Shown piece after piece: positions 1 through 64,000 of a stretch of DNA of 64,000 nucleotides (position 1 is the stretch's first letter; the number at the start of each line of letters is the position of its first letter). Under the pieces are notes generated by a model. The model was not told the origin of the DNA, did not search any database, and was given only the letters and a program-made list of their open reading frames with translations. Source of the stretch: Acidimicrobiales bacterium (GTDB lineage Bacteria; Actinomycetota; Acidimicrobiia; Acidimicrobiales; Bog-793). The position numbers and the translations under genes were made by a program. Where the stretch lies: positions 27,116-91,115 of the forward strand of contig DATLTN010000061.1 in NCBI GenBank assembly GCA_035533595.1. The letters are read 5' to 3'.

Positions 1-860
1 ACGTGCACGAGGAGGTCGGAGTCGGCGACGACCTCGAGGGTCGAGTGGAAGGCCTCCACGAGCTGGTGCGGGAGGCGGCTCACGAAGCCGACGGTGTCGG
101 TGCAGACGATCGTCTCGCCGCCGGGCAGCTCGAGGCGCCGGGTACGCGGGTCGAGCGTCGCGAAGAGGCGGTTCTCGACGAGCACGTCGGAGTCGGTGAG
201 GGTGTTGAGGAGCGTCGACTTGCCACCGTTGGTGTAGCCGACGAGCGAGACGCTGCGGTGCGCGCCGCGCCGGCGCTGCCGGCGCTGGGTGCGGCGCGTC
301 GCCTCCAGGCCGGCGAGCTCCACCTCGAGCTTCGCGATGCGGCGGGTGATCCGTCGGCGGTCCTGCTCGAGCTGGGTCTCGCCGGGGCCACGGGTGCCGA
401 TCCGCCCGGCCTGCTGGGAGAGGGTGAGCCCGCGGCCGCGAAGGCGGGGCAGGCGGTAGCGCAGGAGCGCCAGCTCGACCTGGGCGCGGCCCTCCTCAGA
501 ACGGGCGTTCTGGGCGAAGATGTCGAGGATCACCGCCGAGCGGTCGATCGCCGTGCGGCCGAGGATGCGCTCGAGGTTGCGCTGCTGGGCCGGTGACAGC
601 TCGTCGTCGAAGACAACGGTGTCGGCGTCGACCTCCTCGCAGATGCGGTGCAGCTCCTCGGCCTTGCCCCGTCCGATGTAGGTCGCCGGGTCGGGGCTCT
701 CGCGCGCCTGCAGCACCCGCTCGGCCTCGTCGGCCCCCGCGGTGTCGATCAGCAGCGCAAGCTCGTCGAGGCTCGCCTCCACCTCGGAGAGGGTGCGGGG
801 GAACGAGACCACCCCGACGAGGACGATGCGCTCCCGAAAGCTCCGCTCGATCAGCGTCAC
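1..860 (-). CDS. hflX: GTPase HflX (C-terminal part lies beyond the window start)
   Basis: Not listed as its own ORF because it runs off the window edge; + ORF 3..596 is its antisense shadow. My minus-strand translation from GTG at 860 reads VTLIERSFRERIVLVGVV...RSAVILDIFAQNARSEEGRAQVELALLRYRLPRL...VSLVGYTNGGKSTLLNTLT...CTDTVGFVSRLPHQLVEAF. This gives the HflX N-domain plus G1 and G3 motifs. The GTG overlaps the dapF stop (GTGA, 857-860). Confidence 0.9.
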   Translation of the reverse strand, partial: MTLIERSFRERIVLVGVVSFPRTLSEVEASLDELALLIDTAGADEAERVLQARESPDPATYIGRGKAEELHRICEEVDADTVVFDDELSPAQQRNLERILGRTAIDRSAVILDIFAQNARSEEGRAQVELALLRYRLPRLRGRGLTLSQQAGRIGTRGPGETQLEQDRRRITRRIAKLEVELAGLEATRRTQRRQRRRGAHRSVSLVGYTNGGKSTLLNTLTDSDVLVENRLFATLDPRTRRLELPGGETIVCTDTVGFVSRLPHQLVEAFHSTLEVVADSDLLVH

Positions 861-1672
861 GAGAAGGCGCCGACCTCCTCGAGCTCGACAACGACCGCGG
901 CGACGTGGCGCGCCGGCCCGCTCAGCGCCGCGCTCGGCGGCGAACCGGAGAGCTCGACGGTGAGGTCGCCGCCGGGGTTACGCACCACGACCACGGCCTC
1001 GGTGAGGCCCACGGCGTGCGTCGCGGCCGCAGCCGCCGCGGAGCCCGAACCGCAGGCCTCGGTGATCCCGGCCCCCCGCTCGTAGACCTCGAGGTCGAGC
1101 GCGGCGCGCCCCAGCACGCTCACCAGCTCGACGTTCTGGCCGCCCTCGACGGCGCGCTCCAGGCCGGGGCCGACGCCCTCGATTGTCACGTCCCCGCGCT
1201 CGCCGACGAGGACGAGGTGGGGGTTGCCGATGTCGACCGCGAAGGCGCGGCGCGAGGCGAGCGGCGAGGGCACCTCCGCGACGCGCACCTCGCCCATCTC
1301 GACGCGCACCTCGGCCCGCCCCCCGCCCGCCTCGGGCTTCACCGTGCAGTGGGAGGCGGCCGCGGCGGTGGTGATCAACGGCGCCGTGCTCCCGCTCTCG
1401 CGGTAGGCGGCGAGCGCCGCGCAGCGCAGGCCGTTGCCGCTCGTCTCGGCGGTGCTGCCGTCCGCGTTCCACAGCTCCATCGCGAAGGCCGCGGGGCCGC
1501 CGGTGAGGCGGATGAGGCCGTCGGCACCGATGCCGCGGCGGCGGTCGCAGAGCGCGCTCGCGAGCGCCGCCGAGGGCGCCGGCCCCCCCTCGTGGTCGAC
1601 GAGCACGAGGAAGTCGTTGCCGAGCGCCTCGTACTTGTCGAGGTCGATCCTGCCCACGCCCGAGTCTCTCAC
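857..1672 (-). CDS. dapF: diaminopimelate epimerase
   Basis: Last 271 aa of ORF 857..2422. Motifs: ALGNDFLVLVD and the two catalytic Cys motifs SGNGLRC and EACGSG. Start set to GTG 1672, which overlaps the miaA stop (GTGA). The upstream part of the listed ORF is an Arg/Pro-rich shadow. Confidence 0.9.
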   Translation of the reverse strand: MRDSGVGRIDLDKYEALGNDFLVLVDHEGGPAPSAALASALCDRRRGIGADGLIRLTGGPAAFAMELWNADGSTAETSGNGLRCAALAAYRESGSTAPLITTAAAASHCTVKPEAGGGRAEVRVEMGEVRVAEVPSPLASRRAFAVDIGNPHLVLVGERGDVTIEGVGPGLERAVEGGQNVELVSVLGRAALDLEVYERGAGITEACGSGSAAAAAATHAVGLTEAVVVVRNPGGDLTVELSGSPPSAALSGPARHVAAVVVELEEVGAFS

Positions 1673-2604
1673 GTGCCGGCCCCGGCCCCGGCCTCCGCGA
1701 GCAGCGCGCGCGCCCGCTCGCGAAGGTCGGGGGCGGTGGCGTCGAGCCAGTGCACGCGGGGGTCGCGGCCGAACCAGGACTGCTGCCGGCGGGCGAAGCG
1801 CCGGGTCCGCCTGAGGATCTCGGCACGCACCGAGGCGAGGTCGCCCCCCGTGTCGAGGTGGGCGAGCAGCTCGCGGTAGCCGAGCGCCTGGCGGACCGTG
1901 CGCGAGAGGCCGCCGGGGCGGCCCGACAGCTCCCGCACCTCCTCGAGGAAGCCGGCGGCGAGCTGGCGGTCGAGGCGCGCCTCGATGCGGCGATCGAGCT
2001 CGGGGCGCTCGACGGCGAGGCCGATCTGCAGCACCGGGCTCGGCGGGTAGCGCTCGAGGCCGGGGCCGGCGGCACTGAAGGGGCGCCCCGAGCCGAGGGT
2101 GACCTCGAGGGCGCGCACGATGCGGCGGCGGTTCCCGGCCTCGATGCGGCCGGCGGCGAGGGGGTCGAGGTCCTGCAGGCGGGCGTAGAGGGGGGCGAGG
2201 CCGGAGGCGTCGGCCTCGGCCTCGAGGAGGGCGGCGACCTCGGGGTAGCGGGGCGGCATCGCCAGCTCGTCGACGAGCGCCCGCTGGTACAGGCCGCTCC
2301 CCCCCACCAGCCCGGCGCGCGCGGCGCGCCCGGCGATCTCGGAGCGCGCGGCGCGCGCCAACGCAGCGAAGGCCGACGCGGAGAACTCCTCGTCGAGCTC
2401 GGCGACGTCGAGGAGGTGCCACGCGACCGCGGCGCGCGCCGCCGCGTCCGGCTTGTCGCTGCCGATGTCGAGGCCGCGGTAGACCGCGATCGCGTCGACC
2501 GAGACGAGCTCCACCGAGCCGAGATCAAGGGCGAGCTGCTGCGCGAGGGCGCTCTTGCCGCTCGCCGTCGGGCCGACGATCGCGAAGCTCGAAGGGATGC
2601 TCAC
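1669..2604 (-). CDS. miaA: tRNA dimethylallyltransferase
   Basis: ORF 1669..2604. P-loop GPTASGKSALA, VYRGLDIGSDKP, ARRQQSWF; 311 aa is typical for the family. Confidence 0.93.
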   Translation of the reverse strand: MSIPSSFAIVGPTASGKSALAQQLALDLGSVELVSVDAIAVYRGLDIGSDKPDAAARAAVAWHLLDVAELDEEFSASAFAALARAARSEIAGRAARAGLVGGSGLYQRALVDELAMPPRYPEVAALLEAEADASGLAPLYARLQDLDPLAAGRIEAGNRRRIVRALEVTLGSGRPFSAAGPGLERYPPSPVLQIGLAVERPELDRRIEARLDRQLAAGFLEEVRELSGRPGGLSRTVRQALGYRELLAHLDTGGDLASVRAEILRRTRRFARRQQSWFGRDPRVHWLDATAPDLRERARALLAEAGAGAGT

Positions 2605-2622
2605 CGCAGCGCCAGCGCAGGT

Positions 2623-2887
2623 CGGCCCGGAGCGGCTGACCTGGTCTTTGACCCCACACTCGCCCGCTGAGGAGCTGGCACGCCCGGTGGTGGCGACCGG
2701 CGGACCGGCCCGGCACCGCCGGAAGTGGCGCGCTTCCCCCCTTCTCCGTCCCGTGCCGCGGATCGGCGCGTGGACGGGCGGGGCTTACCTCTAAGCCGCA
2801 CCATGCTCAGCAACCACGGGTTGCCTTACGTGGGTCGTTTCGCCTGCGACTGGCATCGACTTGCAACCACAGACCCGCTCCGGGCCG
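2623..2887. other. 265-nt element closed by a perfect 13-bp inverted repeat; candidate structured RNA or miaA leader, or a small IR-bounded element (family unassigned)
   Basis: CGGCCCGGAGCGG (2623-2635) is the exact reverse complement of CCGCTCCGGGCCG (2875-2887). Interior hairpins readable by eye: GGCTTA-CCTC-TAAGCC (2782-2797), GGAAG-N7-CTTCC (2721-2737) and CCGTCC...GGACGG (2746-2777). There is no credible ORF in the 309-bp gap. Confidence 0.25.
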
Positions 2888-2913
2888 CCCGCAGTGTAGG
2901 CCGGCGCCGCCGC

Positions 2914-3171
2914 TCAGCTGCCCGCGGCGCCCGCCCCGCCGGTGCCGGTCTCGACGGCCGCTTCGCGCCGCCCCTCGTAGGCCGCGTGCTCCTCGTCGCC
3001 GACGGCGACGCCCTCGGAGATCAGCAGGATCGGGATGCCGTCGCGGATCTCGTAGCGGCGCTGCAGCCGCGGGTTGTAGAGGACCTCGTCGCCCTCGAAG
3101 TACCACAGCGGCTGCTTGTCCTCCGGGTCGACGAGGATTTCGATGAGCAGTTGGTCGAGCGCCACGCCCAC
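2914..3171 (-). CDS. Trm112-family small protein (UPF0434-like)
   Basis: 85 aa. LLIEILVDPEDKQPL ... YNPRLQRRYEIRDGIPILL matches the Trm112 pattern as I remember it. It lies directly downstream of manB. The true start may be the second GTG (3165), which is better spaced from AAAGGGAG. Confidence 0.75.
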   Translation of the reverse strand: MGVALDQLLIEILVDPEDKQPLWYFEGDEVLYNPRLQRRYEIRDGIPILLISEGVAVGDEEHAAYEGRREAAVETGTGGAGAAGS

Positions 3172-3219
3172 TCCCTTTCTCGGAGGCGGCCCGAGGGGGC
3201 CGCCCGGCCAGTCCTTCGG

Positions 3220-4596
3220 TCAGCCGCGCACCAGCGCGAGCACCTCGGCGACGCGCCGCTCCAGCTCCGCGTCGGTGCGCGCCTCCACGTTCAGGCGCAG
3301 CAGCGGCTCGGTGTTCGAGGGGCGGAGGTTGAACCACCACGTCGGGTAGTCGGCGGTGAGGCCGTCGAGGTGGTCGAGCTCGGCGCCGTTCGCCGCCGCG
3401 TAGGCCTCGACGCCGGCGAGCGCGCCCTGCGGGTCGTCGACGACGCTGTTGATCTCGCCGGAGTCGGCGTAGCGCTCGAAGGGGCGGCGCAGCTCGGAGA
3501 GCGTCGTCCCCGAGCGGCAGAGCAGCTCGAGGAGGACCATCGCGGCGATGATCCCCGAGTCGGCGCGGTAGTTGTCGGCGAAGTAGTAGTGGCCGGAGTG
3601 CTCGCCGCCGAAGACGGCGCCGCTCTCGGCCATCACCCCTTTGATGAAGGAGTGGCCGACGCGGGTGCGGATCCCCTTGCCGCCGTTCTCGGCGATCACC
3701 TCGCGCACCGTGCGCGAGCAGATGCAGTTGTAGAGGATCGTCGCGCCGGAGTGCTTCTCGAGCATCGCCTTGGCGACGATCGCCGTGGTGAGCGAGCCCG
3801 AGAGCGGCACCCCCAGCTCGTCGACGAGGAAGACGCGGTCGGCGTCGCCGTCGAAGGCGAGGCCGACGTCGGCGCCGCTGCGGAGGATCGCCTCGCGCAG
3901 GTCGACGAGGTTCGCCTCCTGGATCGGGTCGGCGGGGTGGTTCGGGAAGGTGCCGTCGAGCTCGCCGTAGAGGACGTCGAGGGAGAAGGGCAGGCCGTTG
4001 AAGACCTGCGGCGCGACGAGGCCGCCCATGCCGTTCGCCGTGTCGGCGACGACGTGCAGCGGCCTCAGGGCGCCGAGGTCGATGAAGGAGCGGACGTGCT
4101 CGGCGAAGGCCTCGAGGAGGTCGCGGTGCTCCGGCTCGACCGCCGGGCGGGCCGCGGCCGGCGCGCCGGCGAGCGCCTCGAGCGCGTGGTCGCGCACCTG
4201 GAACAGGCCGCTGTCCTCGCCGATCGGGCGCGCCCCGGGGAGGCAGAGCTTCATCCCGTTGTAGTCCGCGGGGTTGTGCGAGGCGGTGAGCATCGCCCCG
4301 GCGGCGTCGAGCGAGCCGGAGGCGAAGTACAACAGGTCCGTCGAGCCGAGGCCGAGGTCGGTCACCGTGCAGCCGGCCTGCTGCGCACCGGCGGTGAGCG
4401 CCGCGGCGAGCCCCACCCCCGAGCTGCGCATGTCCCGGCAGACGACGAGGCGCGGCGCCGCGCCGCCCTGCTCGGTGAGGAAGCGGCCGAAGCCGACGCC
4501 GATCGCGTAGGCGGCCTGCTCGTCGAGCTCGTCGGGAACGATGCCGCGCACGTCGTAGGCCTTGAAGATCGCGCCGAGCGCTTCCGCGGAGGCCAT
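3220..4596 (-). CDS. manB: phosphomannomutase/phosphoglucomutase (alpha-D-phosphohexomutase)
   Basis: TASHNP phosphoserine loop, FDGDADR Mg site, GGEHSGH sugar loop; 458 aa. Confidence 0.9.
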   Translation of the reverse strand: MASAEALGAIFKAYDVRGIVPDELDEQAAYAIGVGFGRFLTEQGGAAPRLVVCRDMRSSGVGLAAALTAGAQQAGCTVTDLGLGSTDLLYFASGSLDAAGAMLTASHNPADYNGMKLCLPGARPIGEDSGLFQVRDHALEALAGAPAAARPAVEPEHRDLLEAFAEHVRSFIDLGALRPLHVVADTANGMGGLVAPQVFNGLPFSLDVLYGELDGTFPNHPADPIQEANLVDLREAILRSGADVGLAFDGDADRVFLVDELGVPLSGSLTTAIVAKAMLEKHSGATILYNCICSRTVREVIAENGGKGIRTRVGHSFIKGVMAESGAVFGGEHSGHYYFADNYRADSGIIAAMVLLELLCRSGTTLSELRRPFERYADSGEINSVVDDPQGALAGVEAYAAANGAELDHLDGLTADYPTWWFNLRPSNTEPLLRLNVEARTDAELERRVAEVLALVRG

Positions 4597-4647
4597 GTCG
4601 CCCCAGCCTACCGCCCCGTCGGCGGCGGCCCCGGGGGCCGCGGGCGC

Positions 4648-5400
4648 TCAGTGCGAGCGCGCGAGGGAGATGATCGTGAGCGCGTTGAAGGTCGCGTGGG
4701 CGAACATCCCCGCCCCGAGGCGCCCGGTCCGCAGCGCGAGCACGCAGAGCACGCAGCCGAAGCCGGCGAGCGCGAGCAGCTCGATCGGCTGGAAGTGGGC
4801 GAGGCCGAAGAGCGCGCCGGTAACGAGGACCGCGCCGACGGTCCCGGCGCGCCCGCCGCCGAGGCGGCCGAGCGCCGCCCGCAGCACGAGGCCGCGGAAG
4901 AAGAGCTCCTCGACGACCGGCGTGCCGACGCAGACGAGCAGCGCGAGGGCCACGTAGCCGGTGCCGTCGACGTGCTCGGCGAGCTGCTTGGAGGGCGCCG
5001 AGAGGCGCTCGGAGAGGTGGTGGACGAAGGGGGTGAGCGGGAGGGTGAGGGCGGGCACCAGCAGGTAGGCCGAGGCGAGGCCGACGGCGATGCCGAGGGG
5101 GATGTCGCTCGGCCGCAGCGCGAGGCCGTAGTCGGCGTGCAGCCGATCGAGCACGCCCGGGCGCTCGCCGCGGCGGCGCGCCGCCGAGGAGGCGGCGAGG
5201 ACGGCGGCGAGGAGGCCGAGCCACAGGCCGACGAGTCCTCCGACGTCCTCGCCGAGACGGCTCGTGTGGCCGGCGAGGGCGTTCGCCGCGCCGGCGAGGA
5301 GGGAGCCGGCGAGCTCGCCCCCGAGGAAGCCGAAGAGCGCCTCGACGAGCCCGAAGCGGTTGGCGAGGCCGGAGGGGCGCTCGTCTGGGACCTCGGCCAT
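4648..5400 (-). CDS. CPBP (CAAX/Abi) family intramembrane metalloprotease
   Basis: Multi-TM protein with EELFFRG, FGLAHF and HATFN motifs. Confidence 0.85.
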   Translation of the reverse strand: MAEVPDERPSGLANRFGLVEALFGFLGGELAGSLLAGAANALAGHTSRLGEDVGGLVGLWLGLLAAVLAASSAARRRGERPGVLDRLHADYGLALRPSDIPLGIAVGLASAYLLVPALTLPLTPFVHHLSERLSAPSKQLAEHVDGTGYVALALLVCVGTPVVEELFFRGLVLRAALGRLGGGRAGTVGAVLVTGALFGLAHFQPIELLALAGFGCVLCVLALRTGRLGAGMFAHATFNALTIISLARSH

Positions 5401-5511
5401 GCCTGAGCGTCCCCGTTTCGAGGGCTGCGGTCAACTCGGCGGGCCGGGGGCGGCGGGGCCGGGGCGGGCGCGGGGCGCGGGGCGCGCGGCAGCTCCGCGG
5501 GGGGCGGTGCC

Positions 5512-5517
5512 TACGAT
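5512..5517 (+). promoter_or_regulatory. candidate -10 hexamer TACGAT, 6 nt before the ftsH GTG (leaderless geometry)
   Basis: TANNNT hexamer, then N6, then start codon 5524. No Shine-Dalgarno sequence. The same geometry occurs at five other first genes in this window. Confidence 0.3.
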
Positions 5518-5523
5518 GTACTG

Positions 5524-7584
5524 GTGAGTCGACAACCGCAGGATCTGCGCCCCGGCGGCCCCGGCAAGGGCCTCGGAGGGCCCGGCCGCAACAACAACAC
5601 CGGCACGCCGGGCTCGGGCGACGCCACCTGGCGGTGGTTCGCGGCGCTGCTCGCGGTGGTGGTGATCATCGCCCTCTTCTCGACCTCGCTCGCCGGCCAC
5701 TCGAGCGCGACCCACCTCACCTACACCCAGTTCCAGTCCGACCTCGCGCAGAACCAGGTGAAGACGGCGGTGGTCGACAACTCCTCGGGCAACATCACCG
5801 GCGTGCTCGCCGACGGCTCGAACTACACCACGACCGGCCCGCCCCCGAGCGACGCCGAGATCGCCGCGATCCAGAAGTCCAAGGCCACCCTCAGCTTCTC
5901 CTCGCCCTCCTCGAGCATCCTCCCGACGCTCCTTCTCTACCTGCTGCCGGTCGGGATCTTCATCGCCTTCTTCTTGTGGCTGAACCGCCGCGCGCAGGGG
6001 CAGATGTCGGGGATCATGTCGATCGGCCGCAGCCGGGCGAAGGTCTATTCCACCGAGCGGCCGCGCACGACCTTCTCCGACGTCGCCGGCTACAACGGCG
6101 TGAAACAGGAGATCTCCGAGGTCGTCGACTTCTTGAAGTCGCCGGGGCGCTTCCGCGAGATCGGCGCCCGCATCCCGAAGGGCGTGCTGCTCGTCGGCCC
6201 GCCGGGGACGGGCAAGACGCTGCTCGCGCGCGCCGTCGCCGGCGAGGCGGGGGTCCCCTTCCTCTCGGTGAGCGGCTCGGACTTCATGGAGATGTTCGTC
6301 GGCGTCGGCGCGAGCCGGGTGCGCGACCTGTTCCAGACAGCCCGCAAGCAGGCGCCGGCGATCATCTTCGTCGACGAGATCGACTCCATCGGCCGAAAGC
6401 GCGGCGCCGGCCTCGGCGGCGGCCACGACGAGCGCGAGCAGACCCTCAACCAGATGCTGAACGAGATGGACGGCTTCGACCCCGCCGAGGGCGTGGTGAT
6501 GATGGCGGCGACGAACCGCCCCGACATCCTCGATCCCGCGCTGCTCCGCCCCGGGCGCTTCGACCGCCAGATCGTCGTCCCCCTCCCCGACCTCGAGGAG
6601 CGCAAGCCGATCCTGCAGGTGCACTGCCGGGACAAGCGCATTGGCCCCGACGTCGACCTCGAGCTCGTGGCGCGCGGCACGCCCGGGATGTCTGGCGCGG
6701 ACCTCGCGAACCTCGTCAACGAGGCGGCGTTGCACGCCGTGCGGCGCGGCAGCCAGATGGTCGAGATGCGCGACTTCGACGCCGCGCGCGACCGCGTCCT
6801 CATGGGCCAGCAGCGCGACAGCCTCGTCCTCTCCGAGGAGGAGAAGGCGCGCGTCGCCTACCACGAGTCCGGCCACGCCGTCCTCTCCTACGTGCTCCCG
6901 AACGCCGACCCGCTGCTGAAGGTGAGCATCATCCCGACCGGCATGGCGCTCGGCGTCACCCAGCAGCTCCCCCTCGAGGAGCGCCACATCTACCGCCGCG
7001 AGTACATCGAGGACTCGCTCGCGGTGCGCATGGGCGGGCGCGTCGCCGAGCTGCTCGTCTACGGCGACCTCTCGACCGGGGCCAGCGACGACCTGCAGCG
7101 CAATACCGAGCTCGCCCGCAAGATGGTCCGCGAGTGGGGGATGTCGGCGCGCGTCGGCCCGATGGCCTGGGGCCAGCAGGGCACGGTCTTCCTCGGCGAG
7201 GACCTGATGCACACCCGCGACTACTCCGAGGACACGAGCCGCGTCGTCGACGAGGAGGTGGCGACGATCCTGCGCGACCAGGAGGAGCGGGCCCGCCAGG
7301 TCCTCTCCGAGCACCGCTCCGGCCTCGAGGCGGTCGCCCACCAGCTCCTCGAGAAGGAGAGCGTCGACGGCGAGGAGGTCGCCCGCCTGATCGACGAGGC
7401 CTTCGGGCGCCCCGTGCACGACATCGACTCGGCGATCCCGCACTTCGCCCGCGGCATCCGCGATGCGCCCCTCGCGCCGCCGCTCGCCCCCCCGGTCACG
7501 GCCGCCTCAGGGGGCGCGGAGGCTCACGCGAGCGGGATCGCCGCCGAGGAGTTGAAGCCGACCGACCCCTTCCCCCGCGCGTAG
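5524..7584 (+). CDS. ftsH: ATP-dependent zinc metalloprotease FtsH
   Basis: Two N-terminal TM helices, Walker [12 protein letters not shown], Walker B IIFVDEID, zinc site HESGHA; 686 aa with a low-complexity tail. Confidence 0.95.
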
Positions 7585-9068
7585 AGGTCGGCGCCGCACT
7601 CGAACGAGCCGTCGGCGCGCGCCACGAGGGTGAGCGCGGGGGCGCCGGCGACGACGCCGGAGAGGTCGAGCGCCAGCACGCTGTGCGGCGCGAGGCCGAT
7701 CCTCGCCACCCTCGCGAGCGAGGCCCTCGTCCGCTGGTCGGCGCCGAGGGCCGAGAGGTGCACCGTGAGCGGCGCGTCGCCGGGGTTGGCGAAGGTGACC
7801 ACCTCGCCCGCGCTCGCGTCGCTCTCTCCGCCACCGAGCAGCCAGCCGCGCGCGAGCAGCGGCGTCCCCTCCTCGCTGCTCTCCCCCGCCGGCACCGTGG
7901 GCGGCAGCTGGTAGGCGGAGCGGGCGCGCGCCGCTCCCTTCGGCGGCGCGCTGAGCAGCGCCGGGACGGCGGTCGCCCTCGGGATCACGAGCGAGCGCTC
8001 GACGACCACCCCGTCCCCCGCCGTGACGCTCACGTGCCCCCAGCGCAGCGCCCCCGGGCTCGGGTCGCGGGCGAGGTTGAACTGAGCGGTGGCGCCGGCG
8101 GCGACCTGGCGGACGGTGGTCGCGGCGCCGAGGAAGCCGCTCGTCGAGGCGGTGTGCACCGCCACCTCGGCGGCGCGCGTCGAGGTGTTGACGACGAGCA
8201 GCGAGAGCGTCGCCGCGCCGCCGCTCGGGACCGGCGGTAGGTACCAGTCGCGCGCCGCGGTCGCGATGCCTGACGAGAAGGCGAGGGTGCGGGCGTGCTG
8301 CAGGACGTCGGAGTCCATCTCCCCGACGACGATGCGCCCCCCCGAGCTCGCGACGAAGCTCGTCACCGCCTGCTGCTCGGGGAGGTACTCGCCGACGTTC
8401 TCGACGATCAGCTGGCCGGCGCCGATCGCGAGCCCCTGGAAGGCGGGGGGCGCGACGTTGCTGCCGCTGCTCGTCGTGAAGCTCACGTTGGCGACGGCGG
8501 GGGTCGCCCCCGGGTCGTAGAGGGCGAGGGCGATGTTCGCCGCCTTCGTCGTGGCGCCGCCGGCGACGGTGGCGTTCGTCCCGACCGACGTCGTGCAGGC
8601 CGTGGCGACGGGCCCCGCCGAGCCGTGCTCGATCTCGGTGACGCCGACGCCGCGGCTGTCGAGGAGCACCGAGGCCGCCCCCCAGCCGGGGCGCTTCGGC
8701 GTCGGGAAGGCCTGCCGGAGGGTCGAGTGCGGGGCGAGGCGCACCTGGTGGACGAGGTTCAGGCCGCGGTCGGTGACGAGGTCGAGCTCGCCGCGCACCG
8801 CCCTCCCCGAGACGTTCGCGAGCTCGACGGCGGCGGTGTCCTTGCCGACGTCGAGGGGGAGCGGCCCCGGGCAGTACCAGGCCGACGAGCTCGCCTCCCC
8901 GGAGAGGAAGACCTGGCCGACGGCGCGCGTCGGCGCGTTCGCGGCCGAGGCGCGGCGGTGGCGGACGGTCGCGTTGGCGTAGCCGGCGAGGGCGAGCAGC
9001 GCGAGCACGACGACGAGCGCGACGTGGCCCCGGCGGTCGCCGCCGAGCGGTGAGGGGCGCGTCGCCAT
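7524..9068 (-). CDS. membrane-anchored extracytoplasmic protein, DUF5719-like (family name from memory)
   Basis: Last 514 aa of ORF 7524..11951, starting MATRPSPLGG at ATG 9068. One TM helix (HVALVVVLALLALAGY), then an Ala/Gly/Thr/Val-rich beta-type region. The start overlaps the stop of the upstream GT2 by 1 nt (TGATG). The rest of the listed ORF is Arg/Pro shadow. Confidence 0.7.
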   Translation of the reverse strand: MATRPSPLGGDRRGHVALVVVLALLALAGYANATVRHRRASAANAPTRAVGQVFLSGEASSSAWYCPGPLPLDVGKDTAAVELANVSGRAVRGELDLVTDRGLNLVHQVRLAPHSTLRQAFPTPKRPGWGAASVLLDSRGVGVTEIEHGSAGPVATACTTSVGTNATVAGGATTKAANIALALYDPGATPAVANVSFTTSSGSNVAPPAFQGLAIGAGQLIVENVGEYLPEQQAVTSFVASSGGRIVVGEMDSDVLQHARTLAFSSGIATAARDWYLPPVPSGGAATLSLLVVNTSTRAAEVAVHTASTSGFLGAATTVRQVAAGATAQFNLARDPSPGALRWGHVSVTAGDGVVVERSLVIPRATAVPALLSAPPKGAARARSAYQLPPTVPAGESSEEGTPLLARGWLLGGGESDASAGEVVTFANPGDAPLTVHLSALGADQRTRASLARVARIGLAPHSVLALDLSGVVAGAPALTLVARADGSFECGADLYARGKGSVGFNSSAAIPLA

Positions 9069-12031
9069 CAGCTCTGCACGCCGCTCACCAGCGCCCCGTC
9101 GGCACGCTCCTCGTGGAGGTGCACGGCGTGGTGCGGCTGGCGGAGGTGACGCGAGCGGGCCGCCTGGCGGCGCGCCCGGCGCCCCCGCAGGAGGGAGCGG
9201 GCGAGGAGCGCCCACCCCGCGAGCTCGAAGGCGACGAGGAGGCTTCGCCCGAGTGGCGGCAGCGCGTGGGCCGGAGCCGCGACCCGCCCCGCGCTCGGCC
9301 TCCAGGCGGTGTTGCGGAACACGGCCGCTCCCCCCTCGACCGGCAGCTCCTGCAGGTCGGTCTGGTCCGCGAGCGCGTCGAGGACGAGCTGGGGGGCGGG
9401 GGCGGCGACGACGGGGGTGCCCCCCGAGAGGAGGGGCGCGGGGGCCGAGGGGACGACGACGTAGCGCACCGCGTACGGCGCGAGCAGCGAGCCGAGGCGG
9501 ACCGTCGTCCCCGACTCGGCGGAGCCGACCGCCGCGGCCATCGCGCGCACCGTGCCCGGGTCCGGACTCGGGAAGAGGCTGGTGGCGGTCGGCAGTCCCC
9601 CCTCGGAGAGCGCGAGCGCGAGCCCCGGCCGCTGCTGCCAGGAGCCCCCCGGCAGCGAGACCGGGTCGCCGAGCCACAACAGCCGCGTCCCGGTCGCCTG
9701 GCGCGGCGGGGCGGCGGTCCAGGCGAGGACCGAGTCGTAGCCGGTCTCGGGGAGCGAGTAGCGGCCGGGCAGCGAGGCGCCGAGCACCGGCAGCAGGCCG
9801 GCGAGGAAGCAGAGCGTGAAGGCGGTCGCGGTGAGGTGGTGGCGGCCGAGGTGGACCGAGCGGACCTCCTCGAGGACGATCCCCGCGCCGAGGCCGACGA
9901 GCACCGCCACCGCGACCGCGAGCGGGGTGACGATGACGCGCACCGCGCCGCCGCCCGGCCCGAGCCAGCCGGCGGCGAGCGCCCAGGTGACGAGGGCGAA
10001 GGCGAGGAGCAGCGCCCACATGCGGATCGCGAGCGCGAGCCGCGCCCCGGTCCCCGAGACGAGCACGAAGAGCGCCGCGGCGAGGAAGGCCCAGCCGAGG
10101 GTCCCCTTGCCGACCGGCCCGAGGTAGAGGCGGAGGATCTGGCCGAGGACGGGCGCGTGGTCGGGGTCCGTCGCCGCGCCGGTGAGCACCGACCACGCCG
10201 TGTCGCGCTGCAGGAAGGTCGCCGACCACGGCAGGAGCAGCACGACCGCCCCGAGCGTGGAGGCGCCGGTGACGCCGAGCAGCCGGCGCGGGGCGCGGCG
10301 CCCGTCGGTGAACAGCGCCGCCCAGGCGACGACGAGGGCGACGAGCGGCGTCATCAGCAGCACCGTCGGCACGAAGGCGCCGACGAGGGCGAGGAGCACC
10401 GAGAAGCCGACGACCTCGCGCCGCAGCGCCTGGCCGTCGGCCGCCCCCGCGGCGGCGAAGGGCGGCTCGCCCGCGGCGCGCAGCACGCGCGCGACGAGGA
10501 AGGGCATCCCCGCGAAGCAGATGAGGCCGGGGAGGTCCCCGGCCGCGAGGTCGTTCCAGGCGAGAGGGAGGAAGAGGTAGCAGGCGGCCGCCGCGAGGCG
10601 CGCCGCGGGGGTGACGAAGGGGCGCGCCAGGCGCGCGATCCCGATCGGGCCGGCGACGAAGGTGACGATGAGGACGAGCTTCAGCAGCACCCCCATCGCC
10701 CCGAAGGTGACGAGGCCGGCGAGGCCGAGGAGGAGGAAGGCGGGCGAGGCGGGGCCGGGGCTCTGGCTCCCGGCGTCGTCGAAGCCGCCGAAGAAGTGGC
10801 CGAGGAGGGTCGCCGGCGAGGGCAGCGGCTGCAGGTTGCCGACCGCCGGCAGGTGGCCGACGAGCAGCGAGCGGGCGCCGAAGACGAAGATGCAGACGAG
10901 CGCGACGACGAGGCTCGAGAGCTCGCGGCGCTGCGGGGTGCGGCGGTGGCGGAGGTGGTCGACCCCCCGCTCGGCGCGCAGCCGAGAGTCGCGCGAGAGG
11001 CGCAGCGCGCGCGCCTCGACGTTGCGCGCCAGCGAGCGCCAGAGGCGGAAGGTGCGGTGGCTCATGAGCGAGCAGACCTCGCGGTCGGGCAGCCGCCGGA
11101 GCGCCGCGACCTCGAGGCGCGCCGCGGCGAGGCCGCGCTCGGAGGAGAGGTTCCAGCGCCACGCCCCCGAGACCTGGTGGACGCGGTCGCGCCGGCCGAT
11201 CACGAAGAAGTAGGCGATCTCGAGCGCCGAGAGCACGGCGAGCTGGGCGAGCACGACCGTGCGCCGCCAGCGGCCGTAGTTCTTCAGCACGGCGCGCAGC
11301 TCGTGGCGCCACTGCAGCGAGCGGGACTCGGGGAGGGGGCGGCGGCGCGCCGCGGTCGCCTCCAGGTGGCGGGCGACCGCCGTCGGGACGACGACGATGC
11401 GCGCCGAGGCGAGGCGCGCCCGCCAGCAGAGGTCGACGTCCTCGCCGAACATCGAGATCTGCGGGTCGAAGCCGCCGATCGCCGCGAAGAGGTCGGCGCG
11501 GATGAGGGTGCAGGCGCCGGGGACGGCGAAGACCTCGCTCACCTCGTCGTGCTGGGCCTGGTCGAACTCGTGGCGCTCCACCCGTCGCAGCGGTGCGGCG
11601 AAGCGGTCGACGCCGAGGCCGAGCTGCAGCAGGCGGTTGGGGGCGTTGTGGTCGACGAGCTTCGGGCCGGTGATGCCGGCGTTGGAGCGGAAGGACTCCT
11701 CGACGAGGCGGCGCACGACGTCGGCCTCGAGGACGACGTCGTCGTGGCAGAAGCAGTAGTAGGAGGCGCCCGAGACGAGGCCCGTGACGCTGTTCGCCGA
11801 GGGGCCGAAGCCGAGGTTGTCCTCCAGGCGGTGGAGGAAGAAGTCGGGCGCGACGGCGGCCACCCGCGGCGCGACCGGCCGCTCGCTCGCGGCGTCGACG
11901 ACGAGGACCGAGAGCTGGGGGTAGTCCTGGGCGGCGAGCGAGGAGAGGCACTCCTCGAGCCAGGGGCCGGGGTCCTGGCAGACGACGACCGCGACGACCG
12001 GAGGAACTAGCTCGTCCGGCACGGGGCGCAA
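9068..12031 (-). CDS. GT2 glycosyltransferase fused to a large polytopic membrane domain
   Basis: N-terminal ~300 aa have a GT-A fold (VAVVVCQD, CHDDVV, FGEDVDLCWR). About 650 aa with many hydrophobic helices follow. Start is TTG 12031 or GTG 12022. Confidence 0.85.
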   Translation of the reverse strand: MRPVPDELVPPVVAVVVCQDPGPWLEECLSSLAAQDYPQLSVLVVDAASERPVAPRVAAVAPDFFLHRLEDNLGFGPSANSVTGLVSGASYYCFCHDDVVLEADVVRRLVEESFRSNAGITGPKLVDHNAPNRLLQLGLGVDRFAAPLRRVERHEFDQAQHDEVSEVFAVPGACTLIRADLFAAIGGFDPQISMFGEDVDLCWRARLASARIVVVPTAVARHLEATAARRRPLPESRSLQWRHELRAVLKNYGRWRRTVVLAQLAVLSALEIAYFFVIGRRDRVHQVSGAWRWNLSSERGLAAARLEVAALRRLPDREVCSLMSHRTFRLWRSLARNVEARALRLSRDSRLRAERGVDHLRHRRTPQRRELSSLVVALVCIFVFGARSLLVGHLPAVGNLQPLPSPATLLGHFFGGFDDAGSQSPGPASPAFLLLGLAGLVTFGAMGVLLKLVLIVTFVAGPIGIARLARPFVTPAARLAAAACYLFLPLAWNDLAAGDLPGLICFAGMPFLVARVLRAAGEPPFAAAGAADGQALRREVVGFSVLLALVGAFVPTVLLMTPLVALVVAWAALFTDGRRAPRRLLGVTGASTLGAVVLLLPWSATFLQRDTAWSVLTGAATDPDHAPVLGQILRLYLGPVGKGTLGWAFLAAALFVLVSGTGARLALAIRMWALLLAFALVTWALAAGWLGPGGGAVRVIVTPLAVAVAVLVGLGAGIVLEEVRSVHLGRHHLTATAFTLCFLAGLLPVLGASLPGRYSLPETGYDSVLAWTAAPPRQATGTRLLWLGDPVSLPGGSWQQRPGLALALSEGGLPTATSLFPSPDPGTVRAMAAAVGSAESGTTVRLGSLLAPYAVRYVVVPSAPAPLLSGGTPVVAAPAPQLVLDALADQTDLQELPVEGGAAVFRNTAWRPSAGRVAAPAHALPPLGRSLLVAFELAGWALLARSLLRGRRARRQAARSRHLRQPHHAVHLHEERADGALVSGVQS

Positions 12032-12086
12032 ACTTACCGGTTGGGCGGAGCAGTGGGCGCGCCGCGGCGCGAGAGCGGCGTCGTCG

Positions 12087-12977
12087 TCAGCCCGCCTCTT
12101 GCTCCCGGTAGGCGGCGAGCACGTCGTCGAGGGTCCGCTCGAGGTCGATCTCGGGCCGCCAGCCGGTGAGCGCCTCGAGGCGCTTGCCGCTGCCGGACAG
12201 GAGGGGGATGTCGACGGGGCGGAAGAGCGCGGGGTCGACGACGGCGCGGATCTCCGCCGGCGAGCGCGCGATCAGCCCCTCGAGCAGCGAGGCGATCGTG
12301 CGCGGCCGCCCCGAGCAGACGTTGTAGACGCCCCCCGCCTCCCCCTCGGTGACGAGCAGGCGGTAGGCGCGCACGACGTCGCGCACGTCGGTGAAGTCGC
12401 GCGCCGCGCCGAGGTTGCCGACCCGCACCTCGCCCCCGCCGGCCCGCTCGGCCTCGACGACGCGGAGGGCGAGCGCGGAGACGACGAAGGCGTCGCTCTG
12501 GCCCGGGCCGACGTGGTTGAAGGGCCGGGCGCGCACCACCGGCAGGCCGCGGCCGAGGAAGGCCTGTAGCCCGAGGTACTCGGCGGAGACCTTGCTCGCC
12601 GCATAGGGGCTGATCGGCCGCAGCGGCGCTTCCTCGTCGAGCTCGCGCCCCTCCCCCGCGCCGTAGACCTCGGCCGAGGAGACGAGCAGGACGCGCGGCG
12701 AGCCGAGCGTGCGCGCTGCCTCCAGCAGCTCGAGGGTGCCGAGCACGTTCACCCGCATCGTCTCGGCGGGGTCCTCCCAGGAGCGCCCGACATGCGTCAG
12801 CGCCGCGAGGTGGTAGATCGCCTCCGGCGCCGCCGCCGCGAGCTGCTCGCGCAGCGCCTCGCGGTCGAGCAGGTCGTTGTGGCCGTCGAGCGCGCTCACC
12901 TCGTCGCCGCTCGCGGTGAGGTGCGCCGCGAGGTGGCCGCCGACGAAGCCGGAGGCGCCCGTGAGGAAGGCCCGCAC
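12087..12977 (-). CDS. NAD-dependent epimerase/dehydratase (extended SDR)
   Basis: TGASGFVGGHL Rossmann motif and YAASKVSAE (YxxxK). Confidence 0.85.
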   Translation of the reverse strand: MRAFLTGASGFVGGHLAAHLTASGDEVSALDGHNDLLDREALREQLAAAAPEAIYHLAALTHVGRSWEDPAETMRVNVLGTLELLEAARTLGSPRVLLVSSAEVYGAGEGRELDEEAPLRPISPYAASKVSAEYLGLQAFLGRGLPVVRARPFNHVGPGQSDAFVVSALALRVVEAERAGGGEVRVGNLGAARDFTDVRDVVRAYRLLVTEGEAGGVYNVCSGRPRTIASLLEGLIARSPAEIRAVVDPALFRPVDIPLLSGSGKRLEALTGWRPEIDLERTLDDVLAAYREQEAG

Positions 12978-13114
12978 CGCGGCCTAGGCCGTCCCGGCGC
13001 GCGCGGGCGCCGCCTCGTCCGACCGCCGCGCCAGCGCCACCCCGCCGAGCCTACTGGCGCCCACCGGCGCGCCCCCGGTGCGGTGCGGGATGGCAACCCC
13101 CTGCTGCGGGGCGC

Positions 13115-14227
13115 TCAAGCGAGCGCGTCGCGATAGCAGGCGACGTGGCCGGCCGCGCTCTGTTCCCAGGTGAACTCGGCGGCGCGGGCGATCCCCTCGG
13201 CGCGTCGCGCGCCGGGGGCGGCGAGCGCCGCCGAGAGCGCCTCGGCGAGGGCGCCGGGCGTCGCGTCGGCGCTCCACGCAGCCGTGCCGGCGAGCTCGGC
13301 CATCACGCTGTCGGCGCTCGTCACGAGGGGCGCCCCGCAGGCGAGCGCCTCGAGGGCGGGAAGGCCGAAGCCCTCCTCCTTGGAGGGGTAGGCGACGGCG
13401 GCGGCGTTGCGCAGCAGCGCCGGGGCGGCGGCGTCGCTCACGTAGCCGAGGCGGTGGATGCGCGCCCGGTGCCCGGAGCGGTCGATCGCCTCCTCGAGGG
13501 GGCGGTTCCCCCACCCCGCCCTGCCGGCGAGGACGAGGCGCAGCTCGCGGTCGTTCGCCGCGAGCCGGTCGAAGGCCTCGACGAGGGCGACGAGGTTCTT
13601 CCTCGGCTCGAGGGTGCCGAGGAAGAGCACGTAGCGCTCGCCCGGCGCGAGGGGCGCGAGCGCGGCGGCGTCGTGGCCCGGGGCGGGCTCTTCGGGGCGG
13701 AAGCGCTCGTGGTCGACCCCGTGCGGGACCACCACCACCGGGCAGGCGGGCGAGTAGCGGGCCCGCAGCCGCTGCGCGGTGTGCTCGCTCACACAGACGA
13801 GAAGGGCGGCGTGGCGCGCCGCGTGGCCGATCGCCCTGCGGAAGTAGCGGACCTTGCTCGCCTCGTGCCACTCGGGGTGCTCGACGAGGGTGAGGTCGTG
13901 GATCGTGACGACGACGGGGAGCTCGCCGCCGCGGGGCATCGTGTAGTGCGGCCCGTGCAGCAGCTCGGGAGCGTCCCTGCGGAGCGCCCGCCCGAGGGCG
14001 AGCTCGCCGAAGGCGAGGCGGGCCACCCGGTTCCCGGGGGCGACGGCGCGCACCGCGGCCGGCGCGAGCGCCTCCCAGCGCGCCGCGTCGCGGCGGCGCG
14101 TCACGAGCTCGAGCGCGACGTCGTCGCGCTGGACGAGCGCCCTCGCGAGCTCGCGCACGTAGACGCCGGCACCGGTCAGCTGCTCGGGGACGGCGGTGAC
14201 GTCGAGGGCGACGCGCAGCGCGCTCAC
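13115..14227 (-). CDS. glycosyltransferase family 4 (GT-B)
   Basis: EEGFGLPALEALACGAPLVTS motif. Start reset to GTG 14227, which forms a GTGA overlap with the upstream GT4 stop. The ORF track begins at 14251. Confidence 0.85.
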   Translation of the reverse strand: MSALRVALDVTAVPEQLTGAGVYVRELARALVQRDDVALELVTRRRDAARWEALAPAAVRAVAPGNRVARLAFGELALGRALRRDAPELLHGPHYTMPRGGELPVVVTIHDLTLVEHPEWHEASKVRYFRRAIGHAARHAALLVCVSEHTAQRLRARYSPACPVVVVPHGVDHERFRPEEPAPGHDAAALAPLAPGERYVLFLGTLEPRKNLVALVEAFDRLAANDRELRLVLAGRAGWGNRPLEEAIDRSGHRARIHRLGYVSDAAAPALLRNAAAVAYPSKEEGFGLPALEALACGAPLVTSADSVMAELAGTAAWSADATPGALAEALSAALAAPGARRAEGIARAAEFTWEQSAAGHVACYRDALA

Positions 14228-15348
14228 CGCGGGGGGGCGAGGGCGTCCCACAGCGCCACGTGCTCGGTCGCCGCCCGCCGCCAGGTGAGGCGCTCAGCGC
14301 GGCGACGGCCCGCCTCGACGAGGCGTCCCCGCAGGCCGGCGTCGCCGGCGAGCGCCACCAGGCCGTCGGCGATCGCCGCGACGTCGCGGGGGTCGACGGT
14401 GAGGGCGGCGTCGCCGGCGACGGGCGCCCTCCCCGCGAGCACCGGCAACCCCGCCGCCATCGCCTCCGCGACGGGGAGGCCGAAGCCCTCGCCGAGCGAG
14501 ACGTAGCAGAGGGCGAGCGCGCCGGCGTAGAGGCCGGAGAGGACCGCCTCGGGGACCCGCCCGGTGAAGAACACGCCGGGCGCCTCGCCCGCGACCGGGA
14601 GCGGCCCCCACCCCTCCGGGCCGCAGAGGACGAGCGACGGCCGCCCCGGCAGGCGCTCGCGCACGGACTGGTAGGCGGCGACGAGGCGCGGCAGGTTCTT
14701 GCGCGGCTCGAGCGTGCCGACCGCGAGCAGGTAGTCGCCGGAGACCCCGAGCGAGGAGACGAGGGCGGCGGCGGCGGCGTGGTCCGGGGCGGCGCGGTGG
14801 TCGGCGCCCATCTCGATGAGGGCGATCTCCCGACCCTCGCCGACGACCTCGGCGAGCGAGTCGCCGACCTCGGCGGAGGTGACCACGAAGGCGGCGGCGC
14901 GGCGCACGGCGCGGCGCAGCGCCCCCTCGTGCCAGGCCCTGCCGTGGCGGCCGTAGGCCTCGGGGAGCTCGCGCCAGAGCAGGTCGTGGACGGTGACGAC
15001 GAGCGGGCCGGCGACCGGCGGGATGTCGAAGCCGGTCGTGTGCACGAGGCGGTAGCCGCGCAGCGCCGCCGCGCCGAGCGCCCAGGCACGGGTGAGGAGC
15101 GGCTCGGGGAGGCCGAGGGCGGCGACGGGCTCGCCGAGGGCCTCGAGGGGGTCCGGGCGCCGCGGCGGGCGGCTGGCGACGAGCACGACGGGCGGCGCGG
15201 CCTGTTCGCCGAGCTCCGCGAGGCCCGCGAGGAGGCCGCGGATGTGCGTGCCGACCCCGCCCGGGACGGCGCGGCGGAGCTGTTCGACGACGATGCCGAT
15301 GCTCGTCGCGCGCAACGTGTCGGCGGGAGCGCCCGACAGCCGGATCAA
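14224..15348 (-). CDS. glycosyltransferase family 4 (GT-B)
   Basis: GEGFGLPVAEAMAAGLPVLA motif. The TTG start overlaps the cofE stop (TTGA). Confidence 0.85.
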   Translation of the reverse strand: MIRLSGAPADTLRATSIGIVVEQLRRAVPGGVGTHIRGLLAGLAELGEQAAPPVVLVASRPPRRPDPLEALGEPVAALGLPEPLLTRAWALGAAALRGYRLVHTTGFDIPPVAGPLVVTVHDLLWRELPEAYGRHGRAWHEGALRRAVRRAAAFVVTSAEVGDSLAEVVGEGREIALIEMGADHRAAPDHAAAAALVSSLGVSGDYLLAVGTLEPRKNLPRLVAAYQSVRERLPGRPSLVLCGPEGWGPLPVAGEAPGVFFTGRVPEAVLSGLYAGALALCYVSLGEGFGLPVAEAMAAGLPVLAGRAPVAGDAALTVDPRDVAAIADGLVALAGDAGLRGRLVEAGRRRAERLTWRRAATEHVALWDALAPPR

Positions 15349-16037
15349 CGGAAGAGGTCCTCGCCGGGCGGGCGCACGATCTCCCTGCGCACCGAGGACT
15401 CCCGAAAGGCGGCGGGGTCGATGCCGCGCACGACGCCGACGGGGTAGCCGGAGGACTTCCCCATCACGAGCTCGGCCGCTCCGGCGATCTCGTCCGCGAC
15501 GCAGACCTCGGTGGCCACGAGCTCGCGCCCGAGGGCGTCGCGCTCGCCGCGCAGGTCGACCACGGCGGCGATCCCCGCGCAGCCGATCGCGACGTCGGTG
15601 AGGCCGCGCCGCCAGACCCGGCCGAAGGTGTCGGAGATGATCACCCCGACCTCGACGCCGGCGAGCACCCGCAGCGCGTCGCGGATGCCGCGCGCCGAGC
15701 GGTCGGGGTCGACCGGGAGCAGCACGGCGAAGCCCTCCTCGACGTTGGAGAGGTCGACGCCGGAGTTCGCGCAGACAAAGCCGTGGCGGGTCTCGGTGAT
15801 CACGAGGTCGCCGCGACGGCGCAGCACCCGCACCGCCTCGGACTCGGCGAGGCGGCGCTTGGCGCTGGCGTCGGTCGGGTCGACGGCGACGATGCGCCCC
15901 TCGGCCTTGGAGACGATCTTCTGCGTCACGACGAGGACGTCGCGGTCCTCGAGGGAGGCCTGGGCGGCGATCAGCTCGCCGATCTTGTCGCCGGGGCGCA
16001 CCTCGGGGAGGCCCTCGACCGGGAAGACCTGCAGCAT
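15345..16037 (-). CDS. cofE: coenzyme F420-0:L-glutamate ligase, stand-alone CofE domain
   Basis: VVTQKIVSKAEGR, ETRHGFVCANSGVDLSN, IISDTFGRVWRRG, GKSSGYPVGVVRG. Only 230 aa, so it lacks the FbiB-type C-terminal domain. Confidence 0.88.
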   Translation of the reverse strand: MLQVFPVEGLPEVRPGDKIGELIAAQASLEDRDVLVVTQKIVSKAEGRIVAVDPTDASAKRRLAESEAVRVLRRRGDLVITETRHGFVCANSGVDLSNVEEGFAVLLPVDPDRSARGIRDALRVLAGVEVGVIISDTFGRVWRRGLTDVAIGCAGIAAVVDLRGERDALGRELVATEVCVADEIAGAAELVMGKSSGYPVGVVRGIDPAAFRESSVRREIVRPPGEDLFR

Positions 16038-16098
16038 CAGCGACCTCTGGAGCGGCGGTGGAGGCTCATCTCGGCCCCAGTCTTACCGGGCGCCACGA

Positions 16099-17028
16099 TC
16101 AGGGTCGGGCGGCGGCGATCGCCACCTCGGTGAGCGCCTCGGCGACGGCGGGATCGCGCATCACGGTGTCGGCGACGACCGCCCGCATCCCCTCGGCCTC
16201 CACCTCGCCGGCGAGCGCCGCGTCGGCGCGGTCGATCACGAGCGTGCCGGCGACCTCGGCGAGGCACTCGGCGACGCCGCCCACCGAGGAGCGGCCGCCG
16301 AGCTCGACGAGCAACCGGTCGGCGGGCCCCTTCAGCGCCACGCCGCCGACGATCGGCGAGACGGCGACGACCGAGGAGCGGCGGGCGAAGAGCGCGTCGG
16401 CCACCCCGGGCACCGAGAGGATCGGGCCGATGGAGACGATCGGGTTCGAGGGGGCGATCAGCACCACCTCGGCCGCGGCGAGGGCCTCGGCGACGCCGGG
16501 TGCGGGGGTGGCGAGCTCGGCGCCCTCGTAGTGCACCTCGTCGACGGCGACGCTGTGGCGCCGGTGCACGAAGTACTCCTGGAAGGCGACCTCCTCGCCG
16601 CCCTCTAAGCGCAGCCGGGTGCGCACGCGGTCGTCGGTCATCGGCAGCAGCCGCGTCGTCACGCCGAAGGCGGCGGCGATCTCGGCCGTGACCTCCGAGA
16701 GGCACGCCCCCTCGGCGAGGCGGCCGCTCCGGTAGAGGTGGGTCGCGAGGTCGAGGTCACCGAGGCCGAACCAGGTCGGCGCGCCGAAGCGCCCGAGCTC
16801 GCCGAGGGCCCGGAAGCTCTCCCCCCGCCGCCCCCAGCCGCTCTCGGGGTTCATCTCGCCGGCGAGGGTGTAGGTGATCGTGTCGAGGTCCGGGGAGACC
16901 GAGAGGCCGAAGAGCTCGAGGTCGTCGCCGGTGTTCACCACCGCGACGAGCTCGCCGCCGGCCACCACCCGGCGCGCCCCGGCGAGCAGGCGCGCCGCCC
17001 CGACGCCGCCACAGAGGACGGCGATCAC
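16099..17028 (-). CDS. cofD: 2-phospho-L-lactate (or EPPG) transferase
   Basis: [16 protein letters not shown]-terminus and [14 protein letters not shown]. Start reset to GTG 17028 (GTGA overlap with the upstream epimerase stop). Confidence 0.88.
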
Positions 17029-17975
17029 CGGGGCACGCCGCTGCGGCAGGCCTCGACGACGAGCGCGAGGCCCTCGTCGAGGGGGGTCCACGGCTTCCAG
17101 CCGAGGTGCAGCGCGGCGCGCCCGGCGTCGAGCACGCTGACGCGCGCGTCGCCGGGGCGCGCCGGGGCGCGCCTCGGCTTGGCCCTCGATCCGGTGAGCA
17201 CCCGCAGCCGCTCGTAGAGCTCGGCGATCGTCGTCCCGACACCGGTCCCGATGTTGAGCACCAGGCCCGAGCCTCGCCCGGCGGCGCGGGAGAAGGCGTC
17301 GACCACGTCGTCGACGAAGACGAAGTCGCGCACCTGGCTGCCGTCGCCGTGGATCTCGCAGGGCTCGCCGGCGAGCAGCCGCGTCGCGAAGATCGCCACC
17401 ACTCCCCCCTCGCCGCTCGCGTCCTGGCGGGGCCCGTAGACGTTGCCGAGCGCGAGGGCGCTGTACTCGAGGCCGTAGAGCTCGCGGTAGCAGGCGAGGT
17501 AGTCGAGCATCGCCCGCTTGGCGGCGCCGTAGGGCGAGCGGACGAGGCGCGGGGCGCGCTCGTCGACGGGGCGCGCGCCGGCGGCCGGCTCATCGTAGAG
17601 GGCGCCCCCCGAGGCGGCGAAGACCACCTTCTTCACCCCGCCGGCGCGCGCCGCGTCGAGGAGGCGCAGCCCGCCGAGGACGTTGACCTCCGCGTCGCGC
17701 AGCGGGTGCTCGGTCGAGACGAGGACGCTCGACTGCGCGGCGAGGTGGAAGACCACCTCGGGACGGTGGAGCGCGAGGTGCTCGGTGAGCGCCGGGTCGC
17801 GCACGTCGAGCTGGGTGAAGCTGAAGCCCCTGCCGCGGCGCCGTGCCTCGGCGAGGTTCGCCAGTGAGCCGCTCGAAAGGTCGTCGACGGCGTCGACGAC
17901 GTGGCCCTCGGCGAGAAGGCGGTCGACGAGCGCGGAGCCGATGAACCCCGCGCCCCCGGTGACGAGCGCGCGCAC
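17025..17975 (-). CDS. NAD-dependent sugar epimerase (GalE-like extended SDR)
   Basis: VTGGAGFIGSAL and YGAAKRA (YxxxK). Confidence 0.85.
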   Translation of the reverse strand: MRALVTGGAGFIGSALVDRLLAEGHVVDAVDDLSSGSLANLAEARRRGRGFSFTQLDVRDPALTEHLALHRPEVVFHLAAQSSVLVSTEHPLRDAEVNVLGGLRLLDAARAGGVKKVVFAASGGALYDEPAAGARPVDERAPRLVRSPYGAAKRAMLDYLACYRELYGLEYSALALGNVYGPRQDASGEGGVVAIFATRLLAGEPCEIHGDGSQVRDFVFVDDVVDAFSRAAGRGSGLVLNIGTGVGTTIAELYERLRVLTGSRAKPRRAPARPGDARVSVLDAGRAALHLGWKPWTPLDEGLALVVEACRSGVPR

Positions 17976-17981
17976 CCTGGC

Positions 17982-19055
17982 CTACGAGGGCGGGTCGCCG
18001 CGCAGCTCGGCGCCGGGCTCGACGGTCGCCCCGTGGCCGATGATCGCCCCCGAGACGAGGGCGCCGGCGCCGACGAGCGCGCCCGGGCCGATCACCGCGG
18101 CCTCGACCACGGCGCCCTTCGCGATCTCGGCGTCGGCGAGCACGACGGCGTCGCGCACGGTCGCGCCCGAGGCGACGACGACCCGTTCACCGATCGTCGA
18201 GTCGGTGACGCTGGCCCCCTTTTCGACGAGCGCCCCGGCGCCGAGGAGCACCTCGCCCGCGGCCTCGCCGAGGAGCTGCGCGCCCTCGCCGAGGAACAGG
18301 CCGGGGCGCAGCTCGGTGGCGTCGGGCACGACGACGTCGGGGCGCAGGCCGCGCAGCACGTCGAGCTGGGCCTGCCGGTAGCGCTCCGGGGTGCCGGTGT
18401 CGATCCAGTAGGCGTCGGACTCCATCGCGTAGAGACGGCCCGCGGCGACGAGCTGCGGGAAGGTCTCGCGCTCGATCGAGACCCGCCCCTCGGGGGCGAT
18501 CATCGCCAGCGCCTCGGGCTCAAGGACGTAGGTGCCGGCGTTGATGAGGTTGGTCGGCTCGGCGCCCGGGGCGGGCTTCTCGATGAAGGCCAGCACCTCG
18601 CCGTCGGCGGCCTTGTCGACCACGCCGTAGGCCGAGGGGTCCTCGACGGGGGTGAGCGCGATCGACGCGCAGGCGCCGCGGGCCTCGTGGAAGGCGATCA
18701 GCGCGCCGAGGTCGAGGTCGGTGAGGATGTCGCCGTTCACGACCACGATCCGCTCGTCGCTCATCGCCGACTGCGCCGCGGCGTAGCGGATCGCCCCCGC
18801 GGTGTCGAGCGGCTCGCTCTCCACCGCGTAGCGGAGGCGCACGCCGGCCACCTCGCCGCTCGGGAAGGTGTCGAGGAAGGGCTGGGGGAGGTAGCCGAGG
18901 GAGAGGGTCGCCTCGCAGACGCCGTGGCGGCCCAGCCACTCGAGGATGCGAGCGATGATCGGCCGGCCGGCGACGGGGAGCATCGGCTTCGGGATGTCGT
19001 AGGTGAGCGGCCGCAGCCGCGTGCCCTGGCCGCCGACGAGGACGAGTGCCCGCAT
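17982..19055 (-). CDS. manC: mannose-1-phosphate guanylyltransferase-type sugar nucleotidyltransferase
   Basis: Last 357 aa of ORF 17982..19907. LVGGQGTRLRPLT (GxGTRL) N-domain plus C-terminal hexapeptide-repeat (left-handed beta-helix) region. Confidence 0.85.
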   Translation of the reverse strand: MRALVLVGGQGTRLRPLTYDIPKPMLPVAGRPIIARILEWLGRHGVCEATLSLGYLPQPFLDTFPSGEVAGVRLRYAVESEPLDTAGAIRYAAAQSAMSDERIVVVNGDILTDLDLGALIAFHEARGACASIALTPVEDPSAYGVVDKAADGEVLAFIEKPAPGAEPTNLINAGTYVLEPEALAMIAPEGRVSIERETFPQLVAAGRLYAMESDAYWIDTGTPERYRQAQLDVLRGLRPDVVVPDATELRPGLFLGEGAQLLGEAAGEVLLGAGALVEKGASVTDSTIGERVVVASGATVRDAVVLADAEIAKGAVVEAAVIGPGALVGAGALVSGAIIGHGATVEPGAELRGDPPS

Positions 19056-19075
19056 CGGCCGCGCCCCCGCCGCCG

Positions 19076-19849
19076 TCACGTCGTGGTCGTCGACTTCGAC
19101 TTCGCGGAGGTCGTGGTCGTCGCCTTCGGCGCGGTGGTCGACGTCGAGGAGGTGCTGGTCGAGGAGGTGCTCGTCGAGGGCGACGCCGAGCTGCCGCCGC
19201 CGAGGAAGGTGACGAGCGCGGCGCGCACCGCGGAGGAGGGCTTGGGGATGCTCGCGCCGCTCGGCACGAAGGCGACGGTGATCATCTCGCCGTTGGTGAG
19301 GTGGAGCGCGCCCGGGTTGCCCGACAGCAGGTGGCCGGTGGCCGTCGGCGAGGGCCACACCTTGGTCTGCAGCTGGCCGACGGTCTTCCCGCACTTCGCG
19401 CCGTTCGCGTAGAGGGTCTGGCCCTTGCCGGGCATCTTCACCGAGGTGGCGGTGAGGGTGAGGCCTGGGTAGTTCTTCACGAACAGCCCGAGCGTGGCCT
19501 TCTTGCCCTCGAAGTTCGCGGGGGTGGTCGCGGCCGCGGGGTCGATGTCGATCAGCCCGTCGCCGAAGGTGCGCAGCCCGGTCGCGAGGGTGGGGTTCGC
19601 CGCGAGGGGCGGCTGCAGCTTCCCACAGAGGTCGACGGCGAGCGCGGCCTTCCAGTGGTCCGCGGCCTGCGGCCCCTCGGTGACGGGGTGCAGGCGCTCG
19701 TGGCGGCTGTAGACGATGAGGCCGATCCCGACCACGCAGATGAGGGCCAGCACCCCGTACCAGGCGTAGGGGCGGCGGGCCCGGTAGGCCTTGCCGCCAC
19801 CCGCCGCGGCGGCGCGCGCGACCGAACGGCTGAAGCTTCCCCGTGTCAT
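19076..19849 (-). CDS. single-pass membrane protein with a Ser/Thr-rich C-terminal tail
   Basis: TM helix WYGVLALICVVGIGLIVY, an ectodomain with two Cys, and a tail SSASPSTSTSSTSTSSTSTTAPKATTTTSAKSKSTTTT. Coding-like codon usage. Confidence 0.6.
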   Translation of the reverse strand: MTRGSFSRSVARAAAAGGGKAYRARRPYAWYGVLALICVVGIGLIVYSRHERLHPVTEGPQAADHWKAALAVDLCGKLQPPLAANPTLATGLRTFGDGLIDIDPAAATTPANFEGKKATLGLFVKNYPGLTLTATSVKMPGKGQTLYANGAKCGKTVGQLQTKVWPSPTATGHLLSGNPGALHLTNGEMITVAFVPSGASIPKPSSAVRAALVTFLGGGSSASPSTSTSSTSTSSTSTTAPKATTTTSAKSKSTTTT

Positions 19850-19860
19850 TGCCGCGGAGC

Positions 19861-20742
19861 TTAGCCCTGCCTCTCCGGCCGCTCCGTCCGCCCGCGGGCC
19901 AGCTCACGCACCCCGGTGACCCCGAGTCGCGCCAGCAACGCGAGGCCGATCACGGGCAGCAGGGCCCGCTCGAGGCCGCGGGCGTGGCGGCACTCGAAGC
20001 GCCACGTGGAGCGGTGGTGGGCGGCGAGCATGCGCAGCGGATGGCGGGCCGCCGACTGGCCCTGCTCGTGCACGATCACCGCCTCGGGGGCGTAGCGGAC
20101 CTTCCAGCCGGCGCGCCCGAGGCGCCAGCAGAGGTCGAGGTCCTCGACGTACATGAAGTAGCGCTCGTCGAAGCCGCCGACGCTCTCGAAGGCGACGCGC
20201 CGCAGCAGGAGGAAGGCGCCCGAGACCCAGTCGACCTCGCGCCCACTGCCGGGGTCCGCCTCCGCGAGGCGGTAGGAGCGCGTCCAGGGGTTGTCGGGGA
20301 AGAAGGGGGCGAGGAGCGCGTGCCCCGCGCCGGTGACGAGGCTCGGGATGGCGCGCGCCGAGGGGTAGACGGCGCCGTGCACGTCGAGGATCTTCGGGCC
20401 GACCGCCGCGACCTCCGGGCGCTGCTCGAGCTCGGCCACGAGCACCTTCACCGCGTCGGCGTGAGCGACGAGGTCGGGGTTGCAGACGAGCAGGTAGGGG
20501 GCCTCGGTGCGGGCCGCGCCGCGGTTCGCGGCGCGCCCGTAGCCGAGGTTCTCGCCCGTCGGCACGAGGCGCGCCGCCGGGTCGGCGGCGACGAGGCGCG
20601 CCGGCGAGCCGTCCGAGGAGGCGTTGTCGACCACCACGACTTGCTCGACGCCGGCGGCGCGCAGGCTCTCGACACAGCCGAGGAGGGAGTCCCCCCCGTC
20701 CCGGTTGACGACCACCGCGGCGACGGCCGCCCCCTCAGCCAC
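19861..20742 (-). CDS. wbbL: GT2 glycosyltransferase, WbbL-like rhamnosyltransferase
   Basis: VVDNASSDGS, NLGYGRAANRG, FMYVEDLDLCWR. Directly downstream of rmlB-rmlD, with an 8-nt overlap with the rmlD stop. Confidence 0.75.
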   Translation of the reverse strand: MAEGAAVAAVVVNRDGGDSLLGCVESLRAAGVEQVVVVDNASSDGSPARLVAADPAARLVPTGENLGYGRAANRGAARTEAPYLLVCNPDLVAHADAVKVLVAELEQRPEVAAVGPKILDVHGAVYPSARAIPSLVTGAGHALLAPFFPDNPWTRSYRLAEADPGSGREVDWVSGAFLLLRRVAFESVGGFDERYFMYVEDLDLCWRLGRAGWKVRYAPEAVIVHEQGQSAARHPLRMLAAHHRSTWRFECRHARGLERALLPVIGLALLARLGVTGVRELARGRTERPERQG

Positions 20743-21625
20743 GGGAGGCTCCGAGGAGGGCGACGAGGCGCTCCGTCGACTCCTCCCAGGGGGGAAGGAG
20801 GGCGAGGCCGGAGGCGACGAGGGCCGCGTTCTCGAGGACCGAGTTGGCCGGTCGCGGCGCGGGGCGGGGCGGGTCGAGCTCGGCGGTGGTGATCGGCTCG
20901 ACGCGGCCCTCGGGGTAGCCGGCGAAGCGGGCGACGGCGCGCACGAAGCCGTACCAGCTCGTCGCGCCGCTGTTGGTGACGTGGAAGAGGCCGGGGCGGC
21001 GCGCCAGCGCGAGGTCGCAGAGCGCGACGGCGAGGTCCGAGGCGATCGTCGGGCTGCCGCGCTGGTCGTCCACGAAGCGCAGCGGGGCGACGCCCGCGCC
21101 GAGGAGCCGGAGCGCGGTCTTCACGATGTTCGCCCCGCGGCTGCCGCAGACCCAGGAGGTGCGGACGATCGTCGCCTCCGCGCCGAGCTCGCGCTCGCCT
21201 CCGAGCTTGGAGGCGCCGTACACCGAGCGCGGGTTCGGCAGGTCCCACTCGCAGTAGGCGGTCGCCTTCTCGCCGTCGAAGACGTAGTCGGTCGAGACGT
21301 AGGTGAGGTGCGCACCGGCGAGGCGGCAGCCCTCGGCCACGTGGCGGGTGCCGAGCGCGTTCACCGCGAAGGCACGCCCCGGCTCGCGCTCGCACTCGTC
21401 GACCGCGGTGAAGGCGGCGGAGTGGATGACGACGTCGGGCGCGAAGGTGTCGAGGACGCCGAGCACCGCGTCGCGGTCGGTGACGTCGAGGTGCGCGTGG
21501 TCGGCGGCGAGCACGTCCAGCCCGCCGCCGCGCCGCGCCGCGCCCGAGCGCCGCGCCAGCTCCTCGACGACCTCGGCGCCGAGCTGTCCGGAGGCGCCGG
21601 TGACCAGGACGCGGACCGCGCTCAG
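20735..21625 (-). CDS. rmlD: dTDP-4-dehydrorhamnose reductase
   Basis: VLVTGASGQLG and YGASKLGGE. No ATG, GTG or TTG lies near the Rossmann motif. I place the start at CTG 21625, which forms a CTGA overlap with the rmlB stop and sits 4 nt after a GGGGG run. The alternative is GTG 21688, which would overlap rmlB by 67 nt. Confidence 0.8.
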   Translation of the reverse strand: MSAVRVLVTGASGQLGAEVVEELARRSGAARRGGGLDVLAADHAHLDVTDRDAVLGVLDTFAPDVVIHSAAFTAVDECEREPGRAFAVNALGTRHVAEGCRLAGAHLTYVSTDYVFDGEKATAYCEWDLPNPRSVYGASKLGGERELGAEATIVRTSWVCGSRGANIVKTALRLLGAGVAPLRFVDDQRGSPTIASDLAVALCDLALARRPGLFHVTNSGATSWYGFVRAVARFAGYPEGRVEPITTAELDPPRPAPRPANSVLENAALVASGLALLPPWEESTERLVALLGASRG

Positions 21626-22641
21626 CTCGCCCCCGAGCCCTGCCAGCTGCCCTCGGCGACCGGCGAGCGGCCGATGAGCGGTCGCCACCAGGTCTCGTTG
21701 GCCGCGTACCAGGCGACGGTCTCGGCGAGCCCCTGCTCGAAGGTGACCGTCGGCGCCCAGCCGAGCTCGCGGCGGATCTTGCTCGAGTCGAGGAGGTAGC
21801 GGCGATCGTGGCCGGGGCGGTCGGGGACGATCGTCTTCAGCGAGGCGTCGCGGCCGGTCGCCGCGAGCACGCCGTCGGCGATCTCCATGATGCTCGCCTC
21901 CTCGCCGGAGCCGACGTGGTAGGTCTCGCCGGCCGCGCCGTCGAGGAGCACGAGCTCGACGGCGCGGCAGTGGTCGCGCACGTGCAGCCACTCGCGGCGG
22001 TTCTCCGTCGAGGCGTAGAGGGTGAGCGGCGAGTCCGAGAGCGCGAGCGCGCTGAAGAGCGGGATCACCTTCTCGGGGAACTGGTACGGGCCGTAGTTGT
22101 TGCAGCAGTTGGTGATCGTCGCCTCGAGGCCGAAGGTCTCCCCGTAGGAGCGCACGACGTGGTCCGAGCCGGCCTTGGAGGCGTTGTAGGGGGTGCGCGG
22201 CCGGTAGGGGGACTCCTCGTTGAAGGACTCGTCGCTGTCGAGGGCGAGGTCCCCGTAGACCTCACAGGTCGAGATGTGGTGGAAGCGCTCGACGCCGACC
22301 TTGCGCGCCGCGTCGCAGAGCGCCTGGGTGCCGAGGACGTTGGTGCGGAAAAAGCGCGCCGGGTCGAGGATCGCGAGGCTGTTGTGGGACTCGGCGGCGA
22401 AGTTCACCACCGTCGTGATCGCCTCGGACTCGAGGAGGTGCTCGACGAGCTCCTGGTTGGCGATGTCGCCGCGCACGAAGCTCACCGCTCCCTTGCCCTC
22501 GACGCCCTCCAGGTTCGCCCTGTTGCCGGCGTAGGTGAGGGCGTCGAGCACGACGACGCGGTCGTCGGGGTGCTCGCTCGCCCAGTAGCGGACGAAGTTC
22601 GACCCGATGAAGCCGGCACCGCCGGTGACGAGGAGACGCAT
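21622..22641 (-). CDS. rmlB: dTDP-glucose 4,6-dehydratase
   Basis: Last 339 aa of ORF 21622..22785. MRLLVTGGAGFIGSNF, YNASKAGSDH, NNYGPYQFPEKVIP. Confidence 0.93.
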   Translation of the reverse strand: MRLLVTGGAGFIGSNFVRYWASEHPDDRVVVLDALTYAGNRANLEGVEGKGAVSFVRGDIANQELVEHLLESEAITTVVNFAAESHNSLAILDPARFFRTNVLGTQALCDAARKVGVERFHHISTCEVYGDLALDSDESFNEESPYRPRTPYNASKAGSDHVVRSYGETFGLEATITNCCNNYGPYQFPEKVIPLFSALALSDSPLTLYASTENRREWLHVRDHCRAVELVLLDGAAGETYHVGSGEEASIMEIADGVLAATGRDASLKTIVPDRPGHDRRYLLDSSKIRRELGWAPTVTFEQGLAETVAWYAANETWWRPLIGRSPVAEGSWQGSGAS

Positions 22642-22664
22642 GGGTGAGAGGCTACTTGCGCGCC

Positions 22665-23402
22665 TCAGCCCTCCACGGCGGCGCGCAGGTGGACGACGTC
22701 GGCGGCGTCGAGGCTCCGCAGGGCGTCGCCGCGGCGCACGAGGAGCCGCCCCCGGCCGTCCACGCCCTCGGCGAGGCCCTCCCACTCCCCCGCGGCCTCG
22801 CTCACCCGCACCCGCTGGCCGATCGTCGCACAGCGTGTCCGGTAGTCCGCGAGGAGCCCGCCGGCGCCGTCGGCGACGAGCGCCCCGTAGCGCTCGCCGA
22901 ACTCGTCGAGCAGCGCAGCGAGCAGCTCGTCGCGCCCGAGCGGCGCCCCGCTCGCGGCGAGCGTCGTCGCCTGCGCGAGGAGCCCCGCCGCCTCATGCCG
23001 CGGGTCGAAGGCCGCGGGCCAGGCGAGGTTCACCCCGATCCCGACGACCACCGCGGGGCGCGCCGGCCCGTCGCCGGGGACGACCTCGGCGAGGATGCCG
23101 GCGACCTTCTTCTCCCCGACGAGGAGGTCGTTCGGCCATTTCACGGCGAGCGCCGCGCCCCCGAGGTGGGCGACCGCGGCCTGCCCGGCGAGCGCCGCCG
23201 CGAGGCCGAGGAGCGCGAGCTCCTCCACCGGGAGCTCGGGGCGGAGCAGCAGCGAGCAGAGCAGGGCCGAGCCCGGCGGCGCCACCCAGCTGCGGCCGAG
23301 GCGGCCGCGCCCCTCCTCCTGGCGGTCGGCGACGACGACGAGGCCCTCCGCCGCGCCGGCGCGCGCCGCCTCGGCGGCGTAGCGGTTCGTCGAGTCGACC
23401 AC
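22665..23402 (-). CDS. birA: biotin--[acetyl-CoA-carboxylase] ligase (group I, no HTH)
   Basis: GRGRLGRSW and KWPNDL motifs. The N-terminus is unusually short (see findings). Confidence 0.85.
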   Translation of the reverse strand: MVDSTNRYAAEAARAGAAEGLVVVADRQEEGRGRLGRSWVAPPGSALLCSLLLRPELPVEELALLGLAAALAGQAAVAHLGGAALAVKWPNDLLVGEKKVAGILAEVVPGDGPARPAVVVGIGVNLAWPAAFDPRHEAAGLLAQATTLAASGAPLGRDELLAALLDEFGERYGALVADGAGGLLADYRTRCATIGQRVRVSEAAGEWEGLAEGVDGRGRLLVRRGDALRSLDAADVVHLRAAVEG

Positions 23403-23514
23403 GGTGAGGTGGATGAGCTCCCAGGGACGTGCCGTCGTTCAGTAGCCTCCTCGGGCGGCGGGGTGCTCCCGCGACGGCCACCGGCTCGACGCAGGGTAGG
23501 CCGAGGAAGAGGAG

Positions 23515-25245
23515 ATGTTCGACCGAGTCCTCATCGCGAACCGCGGGGAGATCGCGCTGCGCGTCACCCGCAGCTGTCGCGAGCTCGGCGTGCGCGCCAT
23601 CGCCTGCTACACCGACGCCGACTTCGACGCGCTGCACGTGCGGCGCGCCGACGAGGCCTACCGGATCGACTCCGAGCGCGCGACGGCGGGCTACCTCGAC
23701 ATCGAGGCGATCGTCGCGCTCGGCGTGCGGGTCGGCGCCGAGGCGGTCCACCCCGGCTACGGCTTCCTCGCCGAGAACGCCGCGTTCGCGCGCGCCGTAC
23801 ACGAGGCGGGGATGGCCTTCATCGGCCCGAAGCCCGAGACGATCGAGCTGATGGGCTCGAAGGTCGCGGCCCGCGAGGCCGCCGAGCGCGCCGGCGTGCG
23901 CAGCGTCCCGGGCACGACGGCGGCGGTCGAGACGCTCGACGAGGTCGTGGCCTTCGGCGAGGAGTTCGGCTGGCCGGTGGCGATCAAGGCCTCCTACGGC
24001 GGCGGCGGGCGCGGCATGAAGGTCGTCGAGGGGCCCGGCGGGGCCGAGGAGGCCCTCGCCTCCGCGCGCCGGGAGGCGATGGGGGCCTTCGGGCGCGACG
24101 AGGTCTACCTGGAGCGCTACCTGAGCACCCCGCGCCACATCGAGATGCAGATCTTCGGCGACCGCCTCGGCAACCTGATCTGGCTGGGCGAGCGGGACTG
24201 CACCGCCCAGCGGCGCCACCAGAAGCTCGTCGAGGAGAGCCCCGCCGCGCACTTCGACGAGGCGACGCGCGCCGCGATGGGCGGGGCGGCGGTGCGCCTC
24301 GGCGCGGCGTGCCGCTACGAGGGCGCGGGCACCGTCGAGTTCCTCTTCGACTCGGGCGAGTTCTACTTCCTCGAGATGAACACCCGGCTGCAGGTGGAGC
24401 ACCCCGTCACCGAGCTCGTCACCGGCATCGACCTCGTCGCCCTGCAGCTGCGGGTCGCCGCCGGCGAGCCCCTCGGCCTCGCGCAGGGCGACGTCTCGCC
24501 GCGGGGCCACGCCATCGAGTGCCGCCTGAACGCCGAGGACCCCTCGCGGGGCGAGTTCCTGCCGACGCCGGGGCGGATCTCGGCCTTCAGCCGCCCCGAC
24601 GGTTTCGGCGTCCGCCTGGACGCCGGCTACGAGGCCGGCGACACCGTGAGCCCCCACTACGACAACCTCATCGGCAAGCTCACGGTCTGGGGCACCGACC
24701 GCGAGGACGCCCGCCGGCGGATGCTGCGCTGCCTCGACGAGACCCTCATCACCGGGGTCCCGACGACGGTGCCCGCGGCGCGCGCCATCCTCTCGGCCCC
24801 GGCCTTCATCGAGGGGACCCACTCGACGCGCCTCGTCGAGCACGAGATCGACTGGTCCAACGTCGTCCACCCCGACGCCGAGGGCAGCCGCGACGAGGAC
24901 GGGCGCGTGCTGCGCAGCGTCGACGCGGAGGTCGACGGACGCCGCCACCGTGTCCGCCTCTACGTCCCCGAAGGTCCCGCCGGCCAGAAGGCGGCGCGGC
25001 GGGCGCCGCGCAGCGTCGGCACCGTCGAGGGCGACGGCACGGTCGCCGCGCCGATGCAGGGCACGATCGTGAAAGTCCTCGTGGCCGAGGGGGATAGCGT
25101 GCAGGCGGGCGACACGATCTGCGTCCTCGAGGCGATGAAGATGGAGAACCCCATCCGCACCAGCGCGTCCGGCATCGTCACCTCGTTGCGCGTCGAGCTC
25201 GGATCGACCCTCGGCCCGGGCGACGTGATCGCCCTCGTGCAGTGA
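23515..25245 (+). CDS. acetyl/propionyl-CoA carboxylase alpha subunit (biotin carboxylase plus BCCP domain)
   Basis: [14 protein letters not shown], an ATP-grasp region, and a C-terminal biotinyl motif EAMKMEN. Divergent from birA. GAGGAAGAGGAG SD. Confidence 0.92.
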
Positions 25246-26405
25246 GCGGGGCCAGGCAGGCCGCCGAAGCCGCGCTGCACGCCGCGGCGGAGGAGATCGT
25301 CGCCCTCTCGCACGAGATCCACGGCCACCCCGAGCTCGCCTTCGAGGAGGAGCTGGCTGCGGGCTGGTGCTCGGGCGCGCTCTCCGACGCCGGCTTCACC
25401 GTCGAGCAGGGGATCTGCGGCCTCGAGACCGCCTTCTCGGCCTCGATCGGCTCCGGCCCGCTGCAGATCGGCATCTGCTGTGAGTACGACGCCCTCCCCG
25501 ACATCGGCCACGCCTGCGGCCACAACGTGATCGCCGCCGCGGCGGTCGGCGCCGGGCGGGCGCTCGCCGGGGTGGCCGACGACCTCGGCCTCACCGTCCG
25601 CGTCCTCGGCACGCCCGCCGAGGAGGGTGGGGGCGGGAAGATCCTGATGCTCGAGCGCGGCGGCTTCGACGGCCTCCACGCCTCGATGATGGTCCACCCC
25701 TGGCCGGGCGAGCTGATCCAGATGCCCTGCCTCGCCGTCGCCCACTTCGACGTCCTGGTCACCGGGGCCGAGGCGCACGCCTCGGCCTACCCCGAGCTCG
25801 GCCGCAACGCCGCGGACGCCCTCACCGTGGCGCAGGTGGCGGTCGGCCTCCTCCGCCAGCACGCCTACCCCGGCGACCAGGTGCACGGCATCGTCACCTA
25901 CGGCGGGGCGGCTCCGAACATCGTCCCCAACCGCGCCGAGGCGAAGTTCTACGTCCGCTCGGCGAACCTCGCCCGCCTCGCCGAGTGGCAGCCGCGCATC
26001 CTCGACTGCTTCAAGGCGGGCGCGATCGCTACCGGGACCGAGGTGGAGATCACCGAGCAGTCCCCCGCCTACTCGGAGTTCGTGCTCGACGAGGTGATGG
26101 CGGGGCTGTACCGCGCGAACGCCGAGGCGCTCGGACGGGTCTTCCCGCCGCCGCCCTCGCGGGCGGTCACCGCCTCGACCGACATGGCGAACGTCTCGCT
26201 GGTGATGCCGGCGATCCACCCCACCCTCGGCCTCGACTCGCTGCCGGCGGTCAACCACCAGGCGACCTTCGCCGCGCACTGCGCGACGCCGGTCGCCGAC
26301 AAGGCGGCCCTCGACGGCGCGCTCGCGATGGCCTGGACGGCGATCGACCTCGCCTCCGACGAGGGTGAGCGCAGCCGCCTCGGCGAGCGCGCCTACCAGC
26401 ACTGA
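25242..26405 (+). CDS. M20 family amidohydrolase/peptidase
   Basis: [14 protein letters not shown] and [11 protein letters not shown] motifs. GTGA overlap with the upstream stop. Confidence 0.85.
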
Positions 26406-26458
26406 GCGCGGCGGCCGCTCCCGCTCCTCGGCGGGCGGGCGGCGCTCGCGGGTGGTCC

Positions 26459-26926
26459 CTAGCCCCGCGCCTTTCCCATGACGACCAGCTGGATGCCGGC
26501 GGAGTCGACCATCCGTGAGAGCTCGCGGTAGCCGCGGCGCTCGTACATCGAGCGGTTGGCCTCGCTCTTTGCTCCCGCGGCGAGTCGAAACTCCTGCACG
26601 CTCGGCGGAGCGGCCGCCTCGATGGCACGGAGCAGGCCGGAGGCGATCCCCTGACCCTGCTGGTCAGGGGCGACCGCCACCCGGCTGATCCAGCCGACCG
26701 GGCCGTCGACGGTGAGGCGGAGCGCGCCGACGAGCCGTGAGCCCCGGAAGGCGCCGAGTGAGTAGGTCGCCTCGATCTCCGCGCGCAGCTCGTCGAACGA
26801 CTCGAGCAGCGGAGGGATGTCCGTCGTCCGGTACAGCTGCGCCTCGGCGAGAAACGCGGCGCGCTGGAGCGTCAGCACCTCCCCCGCGTCCTCGGGGACG
26901 AGCTTCTGGTGGGAGACCTCGCTCAC
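26459..26926 (-). CDS. GNAT family N-acetyltransferase
   Basis: Last 155 aa of ORF 26459..27385, GTG start. QGQGIASGLL acetyl-CoA loop. Confidence 0.8.
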   Translation of the reverse strand: MSEVSHQKLVPEDAGEVLTLQRAAFLAEAQLYRTTDIPPLLESFDELRAEIEATYSLGAFRGSRLVGALRLTVDGPVGWISRVAVAPDQQGQGIASGLLRAIEAAAPPSVQEFRLAAGAKSEANRSMYERRGYRELSRMVDSAGIQLVVMGKARG

Positions 26927-27025
26927 CGGCCCATCGTCGCAGCCGCGCGGCCGCGACGACACCTCCCCGCCCCGGCACCCGCGTGCCGGGGCGGGGAGGC
27001 GCAGCGGAGGTGGAAAGCTCGCGCC

Positions 27026-27379
27026 GTGGTGACCGTCGAGGAGGTGCGGCGCATCGCCTGCGAGCTGCCGCGCTCGTACGAGGCCGTGGTGCGCGACCGC
27101 GTGAAGTTCCGCGTCGGCCGCCTCGTCTACCTCGCCTTCTCGCGCGACGAGAGCGTGATGGGCTTCGCCTTCCCGCGAGGAGAGCGCGAGCTGCTCGTCG
27201 CGTCGCAACCGCACAAGTTCCTGATGCCCGGAAAGTCGGACCTCCGTTACCAATGGGTCGAGGTGCGCCTCGACGCCATCGACCTCGCGGAGCTGCGCGC
27301 CCTCGTGCTGGAGGCGTGGAGCATGGTCGTGCCGAAGAGCGTCGCGGCCAGCTACACCGGGTCGATCTCGACCGCCTGA
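27026..27379 (+). CDS. MmcQ/YjbR-family protein
   Basis: Start reset to GTG 27026 (VVTVEEVRRIACELP...). KFRVGRLVYLAF ... YQWVEVRLD pattern, as I remember the family. Confidence 0.6.
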   Translation: MVTVEEVRRIACELPRSYEAVVRDRVKFRVGRLVYLAFSRDESVMGFAFPRGERELLVASQPHKFLMPGKSDLRYQWVEVRLDAIDLAELRALVLEAWSMVVPKSVAASYTGSISTA

Positions 27380-27458
27380 CTCCACTCGACGTAGCTCGAG
27401 CCCCCGCCTGCGGCTGGGTCATCGCGCGGGCCTGCGCGCCCCCGGAGGGGAGCTCACC

Positions 27459-30020
27459 TCATTCGATCGCCTGGTGCGCGATCGCCGCCGGCTCGCGCCC
27501 GGCGAAGAGCCAGCCGACGATCGCCGCGAACGCCGGCATGGCGAGCAGCAGGAAGACGAGATCCGCGACGGGAACGTTCCTGAGCGCGGCGATCCCTCCG
27601 TTCAGCGAGTCGCTCCGCAGCCAGCCGATCATCGCGACGTAGCCGCCGACCACCCCGAGGAGCGCCCCGAGGAAGCCGAGCGCTCCGGCCGTCACGGCAG
27701 TGAGCGTGCGCCGCGTGTAGCTCGACGCGCCCGTCGCGGCGAGCGTGCGGAGGTCGTTCGCCGTCTCGCTGCGGACGAGCCCGACGGACATGCCGAGCAC
27801 ACCGAGGGCGATGATGATCCCGAAGAGCGTCGCCGAGCCGATGACCGTCGAGGAGGTCGGCTGGTCGTTCCTCGACTCCACCGCGAGCTGGGTCGTCGAC
27901 GCAGTGAGCTGGGCGCTGCTGATCTGCGAGGCGGTGAACGGCTGGGAGCCCTGCACCAACCAGTTCGAGGTGCTCGTCGTGAGGTGGAACTCGCGCATCG
28001 CGTGCTCGGTGATCAGCGTGTTCGGTGCCGATGTCCCGCCCGGCAGCGCCCCGACCTCCTGGACGACGGGGTCCGGGAGGCAGCTGACGGCGGCGGTGCA
28101 CGGCGCCTGCCCGGAGTTGCCATCGGGCCCGTTCCCGGAGCTGCCACCCGACCCGTAGACGAGGCCGAGGCCCGAGGCGACGCCCGAGAGGCCGGGACGC
28201 GAGCTCAGGACGTCCGCGTTCGGGTCGATCTCAGAGGGGGTGACCCCGAAGGCCCGCAGCAGCTGCGGCGTCGCGACGTAGACGGCACCGTTCCAGTTGC
28301 GGCCCCCGTTGTTGTTGATCGCGGTCAGCCCCGCGCTCGGCGACTCGAGGGGGATGAGCTGGGCGCCGAGCGCCTTCGCGATCTGCCCGGCGCTCGCCGC
28401 GAGCTGCGTGGGGGTCGCCGTCTCCACCGGCGCGTTCTTCACCGGGACGAGCTGGCCCTGGGCGTTCATCTGCATGACCTTCTGGCCGGCCGGCGGAGCG
28501 CTCGGGCTGAGCGCGAGCTCACTCGAGGAGAGGTTCGGGCCCGCGTAGTCCAAGACGTCGCCGTAGCGCGAGGACGCGGCGAGCATCACGATCACCGCGA
28601 CCAGCACGCCGACGCTGATCGCCGCGAGCGCCGAGCCCGAGCGCGCCCGGTAGCGGGCGAGGTCGCGCAGCGCGAGGCGGCTCGCGATCGGCGCACGACG
28701 ACCGACGCGGGCGGTCAGGGACAGGAAGAACGGGGCGAGCAGGATCAGTCCCGGGACGAGGAGCAGGAGCCCGAAGAGCAGTTCCGGCGCGCTGCCGCCG
28801 CCGTGGCCGTGGTTCGTGCCGCCAGCGAAGCCGAGCAGCAGGAAGGCGGCGACGAGGAAGACGATGCCGGGGAGCGCGGAGCGGTGGATCTGGCGGGGCG
28901 CCGCCGGGCGGCCCGACAACGCCTGCACGATCGGCACCTTGGTGATCGCCCGCGCCGGGCGGGAGGCCGCGAAGTACGCGGCCACGACCGAGAGCGCCAT
29001 CGCCGCGGCGACGACGACCCACGGCAGCGCGAGCACGCCGATCAGGTGGTGCGAGCTCTGCTCCAGGCTCGGCCGGTAGGCGAGCCAGGCGACGAGCCCG
29101 AGGACGAAGCCGAGGACCGCGCCGACGACACCGACGACCGTGCCGTTCGCGCTGATCACCAGGCGGACGTGGCGGTCCGTGGCGCCGGTCGATTCGAGCA
29201 TCCCGATCGAGCGCAGGCGCCGCTGCGCGAGGACCGTGAAGCCACCGACCGAGACGAGCGCGATCAGCAGCATCCCGAGGACCAGCGCGGCGAGCGAGAT
29301 CGTCTCGGGGTTCAGGGGGTTGGACTGCGCGACCGACGCGGGGGTCTGCACCTGCACGCCCTTGCCGAACGAGTCGAGCGGCACCCCCGGCGCGTCGAAC
29401 AGCGCCGTGACCCCCGTGGGGGCGGTGACCAGGCCGGGCGCGACGAGCGCGAACTCGTCGAGGAGGCTCTGCGGGTTCTGCACGATGCCGACCACCTGGC
29501 GCTCGACGCCGCCGACGCGCCACGTCGCTCCCACCCTCAGGTGGAACGCCGACGCGAGGCCGCTCGTCACGGCGACCTGGCCGGCGCCCGACGGGAAGCG
29601 CCCGGAGACGAGCGAGAGCATCGGGCCACTGAAGGGGCCGTGCGGGTCCTGCGCGCGGATCTGGTAGGTGTTGATCGATCCCGGGATCGACTGCGTCTCG
29701 TTCTCGATCAGCTCGACGCGGCCGAAGCGGTGCTCGAGGCCGGCGACCGCGGTCGCCGTCTGCGCGTCGTAGGCCCTGAACGAGGCGGCGTCCTGTGCGC
29801 TGCCGAAGTCCGAGCTCTTGGCCGGCGGGTTGTTGGTCGCCACCGACGAGCCGACGATCGTCGCCGCGACCGCGACGGTGATGAGGGCGAGGATCAGGAA
29901 CTGCTGACGCCATTCGCGTCGGAAGAGGCGCCACGCCCAGCGGACGACGGCACGACGGGCCGGCGCGCCACCATCGGCGGGGCGGGATTCGGCGAGGGGT
30001 GCGAAGACAGCGGTGGTCAT
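27459..30020 (-). CDS. ABC transporter permease with two FtsX-type modules (MacB-like)
   Basis: 853 aa. Two 4-TM FtsX-like blocks, each preceded by a large extracytoplasmic segment. Downstream of the ATPase. Confidence 0.85.
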   Translation of the reverse strand: MTTAVFAPLAESRPADGGAPARRAVVRWAWRLFRREWRQQFLILALITVAVAATIVGSSVATNNPPAKSSDFGSAQDAASFRAYDAQTATAVAGLEHRFGRVELIENETQSIPGSINTYQIRAQDPHGPFSGPMLSLVSGRFPSGAGQVAVTSGLASAFHLRVGATWRVGGVERQVVGIVQNPQSLLDEFALVAPGLVTAPTGVTALFDAPGVPLDSFGKGVQVQTPASVAQSNPLNPETISLAALVLGMLLIALVSVGGFTVLAQRRLRSIGMLESTGATDRHVRLVISANGTVVGVVGAVLGFVLGLVAWLAYRPSLEQSSHHLIGVLALPWVVVAAAMALSVVAAYFAASRPARAITKVPIVQALSGRPAAPRQIHRSALPGIVFLVAAFLLLGFAGGTNHGHGGGSAPELLFGLLLLVPGLILLAPFFLSLTARVGRRAPIASRLALRDLARYRARSGSALAAISVGVLVAVIVMLAASSRYGDVLDYAGPNLSSSELALSPSAPPAGQKVMQMNAQGQLVPVKNAPVETATPTQLAASAGQIAKALGAQLIPLESPSAGLTAINNNGGRNWNGAVYVATPQLLRAFGVTPSEIDPNADVLSSRPGLSGVASGLGLVYGSGGSSGNGPDGNSGQAPCTAAVSCLPDPVVQEVGALPGGTSAPNTLITEHAMREFHLTTSTSNWLVQGSQPFTASQISSAQLTASTTQLAVESRNDQPTSSTVIGSATLFGIIIALGVLGMSVGLVRSETANDLRTLAATGASSYTRRTLTAVTAGALGFLGALLGVVGGYVAMIGWLRSDSLNGGIAALRNVPVADLVFLLLAMPAFAAIVGWLFAGREPAAIAHQAIE

Positions 30021-30053
30021 CGGGGCTCCTTCGGAATCGTGCGTTCGGTCGCG

Positions 30054-30779
30054 CTACGCGCGGGGCGACGCGAGGGAGGACTCGGCAAGGTCGGGGGCGA
30101 TGTCGTCGACGGCTCGCCCGTCGCGGATGAAGATCACCCGGTCCGCCCACGAGGCGAGGTGCGCGTCGTGGGTGACCACGATCGCGGCCACGCCGCGCTT
30201 GCACGCGTCGAGGATCATCCGCATCACCGCCTCGCTGTTGAGCGAGTCGAGGGCGCCCGACGGCTCGTCGGCGAGGAGGATCTTCCGCTCGCCGACGACG
30301 GCGCGGGCGATCGCCACCCGCTGGCGCTCCCCCCCGGAGAGCTGATCGGGGTAGTGCCCGGCGCGATCGGCCAACCCGAGCTGCTCGAGGGCCGCGATCG
30401 CCGCCTGCTGCGCCTTGCGCGCCGGGACGCCGTCGAGCTCCAGGGGGAGGGCGACGTTCTCCGCGGCGGTGAGCCCCGGGAGGAGGTTGAAGTCCTGGAA
30501 GACGTAGCCGATCGTCCGCCGGCGAAGGCGCGCCTTGTCGTTGCGCGACATCGAGGAGAGCGCCGCCCCGCCGACGTGCACCTCGCCGCTCGTCGGCTCC
30601 TCGAGGCTGCCGGCGATCGTGAGCAGCGTCGACTTCCCCGAGCCGCTCGGCCCCATGACCGCGACGAGGTGGCCCTCCTCCACCGAGAGGTCGATCTCCT
30701 CGAGGGCACGCACGGCGGTGGCACCCTCACCGTAGGACTTCGAGATCTGATGCAGTTCGAGCAGGCTCATCCCGGGCAC
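30054..30779 (-). CDS. ABC transporter ATP-binding protein (MacB/LolD type)
   Basis: Walker A GPSGSGKST, signature LSGGERQRVAIARA, Walker B ILLADEP. Confidence 0.93.
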   Translation of the reverse strand: MPGMSLLELHQISKSYGEGATAVRALEEIDLSVEEGHLVAVMGPSGSGKSTLLTIAGSLEEPTSGEVHVGGAALSSMSRNDKARLRRRTIGYVFQDFNLLPGLTAAENVALPLELDGVPARKAQQAAIAALEQLGLADRAGHYPDQLSGGERQRVAIARAVVGERKILLADEPSGALDSLNSEAVMRMILDACKRGVAAIVVTHDAHLASWADRVIFIRDGRAVDDIAPDLAESSLASPRA

Positions 30780-30813
30780 ACCATCCTTCGCCGCGAGCGC
30801 GGCAACTGGTTTA

Positions 30814-30867
30814 GTAGGACACGTAAGAGAATACGCAGTATCCTACAGACGAGCAGGGGCTTGTCAA
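30814..30867 (-). promoter_or_regulatory. sigma-A-like promoter TTGACA-N16-TAGGAT overlapped by an inverted repeat (candidate operator) upstream of the ABC exporter
   Basis: On the minus strand: TTGACA (30867-30862), a 16-nt spacer, TAGGAT (30845-30840). The arms GTAGGA (30846-30841) and TCCTAC (30819-30814) enclose the perfect palindrome ATAC-TGC-GTAT. Confidence 0.45.
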
Positions 30868-30898
30868 GGGAACCGTCCGACGAGGCTTCCCCCGAGCC

Positions 30899-31918
30899 TC
30901 ACACGGCGGGCGCGGTGAGCGCCGCGAGGGCCTGCAGCGCTCCGGTCGTCGGCGCGATCGCGACGAGCCCGCGGTAGAGCTGCACGATCGTCGCGCGGTC
31001 GACGGCCCCGGTCCGGGCCCGATCGCAGTGCGCGGACTGGATCGCGGCCTCGAGCTGGAAGCGCCCGAGGGGGGCGCCGAGCGCGTGCGCGCGCCGCAGC
31101 AGCGCCTCCCCCTCGGCGATCAGGGCGCGGTCCCACAAGGAGGTGTCCTGCTCGTCGAGCGGGGGCCACGGGCGACCCGTTCGGGCGGGCGCGCGGGACT
31201 GCGCGAGGGTGAGCAGGGCGGCGAGGCCCCACGCCTCGGGCTCGGAGTCGAGCAGGCTCGCGGTCAGCACCGCGAGCCACCGCGCCTCGTCGGCGATCGA
31301 TTCGCGGATCCGTTCGTGCTGGTCGAGCCAGTCGATCGCGTAGGCGCCGTAGATGGCCTCGAGCACCGCGGGGAGGCGCGCGGGCAGCTCGGCGCGGTCC
31401 GGCACCCGGAACGGGATGCCCGCGTCGCGGATGCGGCGCTTGGCCCGGACGAGGCGCTGTGCCATCGCCGGGGGCTGCAGTCCGAAGACGCGAGCGATGC
31501 GGTCGGCGTCGAAGCCGAGCACGACCTGCAGCATGAGCGGGGTGCGCACCGCCGGATCGATGGCCGGGTGCGCGCACGCGAAGAGCAGCTCCAGGCGCCT
31601 GTCGGGGATCGCCTCGGGGTCGGGGTCGGCGAGCGTGGTGGCGCCGTGCTCGTGCTCCTCGAGCGGCGCTGCGCTGCGCACGGCGGCGGAGGCGAGCAGG
31701 TCGCGGATGCGGTTGCGGGCAACGGTCATGAGCCACCCCTGCGGGTTCTCGGGGACGCCGGTCGTCGGCCAGGTGCGCAGCGCCCGCTCGAAGGCGTCGG
31801 CGAGACCGTCCTCGGCAAGGGCGATGTCTCGAGTCGAAGCCGCGAGCAGCGCCACCAGCCGGCCGTAGGACTCCCGCGCGGCACGTGCCGCGGCGGCGCG
31901 GGAGTCGTCCACGGTCAC
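30899..31918 (-). CDS. ECF-type sigma-70 family factor with a long C-terminal extension
   Basis: Last 339 aa of ORF 30899..32521. Region 2: GWLMTVARNRIRDLL. Region 4: ARVFGLQPPAMAQRLVRAKRRIRDAG. A ~170-aa extension follows. GTG 31918 overlaps the yciI-like stop (GTGA). Confidence 0.85.
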   Translation of the reverse strand: MTVDDSRAAAARAARESYGRLVALLAASTRDIALAEDGLADAFERALRTWPTTGVPENPQGWLMTVARNRIRDLLASAAVRSAAPLEEHEHGATTLADPDPEAIPDRRLELLFACAHPAIDPAVRTPLMLQVVLGFDADRIARVFGLQPPAMAQRLVRAKRRIRDAGIPFRVPDRAELPARLPAVLEAIYGAYAIDWLDQHERIRESIADEARWLAVLTASLLDSEPEAWGLAALLTLAQSRAPARTGRPWPPLDEQDTSLWDRALIAEGEALLRRAHALGAPLGRFQLEAAIQSAHCDRARTGAVDRATIVQLYRGLVAIAPTTGALQALAALTAPAV

Positions 31919-32301
31919 CGGACCGGCTGTGCGCCCTGCCACGAGCCGTCCACGTAGCGGGTCGCCGTCGGTCGGATCTCCACGGGGCCCCACGAGACCG
32001 ACGGCGCCTGTCGCGCCCACTCGATCGCCGCGTCGAGGTCCGCGACATCGATGACGAACGTGCCGCCGAGGCGCTCCTTCGTGTCGGCGAACGGGCCGTC
32101 CTGGACGACGAACTCGCCGTTCACGAGGGTGACGGTGGTGGTCGCGTTCGACTGCTGGAGCACCTCGGCGCTCGCGAGCACGCCGGCGTCGTCGAGCGCC
32201 TTCGCGTACGCCTGGAAGGCGCGCATCGCCTCGGCGAGCGCCTCGGGTGCGAGCTCCTCGGCGCTCGGCTCGGGGTAGTGGAGCAGGAGTGTGTAGCGCA
32301 T
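31915..32301 (-). CDS. YciI (DGPF) family protein
   Basis: MRYTLLLHYPE ... QDGPFADTKERLGGTFVIDV; 128 aa. AAAGGA SD. The listed ORF extends 123 codons further upstream without coding character. Confidence 0.85.
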   Translation of the reverse strand: MRYTLLLHYPEPSAEELAPEALAEAMRAFQAYAKALDDAGVLASAEVLQQSNATTTVTLVNGEFVVQDGPFADTKERLGGTFVIDVADLDAAIEWARQAPSVSWGPVEIRPTATRYVDGSWQGAQPVR

Positions 32302-32706
32302 GGCTGTCGTCCTTTCGGATCGCGTTTCGAGTCTGGCATTGAAGTGACGGGCGAACCGCGACGAAATCGACAGCGACCTCGCCGCGGCCGTGTGGCCCGG
32401 TCGAGGGCGGCCGGCCCTCCGCGAACCGAGCGCGAGGCCGACGCGCGGGCTCGTCGTCGTTGCCCTCACTACCGGGCCGGCGCGTCGCCGTTCGGGGTGC
32501 GGTGCGGTCGATTCGGGGCACACCACGGGTGCGTGATCGTCGACCACGTCGCCCAGAGATCGGCGCCGGCTGAACGGCGCTTCTTCTCCCTGGTGCGCGC
32601 GGGATGTCCGGTTGAGGCTCGCCGCGTTGGGTGCATCGTGCCTCGGTGAATCACTGGGATCGTCCGTCACCCGCCCGAGGGAGACAGGAAGGACGGGCCA
32701 AGCCCT

Positions 32707-33879
32707 TCACGCCGCGGTCGGTGGCTCCTTCACGTGCGGCATGCAGAGCTGGTCGTACTCGGCGATGACGATCTCCGCACCCTCGCCGCAGGCCGGGCAG
32801 GCGGGGTCGCGCCGGGACTTGAAGGTCCGGAACTCCTCATCGAGCGCGTCGTAGGCGAGGATCCGCCCGACGAGCGGGTCGCCGAGGCCGAGCAGCATCT
32901 TCACGGCCTCGACCGCCTGGAGGGAGCCGATGATCCCGCACAGCACCCCGAGGACCCCCGCCTCCGCGCAGCTCGGCGCGAGCTCGGGAGGCGGCGGCTC
33001 GGGGTAGTTGCAGCGGTAGCAGGGGCCGACGTAGGGGCTGAACACCGTGACCTGGCCGTCGAAGCGGAAGATCGAGCCGTGCACCACCGGGGTGCGGGTG
33101 ACGAGCGAGGCGTCGTTCACGAGGTAGCGCGTCGGGAAGTTGTCGGTGCCGTCGACGACGAGGTCGTACTGCTCGAAGAGCTCGACGATGTTGTCGGCCC
33201 CGAGGCGCACGTCGTGGGTCTGCACGATGACGTCGGGGTTCATCGCGGTGAGCGTCTTCTTCGCGGAGTCGACCTTGCGCTCGCCGATGCGGTCCATGTT
33301 GTGGAGGATCTGCCGCTGCAGGTTCGAGGCGTCGACGACGTCCATGTCGAGGATGCCGATCGTGCCGACACCGGCCGCCGCGAGGTACATCGCGGCGGGT
33401 GAGCCGAGGCCGCCCGCGCCGAGGAGGAGGACCTTCGAGTCGAGCAGCTTCTGCTGGCCCGCCTCGCCGACCTCGGGGAGCAGGATGTGGCGCTGGTAGC
33501 GGTTGCGCTGGTCAGCGTCGAGGACGCGCGGGGCGGACCACTCACGCCCCTCGTCCTTCCAGCGGTTGAAGCCCCCGGCCATCGAGACGACGTCCTCGTA
33601 GCCGAGCTCCTGCAGGGTCTTCGCGGCGAAGGCGGAGCGCGTCCCGCCGGCGCAGTAGACGACGACCGGCACCGACTTGTCGGTGAGGCGCCCCTCGACC
33701 TGGGACTCGAGGTGGCCGCGGGGGATGTGCACCGCGGCGGGCAGCGCGCCTTGCTCGAACTCGTCGGGCTCGCGCACGTCGAGGAAGGTCGCCGTCCCGA
33801 GGTGCGCCTCGGCCTCGACCGGGTCCACCTCTCGGATCTGGGCCTTCGCCTCGTTCAACAGGTCCCTGAAGCTCGCCAC
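32707..33879 (-). CDS. rhodanese-ThiF/MoeB adenylyltransferase/sulfurtransferase with the rhodanese domain at the N-terminus
   Basis: Residues ~1-115 are rhodanese (LDVREPDEF, active loop YCAGGTRS). Residues ~120-390 are ThiF (LLLGAGGLGSPAAMYL, NLQRQILH, zinc CxxC pairs CYRC and CPAC). Confidence 0.88.
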   Translation of the reverse strand: MASFRDLLNEAKAQIREVDPVEAEAHLGTATFLDVREPDEFEQGALPAAVHIPRGHLESQVEGRLTDKSVPVVVYCAGGTRSAFAAKTLQELGYEDVVSMAGGFNRWKDEGREWSAPRVLDADQRNRYQRHILLPEVGEAGQQKLLDSKVLLLGAGGLGSPAAMYLAAAGVGTIGILDMDVVDASNLQRQILHNMDRIGERKVDSAKKTLTAMNPDVIVQTHDVRLGADNIVELFEQYDLVVDGTDNFPTRYLVNDASLVTRTPVVHGSIFRFDGQVTVFSPYVGPCYRCNYPEPPPPELAPSCAEAGVLGVLCGIIGSLQAVEAVKMLLGLGDPLVGRILAYDALDEEFRTFKSRRDPACPACGEGAEIVIAEYDQLCMPHVKEPPTAA

Positions 33880-33998
33880 CGCTGGACACTCCCTTCACGC
33901 GCCGGCGCGTCGCGCCACTGCGTCGCTCGCGTAAAGAAACACTACCCGGCGGGTCAGGAATTCCCGAACGGCCGGCGAAGACGTCGACGCGGAGTTGC

Positions 33999-34004
33999 TA
34001 GGTT
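33999..34004 (+). promoter_or_regulatory. candidate -10 TAGGTT, 6 nt before the nitroreductase ATG (leaderless geometry)
   Basis: TANNNT-N6-ATG(34011), no SD. Confidence 0.3.
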
Positions 34005-34010
34005 CCCGCG

Positions 34011-34613
34011 ATGGAGCTCCACGAGGCGATCGACGGCCGCCGGATGACCCGGCGTTTCCGGCCCACCCCCCTCGACGAGGCGCTCGTCTCCCAGCTGCTC
34101 GCGTTCGCCGCGAGCGCGCCGAGCGCCGGCTTCTCCCAGGGCGTCGAGCTCCTCGCGCTCGTGCGCGCAGAGCGTCGGGCACGGTTTTGGGAGCTCGCCT
34201 CCGCAGTCGAATGGCGCGAGCAGGCACCCGAGGCCGCGGGGCTGATGGCGGCGCCGCTCGTCGTCGTGCCCTTCGCCGACCCCGCCGCCTACACCCGCCG
34301 CTACGCCGAGCCCGACAAGGCCTCGTCGCGCCTCGGCGGCCGACCCGCTCGCGAGTGGCCGGTGCCCTACTGGATCGTCGACGCCTCCTTCGCGGCGATG
34401 CTCGTCCTGCTCGCGGCCGAGGACGCCGGCCTCGGCGGGCTCTTCTTCCAGCTCCACGGGGAGGCCGACGAGATCCTCGCCGGCCTCGGCGTCCCCGAGG
34501 GGCGGGTGGCGATCGGTGCGCTCGCGATCGGCGAGCGCGACGGCGACGCCGCGGGGACGAGCCGTCCGGCGCGGCCGCGCCGCCGGCTGGTGCACCTCGA
34601 TGACGTCACCTGA
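34011..34613 (+). CDS. nitroreductase family protein
   Basis: DGRRMTRRFRPTPL N-terminus typical of the FMN nitroreductase fold; 200 aa. Confidence 0.8.
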   Translation: MELHEAIDGRRMTRRFRPTPLDEALVSQLLAFAASAPSAGFSQGVELLALVRAERRARFWELASAVEWREQAPEAAGLMAAPLVVVPFADPAAYTRRYAEPDKASSRLGGRPAREWPVPYWIVDASFAAMLVLLAAEDAGLGGLFFQLHGEADEILAGLGVPEGRVAIGALAIGERDGDAAGTSRPARPRRRLVHLDDVT

Positions 34614-35555
34614 GATCGGGGCGCCGCCGCTCGCCGGCAGCGCGGCCCGACGGGACCTCGCCGGCTGGCTCCCCCTCAGCGTCGTCTACGTCGTCTGGGG
34701 CTCCACCTACCTCGCGATCCGCGTCGCCGACGAGCCGCTCCCCCCTTCACGATGGCGGCGATCCGCTATTTCGTCGCCGGCCTCGTGCTGCTCCCCTTCG
34801 TCACGGGCCGGGGGGCGCACGACGCGGGCGCCGTCGGGCGGCGGGCGCGGCCGAGCGGGCGCGAGCTCGCGAGCTGCGCGCTCGCCGGCGTGCTGATGCT
34901 CGCCGGCGGCAACGGCGGCGTCAGCTGGGCCGAGACCCGCATCTCGTCGGGGCTCGCTGCCCTCCTCGTCGCCACCGTGCCGCTGTTCATGATCGCCGGC
35001 GAGCGCCTCGTCAGCCGCGCCGCGCCGGCGCCGCGCACCCTCGCCGCACTCGTCGTCGGCTTCGCCGGTGTCGGGGTGCTCGCCTCGCCCGGTGGCCACC
35101 ATTCCTCCCCGGCCGGCATCGTCACGGTGCTCGGCGCGAGCCTCAGCTGGGCGGTCGGCTCGCTCTGCATCCGCCGCCTCCCGCACCCGGCGCACCCGCT
35201 CGCCACCACCACCACCTACCAGATGCTCGCCGGCGCCGTGGCGCTCGCCGGCGCCGCCGCGGCGAGTGGCGAGCTCGCCCACCTCGACCTCGGGGCGGTG
35301 AGCCTGCGCTCCTGGCTCGCCCTCGCCTACCTGATCGGCCCGGGCTCGATCCTCGCCCTCACCTGTTACAGCGATGCCCTGCGGCGCCTCCCGACCTCGG
35401 TCGTCGGCACCTACGCCTACGTGAACCCGATCATCGCCGTCTTCCTCGGCTGGCTCATCCTCTCCGAGCAGGTGCGGCCGGCGACCCTCCTCGGCGGCAC
35501 CCTCGTCGTCGGCGCGGTCGCCCTCGTCATCTCCGAGAACCGCTCCCGGCGCTGA
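34600..35555 (+). pseudogene. EamA/DMT transporter, reading frame broken in a C6 run (34740-34745)
   Basis: The first TM helix and the VVWGSTYLAIRVA motif are in the frame of ORF 34516..34896 (ATG 34600). The rest is in ORF 34752..35555. One extra C would read ...DEPLPPFTMAAIRYFVAG... continuously, giving 318 aa. Confidence 0.6.
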
Positions 35556-35610
35556 GGTGCGGTGCGGCGCCCACGCCGCGCCGCACCGACGGCCCGGGGG
35601 CCCTTTGCTC

Positions 35611-35616
35611 TACGTT
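35611..35616 (+). promoter_or_regulatory. candidate -10 TACGTT, 6 nt before the FKBP ATG (leaderless geometry)
   Basis: TANNNT-N6-ATG(35623), no SD. Confidence 0.3.
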
Positions 35617-35622
35617 GGCCCC

Positions 35623-36000
35623 ATGGCCAACGACGACAAGCCCGAGATCGCGATCCCCGACAGCGCGCCGCCGAGCGCCCTCGAGCACGAGGACCTCGTC
35701 GTCGGCGAGGGCGACGCGGCGACGCCGGGCAAGAGCGTCGTCGTCCACTACGTGGGCGTCTCCTGGTCCTCCGGCAAGGAGTTCGACTCCTCTTGGGACC
35801 GCAACGAGCCCTTCGACTTCCCCCTCGGGGCCGGCCACGTCATCCCGGGCTGGGAGGAGGGGGTGCGGGGGATGCGCGTCGGCGGCCGCCGGCGCCTCAC
35901 GATCCCGCCCTCCCTCGCCTACGGCCCCTCCGGGGCGGGCGGCGTGATCGGGCCGAACGAGACGCTCGTGTTCGTGGTCGACCTGCTCGGCGTGCGCTGA
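35623..36000 (+). CDS. FKBP-type peptidyl-prolyl cis-trans isomerase
   Basis: Start reset to ATG 35623 (MANDDKPE). VHYVG..SGKEFDSSWDR..PFDFPLGAGHVIPGWEEGV.GM.VGG.R.L.IP..LAYG. Confidence 0.9.
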   Translation: MANDDKPEIAIPDSAPPSALEHEDLVVGEGDAATPGKSVVVHYVGVSWSSGKEFDSSWDRNEPFDFPLGAGHVIPGWEEGVRGMRVGGRRRLTIPPSLAYGPSGAGGVIGPNETLVFVVDLLGVR

Positions 36001-36030
36001 GCGCCGGGCAGCCCGGGAAGGGGGACAGGA

Positions 36031-37041
36031 GTGGAGTTCGGGATCTTCGACCACGTCGAGCGCCGCGGCGCTGACGCCGCCGCGGTCTACCGTGACCGCC
36101 TCGCCCTCCTCAGGGCGGCCGACGAGGCGGGCTACTTCTGCTACCACGCCGCCGAGCACCACGGCACGCCCCTGTCACTCGCGCCCTCGCCGGCGCTGCT
36201 GCTCGCCGCGGCGGCGACGGTGACCTCGCGGATCCGCCTCGGCCCGCTCTGCTACGTGCTCCCCCTCTACGACCCGCTGCGGCTCATCGAGGAGGTCTGC
36301 ATGCTCGACCAGCTGAGCGGGGGCCGCCTCGAGCTCGGCATCGGGCGGGGGGTCTCGAGCGTCGAGATGAACTTCTTCGGCATCGAGATGGAGGAGAGCC
36401 GCAGCCGCTTCGAGGAGACGCTCGCGATCCTGCTCCGCGGGCTCAGCGAGGAGGAGCTCTCCCACGAGGGCGAGCACTTCAGCTACGACCGCGTCCCGAT
36501 GGCGCTCGCTCCGCTGCAGCGCCCGCACCCGCCGATCTGGTACCCGACGAGCAACCTCGAGAGCGTCCCGTTCGTCGCCGCGCAGGGCTACCACACGATC
36601 TTCCAGGGCTCGCTCGAACGCGTCGCCGCGCAGGTCGAGAGCTACCACGCGCACGCCGCGGGGGAACTCGCCGGGCGCAAGATCGGCCTCCTGCGCTTCG
36701 TCGTCGTCGCCGCCGACGACCGCACCGCTTACGAGCGCGCCGACCGGGCGCTCGCCGCCCACCTCGCCCACCTCGACTACCTCTCGCACTGGCAGGGCGC
36801 CAAGCGCACGATCAGCCGGGTGCGCAACGTCACCCTCCCCGAGGACGCCGCGCAGGCCGTCGCGAGCGGCTGGGGGGCGATCGGCTCGCCCGAGACCGTG
36901 ATCGAGCAGATCGCCGCGATGCGCGAAGCGACCGGCTGCAACTACCTCGTCTACAACCCCCTCCTCGGCGAGACCCCCCTCGCGGAGGGGCTCGAGGCGG
37001 TCGAACGCTTCGCCGGCGAGGTCCTGCCCGCCCTGGCCTGA
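36031..37041 (+). CDS. LLM-class (luciferase-like) flavin or F420-dependent oxidoreductase
   Basis: FGIFDH...HHGTPLSLAPSP...LDQLSGGRLELGIGRG pattern; 336 aa. Confidence 0.85.
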   Translation: MEFGIFDHVERRGADAAAVYRDRLALLRAADEAGYFCYHAAEHHGTPLSLAPSPALLLAAAATVTSRIRLGPLCYVLPLYDPLRLIEEVCMLDQLSGGRLELGIGRGVSSVEMNFFGIEMEESRSRFEETLAILLRGLSEEELSHEGEHFSYDRVPMALAPLQRPHPPIWYPTSNLESVPFVAAQGYHTIFQGSLERVAAQVESYHAHAAGELAGRKIGLLRFVVVAADDRTAYERADRALAAHLAHLDYLSHWQGAKRTISRVRNVTLPEDAAQAVASGWGAIGSPETVIEQIAAMREATGCNYLVYNPLLGETPLAEGLEAVERFAGEVLPALA

Positions 37042-37101
37042 CCGAAGGGAGCGGCGCCGGGGGGATGCGCCGGTGCGAGACTGACCCCGACAAGGAGGGG
37101 C

Positions 37102-39051
37102 ATGGCGAGAACCGCACCGTACGGATCCTGGAGCTCCCCGATCAGTGCCGAGCTGCTCGTGCAGGAGGCGGTCGGCCTCTCCCAGGTCCTCGCGGCGGAC
37201 GGCTACTGCTACTGGAACGAGCTCCGCCCCTCCGAGGGGGCGCGCAACGTGCTCATGCGGCGCAGCCTGAGCGGCACAGCCGAGGAGGAGCTCCTCCCCG
37301 AGGGCTACTCGGCGCGCAGCCTGGTGCACGAGTACGGGGGCCTCTGCTACGCGCTGCACGGCGGGGAGCTCTACTTCTCGAACTTCTCCGACCAGCGCCT
37401 CTACCGCCTGCGCCCCGGCGGCGAGCCGCGGCCGATCACCGAGGCCCCCGCGGTGGCGCGCGCCGTGCGCTACGCGGACCCCGTCGTCACCCCCGACGGG
37501 GCGCACGTGATCTGCGTGCGCGAGCGGCACCAGATGGAGGGGGTGAGCGGCGCCTCGGGGGTGGAGAACGACCTCGTCGCGGTGCCCACCGACGGCCTCG
37601 GCCCGGTCACCGTCCTCGCCGAGGGCCACGACTTCTACGCCGCCCCCCGCCTCTCCCCCGACGGCCGCCGCCTCGCCTACCTCACCTGGGACGACCCGCA
37701 CATGCCCTGGGACGAGAGCGCCGTCTACCTCGGCGAGCTCGACAGCGCGCTGCGCCTCGTCGCGCCGCGCCTCGTCGCCGGCGGGCCGGGGATCTCCATC
37801 TCCCAGCCCCGCTTCTCGCCGGAGGGGGTGCTGCACTACCTCTCGGACGACTCGGGCTTCTGGAACCTCTACGACGAGGAGGGCTCTGGCCTCGCCCCGC
37901 TCCCCGCCGAGTTCGGCGGCCCCGACTGGGTCTTCGGCCAGTCCTCCTTCGCCTTCACGCCGACGGGGCGGCTGCTCGCGGTGTGCGCGAGCCCCGGCGG
38001 CGACGAGCTCGGGGTGATCGAGAAGGGGGCCTTCTCGCCGCTTCCCCTCGAGTACAAGTCGGTGCACTCGCTCGCCGCCACCGAGGAGGGGGTGGTCGCC
38101 CTGTGCGGCTCGCCGACGCTCCCCCTCGCCGTCGTCGCCGTCGCCGAGTCGGGGCGCAGCCAGGTGCTGCGCGAGAGCCGCGCCGCCACCGTCGCCGTCG
38201 ACTACCTCTCCGTGCCGCGCGCCATCGAGTTCCCGACGACGGGGGGCGGGCGGGCGCACGCGCTCTTCTACGGCCCGCGCAACGCCGAGTACATCGGCCC
38301 CTTCGGTGCCCGCCCTCCCCTCATCGTGCAGAGCCATGGCGGCCCCACCGCACAGGCGAGCGCGCTCTTCGACCTGAAGATCCAGTTCTGGACGAGCCGC
38401 GGCTTCGCCGTCGTCGACGTCGACTACCGGGGCAGCACCGGCTACGGGCGCGCCTACCGCGAGGAGCTCGCCGGCGGCTGGGGCATCGCCGACGTCGAGG
38501 ACTGCATCGCGGCGGCCCGCCACCTCGCGAAGGAGGGGCGCGTCGACCGCAACAAGCTGGTGATCCACGGCGGCAGCGCCGGCGGCTTCACGACGCTGTG
38601 CGCGCTCACCTTCCACCGCGTCTTCGCCGCGGGGGCGAGCTACTACGGGGTCTCGGACCTCAGCGCGCTGGCGCGCGACACCCACAAGTTCGAGGCGAAC
38701 TACCTGGAGAAGCTGGTCGGCCCCTACCCCGCCGCGGCCGAGACCTACGCCGAGCGCTCGCCGATCCACCACGCCGAGCAGCTCTCGAGCCCGGTGATCT
38801 TCTTCCAGGGCATGGAGGACGCGGTCGTCCCGCCGGCCCAGACCGAGGAGATGTACGACGCGCTCCGCAGGAGGGGGATCGCGACCGCCTACCTCGCCTT
38901 CCCCGGCGAGCAGCACGGCTTTCGGCGCGCCGAGACGATCATCGCCGTCGCCGAGGCCGAGCTCTCCTTCTACGCCCAGGTGCTCGGCTTCACCCCCGCC
39001 GACGAGGTGCCGAAGGTGGCGATCGCCAACCGCACGACGCTCATCCACTGA
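37102..39051 (+). CDS. S9 family serine peptidase (prolyl oligopeptidase/dipeptidyl peptidase type)
   Basis: N-terminal propeller-like half. C-terminal alpha/beta hydrolase with nucleophile GGSAGG and catalytic His in GEQHGF. AAGGAGG SD. Confidence 0.88.
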   Translation: MARTAPYGSWSSPISAELLVQEAVGLSQVLAADGYCYWNELRPSEGARNVLMRRSLSGTAEEELLPEGYSARSLVHEYGGLCYALHGGELYFSNFSDQRLYRLRPGGEPRPITEAPAVARAVRYADPVVTPDGAHVICVRERHQMEGVSGASGVENDLVAVPTDGLGPVTVLAEGHDFYAAPRLSPDGRRLAYLTWDDPHMPWDESAVYLGELDSALRLVAPRLVAGGPGISISQPRFSPEGVLHYLSDDSGFWNLYDEEGSGLAPLPAEFGGPDWVFGQSSFAFTPTGRLLAVCASPGGDELGVIEKGAFSPLPLEYKSVHSLAATEEGVVALCGSPTLPLAVVAVAESGRSQVLRESRAATVAVDYLSVPRAIEFPTTGGGRAHALFYGPRNAEYIGPFGARPPLIVQSHGGPTAQASALFDLKIQFWTSRGFAVVDVDYRGSTGYGRAYREELAGGWGIADVEDCIAAARHLAKEGRVDRNKLVIHGGSAGGFTTLCALTFHRVFAAGASYYGVSDLSALARDTHKFEANYLEKLVGPYPAAAETYAERSPIHHAEQLSSPVIFFQGMEDAVVPPAQTEEMYDALRRRGIATAYLAFPGEQHGFRRAETIIAVAEAELSFYAQVLGFTPADEVPKVAIANRTTLIH

Positions 39052-39097
39052 GCGGGCGCGCGGGCAGGCCCGTGCCCGGCCGCCCCCGGCCCGTGGC

Positions 39098-39664
39098 TCA
39101 GCGGGGCGTGCGACCGAAGAAGGCGGCGAGGCGGTCGAGGGGCGGCGCGTCCGCGGCGAGCTCGACGGGGACGCCGAAAGCGCCGCCGGGCTCGCGTGGC
39201 CGGCCGGCGAGCATCTCCTCGTAGAGGGCGATGCAGCCCGGCACGAGCGCCTCGGGAAGCACCGCCGCCGACTGCCCGGTGGCGTTCGCGAGGTCCCAGC
39301 CGTGCACCATGTACTCGTTGGTCCGCATCGCCGCGAGGCGAGCGCCGCTCACGGCGCCGAGGCGGTGCCCCTCGTAGCTGGCCTCGAGCGCCCCCGGCTC
39401 GCCGAGCGCGCCGACGAATTCTCCGAGCGCCGCCCGGTAGGCCGCCGCCGGGTCCTCGCCGAGCTGGTCGACGCTGCGGTCGGGCGCGGGCTCGGCACGC
39501 AGCATCGTCGTGAACCACTGCGTACCGGTGACGACGTGGTTGAGCAGCGCGCGCACGTCCCACTCGCTGCAGGGCGTCGCCGCGGCGAGCTGTGCGGCGC
39601 TCGTGCCGGCGACGAGCTCGCCGAAGGCGCTCCCCGCCTGCTGCAGGTCTTCCAGGCTCCCCAC
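39098..39664 (-). CDS. DinB/MDMPI_N-like metal-binding protein (TIGR03086-like, from memory)
   Basis: TPCSEWDVRALLNHVV N-domain and MVHGWDLA motif; 188 aa. Confidence 0.65.
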   Translation of the reverse strand: MGSLEDLQQAGSAFGELVAGTSAAQLAAATPCSEWDVRALLNHVVTGTQWFTTMLRAEPAPDRSVDQLGEDPAAAYRAALGEFVGALGEPGALEASYEGHRLGAVSGARLAAMRTNEYMVHGWDLANATGQSAAVLPEALVPGCIALYEEMLAGRPREPGGAFGVPVELAADAPPLDRLAAFFGRTPR

Positions 39665-39748
39665 GGCGCCCCCCTTCCTCGGTCGCGCCGATGGTACGTG
39701 CGGCGAGAAGACGCTGTCGCTGCGGCCTGCGGCACGGGGCGGAGCCGA

Positions 39749-39754
39749 TAGCTT
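39749..39754 (+). promoter_or_regulatory. candidate -10 TAGCTT, 6 nt before the ATG of the secreted protein (leaderless geometry)
   Basis: TANNNT-N6-ATG(39761), no SD. Confidence 0.3.
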
Positions 39755-39760
39755 GCTCGC

Positions 39761-40465
39761 ATGCGCAGATCCCTAGCCACCTCGCTCGCGCTCGGCCTCG
39801 CCGGCGCCCTCTCGCTCTCGGCGCTCCCCGCCGGGGCCTCCGCCCCCACCGCGACCTCGGTGCTCGGCGCGGCGAAGAAGGCGATCGCCGGCGAGTCCGG
39901 GGTGCACATCGTCGTCGCCGCCGTCTCGGGCAAGACCAGCAACAAGGTCGTCGCCGATCTCGGCGCCAAGACCGGGATGGAGTCGGTGACGTCGGGCAAG
40001 GCGCAGGCGACGGTGAAGGTCACCGACAAGGCCGCCTACATCGGGGGCAACTCGACGGGCCTCACCTCGCTGATCGGCCTCACCGCCGCGCAGGTGAAGA
40101 AGGTCGGCAAGCTCTGGATCTCGGTGAAGTCCGGCACCAGCGAGTACACCCAGCTGAAGACCGAGACGACGATCGCCGCCGTCGCCAGCATCCTCCCGAA
40201 CGCGACCGGCACGGCGCTCACGACCGGTCAGGCCGGGACGAGCCCGCTCTACATCTTGAAGTGGACCGTCGCCGCCACCTCGACCGCGCCGAAGCTCTCC
40301 GACACCGTGAAGCTGCAGGCCAAGGGGGCCACCCTCCCCGTCGAGGAGGACGAGACCGACTCCGCCGGCTCCGGCTCGACGAAGTTCACCAAGTGGGGCG
40401 AGCACGTCTCGATCAGCCCGCCAGCCACCGCCTCGACGATCGATATCTCCAAGGTCACCGGCTGA
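39761..40465 (+). CDS. secreted protein of unknown function
   Basis: Signal peptide MRRSLATSLALGLAGALSLSALPAGASA with an AxA site. A Lys/Thr/Ala-rich beta-type mature part follows. No lipobox Cys. High GC3. Confidence 0.6.
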   Translation: MRRSLATSLALGLAGALSLSALPAGASAPTATSVLGAAKKAIAGESGVHIVVAAVSGKTSNKVVADLGAKTGMESVTSGKAQATVKVTDKAAYIGGNSTGLTSLIGLTAAQVKKVGKLWISVKSGTSEYTQLKTETTIAAVASILPNATGTALTTGQAGTSPLYILKWTVAATSTAPKLSDTVKLQAKGATLPVEEDETDSAGSGSTKFTKWGEHVSISPPATASTIDISKVTG

Positions 40466-40553
40466 TCTCGTCGCCGGTAGGTCGCGAGGTAGCGACCCCG
40501 GCGATCCTCTCTCGCGGCCGGGCCGACCGGCTCGCACCGCGAAGGAGGATGCG

Positions 40554-41213
40554 ATGGCGACGTCGCTCGATGGCTTCCACTTCGGCTCGACCTTCCGGCT
40601 GCTCGCCTGGGAGGACCCCGTCGGCGAGGTCGCCGGCGTCGATCCCCGCTCGAGCTACGTGACCCGCTACTGGCTCCCCTTCCTCGGCCCCTCGACGACC
40701 CTCCTCCTCGGCCTGCTCGCGGCGCGCCTCGACGCCTTGCCCGCGGGCTGTGAGCCCGAGGTCGCCGAGCTCGCCTTCGCGCTCGGCCTCGGCCAGCACC
40801 CCGGACGCCACGGGCCGCTGCTGCGTGCCGTCGCCCGCGCCGTCGACTTCCGCCTCGCCGCGGTGCGCGGCGCGGGCACCCTCGCCGTGCGCCGCCACCT
40901 CCCGCCACTGCCGGCACGCCTCGCGGCGCGTCTCCCCGAGGGTCTCGCCGCGGAGCACGCCGCGCTCCTCTCCTCGAAGAGCCCGGCGCTCCCCCTCGAC
41001 GCGCTCGCCCGGCGCGGCCGCCAGCTCGCCCTCAGCCTCCTCGAGCTCGGCGAGAGCGCGGACGAGGCCGAGCGCCAGCTGCTGCGCTGGCGCTTCCCGC
41101 CGCCGCTCGCCCGCCACTGCGCCCGATGGGCGGCGGCACAGCGCGCCGGCGCGGACGATCCCGCGGGCCTCGCGGCGGTGCTCGTCTCGAAGCCCACGGG
41201 GACGGGTCGCTGA
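40554..41213 (+). CDS. hypothetical cytoplasmic protein (219 aa)
   Basis: GAAGGAGGA SD 5 nt upstream. Leu/Ala/Arg-rich, helical-looking, with an RYWLPFLGPSTTLLLGLL segment. I cannot name a motif. Confidence 0.5.
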   Translation: MATSLDGFHFGSTFRLLAWEDPVGEVAGVDPRSSYVTRYWLPFLGPSTTLLLGLLAARLDALPAGCEPEVAELAFALGLGQHPGRHGPLLRAVARAVDFRLAAVRGAGTLAVRRHLPPLPARLAARLPEGLAAEHAALLSSKSPALPLDALARRGRQLALSLLELGESADEAERQLLRWRFPPPLARHCARWAAAQRAGADDPAGLAAVLVSKPTGTGR

Positions 41214-41233
41214 CCGAGCCCCGCGACGCGCAA

Positions 41234-41272
41234 CTGCCGACGGAACGGACAGATCGTCCGCTCCGTCGGCAG
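41234..41272. terminator. 39-nt near-perfect hairpin between convergent genes
   Basis: CTGCCGACGGA-A-CGGAC-AGATC-GTCCG-C-TCCGTCGGCAG: 11 bp, then 5 bp, with a 5-nt loop. No clear U-tract. Confidence 0.55.
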
Positions 41273-41306
41273 CGACACAGCTACCTCTTCGTGTCCTCCC
41301 GCTGAC

Positions 41307-43718
41307 CTACCGCACCGCGGCCGGGAAGACGGCCACCTTCGCGCCCTGGATGCGGGCGACGACGCTCATCCGGTAGTAGGTGAACGAGCCGCTGTTCGCA
41401 AAGCTCGTGACGCCCGCCGGCGTGAGACGGAAGGCGACGCGGCCATTCTTCCCGGCACCGAGCGACACCTTGGCGGTGGCGAGCGCCACGTGACGGACGA
41501 CCATGTGCTTGCCGACCATGTGGTTACGGGCCACCGTCAGCGCCGCCGTGCCCTGGCAGAGGACGCCGGCCCGGCAACTGAACATCATCGTCACCTGCTT
41601 GGGCGACTTGATCTTGCCCACGGTCCGCACGAGGCCGGCCCTGGGCGTCGCGGCGATGACGAAGGCGGGGTCGTAGCTGAAGGGGATGGTGGTCATGCCG
41701 GAGTGGGTCGCAGTGGCGTTCAGGTGCAGGCCCGTGGGGACGACCTGGTAGATGGAGTCGCCACGGTGGATCGTCTTGTCGAGCACCACCAGTCTGATCG
41801 GCTTGCTCGCGGGCGGCGAGGTGCCGGACGGCGTGACCCACGAGATCGCGAAGCCGAGCTCGTAGCCCTTACCCTTGGGCAGTTCACTGGCGAGCGTCGT
41901 GCTGACGAGGATCGGATAGAGGCTGACGACCGTGCCCGGCGGCAATGCGCCGGGGGGAATCGTGAGGGTCGCCGAACCGTTGGAGTCGGTCGCCTTCAGC
42001 GTGGTCGCGAGACCGGCGACCACGGTGCCGGTCGTCGGCGTGCCGACAGACGAAGCGCTGATACCAACGGGGAGGGGCGCGCTGCCCGCCACAACGGCGA
42101 GCGAGAGCGCCGCGGTCGCCGACTGTGCCGGCGGTCCGTTGTCAGAGACCTTGAAGGTCACCGGCGAGGCGCCGACCGCGGTCGGCGTCCCGGAGATCAC
42201 CCCTGCCGAGCTCAAGCTGAGACCAGCGGGGAGTGACCCTGAGCTGACCGAGTAGCTGAAGTTGCCCGAACCGCCCGAAGTGGCGAGCGAGGAGGAATAG
42301 CTCACGCCGGTGGTCGCGGCCGGAAGGCTCGAGGTCGTGAGGGCGAGCTGTGCGAGAGAGGTGAACGCCAACGGCAGCGTCTTGATCGGCGTGCTGGTGT
42401 CGTTGTACTCACCGGCGGCCGTGCAGACTCCCGAGACGGGACAGGAAATTGCCGCCGGTGAGGAGAACTCGCTCATGGCGACCGTGGTCGCGTTCGCCGG
42501 CGCCACGAGCGCAGTGGGGGTAGCGAAGGTACCGGAGGTCTCCGTCGCCATCATCGAGGCTCCGTCAAAGGTGGCGTCGAGGGTGTAGCCCCCGACCGCG
42601 GTGCAGTTCCCTGGGCTCGTGCAGCTGACGCCGTTCATCGTGGCGGCCTGATCGCCGGGGATGCTCACGGCATTGGACGGAAGGCCGAGCTGCACCGACG
42701 GCGCGAAGGTCCCCGAGCTCTGCGTCGACGTCAGCGGCTCGAAATCGCCCGCCGCGTCGGTGAAGAAGCCAACGGCGGTGCAGTTACCGGCGCTCGGGCA
42801 ACTGACCCCCGTGAAGTTGGCGGTCCGCTGGCTCGAGGGAGCGGCGGAGGGAGGCGCCACGAGCGCAGCGGCGCCGAAGGAGCCGCCGTTTTGCGTGGCG
42901 ACCATCAGCGACAGGGTGCTGGCGGTGTCCGCGTAGTTACCGACCGCTGTGCAGTTGCCTGCGCTGGTGCAGCTGATGGAGTGGAGGGTGCCGGTGGGGT
43001 TCGTCGAAGTCGACGCGGGGCTGGCGACCTCGACGGCGGTCGACCAGCCGCCCGAGGTCTCGTTGAGCGACATCGCCTGCTGGTTCGAAGGAGCGATGGC
43101 GTAGTCACCGACAGCGGTGCAGTTGCCGACACTCGAGCAGCTGACCGCGTCAAGCTCGGCGAACTGCTGGCCGACAGTGGCGAATGCGTTGGCGGGGAGG
43201 GAGGCCTCGACGGCTGTCGCGGCGGTCCCGTTCGCGATGGTGACCGCCATCGTCTGCTCAGAACCCGTGGAATCGGTGTAGTTGCCGACTGCGGAGCAGT
43301 TGCCGACGCTCGAGCAGCTGACGCCGTTGAGCGAGGCGGTCTGGGCTCTGGCGGTCGCCATTGCGTTGCCGGGGAGGGCGACCTCGACGGCGGTGGCGAA
43401 GGTACCGCCTGTCTCGGCGACGGCCAAGCCCTGCTGGTTATTGGCGGTGTCGGTGTACTGGCCGACCGCCACGCAGTTCCCGACCGAAGCACAGCTGATG
43501 TTGCTGAAGAAAGCGCTGGGCGAGGAGGTGTTGGCGTTCGCCGGCAGTTGCAGCGTGACGCCCGTGTTGAAGACGGCCGTCGCCGCGGAGGCCGCGAGCG
43601 GTGCCACCACGAGGGAAGTACCGACGAGGGCCCCGAGGCCAGCGACGACACCGAGGGCCCGCAGGCGCAGTCGCGCATGGCCACGGCCGCTTTCAGGCGC
43701 GGGGCGCGAACGACTCAA
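41307..43718 (-). CDS. secreted repeat protein: seven Cys-x5-Cys repeats, one He_PIG-type Ig domain and an unknown C-terminal domain
   Basis: ORF 41307..43814. Start placed at TTG 43718 because the upstream codons are A/T3-rich. Signal-like [30 protein letters not shown]. Repeats are built on [VI]SCxSxGNCxAVGxY. Ig motif: [21 protein letters not shown]. Confidence 0.75.
42400..43510 (-). repeat. seven tandem coding repeats, period 168-180 nt
   Basis: Repeat cores (…GTAGTTNCCGACNGCNGTGCAGTTGCC… on the + strand) lie near 42405, 42585, 42763, 42933, 43101, 43278 and 43455. Confidence 0.7.
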
Positions 43719-44011
43719 ATAGAAAAAGCGATGCAAGTTGACTCCCAATGCAAAGAGGGCGACGACGCCACACCAATTGTCGGAGCGCAACGCAATTCGC
43801 TTGTTCCAAAGCAAGTATAGCGGGTTTCATTACGATTTCCAGTAGCGCTTCGTTCGATCTAGAGCGGCGACCTCTTTCCGCAAAGTCGTGGCCCGTGAAT
43901 TTCCGATCGCGCAGCCAGAGCGATACAGCCGCTCACTCGCGAGAGGTGCTGCAGCGAACACGCCGGTTTCGACGAAGAGCGGAGGTGTCCAGCCCGGCTG
44001 AGGTGGACCGG

Positions 44012-44017
44012 TAACGT
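44012..44017 (+). promoter_or_regulatory. candidate -10 TAACGT, 6 nt before the metH GTG (leaderless geometry)
   Basis: TANNNT-N6-GTG(44024), no SD. Confidence 0.3.
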
Positions 44018-44023
44018 GCCGAG

Positions 44024-47000
44024 GTGCACGATTACCTCTCCCTGCTCGGTGAGCGCGTCCTCATCTACGACGGCGCGACCGGCACCAACCTGCAGCTGCG
44101 CGAGCTCTCGGCCGACGACTTCGGAGGGCCGTCGCTCGAGGGCTGCAACGAGCACCTCGTCCTCACCCGCCCCGACGTCGTGCAGGACATCCACCGCTCC
44201 TTCCTCGAGGTCGGCGTCGACGCGGTGAAGACGAACTCCTTCGGCGCGTTCTCGGTGGTGCTCGCCGACTACGGCATCGCCGACCAGGCGCACACCCTGG
44301 CGCGACGCTCCGCCGAGCTCGCCCGCGAGGTCGCCGACGGCTACACGACCCCGGACCGCCCCCGCTTCGTCGCCGGCGCGATCGGCCCCGGGACCAAGTT
44401 CCCGACGCTCGGCCAGATCCCCTTCGCGGCGCTCCGCGACGCGTACCAGGAGGAGGCCGACGGCCTCCTCGAAGGGGGCGTCGACCTGCTGCTCATCGAG
44501 ACGAGCTTCGACCTGCTCTCCGCGAAGGCGGCGATCATCGGGGCCCGCCGAGCGATGCGCAACGTCGGCCGTGAGGTCCCCCTGCAGGTACAGGTGACGA
44601 TCGAGCTCACCGGGCGGATGCTGCCGGGCACCGAGATCGCCGCCGCCCTCTGCGCCCTCGAGGCGATGCGCCCCGACGTCATCGGCCTCAACTGCGCGAC
44701 CGGCCCCGCAGAGATGTACGAGCCGCTCCGCCACCTCACGGCGCACTCCCGGATCCCCATCTCCGCGCAGCCGAACGCGGGTCTGCCGAGTGTGCGTGAG
44801 GGCAAGATGCACTACGACCTCACCCCCGACGAGCTCGCCGAGCACCTCTTCACCTTCGCCGGCGAGCTCGGCGTCTCGGTGGTCGGCGGCTGCTGCGGCA
44901 CGACCCCGGCGCACATGCGCGCCGTCGTCGAGCGCTGCGGCGGCCTCGCCTCGCCTTCCCGCCCGGTCGTGCACGAGGCGGGCGCGACCTCGCTCTACAG
45001 CTTCGTCCCCTTCGCCCAGGAGACCTCCTTCCTCGTCGTCGGGGAGCGGACCAACGCGAACGGCTCGCTGCGCTTTCGCGAGGCGATGCTCGCCGGTGAC
45101 TTCGACACCACGACGGCGATGGCCCGCGACCAGGTGAAGGAGGGCGCGCACGTCATCGACGTGTGCGTCGACTACACCGGCGCGGACGGCCTGGCGAACA
45201 TCGGCGAGGTCGTCTCCCGCCTCGCGACGCAGTGCTCGGTGCCGGTGATGATCGACTCCACCGAGTCCGACGTGGTGCGCACCGCCCTCGAGTGGCTCGG
45301 CGGGCGGAGCATCCTCAACTCGGTCAACCTCGAGGACGGCGACGCGCCGGGCACCCGCCTCGACGCCTTCCTCTCCCTCGCCGCGGAGCACGGAGCGGCG
45401 GTCGTCTGCACCTGCATCGACGAGGAGGGCCAGGCGCGCACCGCGGACTGGAAGGTGCGGGCCGCGAGGGCGATCCACGACCTCGCCGTCGGCCGCTACG
45501 GCCTCTCCCCCGAGGACCTCTTCTTCGACCCGCTCGCGCTGCCGCTCTCGACGGGGATGGAGGAGAGCCGCCGCGACGGGATCGAGACCATCGAGGCGAT
45601 CGGGCGCATCAAGGCCGAGCTGCCCGGGGTGCACACCGTCCTCGGCCTCTCGAACGTCTCCTTCGGCCTCTCGGCCGCCACCCGCCAGGTCCTCAACTCG
45701 GTCTTCCTGCACGAGTGCGTGCAGGCGGGGCTCGACGCGGCGATCGTGCACGCGGCGCGCATCCTGCCGCTGCACCGCATCGACGAGCAGGCCCGCGAGC
45801 TCTGCCTCGACCTCATCTACGACCGGCGACGCGAGGGCTACGACCCGCTCTCCTCGCTGATCGAGCACTTCTCCGGCGCGAGCCACTCCTCGGCGGCCGC
45901 CGAGGACCGCAGCGGCTGGCCGGTCGAGCAGCGCCTCTCGCGGCGCATCGTCGACGGCGACCGCGTCGGGCTGGAGGACGACCTCGACGAGGCGCTGGCC
46001 GCGGGGACCGCGGCGCTCGACATCGTGAACGACACGCTCCTCGTCGGGATGAAGGAGGTCGGCGAGCTCTTCGCCTCGGGAGAGATGCAGCTCCCCTTCG
46101 TCCTCCAGTCCGCGGAGACGATGAAGGCCGCCGTCACCCACCTCGAGCCGCACATGGAGCGCAGCGAGAGCGGGGGACGCGGGCGGGTCGTCCTCGCCAC
46201 GGTGAAGGGCGACGTGCACGACATCGGCAAGAACCTCGTCGACATCATCCTCACCAACAACGGCTACGAGGTGCACAACCTCGGCATCAAGGTGCCGATC
46301 AGCGACATGCTGCAGCGCGCCGAGGAGGTCGCCGCCGACGCGATCGGGATGAGCGGGCTGCTCGTGAAGTCGACGCTCATCATGCGCGAGAACCTCGAGG
46401 AGATGAACCGCCGCGGCGTCGACAAGCTGCCCGTGCTCCTCGGCGGTGCCGCCCTCACCCGCAGCTACGTCGAGCGCGACCTGCGCGCGGTCTACAAGGG
46501 GCGCCTCTTCTACGGGCGCGACGCCTTCGAGGGGCTGCGGGTCCTCGAGCGGCTGATGGAGCTGCGCGACCAGGGGGTCGAGGACCCCGACTTCGGGCGC
46601 GCCCCGGGCGGGCGGGTGCTGCCGCCCCGAAAGAGCCAGCGCCCCCGCCCCGAGGACGCCGCGCCGGTGCGCTCGACGAGCGTCGCTACCGACAACCCGC
46701 TCTTCGTGCCCCCCTTCACCGGGACGCGGGTGGCGAAGGGGATCCCCCTCGACGACATCACCGACTACCTGAACGAGACGGCGCTGTTCCGCAACCAGTG
46801 GGGCTACCGCCCCGAGGCCGACGAGAACGACGCCGACTTCAAGGCGCGAGTGCGCGCCGAGCTGCGCGCCCGCCTCGACGCGGCGAAGGCCGACGACGTC
46901 CTCGTCCCCCAGGTGGTGTGGGGCTACTTCCCCGCCAACTCCGACGGCAACGACCTCATCATCTGGTCCGACGTCGACCGCACCGCCGAGCTGCTGCGCT

Positions 47001-47485
47001 TCAGCCTCCCTCGCCAGGCGGTCGAGCCGAACCTGTGCATCGCCGACTTCTTCCGCCCGATCACCGACGAGGTCACCGACGTCGCCGCCTTCTTCCTCGC
47101 GACGATGGGGCACAAGGCGAGCGAGCGGGCCCGCGAGCTCTTCGCCGCCGACCGCTACCTCGACTACGTCGGGCTGCACGGCCTCTCGGTGGAGATGACC
47201 GAGGGCCTCGCCGAGCTCTGGCACCACCGCATCCGCGAGGAGCTCGGCTACGCCTCCGAGGACGGCCCCTCGCTCAGCGGGCTGTTCCGCCAGAAGTACC
47301 GCGGCGGGCGCTACTCCTTCGGCTACCCGGCCTGCCCGAGCCTCGAGGACAACGCGAAGGTCGTCGAGCTGCTACGCGCCGAGCGGATCGGCGTGACGGT
47401 CTCGGAGGGCTTCCAGCTCGAGCCCGAGCAGACCACCCTCGCGATCGTCTGCCACCACCCCCAGGCGAAGTACTTCGTCGTCTGA
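44024..47485 (+). CDS. metH: cobalamin-dependent methionine synthase
   Basis: 1153 aa. Hcy-binding domain (LIYDGATGTNL), pterin-binding domain, B12-binding DxHxxG (GDVHDIGKN) and the AdoMet reactivation domain. Confidence 0.95.
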   Translation: MHDYLSLLGERVLIYDGATGTNLQLRELSADDFGGPSLEGCNEHLVLTRPDVVQDIHRSFLEVGVDAVKTNSFGAFSVVLADYGIADQAHTLARRSAELAREVADGYTTPDRPRFVAGAIGPGTKFPTLGQIPFAALRDAYQEEADGLLEGGVDLLLIETSFDLLSAKAAIIGARRAMRNVGREVPLQVQVTIELTGRMLPGTEIAAALCALEAMRPDVIGLNCATGPAEMYEPLRHLTAHSRIPISAQPNAGLPSVREGKMHYDLTPDELAEHLFTFAGELGVSVVGGCCGTTPAHMRAVVERCGGLASPSRPVVHEAGATSLYSFVPFAQETSFLVVGERTNANGSLRFREAMLAGDFDTTTAMARDQVKEGAHVIDVCVDYTGADGLANIGEVVSRLATQCSVPVMIDSTESDVVRTALEWLGGRSILNSVNLEDGDAPGTRLDAFLSLAAEHGAAVVCTCIDEEGQARTADWKVRAARAIHDLAVGRYGLSPEDLFFDPLALPLSTGMEESRRDGIETIEAIGRIKAELPGVHTVLGLSNVSFGLSAATRQVLNSVFLHECVQAGLDAAIVHAARILPLHRIDEQARELCLDLIYDRRREGYDPLSSLIEHFSGASHSSAAAEDRSGWPVEQRLSRRIVDGDRVGLEDDLDEALAAGTAALDIVNDTLLVGMKEVGELFASGEMQLPFVLQSAETMKAAVTHLEPHMERSESGGRGRVVLATVKGDVHDIGKNLVDIILTNNGYEVHNLGIKVPISDMLQRAEEVAADAIGMSGLLVKSTLIMRENLEEMNRRGVDKLPVLLGGAALTRSYVERDLRAVYKGRLFYGRDAFEGLRVLERLMELRDQGVEDPDFGRAPGGRVLPPRKSQRPRPEDAAPVRSTSVATDNPLFVPPFTGTRVAKGIPLDDITDYLNETALFRNQWGYRPEADENDADFKARVRAELRARLDAAKADDVLVPQVVWGYFPANSDGNDLIIWSDVDRTAELLRFSLPRQAVEPNLCIADFFRPITDEVTDVAAFFLATMGHKASERARELFAADRYLDYVGLHGLSVEMTEGLAELWHHRIREELGYASEDGPSLSGLFRQKYRGGRYSFGYPACPSLEDNAKVVELLRAERIGVTVSEGFQLEPEQTTLAIVCHHPQAKYFVV

Positions 47486-47544
47486 CAGCCCGGCGCTGCC
47501 CCGGAGCGGTGGCCGCGGCGGGTGCCGTGGGGCGGGGCGGACGG

Positions 47545-47550
47545 TAGGTT
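47545..47550 (+). promoter_or_regulatory. candidate -10 TAGGTT, 6 nt before the ATG of the thioredoxin-TPR gene (leaderless geometry)
   Basis: TANNNT-N6-ATG(47557), no SD. Confidence 0.3.
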
Positions 47551-47556
47551 GGCGGC

Positions 47557-48267
47557 ATGCCGACTGACGTGACCGACGCCTCCTTCGAGCACGACGTCCT
47601 CGACGTCTCGGCGACCCGCCCGGTCGTCGTCGACCTCTGGGCGCCCTGGTGCGGGCCCTGCCTCTCGCTCGGCCCGATCATCGAGAAGGTGGTCGACGAG
47701 ACCGAGGGCGCGGTCGAGCTCGTGAAGGTGAACATCGACGAGAACCCGCAGGTCGCCGCCGCCTTCCAGGTGCAGTCGATCCCGGCCGTCTTCGCGATCA
47801 AGGACCGCAACGTGGTCGACGCCTTCGTCGGCGCGCTCGGTGAGGCCGCCGTCCGCGAGTTCGTCGGCCGCCTCGTCGAGGCCCCGAGCGAGGCGGACCA
47901 GCTGAGCGCAGCCGGCGACGAGGCCTCGCTGCGCAGAGCCCTCGAGCTCGAGCCCGACCACGGCCAGGCCCTCCTCGCCCTCGCCGAGCTGCTCTCCGAG
48001 CGGGGCGAGCACGAGGAGGTGCTGACGCTTCTGCAACGCCTCCCCGAGTCGCCCGAGAGCCGCCACCTCGCCGCCAAGGCGCGCCTCGCGGCCGAGGGCG
48101 GCGCACCCTCCGGCGACGGCGTGGAGGCGCGTCTCGACGCCCTCCTCGAGCGCGTGAAGGACGACGACGCGGCCCGCCAGGAGTTCCTCGACCACCTCGA
48201 GGCGATGGACCCCGAGGACCCCCGACGGGCGCGCTACCGGCGCGCCCTGTCCTCCAAGCTCTTCTGA
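47557..48267 (+). CDS. thioredoxin-domain protein with a C-terminal TPR-like domain (YbbN/CnoX-like architecture)
   Basis: N-terminal thioredoxin fold with an intact WCGPC motif. C-terminal helical repeats. Confidence 0.85.
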   Translation: MPTDVTDASFEHDVLDVSATRPVVVDLWAPWCGPCLSLGPIIEKVVDETEGAVELVKVNIDENPQVAAAFQVQSIPAVFAIKDRNVVDAFVGALGEAAVREFVGRLVEAPSEADQLSAAGDEASLRRALELEPDHGQALLALAELLSERGEHEEVLTLLQRLPESPESRHLAAKARLAAEGGAPSGDGVEARLDALLERVKDDDAARQEFLDHLEAMDPEDPRRARYRRALSSKLF

Positions 48268-48269
48268 GC

Positions 48270-49133
48270 GTGCGGCTCCCGCCGCTCGCCCTCGGCCGGC
48301 CGCTCCCGCTGCGCCTCGGGGCGCGTCACTACGACCTCTCGGCGCGCGCGCTCGTGATGGGGATCGTGAACCGCACCCCCGACTCGTTCTACGACCACGG
48401 CCGCTACTTCGCCCTCGACGACTCGCTGCGCCTCGCCGAGGAGCTGGTCGGCGCCGGCGCCGACCTCATCGACGTCGGCGGCGTGCGCGCCGGGCCGGGG
48501 CCGGAGGTGACCCCCCAGGAGGAGATCGACCGCGTCCTCCCGGCGATCGAGGCGATCGTCGAGCGCTTCGACCTCCCCGTCTCGGTGGACACCTTCCGCG
48601 CCGGGGTCGCGGAGGCCGCCTACAAGGCGGGGGCGGTGCTCGGCAACGACATCAGCGGCCTCGCCGACCCGGAGTACCTGCCCGTCGCCGAGCGCTACGG
48701 TGCGAGCGTCGTCGCGACCCACATCCGCATCGGCCCGCGCATCGACGACCCCGACCCCCGCTACCCCGACGACGACGTGGTCGGCGCCGTCGAGGCCTTC
48801 CTCTCCGAGCGCCTGGCGCGGGCGCGCGCCGCCGGCCTCGCGGACGACCGCGTCATCCTCGACGCCGGCCTCGACCTCGGAAAGACCACCCCGCAGTCGC
48901 TCGCCCTGCTGCGCGCCTCGGCGCGCCTCGCGGCCCTCGGCCCACCGCTCCTGCTCTCCGCGTCCAACAAGGGCTTCCTCGGCGAGCTCCTCGACCTCGC
49001 GATCGACGAGCGGCGCGAGGCGACGATGGCCGCGCTCGCCCTCGGGATCACCCTCGGCTGCCGGGTGCTGCGGGTGCACGACGTCACCGGAGCGCTGCGC
49101 GTCACGCGCACCCTCGAACGGCTCGTCGGCTGA
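48270..49133 (+). CDS. folP: dihydropteroate synthase family protein (divergent, FolP2-like)
   Basis: GIVNRTPDSFYD, SVDTF, NDISG, DAGLDLGK. The canonical GGESTRPG loop reads GGVRAGPG. Confidence 0.8.
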   Translation: MRLPPLALGRPLPLRLGARHYDLSARALVMGIVNRTPDSFYDHGRYFALDDSLRLAEELVGAGADLIDVGGVRAGPGPEVTPQEEIDRVLPAIEAIVERFDLPVSVDTFRAGVAEAAYKAGAVLGNDISGLADPEYLPVAERYGASVVATHIRIGPRIDDPDPRYPDDDVVGAVEAFLSERLARARAAGLADDRVILDAGLDLGKTTPQSLALLRASARLAALGPPLLLSASNKGFLGELLDLAIDERREATMAALALGITLGCRVLRVHDVTGALRVTRTLERLVG

Positions 49134-50179
49134 TGGCCGAGAGCCACCTGCGCGCCGACGGCACCCCCGAGCGCGCCTACCTGCTCGCCGGCGAGGACGA
49201 GGGCCTCGTCTCCCAGCAGCTCGTCGCGCTCGTCGAGGAGCTCGCCGCGATCGAGGCGCTGCCTGGCGCGATCGAGGAGTACGAGGCGCCGTCGGCCGAC
49301 GACGGCGTCGCGCTCGGCGCGGTGCTCGACGCGTGCCGGACGCCACCGTTCCTCGCCGACCGCCGGGTGATCGTGGTGCGCGAGACGAACCTCGACGCCG
49401 CCGGCCAGAAGGAGCTCCTCGCCTACCTCGCCGACCCCCTCGAGACGACGGTCCTCGTCTTCGCCCTCCTCGGGAAGAAGGCGACGGCCACGCTGCAGAA
49501 GGCCTTCGCCGCGGCCGGCCGGGTGCTCGCCGTCGCCCCCGCGAGCGGCGCACGGGGTCGCCAGCAGTGGTTCAGCGAGCACCTCGCGGGCGCCCCCGTG
49601 CGCCTCGACAACCAGGCGGTCGTCGCCCTCGACCGCCACCTGGGGGGCGACCTCGCGCGCCTCGCGCCGCTCCTCGAGTCGCTCGCCGCGGCCTACGGGG
49701 AGCACGCGCACGTGAGCGTCGAGGAGCTCGAGCCCTTCCTCGGGAGCGCCGGCGAGTCGACGCCCTGGGACCTCACCGACGCGATCGCCGAGGGGGATGC
49801 GGGCCGCGCCCTCGAGGTGCTCGGGCGCCAGTTCGGGGCCGGCCGCCACCCGATGCAGCTGCTCGCATCGCTGCACCGCCACTACGGGGCGCTGCTCCGC
49901 CTCGACGGCGCCGAGATCCACGACGAGGCGGCCGCCGCGTCGGCGACCGGGCTCGCCCCCTACCCCGCCCGCAAGGCCCTCGAGCAGTCGGGGCGCCTCG
50001 GCCACGAGCGGGTGGCGCGGGCGATCGGCCTGATCGCCGGGGCCGACCTCGACCTTCGCGGCCGCGTCGACTGGCCCGACGAGCTCGTGATCGAGGTGCT
50101 CGTCGCCCGCCTCGCGCAGCTCTCGCGCCTCGGCCGTCCCGCGCCGCGGGGGCGCCCGGCGCGCACCGGCCGCCGGTGA
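49133..50179 (+). CDS. holA: DNA polymerase III subunit delta
   Basis: 348 aa. YLLAGEDEGLV N-terminus and a helical C-terminal domain, as in HolA. The ATG overlaps the folP stop by 1 nt. Confidence 0.72.
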   Translation: MAESHLRADGTPERAYLLAGEDEGLVSQQLVALVEELAAIEALPGAIEEYEAPSADDGVALGAVLDACRTPPFLADRRVIVVRETNLDAAGQKELLAYLADPLETTVLVFALLGKKATATLQKAFAAAGRVLAVAPASGARGRQQWFSEHLAGAPVRLDNQAVVALDRHLGGDLARLAPLLESLAAAYGEHAHVSVEELEPFLGSAGESTPWDLTDAIAEGDAGRALEVLGRQFGAGRHPMQLLASLHRHYGALLRLDGAEIHDEAAAASATGLAPYPARKALEQSGRLGHERVARAIGLIAGADLDLRGRVDWPDELVIEVLVARLAQLSRLGRPAPRGRPARTGRR

Positions 50180-51000
50180 GCGAGGGCGTCGACCTCCACC
50201 TCCTCCTCGAGTTCGCCGGGGAGACGGCGCAGCGCGCCGGCGAGCTCCTCCTCGAGGGGCTCTCCGAGCGCGGCGCGAGCGAGCGCCTCGCGGCGGCGGC
50301 CACCAAGAGCTCGCCCACCGACCTCGTCACCGAGCTCGACCGGGCGAGCGAGGCGCTGATCGTGAAGGCGCTGCGCACCCGCCGCCCCGAGGACGGCCTG
50401 CTCGGCGAGGAGGGGACGAGCCGCGCCGGCAGCTCGGGCCTCACGTGGGTGATCGACCCCCTCGACGGCACGACGAACTTCGTCTACGGCTACGGCAGCT
50501 TCGCCGTCTCGATCGCCCTCGTCGACGCCGGCGGCCCGCTCCTCGGCGTCGTCCACGACCCGCTGCGGGGGGAGACCTTCAGCGCGGCGCGCGGCCTCGG
50601 CGCCCACCTCGACGGCCGCCGCCTCGCGGCACCGGCGGCGAGCGGCCCGCTCTCCGAGGCGCTCCTCGGGACGGGCTTCGGCTACGACACCGAGCTGCGC
50701 GTCGCGCAGGCGCGGCTGTTGCCGACGGTCCTCGGCGCGGTGCGCGACCTGCGCCGCGGCGGCTCGGCGGCGCTCGACCTCTGCAGCGTCGCGAGCGGCC
50801 GCCTCGACGGCTACTTCGAGGCCGGCCTCGCGCCCTGGGACCGCGCCGCGGGCGAGCTCGTCGTCACCGAGGCGGGCGGCGTCGTCCTCGAGGTCTCGGG
50901 GCCGCACGCCGGCCGCACGACCCTCGTCGCCTCTCCCCCCGACCGCCTCGAGGCACTCCTCGCCCTCCTCGCCTCGGCGGCCGAGGGCGCGACCCGCTGA
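50176..51000 (+). CDS. inositol monophosphatase family protein
   Basis: Last 274 aa of ORF 48700..51000. GEEG, WVIDPLDGTTNF and WDRAAG motifs. GTG 50176 overlaps the holA stop (GTGA). Confidence 0.88.
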   Translation: MSEGVDLHLLLEFAGETAQRAGELLLEGLSERGASERLAAAATKSSPTDLVTELDRASEALIVKALRTRRPEDGLLGEEGTSRAGSSGLTWVIDPLDGTTNFVYGYGSFAVSIALVDAGGPLLGVVHDPLRGETFSAARGLGAHLDGRRLAAPAASGPLSEALLGTGFGYDTELRVAQARLLPTVLGAVRDLRRGGSAALDLCSVASGRLDGYFEAGLAPWDRAAGELVVTEAGGVVLEVSGPHAGRTTLVASPPDRLEALLALLASAAEGATR

Positions 51001-51142
51001 TCCCCGGCTCCCGGGCGGCACCGCTTTACACTCGACCCGGCGCCGCCCTGGCCATTAGGGTGCGCTGCTCGAATTCTCGAGACTCCTCGACCCCATCTGC
51101 GCAACGGTCAATGGGGACCGACACGAAGGGAGCAGTAAACCG

Positions 51143-53458
51143 ATGACCAACCTCCTTGCTAGTGAAGGCGGCTACCAGGCCTTCACGCTGGGGTCGGCCG
51201 AGAAGGATTGGCTGTACTTCGCGCTCGCGACGGGCTTCCTCGCCCTCGTCGTCGCCCTCGGGCTGATGCGCAACGTGCTCTCGGCGGGCACCGGCACGCC
51301 GCTCATGCGCGAGATCGCGGCGGCGATCCAGGAGGGCGCGGAGGCCTTCTTGAAGCGCCAGTTCCGCGTCATCGGCATCATCGTGGTGCCGCTCGCCGTG
51401 CTCGTCTTCCTCACCGCGACCAAGGTCGTCGAGCCGAACGGCGTGCTCGCGCTGAGCTTCGGCCAGTCCGGCCTCTACCGCGCGATCGCCTTCCTCGTCG
51501 GCGCGACCTTCTCGGGGGCGACGGGGATCATCGGCATGAGCCTCTCGGTGCGCGGCAACGTGCGCACCGCGGCGGCCGCCCTCGGCGGCGAGCTCGCCCC
51601 CGCGCTGCGCGTCGCCTTCCGCACCGGCGGCGTGACGGGGATGTTCTGCGTCGGCCTCGGCATGATCGGCGCCTCGAGCTTCACCCTCATCTTCCAGAAC
51701 TCCGCGAGCGCCGTGCTCGTCGGCTTCGGCTTCGGCGGCTCGCTGATCGCGCTGTTCATGCGTGTCGGCGGCGGCATCTTCACCAAGGCGGCCGACGTCG
51801 GCGCTGACCTCGTCGGCAAGGTCGAGGCGGGCATCCCCGAGGACGACCCCCGCAACGCGGCGACGATCGCCGACAACGTCGGCGACAACGTCGGCGACTG
51901 TGCGGGGATGGCGGCGGACCTGTTCGAGTCGTACGCGATCATGATCGTCGCCTCGCTGATCCTCGGCTACGCGGCCTTCAAGTCGATCCACCTCAACCCC
52001 GCGAAGGGCGTGCTCTTCCCGCTCATCATCGCCGGCTTCGGGATCATCGCCTCGATCATCGCGATCTTCTCGGTGCGCGGCCGCAAGTCCGACAAGACCG
52101 CGATGACGGCGATCAACCGCGGCTACCGCGTCGCCGGCCTCTCGACGATCGTCGCCGCGTTCCTCGTCGCCGAGTTCTACGTGAAGGACCTCGTCGTCTT
52201 CTGGGCGGTGCTCACCGGCGTCGTCCTCGGCCAGGTGGCCTCGCTCATCACCGAGTACTTCACCTCGACCGACCGCCCCCCCGTGCAGGAGATCGCCGAG
52301 GCGGCGCGCACCGGCCCCGCGACGACGGTCCTCGCGGGCATCGCGATCGGCCTCGAGTCCTCGGTGTGGGCGATCCTCTCCATCGCCGTCGCGATCGCGG
52401 TCGCCGTCGCGATCTCCTTCGGCGCGGCGCACGGCAACATCGAGCTCACCCTCTACCTCGTCGCGCTGATCGGCATGGGCCTGCTCGCGACCACCGGGAT
52501 GGTGGTCTCCGAGGACAGCTTCGGCCCGGTCTCGGACAACTCGGCGGGCATCGCCGAGATGGCCGGCGAGTTCGGCGGCGAGGCCGAGCGGGTGATGGTC
52601 AGCCTCGACGCCGTCGGCAACACCACCAAGGCGATCACCAAGGGCGTCGCCATCGCCTCGGCGGTGATCGCCACGGTCGCGCTCTTCGCCTCGTTCATCG
52701 AGACGATCGGCAACCAGCTCGGCCTGGCTTCGGGCAACTCGCTCTTCCACGACGCGGCCACCCAGATCAACGTCGCCAACCCGATCACCTTCATCGGCGC
52801 GCTGATCGGCGGCTCGATCGCCTTCCTCTTCTCGGGCCTCGCGATCCGCGCCGTCGGCCGCTCGGCGGGGACGGTCGTCGAGGAGGTGCGCCGCCAGTTC
52901 CGGGAGCACCCCGGGATCATGGACCGCACCGAGAAGCCGGAGTACGGACGGGTGATCGACATCTGCACCAAGGCCGCTCAGCGCGAGCTCGCCACCCCGG
53001 CGCTGCTCGCGGTGCTCTCGCCGGTGATCGTCGGCTTCGGGATCAACTACTTCGCCCTCGGCGCCTTCCTCGTCGCGGCGATCCTCACCGGCCAGCTGAT
53101 GGCGAACTTCCTCTCGAACTCGGGCGGCGCCTGGGACAACGCGAAGAAGTACATCGAGGACGGCCACGAGGGCGGCAAGGGCTCCGAGGCGCACAAGGCG
53201 GCGGTCATCGGCGACACCGTCGGCGACCCCTTCAAGGACACCGCCGGCCCGGCGCTGAACCCGCTCATCAAGGTGATGAACCTCGTCTCGCTGCTCATCC
53301 TGCCGGCGGTGATCACCACCCACTACCACCCCTGGGAGCGCTTCCCGATCGCCATCGCGGCGCTCGTGGTGCTCCTCTTCTTCATCGCCTTCTCCAAGCG
53401 CAAGTCGCCCGGCATCGAGGCCGCGAGCAACGAGCGCCCGGTCGGCAGCACGCTCTGA
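51143..53458 (+). CDS. hppA: membrane-bound proton-translocating pyrophosphatase (K+-independent signature)
   Basis: [58 protein letters not shown] carries the Lys/Thr pair of K+-independent enzymes. Confidence 0.95.
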
Positions 53459-53505
53459 GGACCGCTCCGACCGAGGTCGGAGGTCGCCCCGGCGACGTGC
53501 ACTCT

Positions 53506-53536
53506 GGAGGCCCCGGCGCAGCTCGCCGGGGCCTCC
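53506..53536. terminator. perfect 13-bp stem hairpin between convergent hppA and the SGNH gene
   Basis: GGAGGCCCCGGCG-CAGCT-CGCCGGGGCCTCC. Further small hairpins lie at 53465-53482 and 53483-53496. Confidence 0.55.
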
Positions 53537-53568
53537 TCCGCGTCACGCCCCGGCGCGCGGCGCTGCGC

Positions 53569-54657
53569 CTAGAGGTGGATGTGCAGGGTGGACTCGATCG
53601 CGCGCACGACCGCGGCGGCCGCCCGGTCGTCGCCGGCGGGCGGGGCGATGTGCACGCCGTCGGCATCGCGCACCTCGACGAGGTTCCCCGAGGCGTCGGG
53701 GAGGAACTGTGCGTAGCTACCCGTCGGGCTCGCGAAGAGGTTGTAGATCGAGACGTAGCTGGCGTTCGGGTTCCCCGAGCAGGCGGCGGCGAAGGCGGCG
53801 TTGAGGCTCGGCGCGACGCTCCCCGCGAGCCCCGAGGAGGGGGACATGATCGGCAGCCCGACCCAGAACAGGTGCGCCCCCGAGGCGGTGACGAGGTCGA
53901 CCATCTGGCGGAGCCGCGCCGTGTACTGCTGCAGCCAGAAGCTGCTGCCGGGGTCGGCGCGCCGGCCCTCGGCGATGAAGGGCTGCCAGTCGTTGCCGCC
54001 GAAGAGCGCCACCACGACCTGGGGGTGGTAGCGCGCGAGCTCGACGGAGAGGTTCGCCGGCCAGTCGTAGTAGGCGGGGTTGGCGAGGCCGGTGTTGCCG
54101 ACCGACGCGCTCTGCAGCTCGACGCTCCTCGTCGTGCCGAGCAGGTCCTGTAGCCCGTAGCCGAGGTCGATGCCGATCGAGTCGCCGACGTCGAGCACCG
54201 AGAGGGGGTGCGCGGCGCTCGGCTGCAGGAAGGAGTTCGCCGTCGTCGGCGGGCTCGCGGCGCCCTTCGCCCTGCCGCCCCCGTGCCCGGCGGTCGCCGG
54301 CGGGAGCGCGATCACCCCCGGCGTCACCCCGGCCCTCCCGCCGAGGGCGCGGTTCGCGCCGTCGACGACGCGGTCGAGGCCGAAGAACTCCTGGACGCGG
54401 GCGATCGGCGTGAGGATCGCGAGCGCCACGCTGCGGCGGGCGCCGAGCGGCGAGGCGCCGGCCGAGGTGTAGAGCTGGCGGGCGTCGAGGGCGAGCCAGA
54501 TCCCGAAGGCCGCGAGCGAGACGAGGAGGGCGCGACCCGCGGCGAGGGTGCGCCCCTCCGGCGCGACGTACGGCGCGCGCCGTCGCCCGCCGGGAGCGCG
54601 TCGGCGTGACGGGTGGCGGGGCGGGCGGGCCGAGGGCGCTCGGCGCTCGGGGACCAT
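53569..54657 (-). CDS. membrane-anchored SGNH/GDSL-type hydrolase or acyltransferase (DUF459-like)
   Basis: Last 362 aa of ORF 53569..55965. TM anchor ALLVSLAAFGIWLAL, block I LDVGDSIG, block III FGGND, C-terminal DADGVH. The ATG overlaps the MBOAT stop by 1 nt. Confidence 0.75.
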   Translation of the reverse strand: MVPERRAPSARPPRHPSRRRAPGGRRRAPYVAPEGRTLAAGRALLVSLAAFGIWLALDARQLYTSAGASPLGARRSVALAILTPIARVQEFFGLDRVVDGANRALGGRAGVTPGVIALPPATAGHGGGRAKGAASPPTTANSFLQPSAAHPLSVLDVGDSIGIDLGYGLQDLLGTTRSVELQSASVGNTGLANPAYYDWPANLSVELARYHPQVVVALFGGNDWQPFIAEGRRADPGSSFWLQQYTARLRQMVDLVTASGAHLFWVGLPIMSPSSGLAGSVAPSLNAAFAAACSGNPNASYVSIYNLFASPTGSYAQFLPDASGNLVEVRDADGVHIAPPAGDDRAAAAVVRAIESTLHIHL

Positions 54658-56093
54658 CAGAACTTGTAGTAGATGAAGGGCGCGACCCCCGGGGGGCCGA
54701 GCGTCGTGATGAGCAGCAGGCCGCAGCCGAGGAACGCCGCCTTGGCGCCGGCGTGCATCGCCGCGAAGCGCACCTGCACCGCCTCGGCGAGCCCCTTCGG
54801 CAGGTACTGGAGGGCGATCGAGCCGACGATCGTCGCCACGACCGGCAGGCGGAACAGCGGTGCTGCCTCCCCCCAGGTCGTGAAGAGGCGGCGCAGCAGG
54901 GTGAAGGCGGTCCCGAAGGTATCGGCGCGGAAGAAGAGCCAGCCGAGGCAGACGACGTGGAAGGTGCACAGCCTCCCGAGGAGGAGCGCGGCGCGCCCCG
55001 TCGGCTCGGGCGCGCGGCCCTGCGCGACGCGCCGCTCGCGGTGGAGGTGCCCGGCCACCTGCCCGACACCGTGGATCCCGCCCCAGGCGACGAAGGTCCA
55101 CGCCGCCCCGTGCCAGAGCCCCCCGAGGAGCATCGTGATCATGATGTTGCGGGCCACCTGCCGGCGCGGGCCGCGGTTGCCCCCGAGGGGGATGTAGAGG
55201 TAGTCGCGCAGCCAGCTCGACAGGGTCATGTGCCAGCGCCGCCAGAAGTCCTGCAGCGAGCGCGCCGCGTAGGGGCGGTCGAAGTTCTGCGGGAAGCGGA
55301 AGCCGAGCAGCAGCGCGACCCCGATCGCGATGTCGGTGTAGCCGCTGAAGTCGCAGTAGATCTGCACCGCGTAGCCGTAGACGGCGAGGAGGATCTCCGG
55401 CGCGGTGTGCACCGTCGGGTTGTTGAAGACGGGGCCGACGATCGCCGAGGAGACGTAGCTCGAGATCACGACCTTCTTGAAGAGGCCCCCCATGATCAGG
55501 TAGGCGGCCTCGGGGAACTCGACCTTGCGCGGGTCGCGCAGCCGTGAGCGGGCGATCTGCGGGAGCAGGTCGCGGCCGCGCACGATCGGCCCGGCGATGA
55601 GGTGGGGGAAGAAGGCGACGTAGACCGCGACGTCGAGGAAGGGCGCGGGCTCGAGGTCGCGGCGGTAGATGTCGATCACGTAGGAGAGGCCCATGAAGGT
55701 GAAGAAGGAGATCCCGACGGGGAGGGTGACGCTGAGGGGCGGCAGCGGCGTGGCGTGCAGCCCCAGACTGTGCAGCGCGTTGTCGAAGGTCACCGACAAG
55801 AAGCCGTAGTACTTGAACCAGCCGAGCAGCGCGAGGTGGCCGACGACGCTCATCACGAGCGCGCCGCGGCGGGCGCGCCGCGTCCGCCCCTGCGCGACGG
55901 CGAGGCCGCCGACGGCGCTGATCAGCGTGGAGACAGCGAGGAGGAGGACGAAGCGCCAGTCCCACCAGGCGTAGAAGACGTAGCTGGCCGTGAGGATGAA
56001 CGGCTTCCAGCGGCGTGGCGAGGGGGAGAGGAGCCAGTTGCCGAGAAAGACGACGGCGAAGAAGATCGCGAAGTCGATCGTCGGGAACAGCAC
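54657..56093 (-). CDS. MBOAT family O-acyltransferase (AlgI/DltB-like)
   Basis: 478 aa, polytopic. FWRRWHMTLSSWLRDYLYIPLGGNR contains the conserved MBOAT His. Confidence 0.9.
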   Translation of the reverse strand: MLFPTIDFAIFFAVVFLGNWLLSPSPRRWKPFILTASYVFYAWWDWRFVLLLAVSTLISAVGGLAVAQGRTRRARRGALVMSVVGHLALLGWFKYYGFLSVTFDNALHSLGLHATPLPPLSVTLPVGISFFTFMGLSYVIDIYRRDLEPAPFLDVAVYVAFFPHLIAGPIVRGRDLLPQIARSRLRDPRKVEFPEAAYLIMGGLFKKVVISSYVSSAIVGPVFNNPTVHTAPEILLAVYGYAVQIYCDFSGYTDIAIGVALLLGFRFPQNFDRPYAARSLQDFWRRWHMTLSSWLRDYLYIPLGGNRGPRRQVARNIMITMLLGGLWHGAAWTFVAWGGIHGVGQVAGHLHRERRVAQGRAPEPTGRAALLLGRLCTFHVVCLGWLFFRADTFGTAFTLLRRLFTTWGEAAPLFRLPVVATIVGSIALQYLPKGLAEAVQVRFAAMHAGAKAAFLGCGLLLITTLGPPGVAPFIYYKF

Positions 56094-56164
56094 TGAGCGG
56101 AATTCCTTGGCTACGGCGTCGGCGCCTCCCGCCGGACGGTGCCCGACTGTAGGTGACGGTCAGA

Positions 56165-56180
56165 AGTGCACCCCGTCACC
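56165..56180 (+). promoter_or_regulatory. CRP/FNR-type half-palindrome AGTGC-N6-TCACC upstream of whiB
   Basis: GTG-N8-CAC core; 7 of 10 matches to TGTGA-N6-TCACA. Lies 205 nt upstream of the whiB GTG in a GC-poorer region. A TAGCAT hexamer is at 56241-56246. Confidence 0.25.
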
Positions 56181-56384
56181 TTTCCCTGATCAGCACCAGA
56201 ATTTTCTCGTTACATCCTTGAAACGATGCGGCGGCCCCCCTAGCATGTTTCCGCCTTAGGGCTTGATCTCGGACTTCCGGGGTCGCTCACGGGACTGCTC
56301 GGTGGGGGGGCGTCGGTCTTGTGCAGGCGCGCGCTCGCGCACGCCGCCTGATGGCCGAGTGTCGCTCAGAGCAGAGGAGGCATC

Positions 56385-56678
56385 GTGGCCCTCACATGGA
56401 ATCGAACGGTGGAATGGGACAGCGACGAGTGGCGCAACAGCGCCGCCTGTCGGGACACTGATCCGGACCTTTTCTTCCCGATCGGCACCACCGGCCAGGC
56501 GATCGAACAGATCGAGTCCGCGAAGGCGGTGTGCGAGACCTGCGAGGCGCTGGAGCCCTGTCTCGCCTTCGCCCTCGCGACGAACCAGGAGTCGGGAGTC
56601 TGGGGCGCAACCTCCGAGGAGGAGCGCCGCAAGCTGCGCAAGAGCTGGCTCGCCGAGCAGCGCCGCGCCGCCAGCTGA
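56385..56678 (+). CDS. whiB: WhiB family transcriptional regulator (Fe-S, WhiB1-like context)
   Basis: Four Cys (C-x27-C-x2-C-x5-C), GVWGA turn, basic tail RRKLRKSW. GAGGAGG SD before the GTG. Confidence 0.93.
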   Translation: MALTWNRTVEWDSDEWRNSAACRDTDPDLFFPIGTTGQAIEQIESAKAVCETCEALEPCLAFALATNQESGVWGATSEEERRKLRKSWLAEQRRAAS

Positions 56679-56707
56679 GGCCGCTCCGCCCGCTCGTCGG
56701 CCGGGCA

Positions 56708-56730
56708 GCCCGCGCCTGAGCGGCGCGGGC
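56708..56730. terminator. 9-bp perfect hairpin between convergent whiB and pdtaS
   Basis: GCCCGCGCC-TGAGC-GGCGCGGGC. Confidence 0.45.
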
Positions 56731-56734
56731 GTCG

Positions 56735-58246
56735 TCAGCTCGGGCCCTCGCTGCGCTGCAGCGGGATCGCGAGGCGCACCGCGGCGCCGTCCGCGCTCGT
56801 GACGGTGATCGAGCCCCCGAGCTGGCTGCGCACGAGGTCGCGCACGATGGCGAGGCCGAGGCTCGAGGTGCGGTCGATGTCGAAGTCGGGGGCGAAGCCG
56901 CTCCCGTTGTCCTGCACCGTGACGTCGAGCACGCCGTCGTGGGTCGCGAGGTCGACGGTGATCCGCGCCGGCAGCGCGTGCTCGCCGTTGAAGGCGTGCT
57001 CGACGGCGTTCTGCAGGAGCTCGGCGATGACCACCGCGAGCGGCGTGGCGACGTCCGCGGAGAGGTCCCCGACGTCCCCGTTCACGGCGACCTCGACGGC
57101 GTGACCCGAGAGGTCGGCGTCGCGGGTGAGGTGGATGAGCGCAGGGATGATCTCGTCGAAGCGGACCTGCTCCCCCGGCTCGCGGGCGAGGATCTCGTGC
57201 ACGAGGGCGATCGCCGTGATCCGCCGCTCCGCCTCGAGGAGGGCGTCCCGGGCGCTCGGGTCCCCGAGGCGACGCGACTGCAGGCGCAGCAGCGAGGAGA
57301 TCGTCTGCAGGTTGTTCTTCACCCGGTGGTGGACCTCGCGGATCGCGGCGTCCTTGGACAGCAACAGGCGGTCGCGGCGCCTCAGGTCGGTGACGTCGCG
57401 GAGCAGCACCACCGCGCCCGTCACCTCCGCCTCCTCGATGAGCGGGATGCAGTGGACGATCACCGTCACCTCGCCGCGGCGCTCGATCTCGTCGATCGCC
57501 GGCACCTGCCGCTCGAAGGCGCCGCGCACCGCCGGTGAGTCGACGCCGAGCTCCCCGAGGGTCGAGCCGATGATCTGGGTGAGGATGCCCATGCGGTGCA
57601 GCGCGTTCACCGCGTTCGGCGAGACGAAGGTGACCCGCTCGTCGGAGTCGAGGACGATCACCCCGTCGCCGGCGCGCGGCGCCTCCTCCATCATCTCGTC
57701 CTCGGCGAAGAAGGGGAACAGCCCCTCCGCGACCATCGCCGCGAGGCGGCTGAAGAGCTGCAGGTAGACGCGCTCGAGGCCGCCGGCGCGCCGCCCCCCC
57801 GTCGGCGACCAGACGCGCAGGAGGACCGCCACCACCTCGGCTTTGAAGCGGACCGGGATCGCGATCGCCCGCACCGCGCCGAGGGTGCGGTGCTCGGAGC
57901 CCTCCATCTCGGCGCTCGCGCCCCCCTGCCAGGCCTCGGCGACGACCGGCCACTCGTCGGCGCCCACCAGCTGGCCGACGACGTCGAGTTGCACGAGGGT
58001 CTGGCTCGTCGTCGGGCGCATCTGGCCGAAGATCACGAAGTGCAGGCCGAGCAGCCCCGCCTCGGCCGCCTCCCCCCCCGCCGCGCCGACGGCGAGCGAG
58101 TACTGGTCGACGGGGACGAAGAGCAGCAGGTCCGAGAAGGAGAGGTCGGCGAGCAGGCCCCAGGTGGCCATCAGCCGTTCCAGGTGCTGGCGGGCGGCGG
58201 TGTCGAGGCCGGTGAACTCCTGGGCCAGCTGGCGGGGCTCGCTCAC
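56735..58246 (-). CDS. pdtaS: cytoplasmic GAF-PAS sensor histidine kinase, PdtaS-like (HisKA_2/HWE-type)
   Basis: Last 503 aa of ORF 56735..58672. H-box EVHHRVKNNLQ, N-box LLQNAVEHAF, G-box DNGSGF. No TM helix. GTG 58246 overlaps the upstream stop (GTGA). Confidence 0.82.
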   Translation of the reverse strand: MSEPRQLAQEFTGLDTAARQHLERLMATWGLLADLSFSDLLLFVPVDQYSLAVGAAGGEAAEAGLLGLHFVIFGQMRPTTSQTLVQLDVVGQLVGADEWPVVAEAWQGGASAEMEGSEHRTLGAVRAIAIPVRFKAEVVAVLLRVWSPTGGRRAGGLERVYLQLFSRLAAMVAEGLFPFFAEDEMMEEAPRAGDGVIVLDSDERVTFVSPNAVNALHRMGILTQIIGSTLGELGVDSPAVRGAFERQVPAIDEIERRGEVTVIVHCIPLIEEAEVTGAVVLLRDVTDLRRRDRLLLSKDAAIREVHHRVKNNLQTISSLLRLQSRRLGDPSARDALLEAERRITAIALVHEILAREPGEQVRFDEIIPALIHLTRDADLSGHAVEVAVNGDVGDLSADVATPLAVVIAELLQNAVEHAFNGEHALPARITVDLATHDGVLDVTVQDNGSGFAPDFDIDRTSSLGLAIVRDLVRSQLGGSITVTSADGAAVRLAIPLQRSEGPS

Positions 58247-59160
58247 GGCCCGATCGCCACGTCGCGCCCCTCGCGGGCGCGAAAGGCGCGCAGCTGCTCG
58301 TAGCCGGCGGCGCGGGCGAGGGCGGCGAGCTCGGCGGAGCGGTCGGCGACGTCGCCGGGGCCGTGGCTGTCCGAGGCCGTCGTCACCGGCACCTGGCGGG
58401 CGGCGAAGGCGGCGAGCAGGCTCGCCGAGGGGTAGGCCTCGGCGGCCGGCTTGCGCAGCCCCGCCGAGGAGATCTCCGCCGCCAGCCCCGAGGTGGCGGC
58501 GGCCTCGGCGATGCGCGCCTCGCACTCCTCGCGCGCCGCCGCCGAGGGGCGGATGCCGGCGACCTTCACGAGGTCGGGGTGCGCGAGCACGTCCACGGCG
58601 CGCGTCGCCGCCAGCTCCTCGAGCGCCCCGGTGTACTCCCGCCAGACCGCCTCGCCGCCGCGGCGCGACCACTGCGCCATCGCCACCTCGTCCTCCAGGT
58701 TGTCGAACATCCAGGTGCCGAGCCAGTGGACCGAGCCGAGGAGGACGTCGAAGGGATAGCCGGCGAGGAAGTCCGCCACCGCCGCCATCTGGCCGGGGTA
58801 GTAGTCGACCTCGAGGCCGAGGAGGACCGGGAGGCCCGCCGCCTTGGCGGTGAGCACCGCCTCCACGTAGTCGTCGAGCTCGGCGGTCGCGTGGTGCTCG
58901 AAGTAGGAGGAGATCGAGGTCGCGAGCGCCCGCTCCGGCTCGTCGCGCCAGAAGTCGCCGACGAGGCCGCGCACCGCGGTGAAGCGGAAGAGGTGCTCGG
59001 TGAGGGCGATCTCGGCGACGCCCCGTTCCGCGGCGCGCTCGCAGTAGACGCGCAGCCGCTCGAGGCGCTGCTCCCCGGCCTCGGCGCGCTCGCGGTGCGG
59101 CCAGAGGTGGACGTGGTAGTCGAGCACCCCGACCAGGCTAACGGTCCCGCCCCGGCCCAC
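58243..59160 (-). CDS. PHP-domain phosphatase (histidinol-phosphatase HisJ-like)
   Basis: LDYHVHLW, TEHL, GLEVDY, GSVHW and ASDSH metal-ligand motifs. The real start may be GTG 59127 (VLDYHVH). Confidence 0.8.
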   Translation of the reverse strand: MGRGGTVSLVGVLDYHVHLWPHRERAEAGEQRLERLRVYCERAAERGVAEIALTEHLFRFTAVRGLVGDFWRDEPERALATSISSYFEHHATAELDDYVEAVLTAKAAGLPVLLGLEVDYYPGQMAAVADFLAGYPFDVLLGSVHWLGTWMFDNLEDEVAMAQWSRRGGEAVWREYTGALEELAATRAVDVLAHPDLVKVAGIRPSAAAREECEARIAEAAATSGLAAEISSAGLRKPAAEAYPSASLLAAFAARQVPVTTASDSHGPGDVADRSAELAALARAAGYEQLRAFRAREGRDVAIGP

Positions 59161-59166
59161 CCGGGA

Positions 59167-59217
59167 GGCCGGGCGATCGGGCCGGGCGATCGGGCCGGGC
59201 CGATCGGGCCGGGCGGG
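59167..59217. repeat. tandem repeat, about 3.8 copies of a 13-nt unit GGCCGGGCGATCG
   Basis: 59167-59179 and 59180-59192 are identical. 59193-59206 has one inserted C. 59207-59217 is partial. Intergenic, between the ArsA-like stop and the PHP start. Confidence 0.75.
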
Positions 59218-60417
59218 CTAGTCGAAGAGGTGCTCGGCGATCTCCAGCAGGCCGCCGAGGTCGGTGACGTCGCGCATCAGGTGCGGTACCCGCACGACCT
59301 GCTCGGCCTCGGCCGCGAGCTCGTCGATCAGCTGCTGCTCGCGCGTCGCCACCTGCGCGAAGTTGCAGAAGCCCGCGCCCACCTCGGCGAGCACCCGCGC
59401 CAGGCGCTCGCCGTCGGGGAAGCTTCCCGGCAGTGCCCGGGAGATTCGCTCGGCGAGCGGCGCGGCGTCCCCCTGCAGCGCCTCGGCGGTGCGCAGCGCG
59501 CCGCGGGCGGCGAAGGCCGCCGGCAGGGCCTTGTTCGCCACCACGAGGCCGAGGTGCAGCCGCCGCTCGGCGAGCGCACCGACGAAGGCGCGCGCCTCGC
59601 GGACCGGGACGGGCTCGGGGCTCGTCACCACCATGAAGGTCGTCTGCGGCTCGCGCAAAAGCGCCGAGACGGCGTGCGCGCGCGCGACGAAGCCCGGGTA
59701 CATCGACTGGAAGAGGTTGAAGAAGACCGCCAGCTCCTCGAGGAGCTGGCTGCCGAGGATGCGGTCGGCGAGCTGGGTGAACGGGCGCGAGGCGAGGCCG
59801 ACGAGGCGCGAGCGCGCCGGCGCAGTGAGCCAGCGCAAGAGCCGCGAGGAGAAGAACTCGGCCATCTTCTCCGGGGCGTCGACGAAGTCGAGGGCGCCGA
59901 GCGCGGGGGGCGTGTCGACGACGATGAGGTCGTAGCGCCCCTCGGCGTAGAGCTCGTAGAGGCGCTCCATCGCGATGTACTCGTGGCTGCGCGCGAAGCG
60001 CTGGGTGAGGTTGACGTAGAAGGGGTTGGCGAGGATCTGCCCGGCGACCTCGCGGCTCGGCGCGTGGCGCGTCACGAGGGCGTCCCAGGACTGCTTGGTG
60101 TCGAGCATCGCGGCGAAGAGCTCGCCCTTCGGGCGGGTCGCGCCGAACGCCGCCGCCGGCACGGGCCGCGCCTCGTCGCCGAGGCCGTCGAGGCCGAGGG
60201 CATCGGCGAGTCGGCGCGCCGGGTCGACGGTGATCACGAGGACGCGCACCGGGGCGCGCAGCGCCGCCCCCGCGGCGAGCGCCGCGGTCGTCGTCGTCTT
60301 GCCGACCCCGCCCGCCCCGCAGGCGATGAGGACCTCCTTGGTCGACAGCAGCCCCTCGAGGAGGAGCGAGGGCGCGCTAGCGCGCGCCCCCCGGCGGGGC
60401 GCCTCGGCGGGGCTCAC
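59218..60417 (-). CDS. ArsA/Get3-like P-loop ATPase, subunit B of a pair
   Basis: P-loop CGAGGVGKTTT: GKT is intact and the first Lys of KGGxGKT is replaced by Ala. VVDTPPALGA stands in place of DTAPTGH; 399 aa. Confidence 0.85.
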   Translation of the reverse strand: MSPAEAPRRGARASAPSLLLEGLLSTKEVLIACGAGGVGKTTTTAALAAGAALRAPVRVLVITVDPARRLADALGLDGLGDEARPVPAAAFGATRPKGELFAAMLDTKQSWDALVTRHAPSREVAGQILANPFYVNLTQRFARSHEYIAMERLYELYAEGRYDLIVVDTPPALGALDFVDAPEKMAEFFSSRLLRWLTAPARSRLVGLASRPFTQLADRILGSQLLEELAVFFNLFQSMYPGFVARAHAVSALLREPQTTFMVVTSPEPVPVREARAFVGALAERRLHLGLVVANKALPAAFAARGALRTAEALQGDAAPLAERISRALPGSFPDGERLARVLAEVGAGFCNFAQVATREQQLIDELAAEAEQVVRVPHLMRDVTDLGGLLEIAEHLFD

Positions 60418-60449
60418 GAGGCGGCGCTCACGAGGCGGCGCTCACGAGG
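60413..60449. repeat. 2.6 copies of a 14-nt direct repeat CTCACGAGGCGGCG at the junction of the two ArsA-like genes
   Basis: 60413-60426 equals 60427-60440. 60441-60449 is partial. Each copy carries TCAC (GTGA on the coding strand). Confidence 0.8.
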
Positions 60450-61392
60450 AGGAGAGCTCCTCGCCGAGCAGCTCGGCGACGCGGTGCACGGCACGCGGCC
60501 CGTGCGCCCGCCCGAACAGGTACGGGAGGTGCAGCAGCGGCACCCCAGCCGGCAGCGCGGCGGCGAGGCGGGCGAGGTGGCTGGCGCCGGCGCGGCGGAT
60601 CCCGACGGCGAGCGCCGCCCCCTCGAGGACGGCGGCGACCTCGCCGCCGAGCGCCTCCTCGACAAGGAGGAGGGCCTCGGGGCGGCGCAGCGCCTCGAAG
60701 TCCTCCTCCTCGCCGCGGCTGAACAGCTCGGGAAGGACGCGGTTGGCGACCACCGCGGCGAGCGCCACCCCGGTCTCCTCCTCGAGGCGACCGGTGAGCT
60801 CGAGCGCCTCGTTCACCGGCATCTCCTCGGGGGTCGCGACGACGACCACCCCGGTGCGCGCCGCGTCGCCGAGCAGCTCGAGCATCCACTGCGTCTCGGA
60901 GCGCACCGGCCCGACGCGCACGAGCTCGGAGAGGGCGACGGGCGCCGCGAAGTGCCCGACGATGTGCCCCGACGCGGTGGCGTCGACGACGACGAGGTCG
61001 TAGTGGCCCTCGCGCACCTCGTAGCAGAGCTTGCCGATGGTGAGCACCTCGCGCACGCCGGGCGCCGCGGCGGCGACGAAGTCGAGCGCCTGCGCGACGG
61101 GTGCGAGGCGGGTGAAGACCGGGAGGTGCAGGTGGAGGCGGAGGTACTCGCCGAGCGCCGCCTCGGTGTCCATCACCATCGCCGAGAGGCGGGGGGCGAC
61201 GGCGCGGGGCGTGTAGGAGAGGGGGCCGCACTCGAGGGCGCGCGCGAGGTCGCCGCGCGGCTCCATCTCGCAGACGAGGGCCCGCTTGCCCGCGCCGCTC
61301 GCGAGGATGCCGAGGGCGCTCGCCACGGTGGTCCTCCCGACCCCGCCCTTGCCCGTGACGAACAGCAGCCGGTGGTCGAGGAGGCCGCTCAC
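60442..61392 (-). CDS. ArsA/Get3-like P-loop ATPase, subunit A of a pair
   Basis: P-loop TGKGGVGRTT: the first Lys is kept and the canonical GKT Lys is replaced by Arg. VVDATASGH resembles DTAPTGH; 316 aa. Confidence 0.85.
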   Translation of the reverse strand: MSGLLDHRLLFVTGKGGVGRTTVASALGILASGAGKRALVCEMEPRGDLARALECGPLSYTPRAVAPRLSAMVMDTEAALGEYLRLHLHLPVFTRLAPVAQALDFVAAAAPGVREVLTIGKLCYEVREGHYDLVVVDATASGHIVGHFAAPVALSELVRVGPVRSETQWMLELLGDAARTGVVVVATPEEMPVNEALELTGRLEEETGVALAAVVANRVLPELFSRGEEEDFEALRRPEALLLVEEALGGEVAAVLEGAALAVGIRRAGASHLARLAAALPAGVPLLHLPYLFGRAHGPRAVHRVAELLGEELSSS

Positions 61393-61417
61393 GGCCGCGG
61401 GGTGGGGCGCGCCCCCG

Positions 61418-61651
61418 CTACGACGCCCCGAAGCCGACGCGGCGGGCGTCGTCGGCGCCGATCTCGACGTAGGCGATGCGCGCCACCGGGACCGCGACCT
61501 GGCGGCCCCGCTTGTCGGTCAGCCACAGCACCCCGTCGCTGTCGGCGAGGGCCTTGTCGATGCGCCCGTGCACGGCGTCCTGGCTCTCGCCTTCGGCGAG
61601 CTCGATGTCGAGCTCTCTCGGTGCCTGGATGATGCCGATCCGCAGGTCCAC
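61418..61651 (-). CDS. DUF3107-like small protein (family name from memory)
   Basis: Last 77 aa of ORF 61418..62512. VDLRIGIIQAPRELDIEL...VLWLTDKRGRQVAVPVARIAYVEIG. AAAGGAG SD 6 nt before GTG 61651. Confidence 0.7.
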   Translation of the reverse strand: MDLRIGIIQAPRELDIELAEGESQDAVHGRIDKALADSDGVLWLTDKRGRQVAVPVARIAYVEIGADDARRVGFGAS

Positions 61652-61790
61652 GTGCGCTCCTTTTTCGTCGGCCGCCATCGTAGACAGAGGGGGAGGCGGC
61701 GCCGACCCGCCGGGCGCCGGCGTGGGCGGCCGCGAGACGCGAAATCCCTGCTGACGGTAGGATGGGGGTGAATCGACGAGGGGAGGCACC

Positions 61791-62306
61791 ATGTGGGCGA
61801 TCGCCGGCGTGCTGCTCGGACTTGTCGCCGTCGCGTCGCTCGTCGGCTTCCACGCCGGGCCGCACAGCCACGCCTTCGCCGGCGGGGTCGGCCTCGTCGC
61901 CGCGGTGTGGCTGGTGGTGATGGCCCTCACCGGGCAGTCGGGGCCGCTGCTCTGGCTCTTCTTCGGCGCCGACGTCGCCGTCTCCGCCGCGGTCGGCACC
62001 GCGGCCTGGAAGGGGCTGCAGGCCGCCCACCAGGTCCCCGCCGTGCAGCCGACGCGCCTCGAGGGCGCGCACGGCCACGCGCTCGTCGACCTTAACCCCG
62101 AGGGCACCGTGCGGGTGCGCGGCGAGACCTGGTCGGCGCGCTCGCTGAACGGGCGCATCGCCGCGGGGAGCGAGGTGCAGGTGATCAACGCCAAAGGGGT
62201 GCGCCTCGAGGTGTGGGGCGAGGGCAACGTCGGGCACCCGCCCTTCGCCCTCGGTGATGCCGGGCTCGACGACAGCTCGGACAATGGGAGGACGGCTTCA
62301 TCATGA
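61791..62306 (+). CDS. NfeD family membrane protein
   Basis: Hydrophobic N-terminal helices plus a C-terminal OB-like segment (G.A.VDL.P.G.VRV.GE.W.A). ATGA overlap with the SPFH gene. Confidence 0.8.
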   Translation: MWAIAGVLLGLVAVASLVGFHAGPHSHAFAGGVGLVAAVWLVVMALTGQSGPLLWLFFGADVAVSAAVGTAAWKGLQAAHQVPAVQPTRLEGAHGHALVDLNPEGTVRVRGETWSARSLNGRIAAGSEVQVINAKGVRLEVWGEGNVGHPPFALGDAGLDDSSDNGRTASS

Positions 62307-63262
62307 TTGGGATCATCGTCGGCGTGGCGGTCTTCGCCGCCCTCATCGGCCTCGGGACCTCCGTACGGATCGTCCGCGAGTACCAGCGCATCGTGCTCTT
62401 CCGCCTCGGGCGCGTCATCGGGGTGAAGGGGCCCGGGCTGATCTTCCTCAACCCGATCACCGACCGCACCTCGCTCGTCGACCTCCGCGAGCAGTACCTG
62501 GAGGTCCCCCACCAGACCGCGATCACCGCGGACAACGCGCCGATCTCGATCGACTTCATCATCTTCTACAAGGTCGTCGACGCCTCGATGTCGGTCGTCG
62601 CGGTGCAGAACTTCGCCGGTGCGGCGCTCAACGTCGCGGCGACGACGCTGCGCAGCGTCGTCGGCGACATGCCGCTCGACGACGTGCTCTCCAAGCGCGA
62701 CGACATGAACGCGCTGCTGCGGGTGCGCCTCGACGAGGTCACCGAGCGCTGGGGCGTGAAGGTCACCAACGTCGAGGTCCGCGAGGTCAACCCGCCGCCT
62801 GGTGTCCTCGAGGCGATGACCCGCCAGATGTCGGCCGAGCGGACCCGCCGCGCGCAGGTCACCGAGGCCGAGGGGCAGAAGTCGGCGGCGATCCTCTCCG
62901 CGGAAGGTGAGCGGCAGGCGAAGATCACCCTCGCCGAAGGCCAGCAGAAGGCGGCGATCCTCGCCGCCGAAGGTGAGCGGCAGTCGGCGCTCTTGAAGGC
63001 GCAGGGCTTCTCGGGCGGCCTCGAGACGATCCTCGGCGTGGCGAAGGGCCTCGACGAGAACACCCTCCTCCTCCAGTACCTGGAGACCCTGAAGCAGATC
63101 GGTGCCTCGCCCTCCACCAAGCTCGTCGTCCCGATGGAGCTCGGCGGGCTGCTGAACGGGCTGCGGGCCCTCATGCCCGCCGCCCCCTCGAGCAACGGCG
63201 CGAAGGCCCCCGAGGCAAAGGTCGCCGAGCCGAAGGCCGTGGAGGGCGCGACGCGCGACTGA
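62303..63262 (+). CDS. SPFH/band-7 (stomatin-like) protein
   Basis: N-terminal TM helix, VREYQR.V.FRLGR, TADNAPISIDF, and a Glu/Ala/Gln-rich coiled-coil tail. Confidence 0.92.
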   Translation: MIGIIVGVAVFAALIGLGTSVRIVREYQRIVLFRLGRVIGVKGPGLIFLNPITDRTSLVDLREQYLEVPHQTAITADNAPISIDFIIFYKVVDASMSVVAVQNFAGAALNVAATTLRSVVGDMPLDDVLSKRDDMNALLRVRLDEVTERWGVKVTNVEVREVNPPPGVLEAMTRQMSAERTRRAQVTEAEGQKSAAILSAEGERQAKITLAEGQQKAAILAAEGERQSALLKAQGFSGGLETILGVAKGLDENTLLLQYLETLKQIGASPSTKLVVPMELGGLLNGLRALMPAAPSSNGAKAPEAKVAEPKAVEGATRD

Positions 63263-63274
63263 GCGCCGCGGCGG

Positions 63275-64000
63275 TCAGGCCCGCCGGCCCCCCGGCACGT
63301 CCACCCCGCGCGGCAGCCGGGCGATCGGCCAGCCGAGGCGCTCGACCGCGAGGTCAAAGGCGTAGCGGTCGGTCATCCCGGCGACGTAGCTGACGGCGGC
63401 CGTGGTGCGCGCCGTGTCGTCGGCGTCGGCCGGGAGGGCGCCCGCCATCGCCTGCGGGCGGCTCGCGAAGTACTCGACGAGGGCGCGCAACACCGCGATC
63501 ACGCTCGCCGCCTGCGCGACGGACTCCTCGCGGAGGTAGACCCGCTCGTAGTTGAAGCGGCGGAACTCGGCGAGGCCGTCGGCGAGGGGGGCGGGCATCA
63601 GCACCTCGCCGGCCGCCGCGCTCGTCGTGACGAGGGCGTCGACGAAGGCCCCGAGCTGGTCGCTGCGGCGACTCCCGCAGCGCTCGCGCACCACCGCGGG
63701 CAGCTCGCCCGCGGCGACGACCCCCGCGGAGACGGCGTCCTCGAAGTCATGGCAGACGTAGGCGATGCGGTCCGCCCAGCTCACCACCTCCCCCTCGGGG
63801 GTGCGCGGCGCGGGGCGGGACCAGGAGTGGTTGCGGATCCCGTCGGCGACCTCGGCGGTGAGGTTGAGCGAGGCGAGGGCGACGTCGGCGCCGAAGACGG
63901 CGTGGTCGAAGCCCCCCTCGAGGTAGGGGGTGAAGGCGTCCTCGCTGGCGTGGCCGCCGGGGCCGTGGCCGCAGTCGTGGCCGAGGGCGATCGCCTCGGC
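63275..64000 (-). CDS. dgt: dGTPase-like HD-domain triphosphohydrolase (N-terminus beyond the window end)
   Basis: The frame stays open to position 64000. My translation gives ...ALGHDCGHGPGGH...SWADRIAYVCHDFEDA...YVAGMTDRYA. Confidence 0.82.
   Translation of the reverse strand, partial: AEAIALGHDCGHGPGGHASEDAFTPYLEGGFDHAVFGADVALASLNLTAEVADGIRNHSWSRPAPRTPEGEVVSWADRIAYVCHDFEDAVSAGVVAAGELPAVVRERCGSRRSDQLGAFVDALVTTSAAAGEVLMPAPLADGLAEFRRFNYERVYLREESVAQAASVIAVLRALVEYFASRPQAMAGALPADADDTARTTAAVSYVAGMTDRYAFDLAVERLGWPIARLPRGVDVPGGRRA

Follow-up and report, generated by a model that had tools for sequence, protein, structure and literature searches.

An Acidimicrobiales protein with a predicted seven-bladed beta-propeller and a Cys-x5-Cys pair in every blade

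Described propellers and surface proteins in comparison with the Acidimicrobiales protein

CylK's C-terminal domain is a seven-bladed beta-propeller with four-stranded blades, and the top face of propellers is made up of the inter-blade loops together with the loops between internal strands (PMC8916777). The lectins PLL, PHL and CV39L (Photorhabdus and Chromobacterium) use one repeated motif to build seven blades, with at most one sugar site per blade interface, and the disulfide of PHL is a single inter-subunit bridge (Cys279) (PMC5584973). They exemplify how a propeller can bind multivalently. Further points of comparison are Asp-box/BNR propellers (bacterial sialidases, Ycf48, GH74), surface proteins with He_PIG domains, and wall proteins of Actinomycetota that are sortase-anchored or carry PASTA domains.

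We compared these systems with an 803-aa protein encoded in a 64-kb stretch of DNA from an Acidimicrobiales bacterium (hereafter, the window). The CylK C-terminal domain and related structures (PDB 7ROO, 7FH6) are the best structural match, with an identity of only 12–13%. In contrast to the query, CylK is a biosynthetic enzyme located inside the cell that has an N-terminal Ca-binding domain as well as Ca sites bridging its blades, whereas the C-x5-C pairs, signal peptide and Ig stalk of the query are missing from CylK, and no sequence-level kinship was detected between the two. Compared to PLL, PHL and CV39L, the predicted propeller gave Foldseek E-values of 6e-8 to 5e-5 and TMq values mostly of 0.48–0.56 (0.33 for PLL3, 6t96). 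No homology to the W-motif repeat of PLL/PHL was found (identity 10–12%, no PDB sequence match), and these single-domain proteins of Gram-negative insect pathogens contrast with the multi-domain query, as does the inter-subunit bridge of PHL with the putative one-per-blade disulfide described below.

Asp-box propellers show a similar fold (E 2e-8 to 1e-5) and share with the present repeat a conserved turn motif that precedes a Trp and lies between strands C and D (here E-T-S-G-T-W). In the Asp-box (S-x-D-x-G-x-T-W), three residues separate the position of Gly from that of Trp. An Asp-box identity was rejected because in the present repeat the Gly lies two residues before Trp and Glu replaces Asp; no BNR match was found in Pfam, and sialidases have six blades rather than the seven of the query. 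The Trp that the family has in its G-T-W motif is Phe in most blades of the query. Surface proteins with many He_PIG copies were recovered through the single He_PIG domain of the query, which covers 76 of its 803 residues and is uninformative on the propeller. Some relatives of the query resemble the sortase-anchored or PASTA-containing wall proteins, whereas the query itself ends in a basic beta-sandwich.

The gene, its export signal and its repeats

The coding sequence (41307–43718, minus strand) starts at a TTG at 43718 and encodes 803 aa followed by a TAG stop (41307–41309), in agreement with an earlier sequence-only reading, and its coding frame has a GC3 pattern of 0.58/0.61/0.88. The gene is present in identical form in two ENA contigs (L082 and L083; identical protein P0001). 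The maximal ORF (41307–43814, minus strand) would read 835 aa from the most upstream TTG, but a sigma-70-like promoter match (TGGAAA-16-TATACT at 43814–43841, minus strand; a consensus match only, one site found versus 0.1 expected in shuffled sequence) overlaps that TTG with its -10 element, which argues against the longer reading. A further candidate start (43734–43746, minus strand) combines, by eye, a Shine-Dalgarno-like GGGAG (43746–43742) and a 5-nt spacer with a TTG at 43736–43734. This TTG, six codons upstream of the one at 43718, looks better and is likely the true start; it would give 809 aa, with no change to the signal peptide.

The N-terminus carries a putative Sec-type signal peptide (aa 1–45; 43584–43718, minus strand), read from the sequence and from the homologue P0071, so that the signal-like segment noted earlier is indeed present. 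By inspection, it comprises an n-region with five Arg in aa 1–20, a hydrophobic stretch at aa 21–42 (21-aa core) and ASA followed by AT at aa 43–47; P0071 agrees with the query in both signal layout and mature N-terminus (...SPATAVF). We therefore infer that the protein is exported via Sec. The n-region (ARLRLRAL) has no adjacent Arg pair and no Tat motif (S/T-R-R-x-F-L-K), there is no lipobox (the first Cys is aa 76, within blade 1), the C-terminus has no sortase signal (LPXTG/LAXTG with hydrophobic segment and basic tail), and no PASTA domain is present. Two family members do carry a sorting motif (P0085, LPTTG; P0095, LAFTG), with a membrane segment and then a basic tail behind it. Lacking a sortase signal, PASTA domain or lipobox, the query protein may simply go into the medium.

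The mature protein begins with a 23-residue segment (aa 46–68; 43515–43583, minus strand) that resembles strand D and the LPANA motif of the repeat. Seven repeats follow on the minus strand, six of them defined by a repeat HMM together with the structural model: repeat 1 (aa 69–127; 43338–43514; CASVGNC at 76–82; E 5.8e-23), repeat 2 (aa 128–186; 43161–43337; CSSVGNC at 135–141; E 5.2e-21), repeat 3 (aa 187–242; 42993–43160; CSSVGNC at 194–200; E 2.1e-20), repeat 4 (aa 243–299; 42822–42992; CTSAGNC at 250–256; E 1.8e-17), repeat 5 (aa 300–358; 42645–42821; CPSAGNC at 307–313; E 3.8e-19) and repeat 6 (aa 359–418; 42465–42644; CTSPGNC at 366–372; E 1.5e-15), and lastly repeat 7, placed by the HMM, which ends after strand C (aa 419–456; 42351–42464; CPVSGVC at 426–432; E 5.3e-06). 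The HMM was built from other proteins and then used to score the query, and the seven-repeat signal is far beyond chance; no further copy was found with it in the window. Successive repeats are spaced by 59, 59, 56, 57, 59 and 60 aa (177–180, 168 or 171 nt). The protein has exactly 16 Cys, every one in a C-x5-C pair, the eighth pair being CRAGVLC at 715/721. Seven C-x5-C repeats of 56–60 aa with a 168–180-nt period, a last unit CPVSGVC and a C-terminal CRAGVLC had all been read from the sequence beforehand and were recovered here; the period given for the repeat cores also holds, but the core positions fall 20–40 nt 3' of the Cys codons. Pairwise identity among the repeats is 26–53% (mean 38%), and Tandem Repeats Finder returned only an 18-nt, two-copy match because the protein repeats are too diverged at the DNA level. 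The repeats are old and diverged.

Predicted fold and the cysteine pairs

AlphaFold2 modelled aa 46–460 with a pLDDT of 90.5 and a pTM of 0.91, and DSSP assigned to each 56–60-aa unit three long strands and one short or broken strand, seven times over; blade 7 was modelled with lower confidence (pLDDT 56–91). A Foldseek search of the PDB gave 195 matches at E ≤ 1e-3, every one a propeller, led by the seven-bladed CylK domain (E 3e-13, TMq 0.68–0.71, about 450 columns) and followed by seven-bladed Ycf48 and the CV39L/PLL/PHL lectins. Based on this model, aa 46–456 are predicted with high confidence to form a closed seven-bladed beta-propeller, as the sequence-only reading had proposed from the repeats (TMq 0.71 to CylK); a structure lacking ring closure, which that reading named as evidence against itself, was not what the model returned. 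How the ring closes is suggested by sequence evidence only: repeat 7 stops after strand C, and the mature N-terminus resembles strand D with LPANA, so that aa 46–68 would complete blade 7, which otherwise lacks its fourth strand.

Across the family, 2,301 of 2,364 repeats retain the two Cys, one has a single Cys and 62 show an alignment gap at a Cys column; only nine residues are inserted between the two Cys in the whole set. The model places the two Cys where strand A ends and strand B begins. C-x5-C brackets the tight A-B turn of the two inner strands, and a putative disulfide, formed after export, is most likely here. DSSP labels this turn as a plain two-residue turn. In a two-residue turn, Cys i and i+6 would point to opposite sides of the hairpin, and a direct cross-strand disulfide requires a three-residue turn with a Gly bulge. 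A 94%-conserved Gly is consistent with the Gly-bulge turn without proving it.

The same pairs could instead bind a metal (Zn, Fe or Cu) or be redox-active, for instance as a thiol switch, an explanation that we consider very unlikely. It draws on weak Fer4_7 profile matches below the threshold (E 0.0041–0.36) and on topology, which would cluster seven or eight Cys pairs around the central axis. The Fer4_7 matches, however, reach 18 bits against a cut-off of 27 and cover the CxxxxxC string only, the repeat consensus holds no conserved His or extra Cys ligands, and the protein is predicted to be exported. When an actinobacterial protein is exported, an even number of Cys usually points to disulfides.

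Elsewhere in the repeat, the strand D part has the consensus GtWatGvEAxLPANA, entropy peaks at consensus positions 2, 4, 19, 21, 26–27 and 52–56, and insertions pile up in two places, with about 700 residues in the B-C loop and 1,207 in the D-A linker. The B-C and D-A loops form the top face in propellers, so this face is the probable ligand-binding surface.

Accessory domains, relatives and genomic setting

The propeller is followed by a He_PIG putative Ig domain (aa 461–536; 42111–42338, minus strand; PF05345, E 1.1e-9) that scores 39 bits against a cut-off of 24 over profile positions 5–91 of 96; the single He_PIG domain of the sequence-only reading is thereby confirmed above threshold. Next comes a middle all-beta domain of about ten strands (aa 545–695; 41634–42086, minus strand; pLDDT mostly 61–90) with no family match other than a weak ZU5-like structural one (E 2.5e-4, TMq 0.36). 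This domain is shared with P0095 (E 8.1e-28), which has propeller, He_PIG and middle domain in the same order as the query and ends in the sortase signal. The C-terminal part (aa 696–803; 41310–41633, minus strand; pI 11.9) is predicted from the model and from homologues to be a beta-sandwich, modelled with moderate confidence (pLDDT 73.6, from six aligned sequences). CRAGVLC (41556–41576) brackets one of its strand-strand loops and aligns with C-x4/7-C of homologous C-terminal domains; weakly related domains of this kind occur in many family members. The protein is thus split in charge, with a propeller pI of 4.05 against 11.9 for the C-terminal domain.

An exhaustive search recovered 12,899 clusters of relatives at 50% identity, and nearly all of these come from Actinomycetota without cultured members. 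The number of repeats in a protein peaks at 8 (95 proteins), then at 16 (28), 7 (23) and 14–15 (24), a clear quantisation into one or two closed rings; the usual blade number is thus eight, against seven in the query. No propeller family was found in Pfam or NCBIfam, even at E ≤ 10, for the query, a single repeat, four copies of the consensus repeat or 72 family members, PDB sequences gave no match to the single protein or to a 72-sequence profile, and a literature search found no description of the repeat family. The earlier statement that the protein cannot be assigned to a family therefore stands in the sense that no characterised family matches the repeat, but not in the sense of a unique protein, since the family is very large and uncatalogued. 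Matches to Fer4_7, CBM_48, LT-IIB, crAss_AuxCP, DUF1176 and AfsA lie within the repeat, are below threshold bar one, and were set aside as spurious; the exception, CBM_48 in P0098 (34.7 versus 22.4 bits), is partial (39 of 83 profile positions) and was rejected as well.

PASTA domains occur in 11 of the 72 family members and Ig-like domains in others. A rival reading makes the propeller not a binding module but an enzyme, such as a lyase, an alkyl-transferase, a hydrolase of the sialidase type or a dehydrogenase that depends on a cofactor. Its best structural matches do include CylK, sialidases, paraoxonase, GH74 and a PL25 lyase, and eight blades are usual in the family; eight-bladed propellers include PQQ dehydrogenases. 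An enzyme is nevertheless improbable, given that identity to all structural matches is only 8–14%, that no enzyme family was found by sequence, and that the propellers are fused with Ig-like domains, PASTA domains and sortase signals but with no catalytic module. Moreover, the strongly conserved repeat positions all recur in each blade and many relatives carry near-identical blades, which fits structural or multivalent sites and not one asymmetric active site.

The gene has a GC content of 0.688 compared to 0.69–0.78 in 18 neighbours, and a GC3 of 0.878 compared to 0.906–0.989 in the same neighbours and to an amino-acid-corrected expectation of 0.966, bearing out the lower GC noted earlier. 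Ala, Ser, Thr and Gly make up 50% of residues. This composition and the acidic head with basic tail, suited to envelope coating, would fit a protein of the envelope or S-layer type with a purely structural role, or one that acts as a decoy or shield, in either case without a specific ligand and with loops that reflect antigenic or phage-driven diversification. In other genomes, such genes lie within variable regions, close to genes of the transposase, toxin-antitoxin, TIR and Fic kinds, and the fold is shared by viral structural proteins, which would suit the same reading. We consider this unlikely, as the codons are less adapted than those of the neighbours and give no very-high-expression signature, the gene is a single copy in 64 kb, and no self-assembly feature was identified.

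The gene is separated from the divergent metH by a 305-bp spacer (43719–44023) that is A/T-rich as the sequence-only reading had it (57% GC versus 73.7% in the whole window); an E-value-based Rfam search over 38–48 kb found no riboswitch or other RNA in it. Between the gene and the convergent orf219 lies the strong GC-rich hairpin expected at the gene end (41228–41278; 18-bp core stem at 41233–41273; 98-nt fold of -51 kcal/mol, z -3.4). No canonical terminator was found in a terminator search, and the hairpin is likely a bidirectional terminator without a T tract. The genomic neighbours are housekeeping genes that give no functional hint, no conserved gene neighbourhood was seen in three family members or in the window, and the propeller gene has no evident link to its neighbours there.

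In related genomes the gene is missing at the same site: in two of them (L079 and L081; MetH 85% and 78% identical) orf219 directly adjoins metH with no gene between, and two others (L078 and L080) have a two-component system upstream of metH. Universal conservation with core-like GC3, the pattern that would speak against an accessory gene, was thus not what we found. A scan of genome contigs with the single protein found no relative, and with a six-sequence alignment the best match to the protein was only 47–48% identical. Since orf219 abuts metH in relatives, the gene is either a lineage-specific insertion or was lost in those relatives. An ancestral gene lost in the relatives examined, with its lower GC3 reflecting weak expression and not foreign origin, is possible though not favoured: what lies upstream of metH varies from relative to relative, pointing to a generally unstable site, and two ordinary neighbours also have lowish GC3 (0.906, 0.914), but two relatives at different distances both lack the gene at this site, and the low identity of the best genome match also argues against it. 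The propeller gene thus appears to be a lineage-specific addition next to metH, or a loss in relatives.

Proposed function and meaning for the family

We propose, with as much doubt as confidence, that the protein is an exported multi-domain binding module, a propeller on an Ig-like stalk with a very basic C-terminal domain. After removal of the 45-aa Sec signal peptide, aa 46–456 would close into the seven-bladed propeller, each 56–60-aa repeat forming one blade with strands A to D and the mature N-terminus serving as strand D of the last blade. A putative disulfide would staple the A-B hairpin in every blade, and the seven staples would form a ring about the central axis, on the opposite face to the variable loops, variation in sequence and length within the family being confined to the B-C and D-A loops. 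The acidic propeller would stand on a stalk of the He_PIG Ig-like domain and one more beta domain, while the basic C-terminal beta-sandwich, with its own putative C-x5-C staple, might attach the protein to the anionic cell envelope by non-covalent contacts, as a counterpart of the sortase signals or PASTA domains of other family members. By analogy with the lectin propellers, a glycan or another polymer is a plausible ligand; the lectin or adhesin of the sequence-only reading is a conjecture. Function is assigned here from the architecture of the protein, no characterised homologue having been found, and the assignment is an even call.

The propeller fold itself, the He_PIG domain and sortase or PASTA anchoring are already known. 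New is a propeller family of about 13,000 clusters, with a near-invariant Cys pair per blade, that has no Pfam or NCBIfam model, no solved structure and no paper that we found. A broader, speculative reading, which we hold to be doubtful, is that the family forms a major uncatalogued class of surface-recognition proteins in uncultured Actinomycetota of soil and freshwater (Acidimicrobiia, Thermoleophilia and some Actinomycetes), in which seven- or eight-bladed propellers with a disulfide-ringed pore and a rapidly diversifying opposite face would act as multivalent lectins or receptors. If so, the recognised targets would be environmental polymers, neighbouring cells or phages, and the disulfide ring might make binding or stability redox-dependent. 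Defining the family would annotate thousands of 'hypothetical proteins', and the propeller, with its many putative staples, would be a natural hyper-stapled scaffold for structural biology. Among soil Actinomycetota, the Acidimicrobiia and Thermoleophilia are numerous but largely uncultured, with a surface biology that is almost unknown, and a ligand, if found, would point to how these bacteria recognise their surroundings.

Gene context and accessory status

The 803-residue secreted protein read at 41307-43718 (-) lies within a maximal minus-strand ORF of 41307..43814, and translation from the TTG at 43718 yields 803 aa. The start region and signal peptide were read from the sequence at 43584-43746 (-), where a second TTG at 43736, with GGGAG at a 5-nt spacing, has better ribosome-binding geometry than TTG 43718 and suggests an 809-aa product with the signal peptide unchanged. 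The locus was found identical in two ENA assemblies (contigs L082 and L083), in which public gene calls (5284-7587 in both) give a 767-aa product from a GTG at Val37, with loss of the signal peptide. The gene, which is monocistronic, diverges from metH (44024 onward, +) and converges with orf219 (40554-41213, +), and its neighbors are housekeeping genes (metH, thioredoxin-TPR, H+-pyrophosphatase, S9 peptidase, luciferase-like oxidoreductase, MDMPI-family protein). Both flanking signals described from the sequence were recovered. The 305-bp spacer on the metH side is low in GC (57% vs 73.7% in the window) and holds a single sigma-70-like match (TGGAAA-16-TATACT, 43841..43814). The terminal hairpin is an 18-bp GC-rich stem at 41233-41273, 30 nt past the gene end, without a T tract and common to this gene and orf219. 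Rfam returned no element near the gene.

The suggestion that this is an accessory gene was borne out by its composition and by its absence at the metH site of four related contigs (L078-L081). GC3 is 0.878, compared to 0.906-0.989 in 18 neighbors. The Ser/Thr/Asn-rich composition, offered as a partial reason for the low GC, is not the whole cause: after correction for amino-acid composition the expected GC3 is 0.966, therefore the deficit is synonymous. In L079 (MetH 85% identical) and L081 (MetH 78%), an orf219 homolog (53% identity, E 1e-68, and 50%, E 4e-57, respectively) adjoins metH with no gene between, and in L078 and L080 (MetH 87%) the site holds a two-component system. Using tblastn, the gene was found in same-species contigs only. 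Either the gene is a lineage-specific insertion, or it has repeatedly been lost from an unstable site. Its borders showed no mobility gene. Elsewhere, members of the family likewise occupy variable regions, without a conserved neighborhood.

Among the surrounding genes, orf219 has no Pfam match and encodes a conserved protein whose gene also lies just upstream of metH in further Acidimicrobiales; because it adjoins metH in L079 and L081, we regard it as metH-linked. The product of a gene at 39761-40465 (+) is 234 aa long, Ala/Ser/Thr-rich and unmatched in Pfam, and its N-terminus resembles a signal peptide (gene GC1 0.56, as in the repeat-protein gene; GC3 normal at 0.974). Relatives with 78-87% identical MetH keep the order metH, thioredoxin-TPR, pterin-binding protein, DNA pol III delta, inositol monophosphatase and H+-pyrophosphatase (44024-53458, + in the window; contigs L078-L083), and all content upstream of metH differs between these relatives.

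Repeats and predicted propeller fold

The strict Cys-x5-Cys pattern holds throughout: all 16 cysteines of the protein fall within eight such pairs. Seven belong to the repeats (aa 76/82, 135/141, 194/200, 250/256, 307/313, 366/372, 426/432), the last reading CPVSGVC as reported, and the eighth is the C-terminal CRAGVLC (aa 715/721). Spacings between repeat pairs (59, 59, 56, 57, 59 and 60 aa) reproduce the 168-180 nt period. All seven units match a repeat HMM built from other proteins only (E 5.8e-23 to 5.3e-06), which found no further copy elsewhere within the 64-kb window. Their pairwise identity is 26-53%, and Tandem Repeats Finder does not pick them up in the DNA sequence; the repeats are therefore old. 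The sole DNA-level repeat of the gene is an 18-nt unit (2.1 copies, 85% match, 43280-43317) in blade 2, over the Cys-pair codons.

The proposed seven-bladed beta-propeller is supported by structure prediction. An AlphaFold2 model of aa 46-460, run on a 72-sequence family alignment, has a mean pLDDT of 90.5 and a pTM of 0.91, with three long strands and a short fourth per unit. Foldseek returned 195 PDB matches at E<=1e-3, every one a beta-propeller. Five CylK entries ranked first (E 3e-13, TMq 0.68-0.71), the CylK C-terminal domain being a seven-bladed propeller (PMC8916777), followed by Ycf48, the seven-bladed CV39L/PLL/PHL lectins and sialidases. Predicted viral structures agreed: collagen-like and phage structural proteins were matched at their propeller heads. 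Repeat 7 ends after strand C, and the strand-D/LPANA stretch of the repeat is resembled by the mature N-terminus ([17 protein letters not shown]), which together would be a sequence signature of strand-exchange ring closure; predicted closure and cysteine geometry rest on model scores.

A large, mainly eight-bladed family

The seven repeats, the He_PIG domain and the propeller of the sequence-only reading stood, but the protein, which that reading could not assign to a family, belongs to a large, mostly eight-bladed one. A word-indexed protein search gave at least 2,762 matches, and exhaustive phmmer with aa 46-460 against 1.84 billion representatives gave 12,899 clusters at E<=1e-3 (7,446 at <=1e-10; 1,981 at <=1e-30). 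In profile and sequence searches for a characterized family, the repeat matched no Pfam, NCBIfam or PDB sequence in any member searched, a literature search found no description of the family, and members are named in their sources as 'hypothetical protein' or by fused domains only. In GTDB species genomes, 223 loci were confirmed by a scan, with at best 47-48% identity to the protein studied here. The best 80 of the 223 all come from MAGs, assigned to Actinomycetota (Solirubrobacterales, Acidimicrobiales, Gaiellaceae, Conexibacteraceae, Streptosporangiaceae and Nocardiopsaceae) save for one labeled Acidobacteriota.

Units are most often 56 aa long (consensus [56 protein letters not shown]). 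Both cysteines are present in 2,301 of 2,364 repeats from 238 proteins, with a single Cys in one and alignment gaps in the remainder. Most proteins carry 8 repeats (95 proteins), 9 (41), 16 (28), 7 (23) or 14-15 (24), those with 9 probably being 8 plus an N-terminal partial unit. Such quantized counts are the expectation for closed single or double rings, and the family is mainly eight-bladed, with the present protein a seven-bladed variant. The fold and architectural logic are known; the sequence family is unrecognized by Pfam, NCBIfam, PDB and literature searches, and its C-x5-C pair in each blade is distinctive.

Precomputed CBM_48, LT-IIB, crAss_AuxCP, DUF1176 and AfsA 'domains' in members such as P0098, P0006 and P0052 sit within the propeller repeat and are either partial matches or below threshold; an uncatalogued repeat seems to have been wrongly annotated. 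The C-terminal 440 aa of the 16-blade member P0005 contain three copies of a Cys-containing repeat of ~140 aa (…RICDTR…NQCNG…FLTVWP…) without a Pfam match, possibly a further surface module of actinobacteria that has escaped cataloguing. Directly upstream of member P0072, a 735-aa gene without a Pfam match (contig L086, 4681-6888, +) may be its paralog or partner; a transposase and a PemK toxin adjoin.

Proposed disulfide staples, binding face and envelope tether

In the AlphaFold2 model, each Cys pair of the repeats lies where strand A ends and strand B begins. This location, the near-invariant pair, the even and fully paired Cys count and apparent export favor structural disulfides. That the pairs are instead metal or redox sites is very unlikely, since the Fer4_7 matches that would point to them are sub-threshold string matches. 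Across a plain two-residue turn, i and i+6 would face opposite sides of the hairpin, and a direct cross-strand disulfide needs a three-residue Gly-bulge turn, with which the S-x-G-N turn (Gly 94%, Asn 73% conserved) appears compatible.

Both Cys, G18, G12, Y20, S7, A16, G37, W39 and P48 are the columns of lowest entropy; the highest values fall at positions 2, 4, 19, 21, 26-27 and 52-56. Only 9 inserted residues occur between the two Cys in 2,364 repeats and the C-D turn is almost insertion-free; the hotspots are the B-C loop, with ~700 inserted residues, and the D-A linker, with 1,207. The top face of a propeller is formed by inter-blade loops and loops linking internal strands (PMC8916777). 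Based on this canonical topology and the insertion and entropy pattern, we infer that the variable B-C and D-A loops form the top face, the usual binding surface, and that the bottom face carries the conserved, putatively Cys-stapled A-B hairpins, arranged around the axis.

The He_PIG-type domain that had been placed after the propeller matches Pfam at aa 461-536 (E 1.1e-9, 39 vs 24 bits). It is followed by an all-beta domain of ~150 aa, shared among the proteins recovered with P0095 only (E 8.1e-28), whose C-terminal end has LAFTG followed by a membrane segment and a basic tail. The final ~108 aa are modeled as a second beta-sandwich, with CRAGVLC flanking a strand-strand loop, and can be aligned with the C-terminal domains that carry C-x4/7-C in several relatives. 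This half is modeled with moderate confidence (pLDDT 73.6, from six sequences). In the PDB, only the ankyrin ZU5-ZU5-UPA tandem stands out as a match (E 2.5e-4, TMq 0.36), so we call both domains beta-sandwiches without an assigned family. A word-indexed search with the C-terminal 262 aa (41310-42095, -) gave 0 matches and missed even the identical database protein P0001, probably because candidate selection works poorly for Ala/Ser/Thr-rich, low-complexity sequence. The propeller has a pI of 4.05 (3 K+R, 22 D+E), and the C-terminal domain a pI of 11.9 (16 K+R, 0 D+E). This charge split, together with the anchors of relatives (sortase signals LPTTG in P0085 and LAFTG in P0095; PASTA in 11 of 72), suggests a role for the basic domain as a possible non-covalent tether to the anionic envelope.

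The conserved positions recur from blade to blade, as they do in the PLL/PHL lectins (PMC5584973), which makes a multivalent glycan or polymer a plausible ligand, although these lectins have no sequence relationship to the protein and their disulfide is inter-subunit (PMC5584973). A purely structural or decoy envelope protein is improbable, and an enzyme rather than a binding module slightly more so. We give about even odds to an exported protein in which the stapled propeller would display a variable binding face, Ig-like domains would keep it away from the cell, and the basic C-terminal domain would hold the protein in place.

Follow-up and report, generated by a model that had tools for sequence, protein, structure and literature searches.

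The window analysed here, a 64,000-nucleotide stretch of contig DATLTN010000061.1 from an Acidimicrobiales bacterium, carries two adjacent ATPase genes, which we call A and B, on its minus strand. The first gene of their cluster, also on the minus strand (61418-61651, 77 aa), encodes a DUF3107 protein orthologous to Mycobacterium tuberculosis Rv3208A (TB9.4). It matches Pfam PF11305 with 86.9 bits (E = 1e-24, cut-off 27), its start is the GTG at 61651 with an AAGGAG Shine-Dalgarno sequence ahead of it, and the NCBI annotation of an identical protein is likewise 77 aa long. Its AF2 model (pLDDT 79) superposes on the Rv3208A crystal structures 7RUR, a hexadecamer, and 7RUS, an octamer, with a TM of 0.74-0.77 (query-normalised) or 0.87-0.90 (target-normalised) at 40-45% identity. 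DUF3107 is an actinobacterial signature protein. A relationship to Hfq has been proposed for it (bioRxiv 10.1101/026195); the likeness of the window’s model to Hfq is weak (Foldseek E ~0.3, TM 0.44).

Gene A (60442-61392, minus strand, 316 aa) is bagA-like and encodes a Get3/ArsA-fold ATPase subunit with a signature lysine; gene B (59218-60417, minus strand, 399 aa) is bagB-like and encodes a protein with a full set of cis catalytic motifs. Downstream on the same strand lie a gene for a PHP-domain protein resembling HisJ-type histidinol-phosphatases (58243-59160; Pfam PHP), which scores 182.7 bits against NCBIfam PRK07328, slightly below the cut-off of 202, and whose true start, by inference from the relative L001, is probably the GTG at 59127, and a gene for a pdtaS-type cytosolic histidine kinase (56735 to about 58237, start approximate; GAF_PdtaS-PAS-HisKA_2-HATPase_c by Pfam). 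Convergent with the latter, on the plus strand, is a whiB-family gene (56385-56678; Pfam Whib, 83 bits). A preliminary description of this DNA had given the A and B reading frames with their coordinates, P-loops and switch II motifs, together with a DUF3107 gene and, after the pair, the PHP gene and pdtaS, and all of these are present as described.

The order DUF3107-A-B-(PHP)-pdtaS/whiB is an Acidimicrobiia arrangement conserved across the class. Among Acidimicrobiia loci, DUF3107 immediately precedes A in 73/73, the PHP gene sits between B and pdtaS in 33/66, pdtaS follows B within 7.5 kb in 53/54, and whiB occupies the same position and orientation in 48/54. The same description had likened this order to that of the mycobacterial locus, but in M. 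tuberculosis DUF3107 (Rv3208A) and pdtaS (Rv3220c) are located elsewhere in the genome, both far from Rv3679/Rv3680. A whiB gene is nearby in both organisms; in M. tuberculosis, judged by locus number, it is whiB4 (Rv3681c).

Both A and B are ArsA/Get3-class ATPases, as had been proposed, and the orthology to Rv3679/Rv3680 that the preliminary description left unverified is borne out, in that the best PDB match and the best NCBIfam match of each subunit are its own mycobacterial counterpart. Specifically, A matches 6bs3_A (Rv3679; 1.6e-26) and the BagA model NF053622 (136 bits, 1.5e-39), and B matches 6bs3_B (Rv3680; 1.4e-57, residues 26-397) and the BagB model NF053621 (287 bits, 2.2e-85). 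These M. tuberculosis proteins, the ‘bacterial Get3-like proteins A and B’ or BagA and BagB, form a heterodimer whose structure has been solved (PDB 6BS3, 6BS4 and 6BS5, with both chains in 6BS3). The AF2 model of A (pLDDT 93.7, pTM 0.91) has 6bs3_A as its top structural match in the PDB, with a TM of 0.83/0.80 over 329 columns; the TM drops to 0.72 for 6bs3_B and to about 0.7 for both Get3 and TRC40. The NCBIfam scores fall below the equivalog cut-offs of 400 bits for BagA and 521 bits for BagB. Because the window comes from another class, the Acidimicrobiia, and these models are named for the M. tuberculosis proteins (ATPseBagAMYCTU and ATPseBagBMYCTU), such scores show distance and do not exclude the pair from the BagAB family.

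The likeness to BagAB extends to the arrangement of two co-oriented neighbouring genes with A upstream, to the switch I of B (DPARRLA in the window, DPAKRLA in Rv3680), and to the KGG sequence and glutamate-containing switch I of A (EME here, EVE in M. tuberculosis). Despite these similarities, A is only about 28% identical to Rv3679 in a structure-based alignment. The match of B to Rv3680 spans almost the whole protein. Where M. tuberculosis BagA has GKGGTGKST and DAPPTGR, the window’s A has GKGGVGRTT and DATASGH. The two proteins are Acidimicrobiales orthologues of BagA and BagB and not a new system.

Automatic annotation suggests a different assignment, in which the pair would be either the two halves of an arsenite-pump ArsA, encoded by separate genes, or a bacterial Get3 that serves the insertion of tail-anchored proteins. 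Pfam ArsA_ATPase matches both proteins, source annotations call them ‘anion-transporting ArsA/GET3 family ATPase’, and Get3 and TRC40 are good fold matches. Yet the scores against the ArsA model TIGR04291 are 48.8 (A) and 31 (B) bits with a cut-off of 650, those against the Get3 model TIGR00345 are 89.6 (A) and 64.9 (B) bits with a cut-off of 135, a CxxC motif occurs in neither protein, B is without DTAPTGH, and in sequence as well as in structure the best matches are BagA and BagB. Neither the open reading frames at 55000-64000 of the window nor the flanking gene calls of six loci included any ars genes. We regard this assignment as very improbable. What the pair does share with ArsA, the pseudo-dimeric A1-A2 pump ATPase of E. 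coli R773 and L. ferriphilum, is the fold, two homologous, non-equivalent nucleotide sites at a presumed A1/A2-type interface, a DTAPTGH-like motif in A, and, through the A-B fusions of relatives, an architecture that mirrors A1-A2; both ArsA halves, however, have a full KGGVGKT[ST]. With Get3 it shares the fold and a deviant Walker A motif with a signature lysine in A, but Get3 is a homodimer held together by a CxxC zinc site and has two equivalent sites, in contrast to the presumed heterodimer here, in which one subunit has no signature lysine.

Examination of the A motifs reveals where it departs from its relatives. Read directly from the sequence, the P-loop is GKGGVGRTT (G14-K15-G16-G17-V18-G19-R20-T21-T22; 61327-61353, minus strand), and it differs from the canonical both-lysine KGGxGK[ST] of Rv3679. 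In HMMER alignments, K15 (61348-61350, minus strand) stands opposite the signature lysine, and R20 (codon AGG, 61333-61335, minus strand) opposite the Walker lysine, of Rv3679, of M. thermautotrophicus TRC40 and of both ArsA halves. The AGG codon is one transition away from AAG, and local G+C is about 75%. Sequencing error as the source of this arginine was considered and rejected: the identical protein occurs on three contigs, and separate data sets yielded four further proteins with GKGGVGRTT. The Walker B/switch II motif DATASGH (D137-H143; 60964-60984, minus strand) aligns with the DTAPTGH of ArsA and TRC40; D137 and G142 are invariant and H143 is kept in 82-94% of sequences, while switch I is variable. 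This lineage-specific replacement of lysine by arginine is the sole unusual feature of the pair; in all else the locus is an unremarkable counterpart of a system already described.

B follows the pattern of Rv3680: no signature lysine in a P-loop of the form G[APS]GGVGKTT, DPA[RK]RLA in switch I and DTPP in switch II. Its P-loop, GAGGVGKTT (60292-60318, minus strand), is the same as that of Rv3680, with Ala35 at the signature position, opposite the alanine of Rv3680, and K40 as the Walker lysine. Switch I, TVDPARRLA, begins at T63 (60205-60231, minus strand) and includes D65, equivalent to D45 of ArsA and D57 of Get3; it is invariant in 118/118 homologues and conserved in Rv3680. The Walker B/switch II motif DTPPALG, which begins at D168 (59896-59916, minus strand), is without the Gly-His; DTPP, D168 included, is invariant, and the residues that follow vary around a consensus of [ST][RL]N (DTPPSRN in Rv3680).

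The pairing of the two genes is strict: A lies directly upstream of B and co-oriented with it in 74/74 Acidimicrobiia loci. In the window B begins 24 nt after A and shares its strand and reading frame, with the stop plus eight codons between them, and a 14-nt tandem repeat (3.1 copies; 60406-60449, minus strand) covers the TGA stop of A and the GTG start of B. Natural A-B fusion proteins occur in relatives, and one such fusion is present on three independent contigs. Of the two lysines of KGGxGK[ST], A has the first and B the second, and the pair jointly has both.

The preliminary description had read these two P-loops as reciprocally degenerate and had proposed an alignment to see whether the pattern is conserved. 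Across homologues the two substitutions behave differently. Position 35 of B is P, S or A and never K, in 118/118 close homologues and 81/81 Acidimicrobiia loci, and the signature lysine is absent from Rv3680 too; this loss is family-wide and already evident in the M. tuberculosis protein of known structure, and the Walker lysine K40 is kept in 118/118 homologues. Position 20 of A is variable, an outcome that the preliminary description had named among those that would refute it, and its change to arginine is rare and confined to a shallow clade: it is K in 115/119 close homologues and R in 5/120, and arginine occurs in 0/69 partner genes read across the 81 Acidimicrobiia loci. Reciprocity as a conserved trait is therefore not upheld. 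What the comparison does favour is the accompanying idea of asymmetric sites, since the signature lysine of A, the Walker lysine of B and the DPA of B are invariant and a signature lysine in B never occurs. For A, K15 is unchanged in 119/119 close homologues, in 69/69 partner genes of Acidimicrobiia loci, and among representatives in 76/76 by column statistics and 107/107 by motif scan.

Of the 107 cluster representatives (50% identity) whose P-loop could be read, 16 have R at position 20 and 3 have Q, T or S, and an unbootstrapped neighbour-joining tree places about six independent origins of the change to arginine. The lineages without lysine at this position keep G14, K15, G16, G17, G19, T/S21, D132, D137, G142, H143 and N217. 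Near-invariant lysines occupy three positions of the alignment of close A homologues, 15, 20 and 121; the window’s A contains 25 Arg but only 3 Lys and retains K15 and K121, so that position 20 alone has changed. Of the relatives for which flanking sequence exists, L001 is the closest, at 76% identity; it has lysine at position 20 and nests inside the arginine clade of the neighbour-joining tree. Two other arginine variants (P0302 and P0300) also show DUF3107-A-B-pdtaS-whiB synteny and have intact B partners.

How should the arginine be read? Because it is not conserved within the window’s own clade, where L001 has lysine, the change may be nearly neutral rather than adaptive. Taken further, it would be a conservative substitution driven by GC pressure, with both sites behaving as they do in lysine-bearing relatives. 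The single transition that separates the two codons, the G+C content of the region, the 3:25 ratio of lysine to arginine in A, the lysine of the nested L001 and the lack of arginine among the 69 partner genes all fit such an account. But K15 and K121 of A never change, the same change turns up in several deep lineages, and few residues of P-loop NTPases are normally as constrained as the Walker lysine, so that tolerance of R, Q, T and S there is informative. We consider this account rather unlikely, and ‘neutral’ in any case amounts largely to the same conclusion as a dispensable A-site hydrolysis. Less likely still, and in our view improbable, is that Arg20 takes over the function of the Walker lysine, leaving A fully competent in a dimer with two active centres. 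The remainder of the nucleotide pocket is strictly conserved in the arginine lineages, and a KGGVGR motif exists in other ATPases, as the NCBIfam family NF047398 (KGGVGR-motif variant AAA ATPase) attests; A, however, scores only 16.3 bits against that model, whose cut-off is 90, and other arginine-bearing BagA-like proteins score at most 28. Moreover, Q, T and S, which also occur at position 20, are unable to mimic lysine, the A site is without a signature lysine in trans in every family member, and engineered Lys-to-Arg mutants of the Walker motif in P-loop NTPases generally bind nucleotide and hydrolyse it poorly.

The explanation that we favour, and think probable as a whole, is that the pair is BagAB and operates as an asymmetric dimer in which the B site is catalytic and hydrolysis at the A site is dispensable. 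On the basis of sequence and analogy, A and B would form a heterodimeric ATPase of the Get3/ArsA fold, their genes presumably co-transcribed with that of the Rv3208A-type DUF3107. B would bring every cis catalytic element, namely the Walker lysine, the switch I aspartate of DPA and the Walker B aspartate, without the signature lysine; the signature lysine of A would reach across the interface into the B site, as in MinD, ParA, NifH, Get3 and ArsA. With these cis motifs and that lysine in trans, only the B site would have all that a catalytic centre requires. Since no trans lysine reaches the A site in any family member, that site likely binds nucleotide and hydrolyses it slowly or not at all, with a regulatory or dimer-locking part to play. 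In the lineage of the window the A site would have gone one step further, exchanging its Walker lysine for arginine by a single AAG-to-AGG transition. That R, Q, T and S recur at position 20 in an otherwise preserved pocket suggests that A can do without hydrolysis, but not without the pocket and K15. Intact ATP-binding motifs are reportedly needed in both Rv3679 and Rv3680 in M. tuberculosis; this fits nucleotide binding at A, but could also mean that A hydrolyses ATP.

A stronger version would hold BagAB to be obligately asymmetric, with a single catalytic centre built from the B P-loop and the A lysine in trans and with the A pocket as a non-hydrolysing sensor or latch, the R, Q, T and S replacements in several Acidimicrobiia lineages serving as evolutionary proof; the ATPase may then work with oligomeric DUF3107 and with PdtaS/WhiB. 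We put this forward tentatively, as a possibility that we somewhat doubt. Other ATPases offer comparisons. The carboxysome-positioning ParA-type ATPase McdA has a P-loop without a signature lysine, as B does; McdA is a DNA-binding homodimer that uses a substitute lysine from elsewhere in the protein, whereas BagB has a dedicated partner in which the signature lysine is kept. In the heterodimeric ABC transporters TAP1/2 and TM287/288 and in F1 alpha/beta, one site hydrolyses nucleotide while its homologue binds it and regulates; the folds and interfaces are unrelated, and the comparison is one of analogy only.

The cellular role of the pair is presumed to be that of mycobacterial BagAB, stress protection. 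Protection against glycerol/methylglyoxal and nitric oxide stress, described in secondary citations, is known from mycobacteria only; BagAB also affects how well M. tuberculosis tolerates some antibiotics. The pattern found here, an invariant signature lysine and a replaceable Walker lysine in A alongside invariant catalytic motifs and no signature lysine in B, offers a hypothesis on which of the two sites does the chemistry. The class-wide linkage with DUF3107 (Rv3208A), pdtaS and whiB nominates candidate partners for two M. tuberculosis proteins. If the clustering with DUF3107 and PdtaS/WhiB reflects a true partnership, it would point to the client or pathway of mycobacterial BagAB.

The two Get3/ArsA-fold ATPase subunits of the window, A and B, are the Acidimicrobiales orthologue of BagAB, a two-subunit Get3-like ATPase. 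In NCBIfam, ‘ATPase BagA’ ranks top for A and ‘ATPase BagB’ for B, and the best PDB sequence matches of the pair are the two chains of 6BS3, 6BS4 and 6BS5, with A matching Rv3679 at 1.6e-26 and B matching Rv3680 over nearly its full length at 1.4e-57. The closest structural match of A, modelled with AlphaFold2 (pLDDT 93.7, pTM 0.91), is chain A of 6BS3 (TM 0.83); chain B (0.72) and Get3/TRC40 structures (about 0.7) come behind. Each subunit thus finds its own Mycobacterium tuberculosis counterpart, and the Rv3679/Rv3680-type orthology offered in the preliminary description holds. Scores fall below the mycobacterial NCBIfam equivalog cut-offs (136 vs. 400 bits for A; 287 vs. 521 bits for B), which we attribute to the window coming from an Acidimicrobiales bacterium, an assignment that rests on proteins 100% identical to those of the window. 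Secondary citations link M. tuberculosis BagAB, encoded by Rv3679/80, to glycerol and nitric oxide tolerance.

An ORF read-out recovered, in place and with the same motifs, the three minus-strand genes that had been described: a 77-aa DUF3107 gene (61418-61651), with a GTG start six bases 3′ of AAGGAG; A (60442-61392, 316 aa); and B (59218-60417, 399 aa). The P-loop of A reads G14-K-G-G-V-G-R20-T-T and its switch II D137-ATASG-H143, and B contains the P-loop G34-A-G-G-V-G-K40-T-T, T63-VDPARRLA and D168-TPPALG. HMMER alignments to solved structures place A K15 at the signature Lys (the first of KGGxGK[ST]) and R20 at the Walker Lys (the second) of Rv3679, of TRC40 from M. thermautotrophicus and of both ArsA halves, and E44 at the DPA catalytic Asp. 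Arg20 is encoded by AGG, which a single transition separates from AAG. It is not an error: three contigs carry a protein identical to A, and GKGGVGRTT recurs in four more proteins, which come from other data sets.

Other identities were considered. The pair is neither an arsenite pump (ArsA) nor Get3, since model scores are far below the cut-offs for both, neither protein contains a CxxC motif, and inspection of ORFs and gene calls around the pair, in the window and in relatives’ loci, showed no ars genes. A also scores far below the cut-off of the NCBIfam ‘KGGVGR-motif’ family; a literature search for ‘KGGVGR’ gave no match, and one for BagA or BagB by name matched unrelated words only.

The preliminary description had proposed that A and B each lost a different key lysine. 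The part concerning B proves to be family-wide: none of its 118 close homologues has Lys at the signature position, which is taken by Pro, Ser or Ala, and all 118 keep K40, DTPP and the entire switch I, TVDPARRLA. The signature Lys is likewise missing at all 81 Acidimicrobiia genomic loci, in two more distant lineages and in Rv3680, whose P-loop is GAGGVGKTT, as in the window. Together, these comparisons indicate that the ‘degeneracy’ of B is a defining trait of the family, present already in a solved structure. The Arg of A, in contrast, is not conserved: it occupies position 20 in only 5/120 close homologues and in 0/69 of the partner genes that were read at the 81 Acidimicrobiia loci.

A broader sampling of A used representatives of 50%-identity clusters; among the 107 with a readable P-loop, position 20 is Lys in 88, Arg in 16, and Gln, Thr and Ser in one each, and the signature Lys is present in all. 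A neighbour-joining tree suggests that the Walker Lys of A was lost independently about six times. On a neighbour-joining tree the A protein of L001, the closest relative with flanking sequence (A 76%, B 72% identical), nests within the Arg clade, with Lys (AAG) at position 20. Two Arg variants, P0302 and P0300, keep the DUF3107-A-B-pdtaS-whiB synteny and have intact B partners, and the non-Lys lineages conserve all the rest of the pocket, namely G14, K15, G16, G17, G19, T/S21, D132, D137, G142, H143 and N217. In the close-homologue alignment the near-invariant Lys positions of A are 15, 20 and 121, with change seen at 20 only; window A contains 3 Lys vs. 25 Arg. Its Arg20 is a further step, shallow and possibly near-neutral. 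A BagA-like protein with GKGGVGRTT, P0379, is encoded at 5001-5918 of locus L083 between cytochrome c assembly genes and glycine-cleavage genes; having no BagB or DUF3107 neighbour, it shows that an ‘orphan’ Arg variant exists outside the operon context.

Could the Arg of A be coupled to a change in B? A link to the rare GAGG P-loop of B fails in both directions: in L084 the partner of an Arg-type A has GPGG, and in L001 GAGG accompanies a Lys-type A. The idea that B compensates by losing the Arg of DTPP[ST]RN was dropped as well, since that position varies in many Lys-type pairs.

The signature Lys of deviant-Walker-A ATPases reaches over the dimer interface and works in trans. Combined with the conservation pattern, this points to one complete catalytic centre, at B: K15 of A would reach in trans into a site formed by B K40, D65 and D168, and this would be the sole complete one. 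The A site would never receive a trans Lys; it tolerates loss of its own Walker Lys, and switch I of A is variable. That the A pocket is retained favours ongoing binding of nucleotide, or a structural requirement for the placement of K15, and does not resemble decay. Intact ATP-binding motifs are reportedly required in both M. tuberculosis BagAB subunits, which is compatible with binding only at A without proving it. The earlier model of one composite competent site and one crippled site therefore appears reasonable on comparative grounds, but as a property of the family.

A and B are obligatorily paired (74/74 Acidimicrobiia loci). In relatives, natural A-B fusion proteins occur (P0230, P0323 and P0359, with one fusion on three independent contigs), mimicking the A1-A2 pseudo-dimer of ArsA. 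In the window the two genes share one reading frame, separated by a TGA stop and eight codons; a fusion would thus need no more than the loss of that stop. The bagA TGA stop and the bagB GTG start are covered by a 14-nt tandem repeat, GGCGGCGCTCACGA (60406-60449; 3.1 copies, 96% matches); a 13-nt tandem repeat, GGCCGGGCGATCG (59167-59215; 3.7 copies), fills the bagB-PHP spacer. A terminator-like hairpin with a T-rich tail within the bagB coding sequence (59729-59750, minus strand) is probably fortuitous, as the region holds 2 such matches vs. 0.9 expected by chance.

The DUF3107-bagA-bagB-pdtaS-whiB cluster is conserved in Acidimicrobiia. Counting loci with enough flank, DUF3107 lies 5′ of A in 73/73, pdtaS ≤7.5 kb downstream of B in 53/54, a convergent whiB within 7.5 kb in 48/54, and a PHP gene between B and pdtaS in 33/66. 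In the window this last is a HisJ-type PHP phosphatase-like gene (58243-59160), translation of which probably begins at GTG 59127 (MLDYHVHLW, matching L001); in L001, PHP and PdtaS are called as a single 801-aa product, with a nanopore-assembly frameshift the probable cause. At 56385-58237 of the window, whiB is convergent with the pdtaS-type histidine kinase gene, the same adjacency as in M. tuberculosis, where pdtaS (Rv3220c) adjoins whiB1 (Rv3219). The wider order given earlier for mycobacteria was wrong: DUF3107 (Rv3208A/ML0814/SCO5169) and pdtaS lie apart from bagAB. Because the genome scan gave Acidimicrobiia loci only, gene order in Mycobacterium and Streptomyces was deduced from published locus numbers and not from DNA.

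Several features surround the cluster. A sigma-70-like promoter match (56218-56246) lies 5′ of whiB, and an MBOAT-family membrane O-acyltransferase-like ORF (54657-56093, minus strand) is overlapped by a long ORF (region 53569-56093) with an SGNH/GDSL-type-like C-terminal part; L001 likewise has an MBOAT gene after whiB. An NfeD-SPFH (Band 7) pair (61791-63262), divergent from the DUF3107-bagAB operon, was found elsewhere only in L001 and L002, the closest relatives. Just 5′ of DUF3107, L082 (2522-3679) and L084 (3600-4745) encode another deviant-Walker-A protein, an Mrp/ApbC-type Fe-S carrier ATPase (FeS_assembly_P and ParA domains); L001 has a ParA/CbiA-type ATPase gene without a FeS_assembly_P match (690-1811) a few genes further upstream.

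The DUF3107 product is identical to a 77-aa protein annotated by NCBI in an Acidimicrobiales MAG. Its model (pLDDT 79) matches the Rv3208A crystal structures 7RUS (octameric) and 7RUR (hexadecameric) at TM 0.74-0.90. A relationship of DUF3107 to Hfq has been proposed (bioRxiv 10.1101/026195); the fold similarity is marginal (E about 0.3) and the clear match is Rv3208A, and we rejected Hfq orthology.

The window locus thus extends a known system, BagAB, to a new lineage in which the P-loop of the A site shows a minor natural variant; no new type of machine is involved. That variant is useful for hypotheses on the catalytic asymmetry of BagAB and on its possible partners, DUF3107 and PdtaS/WhiB.
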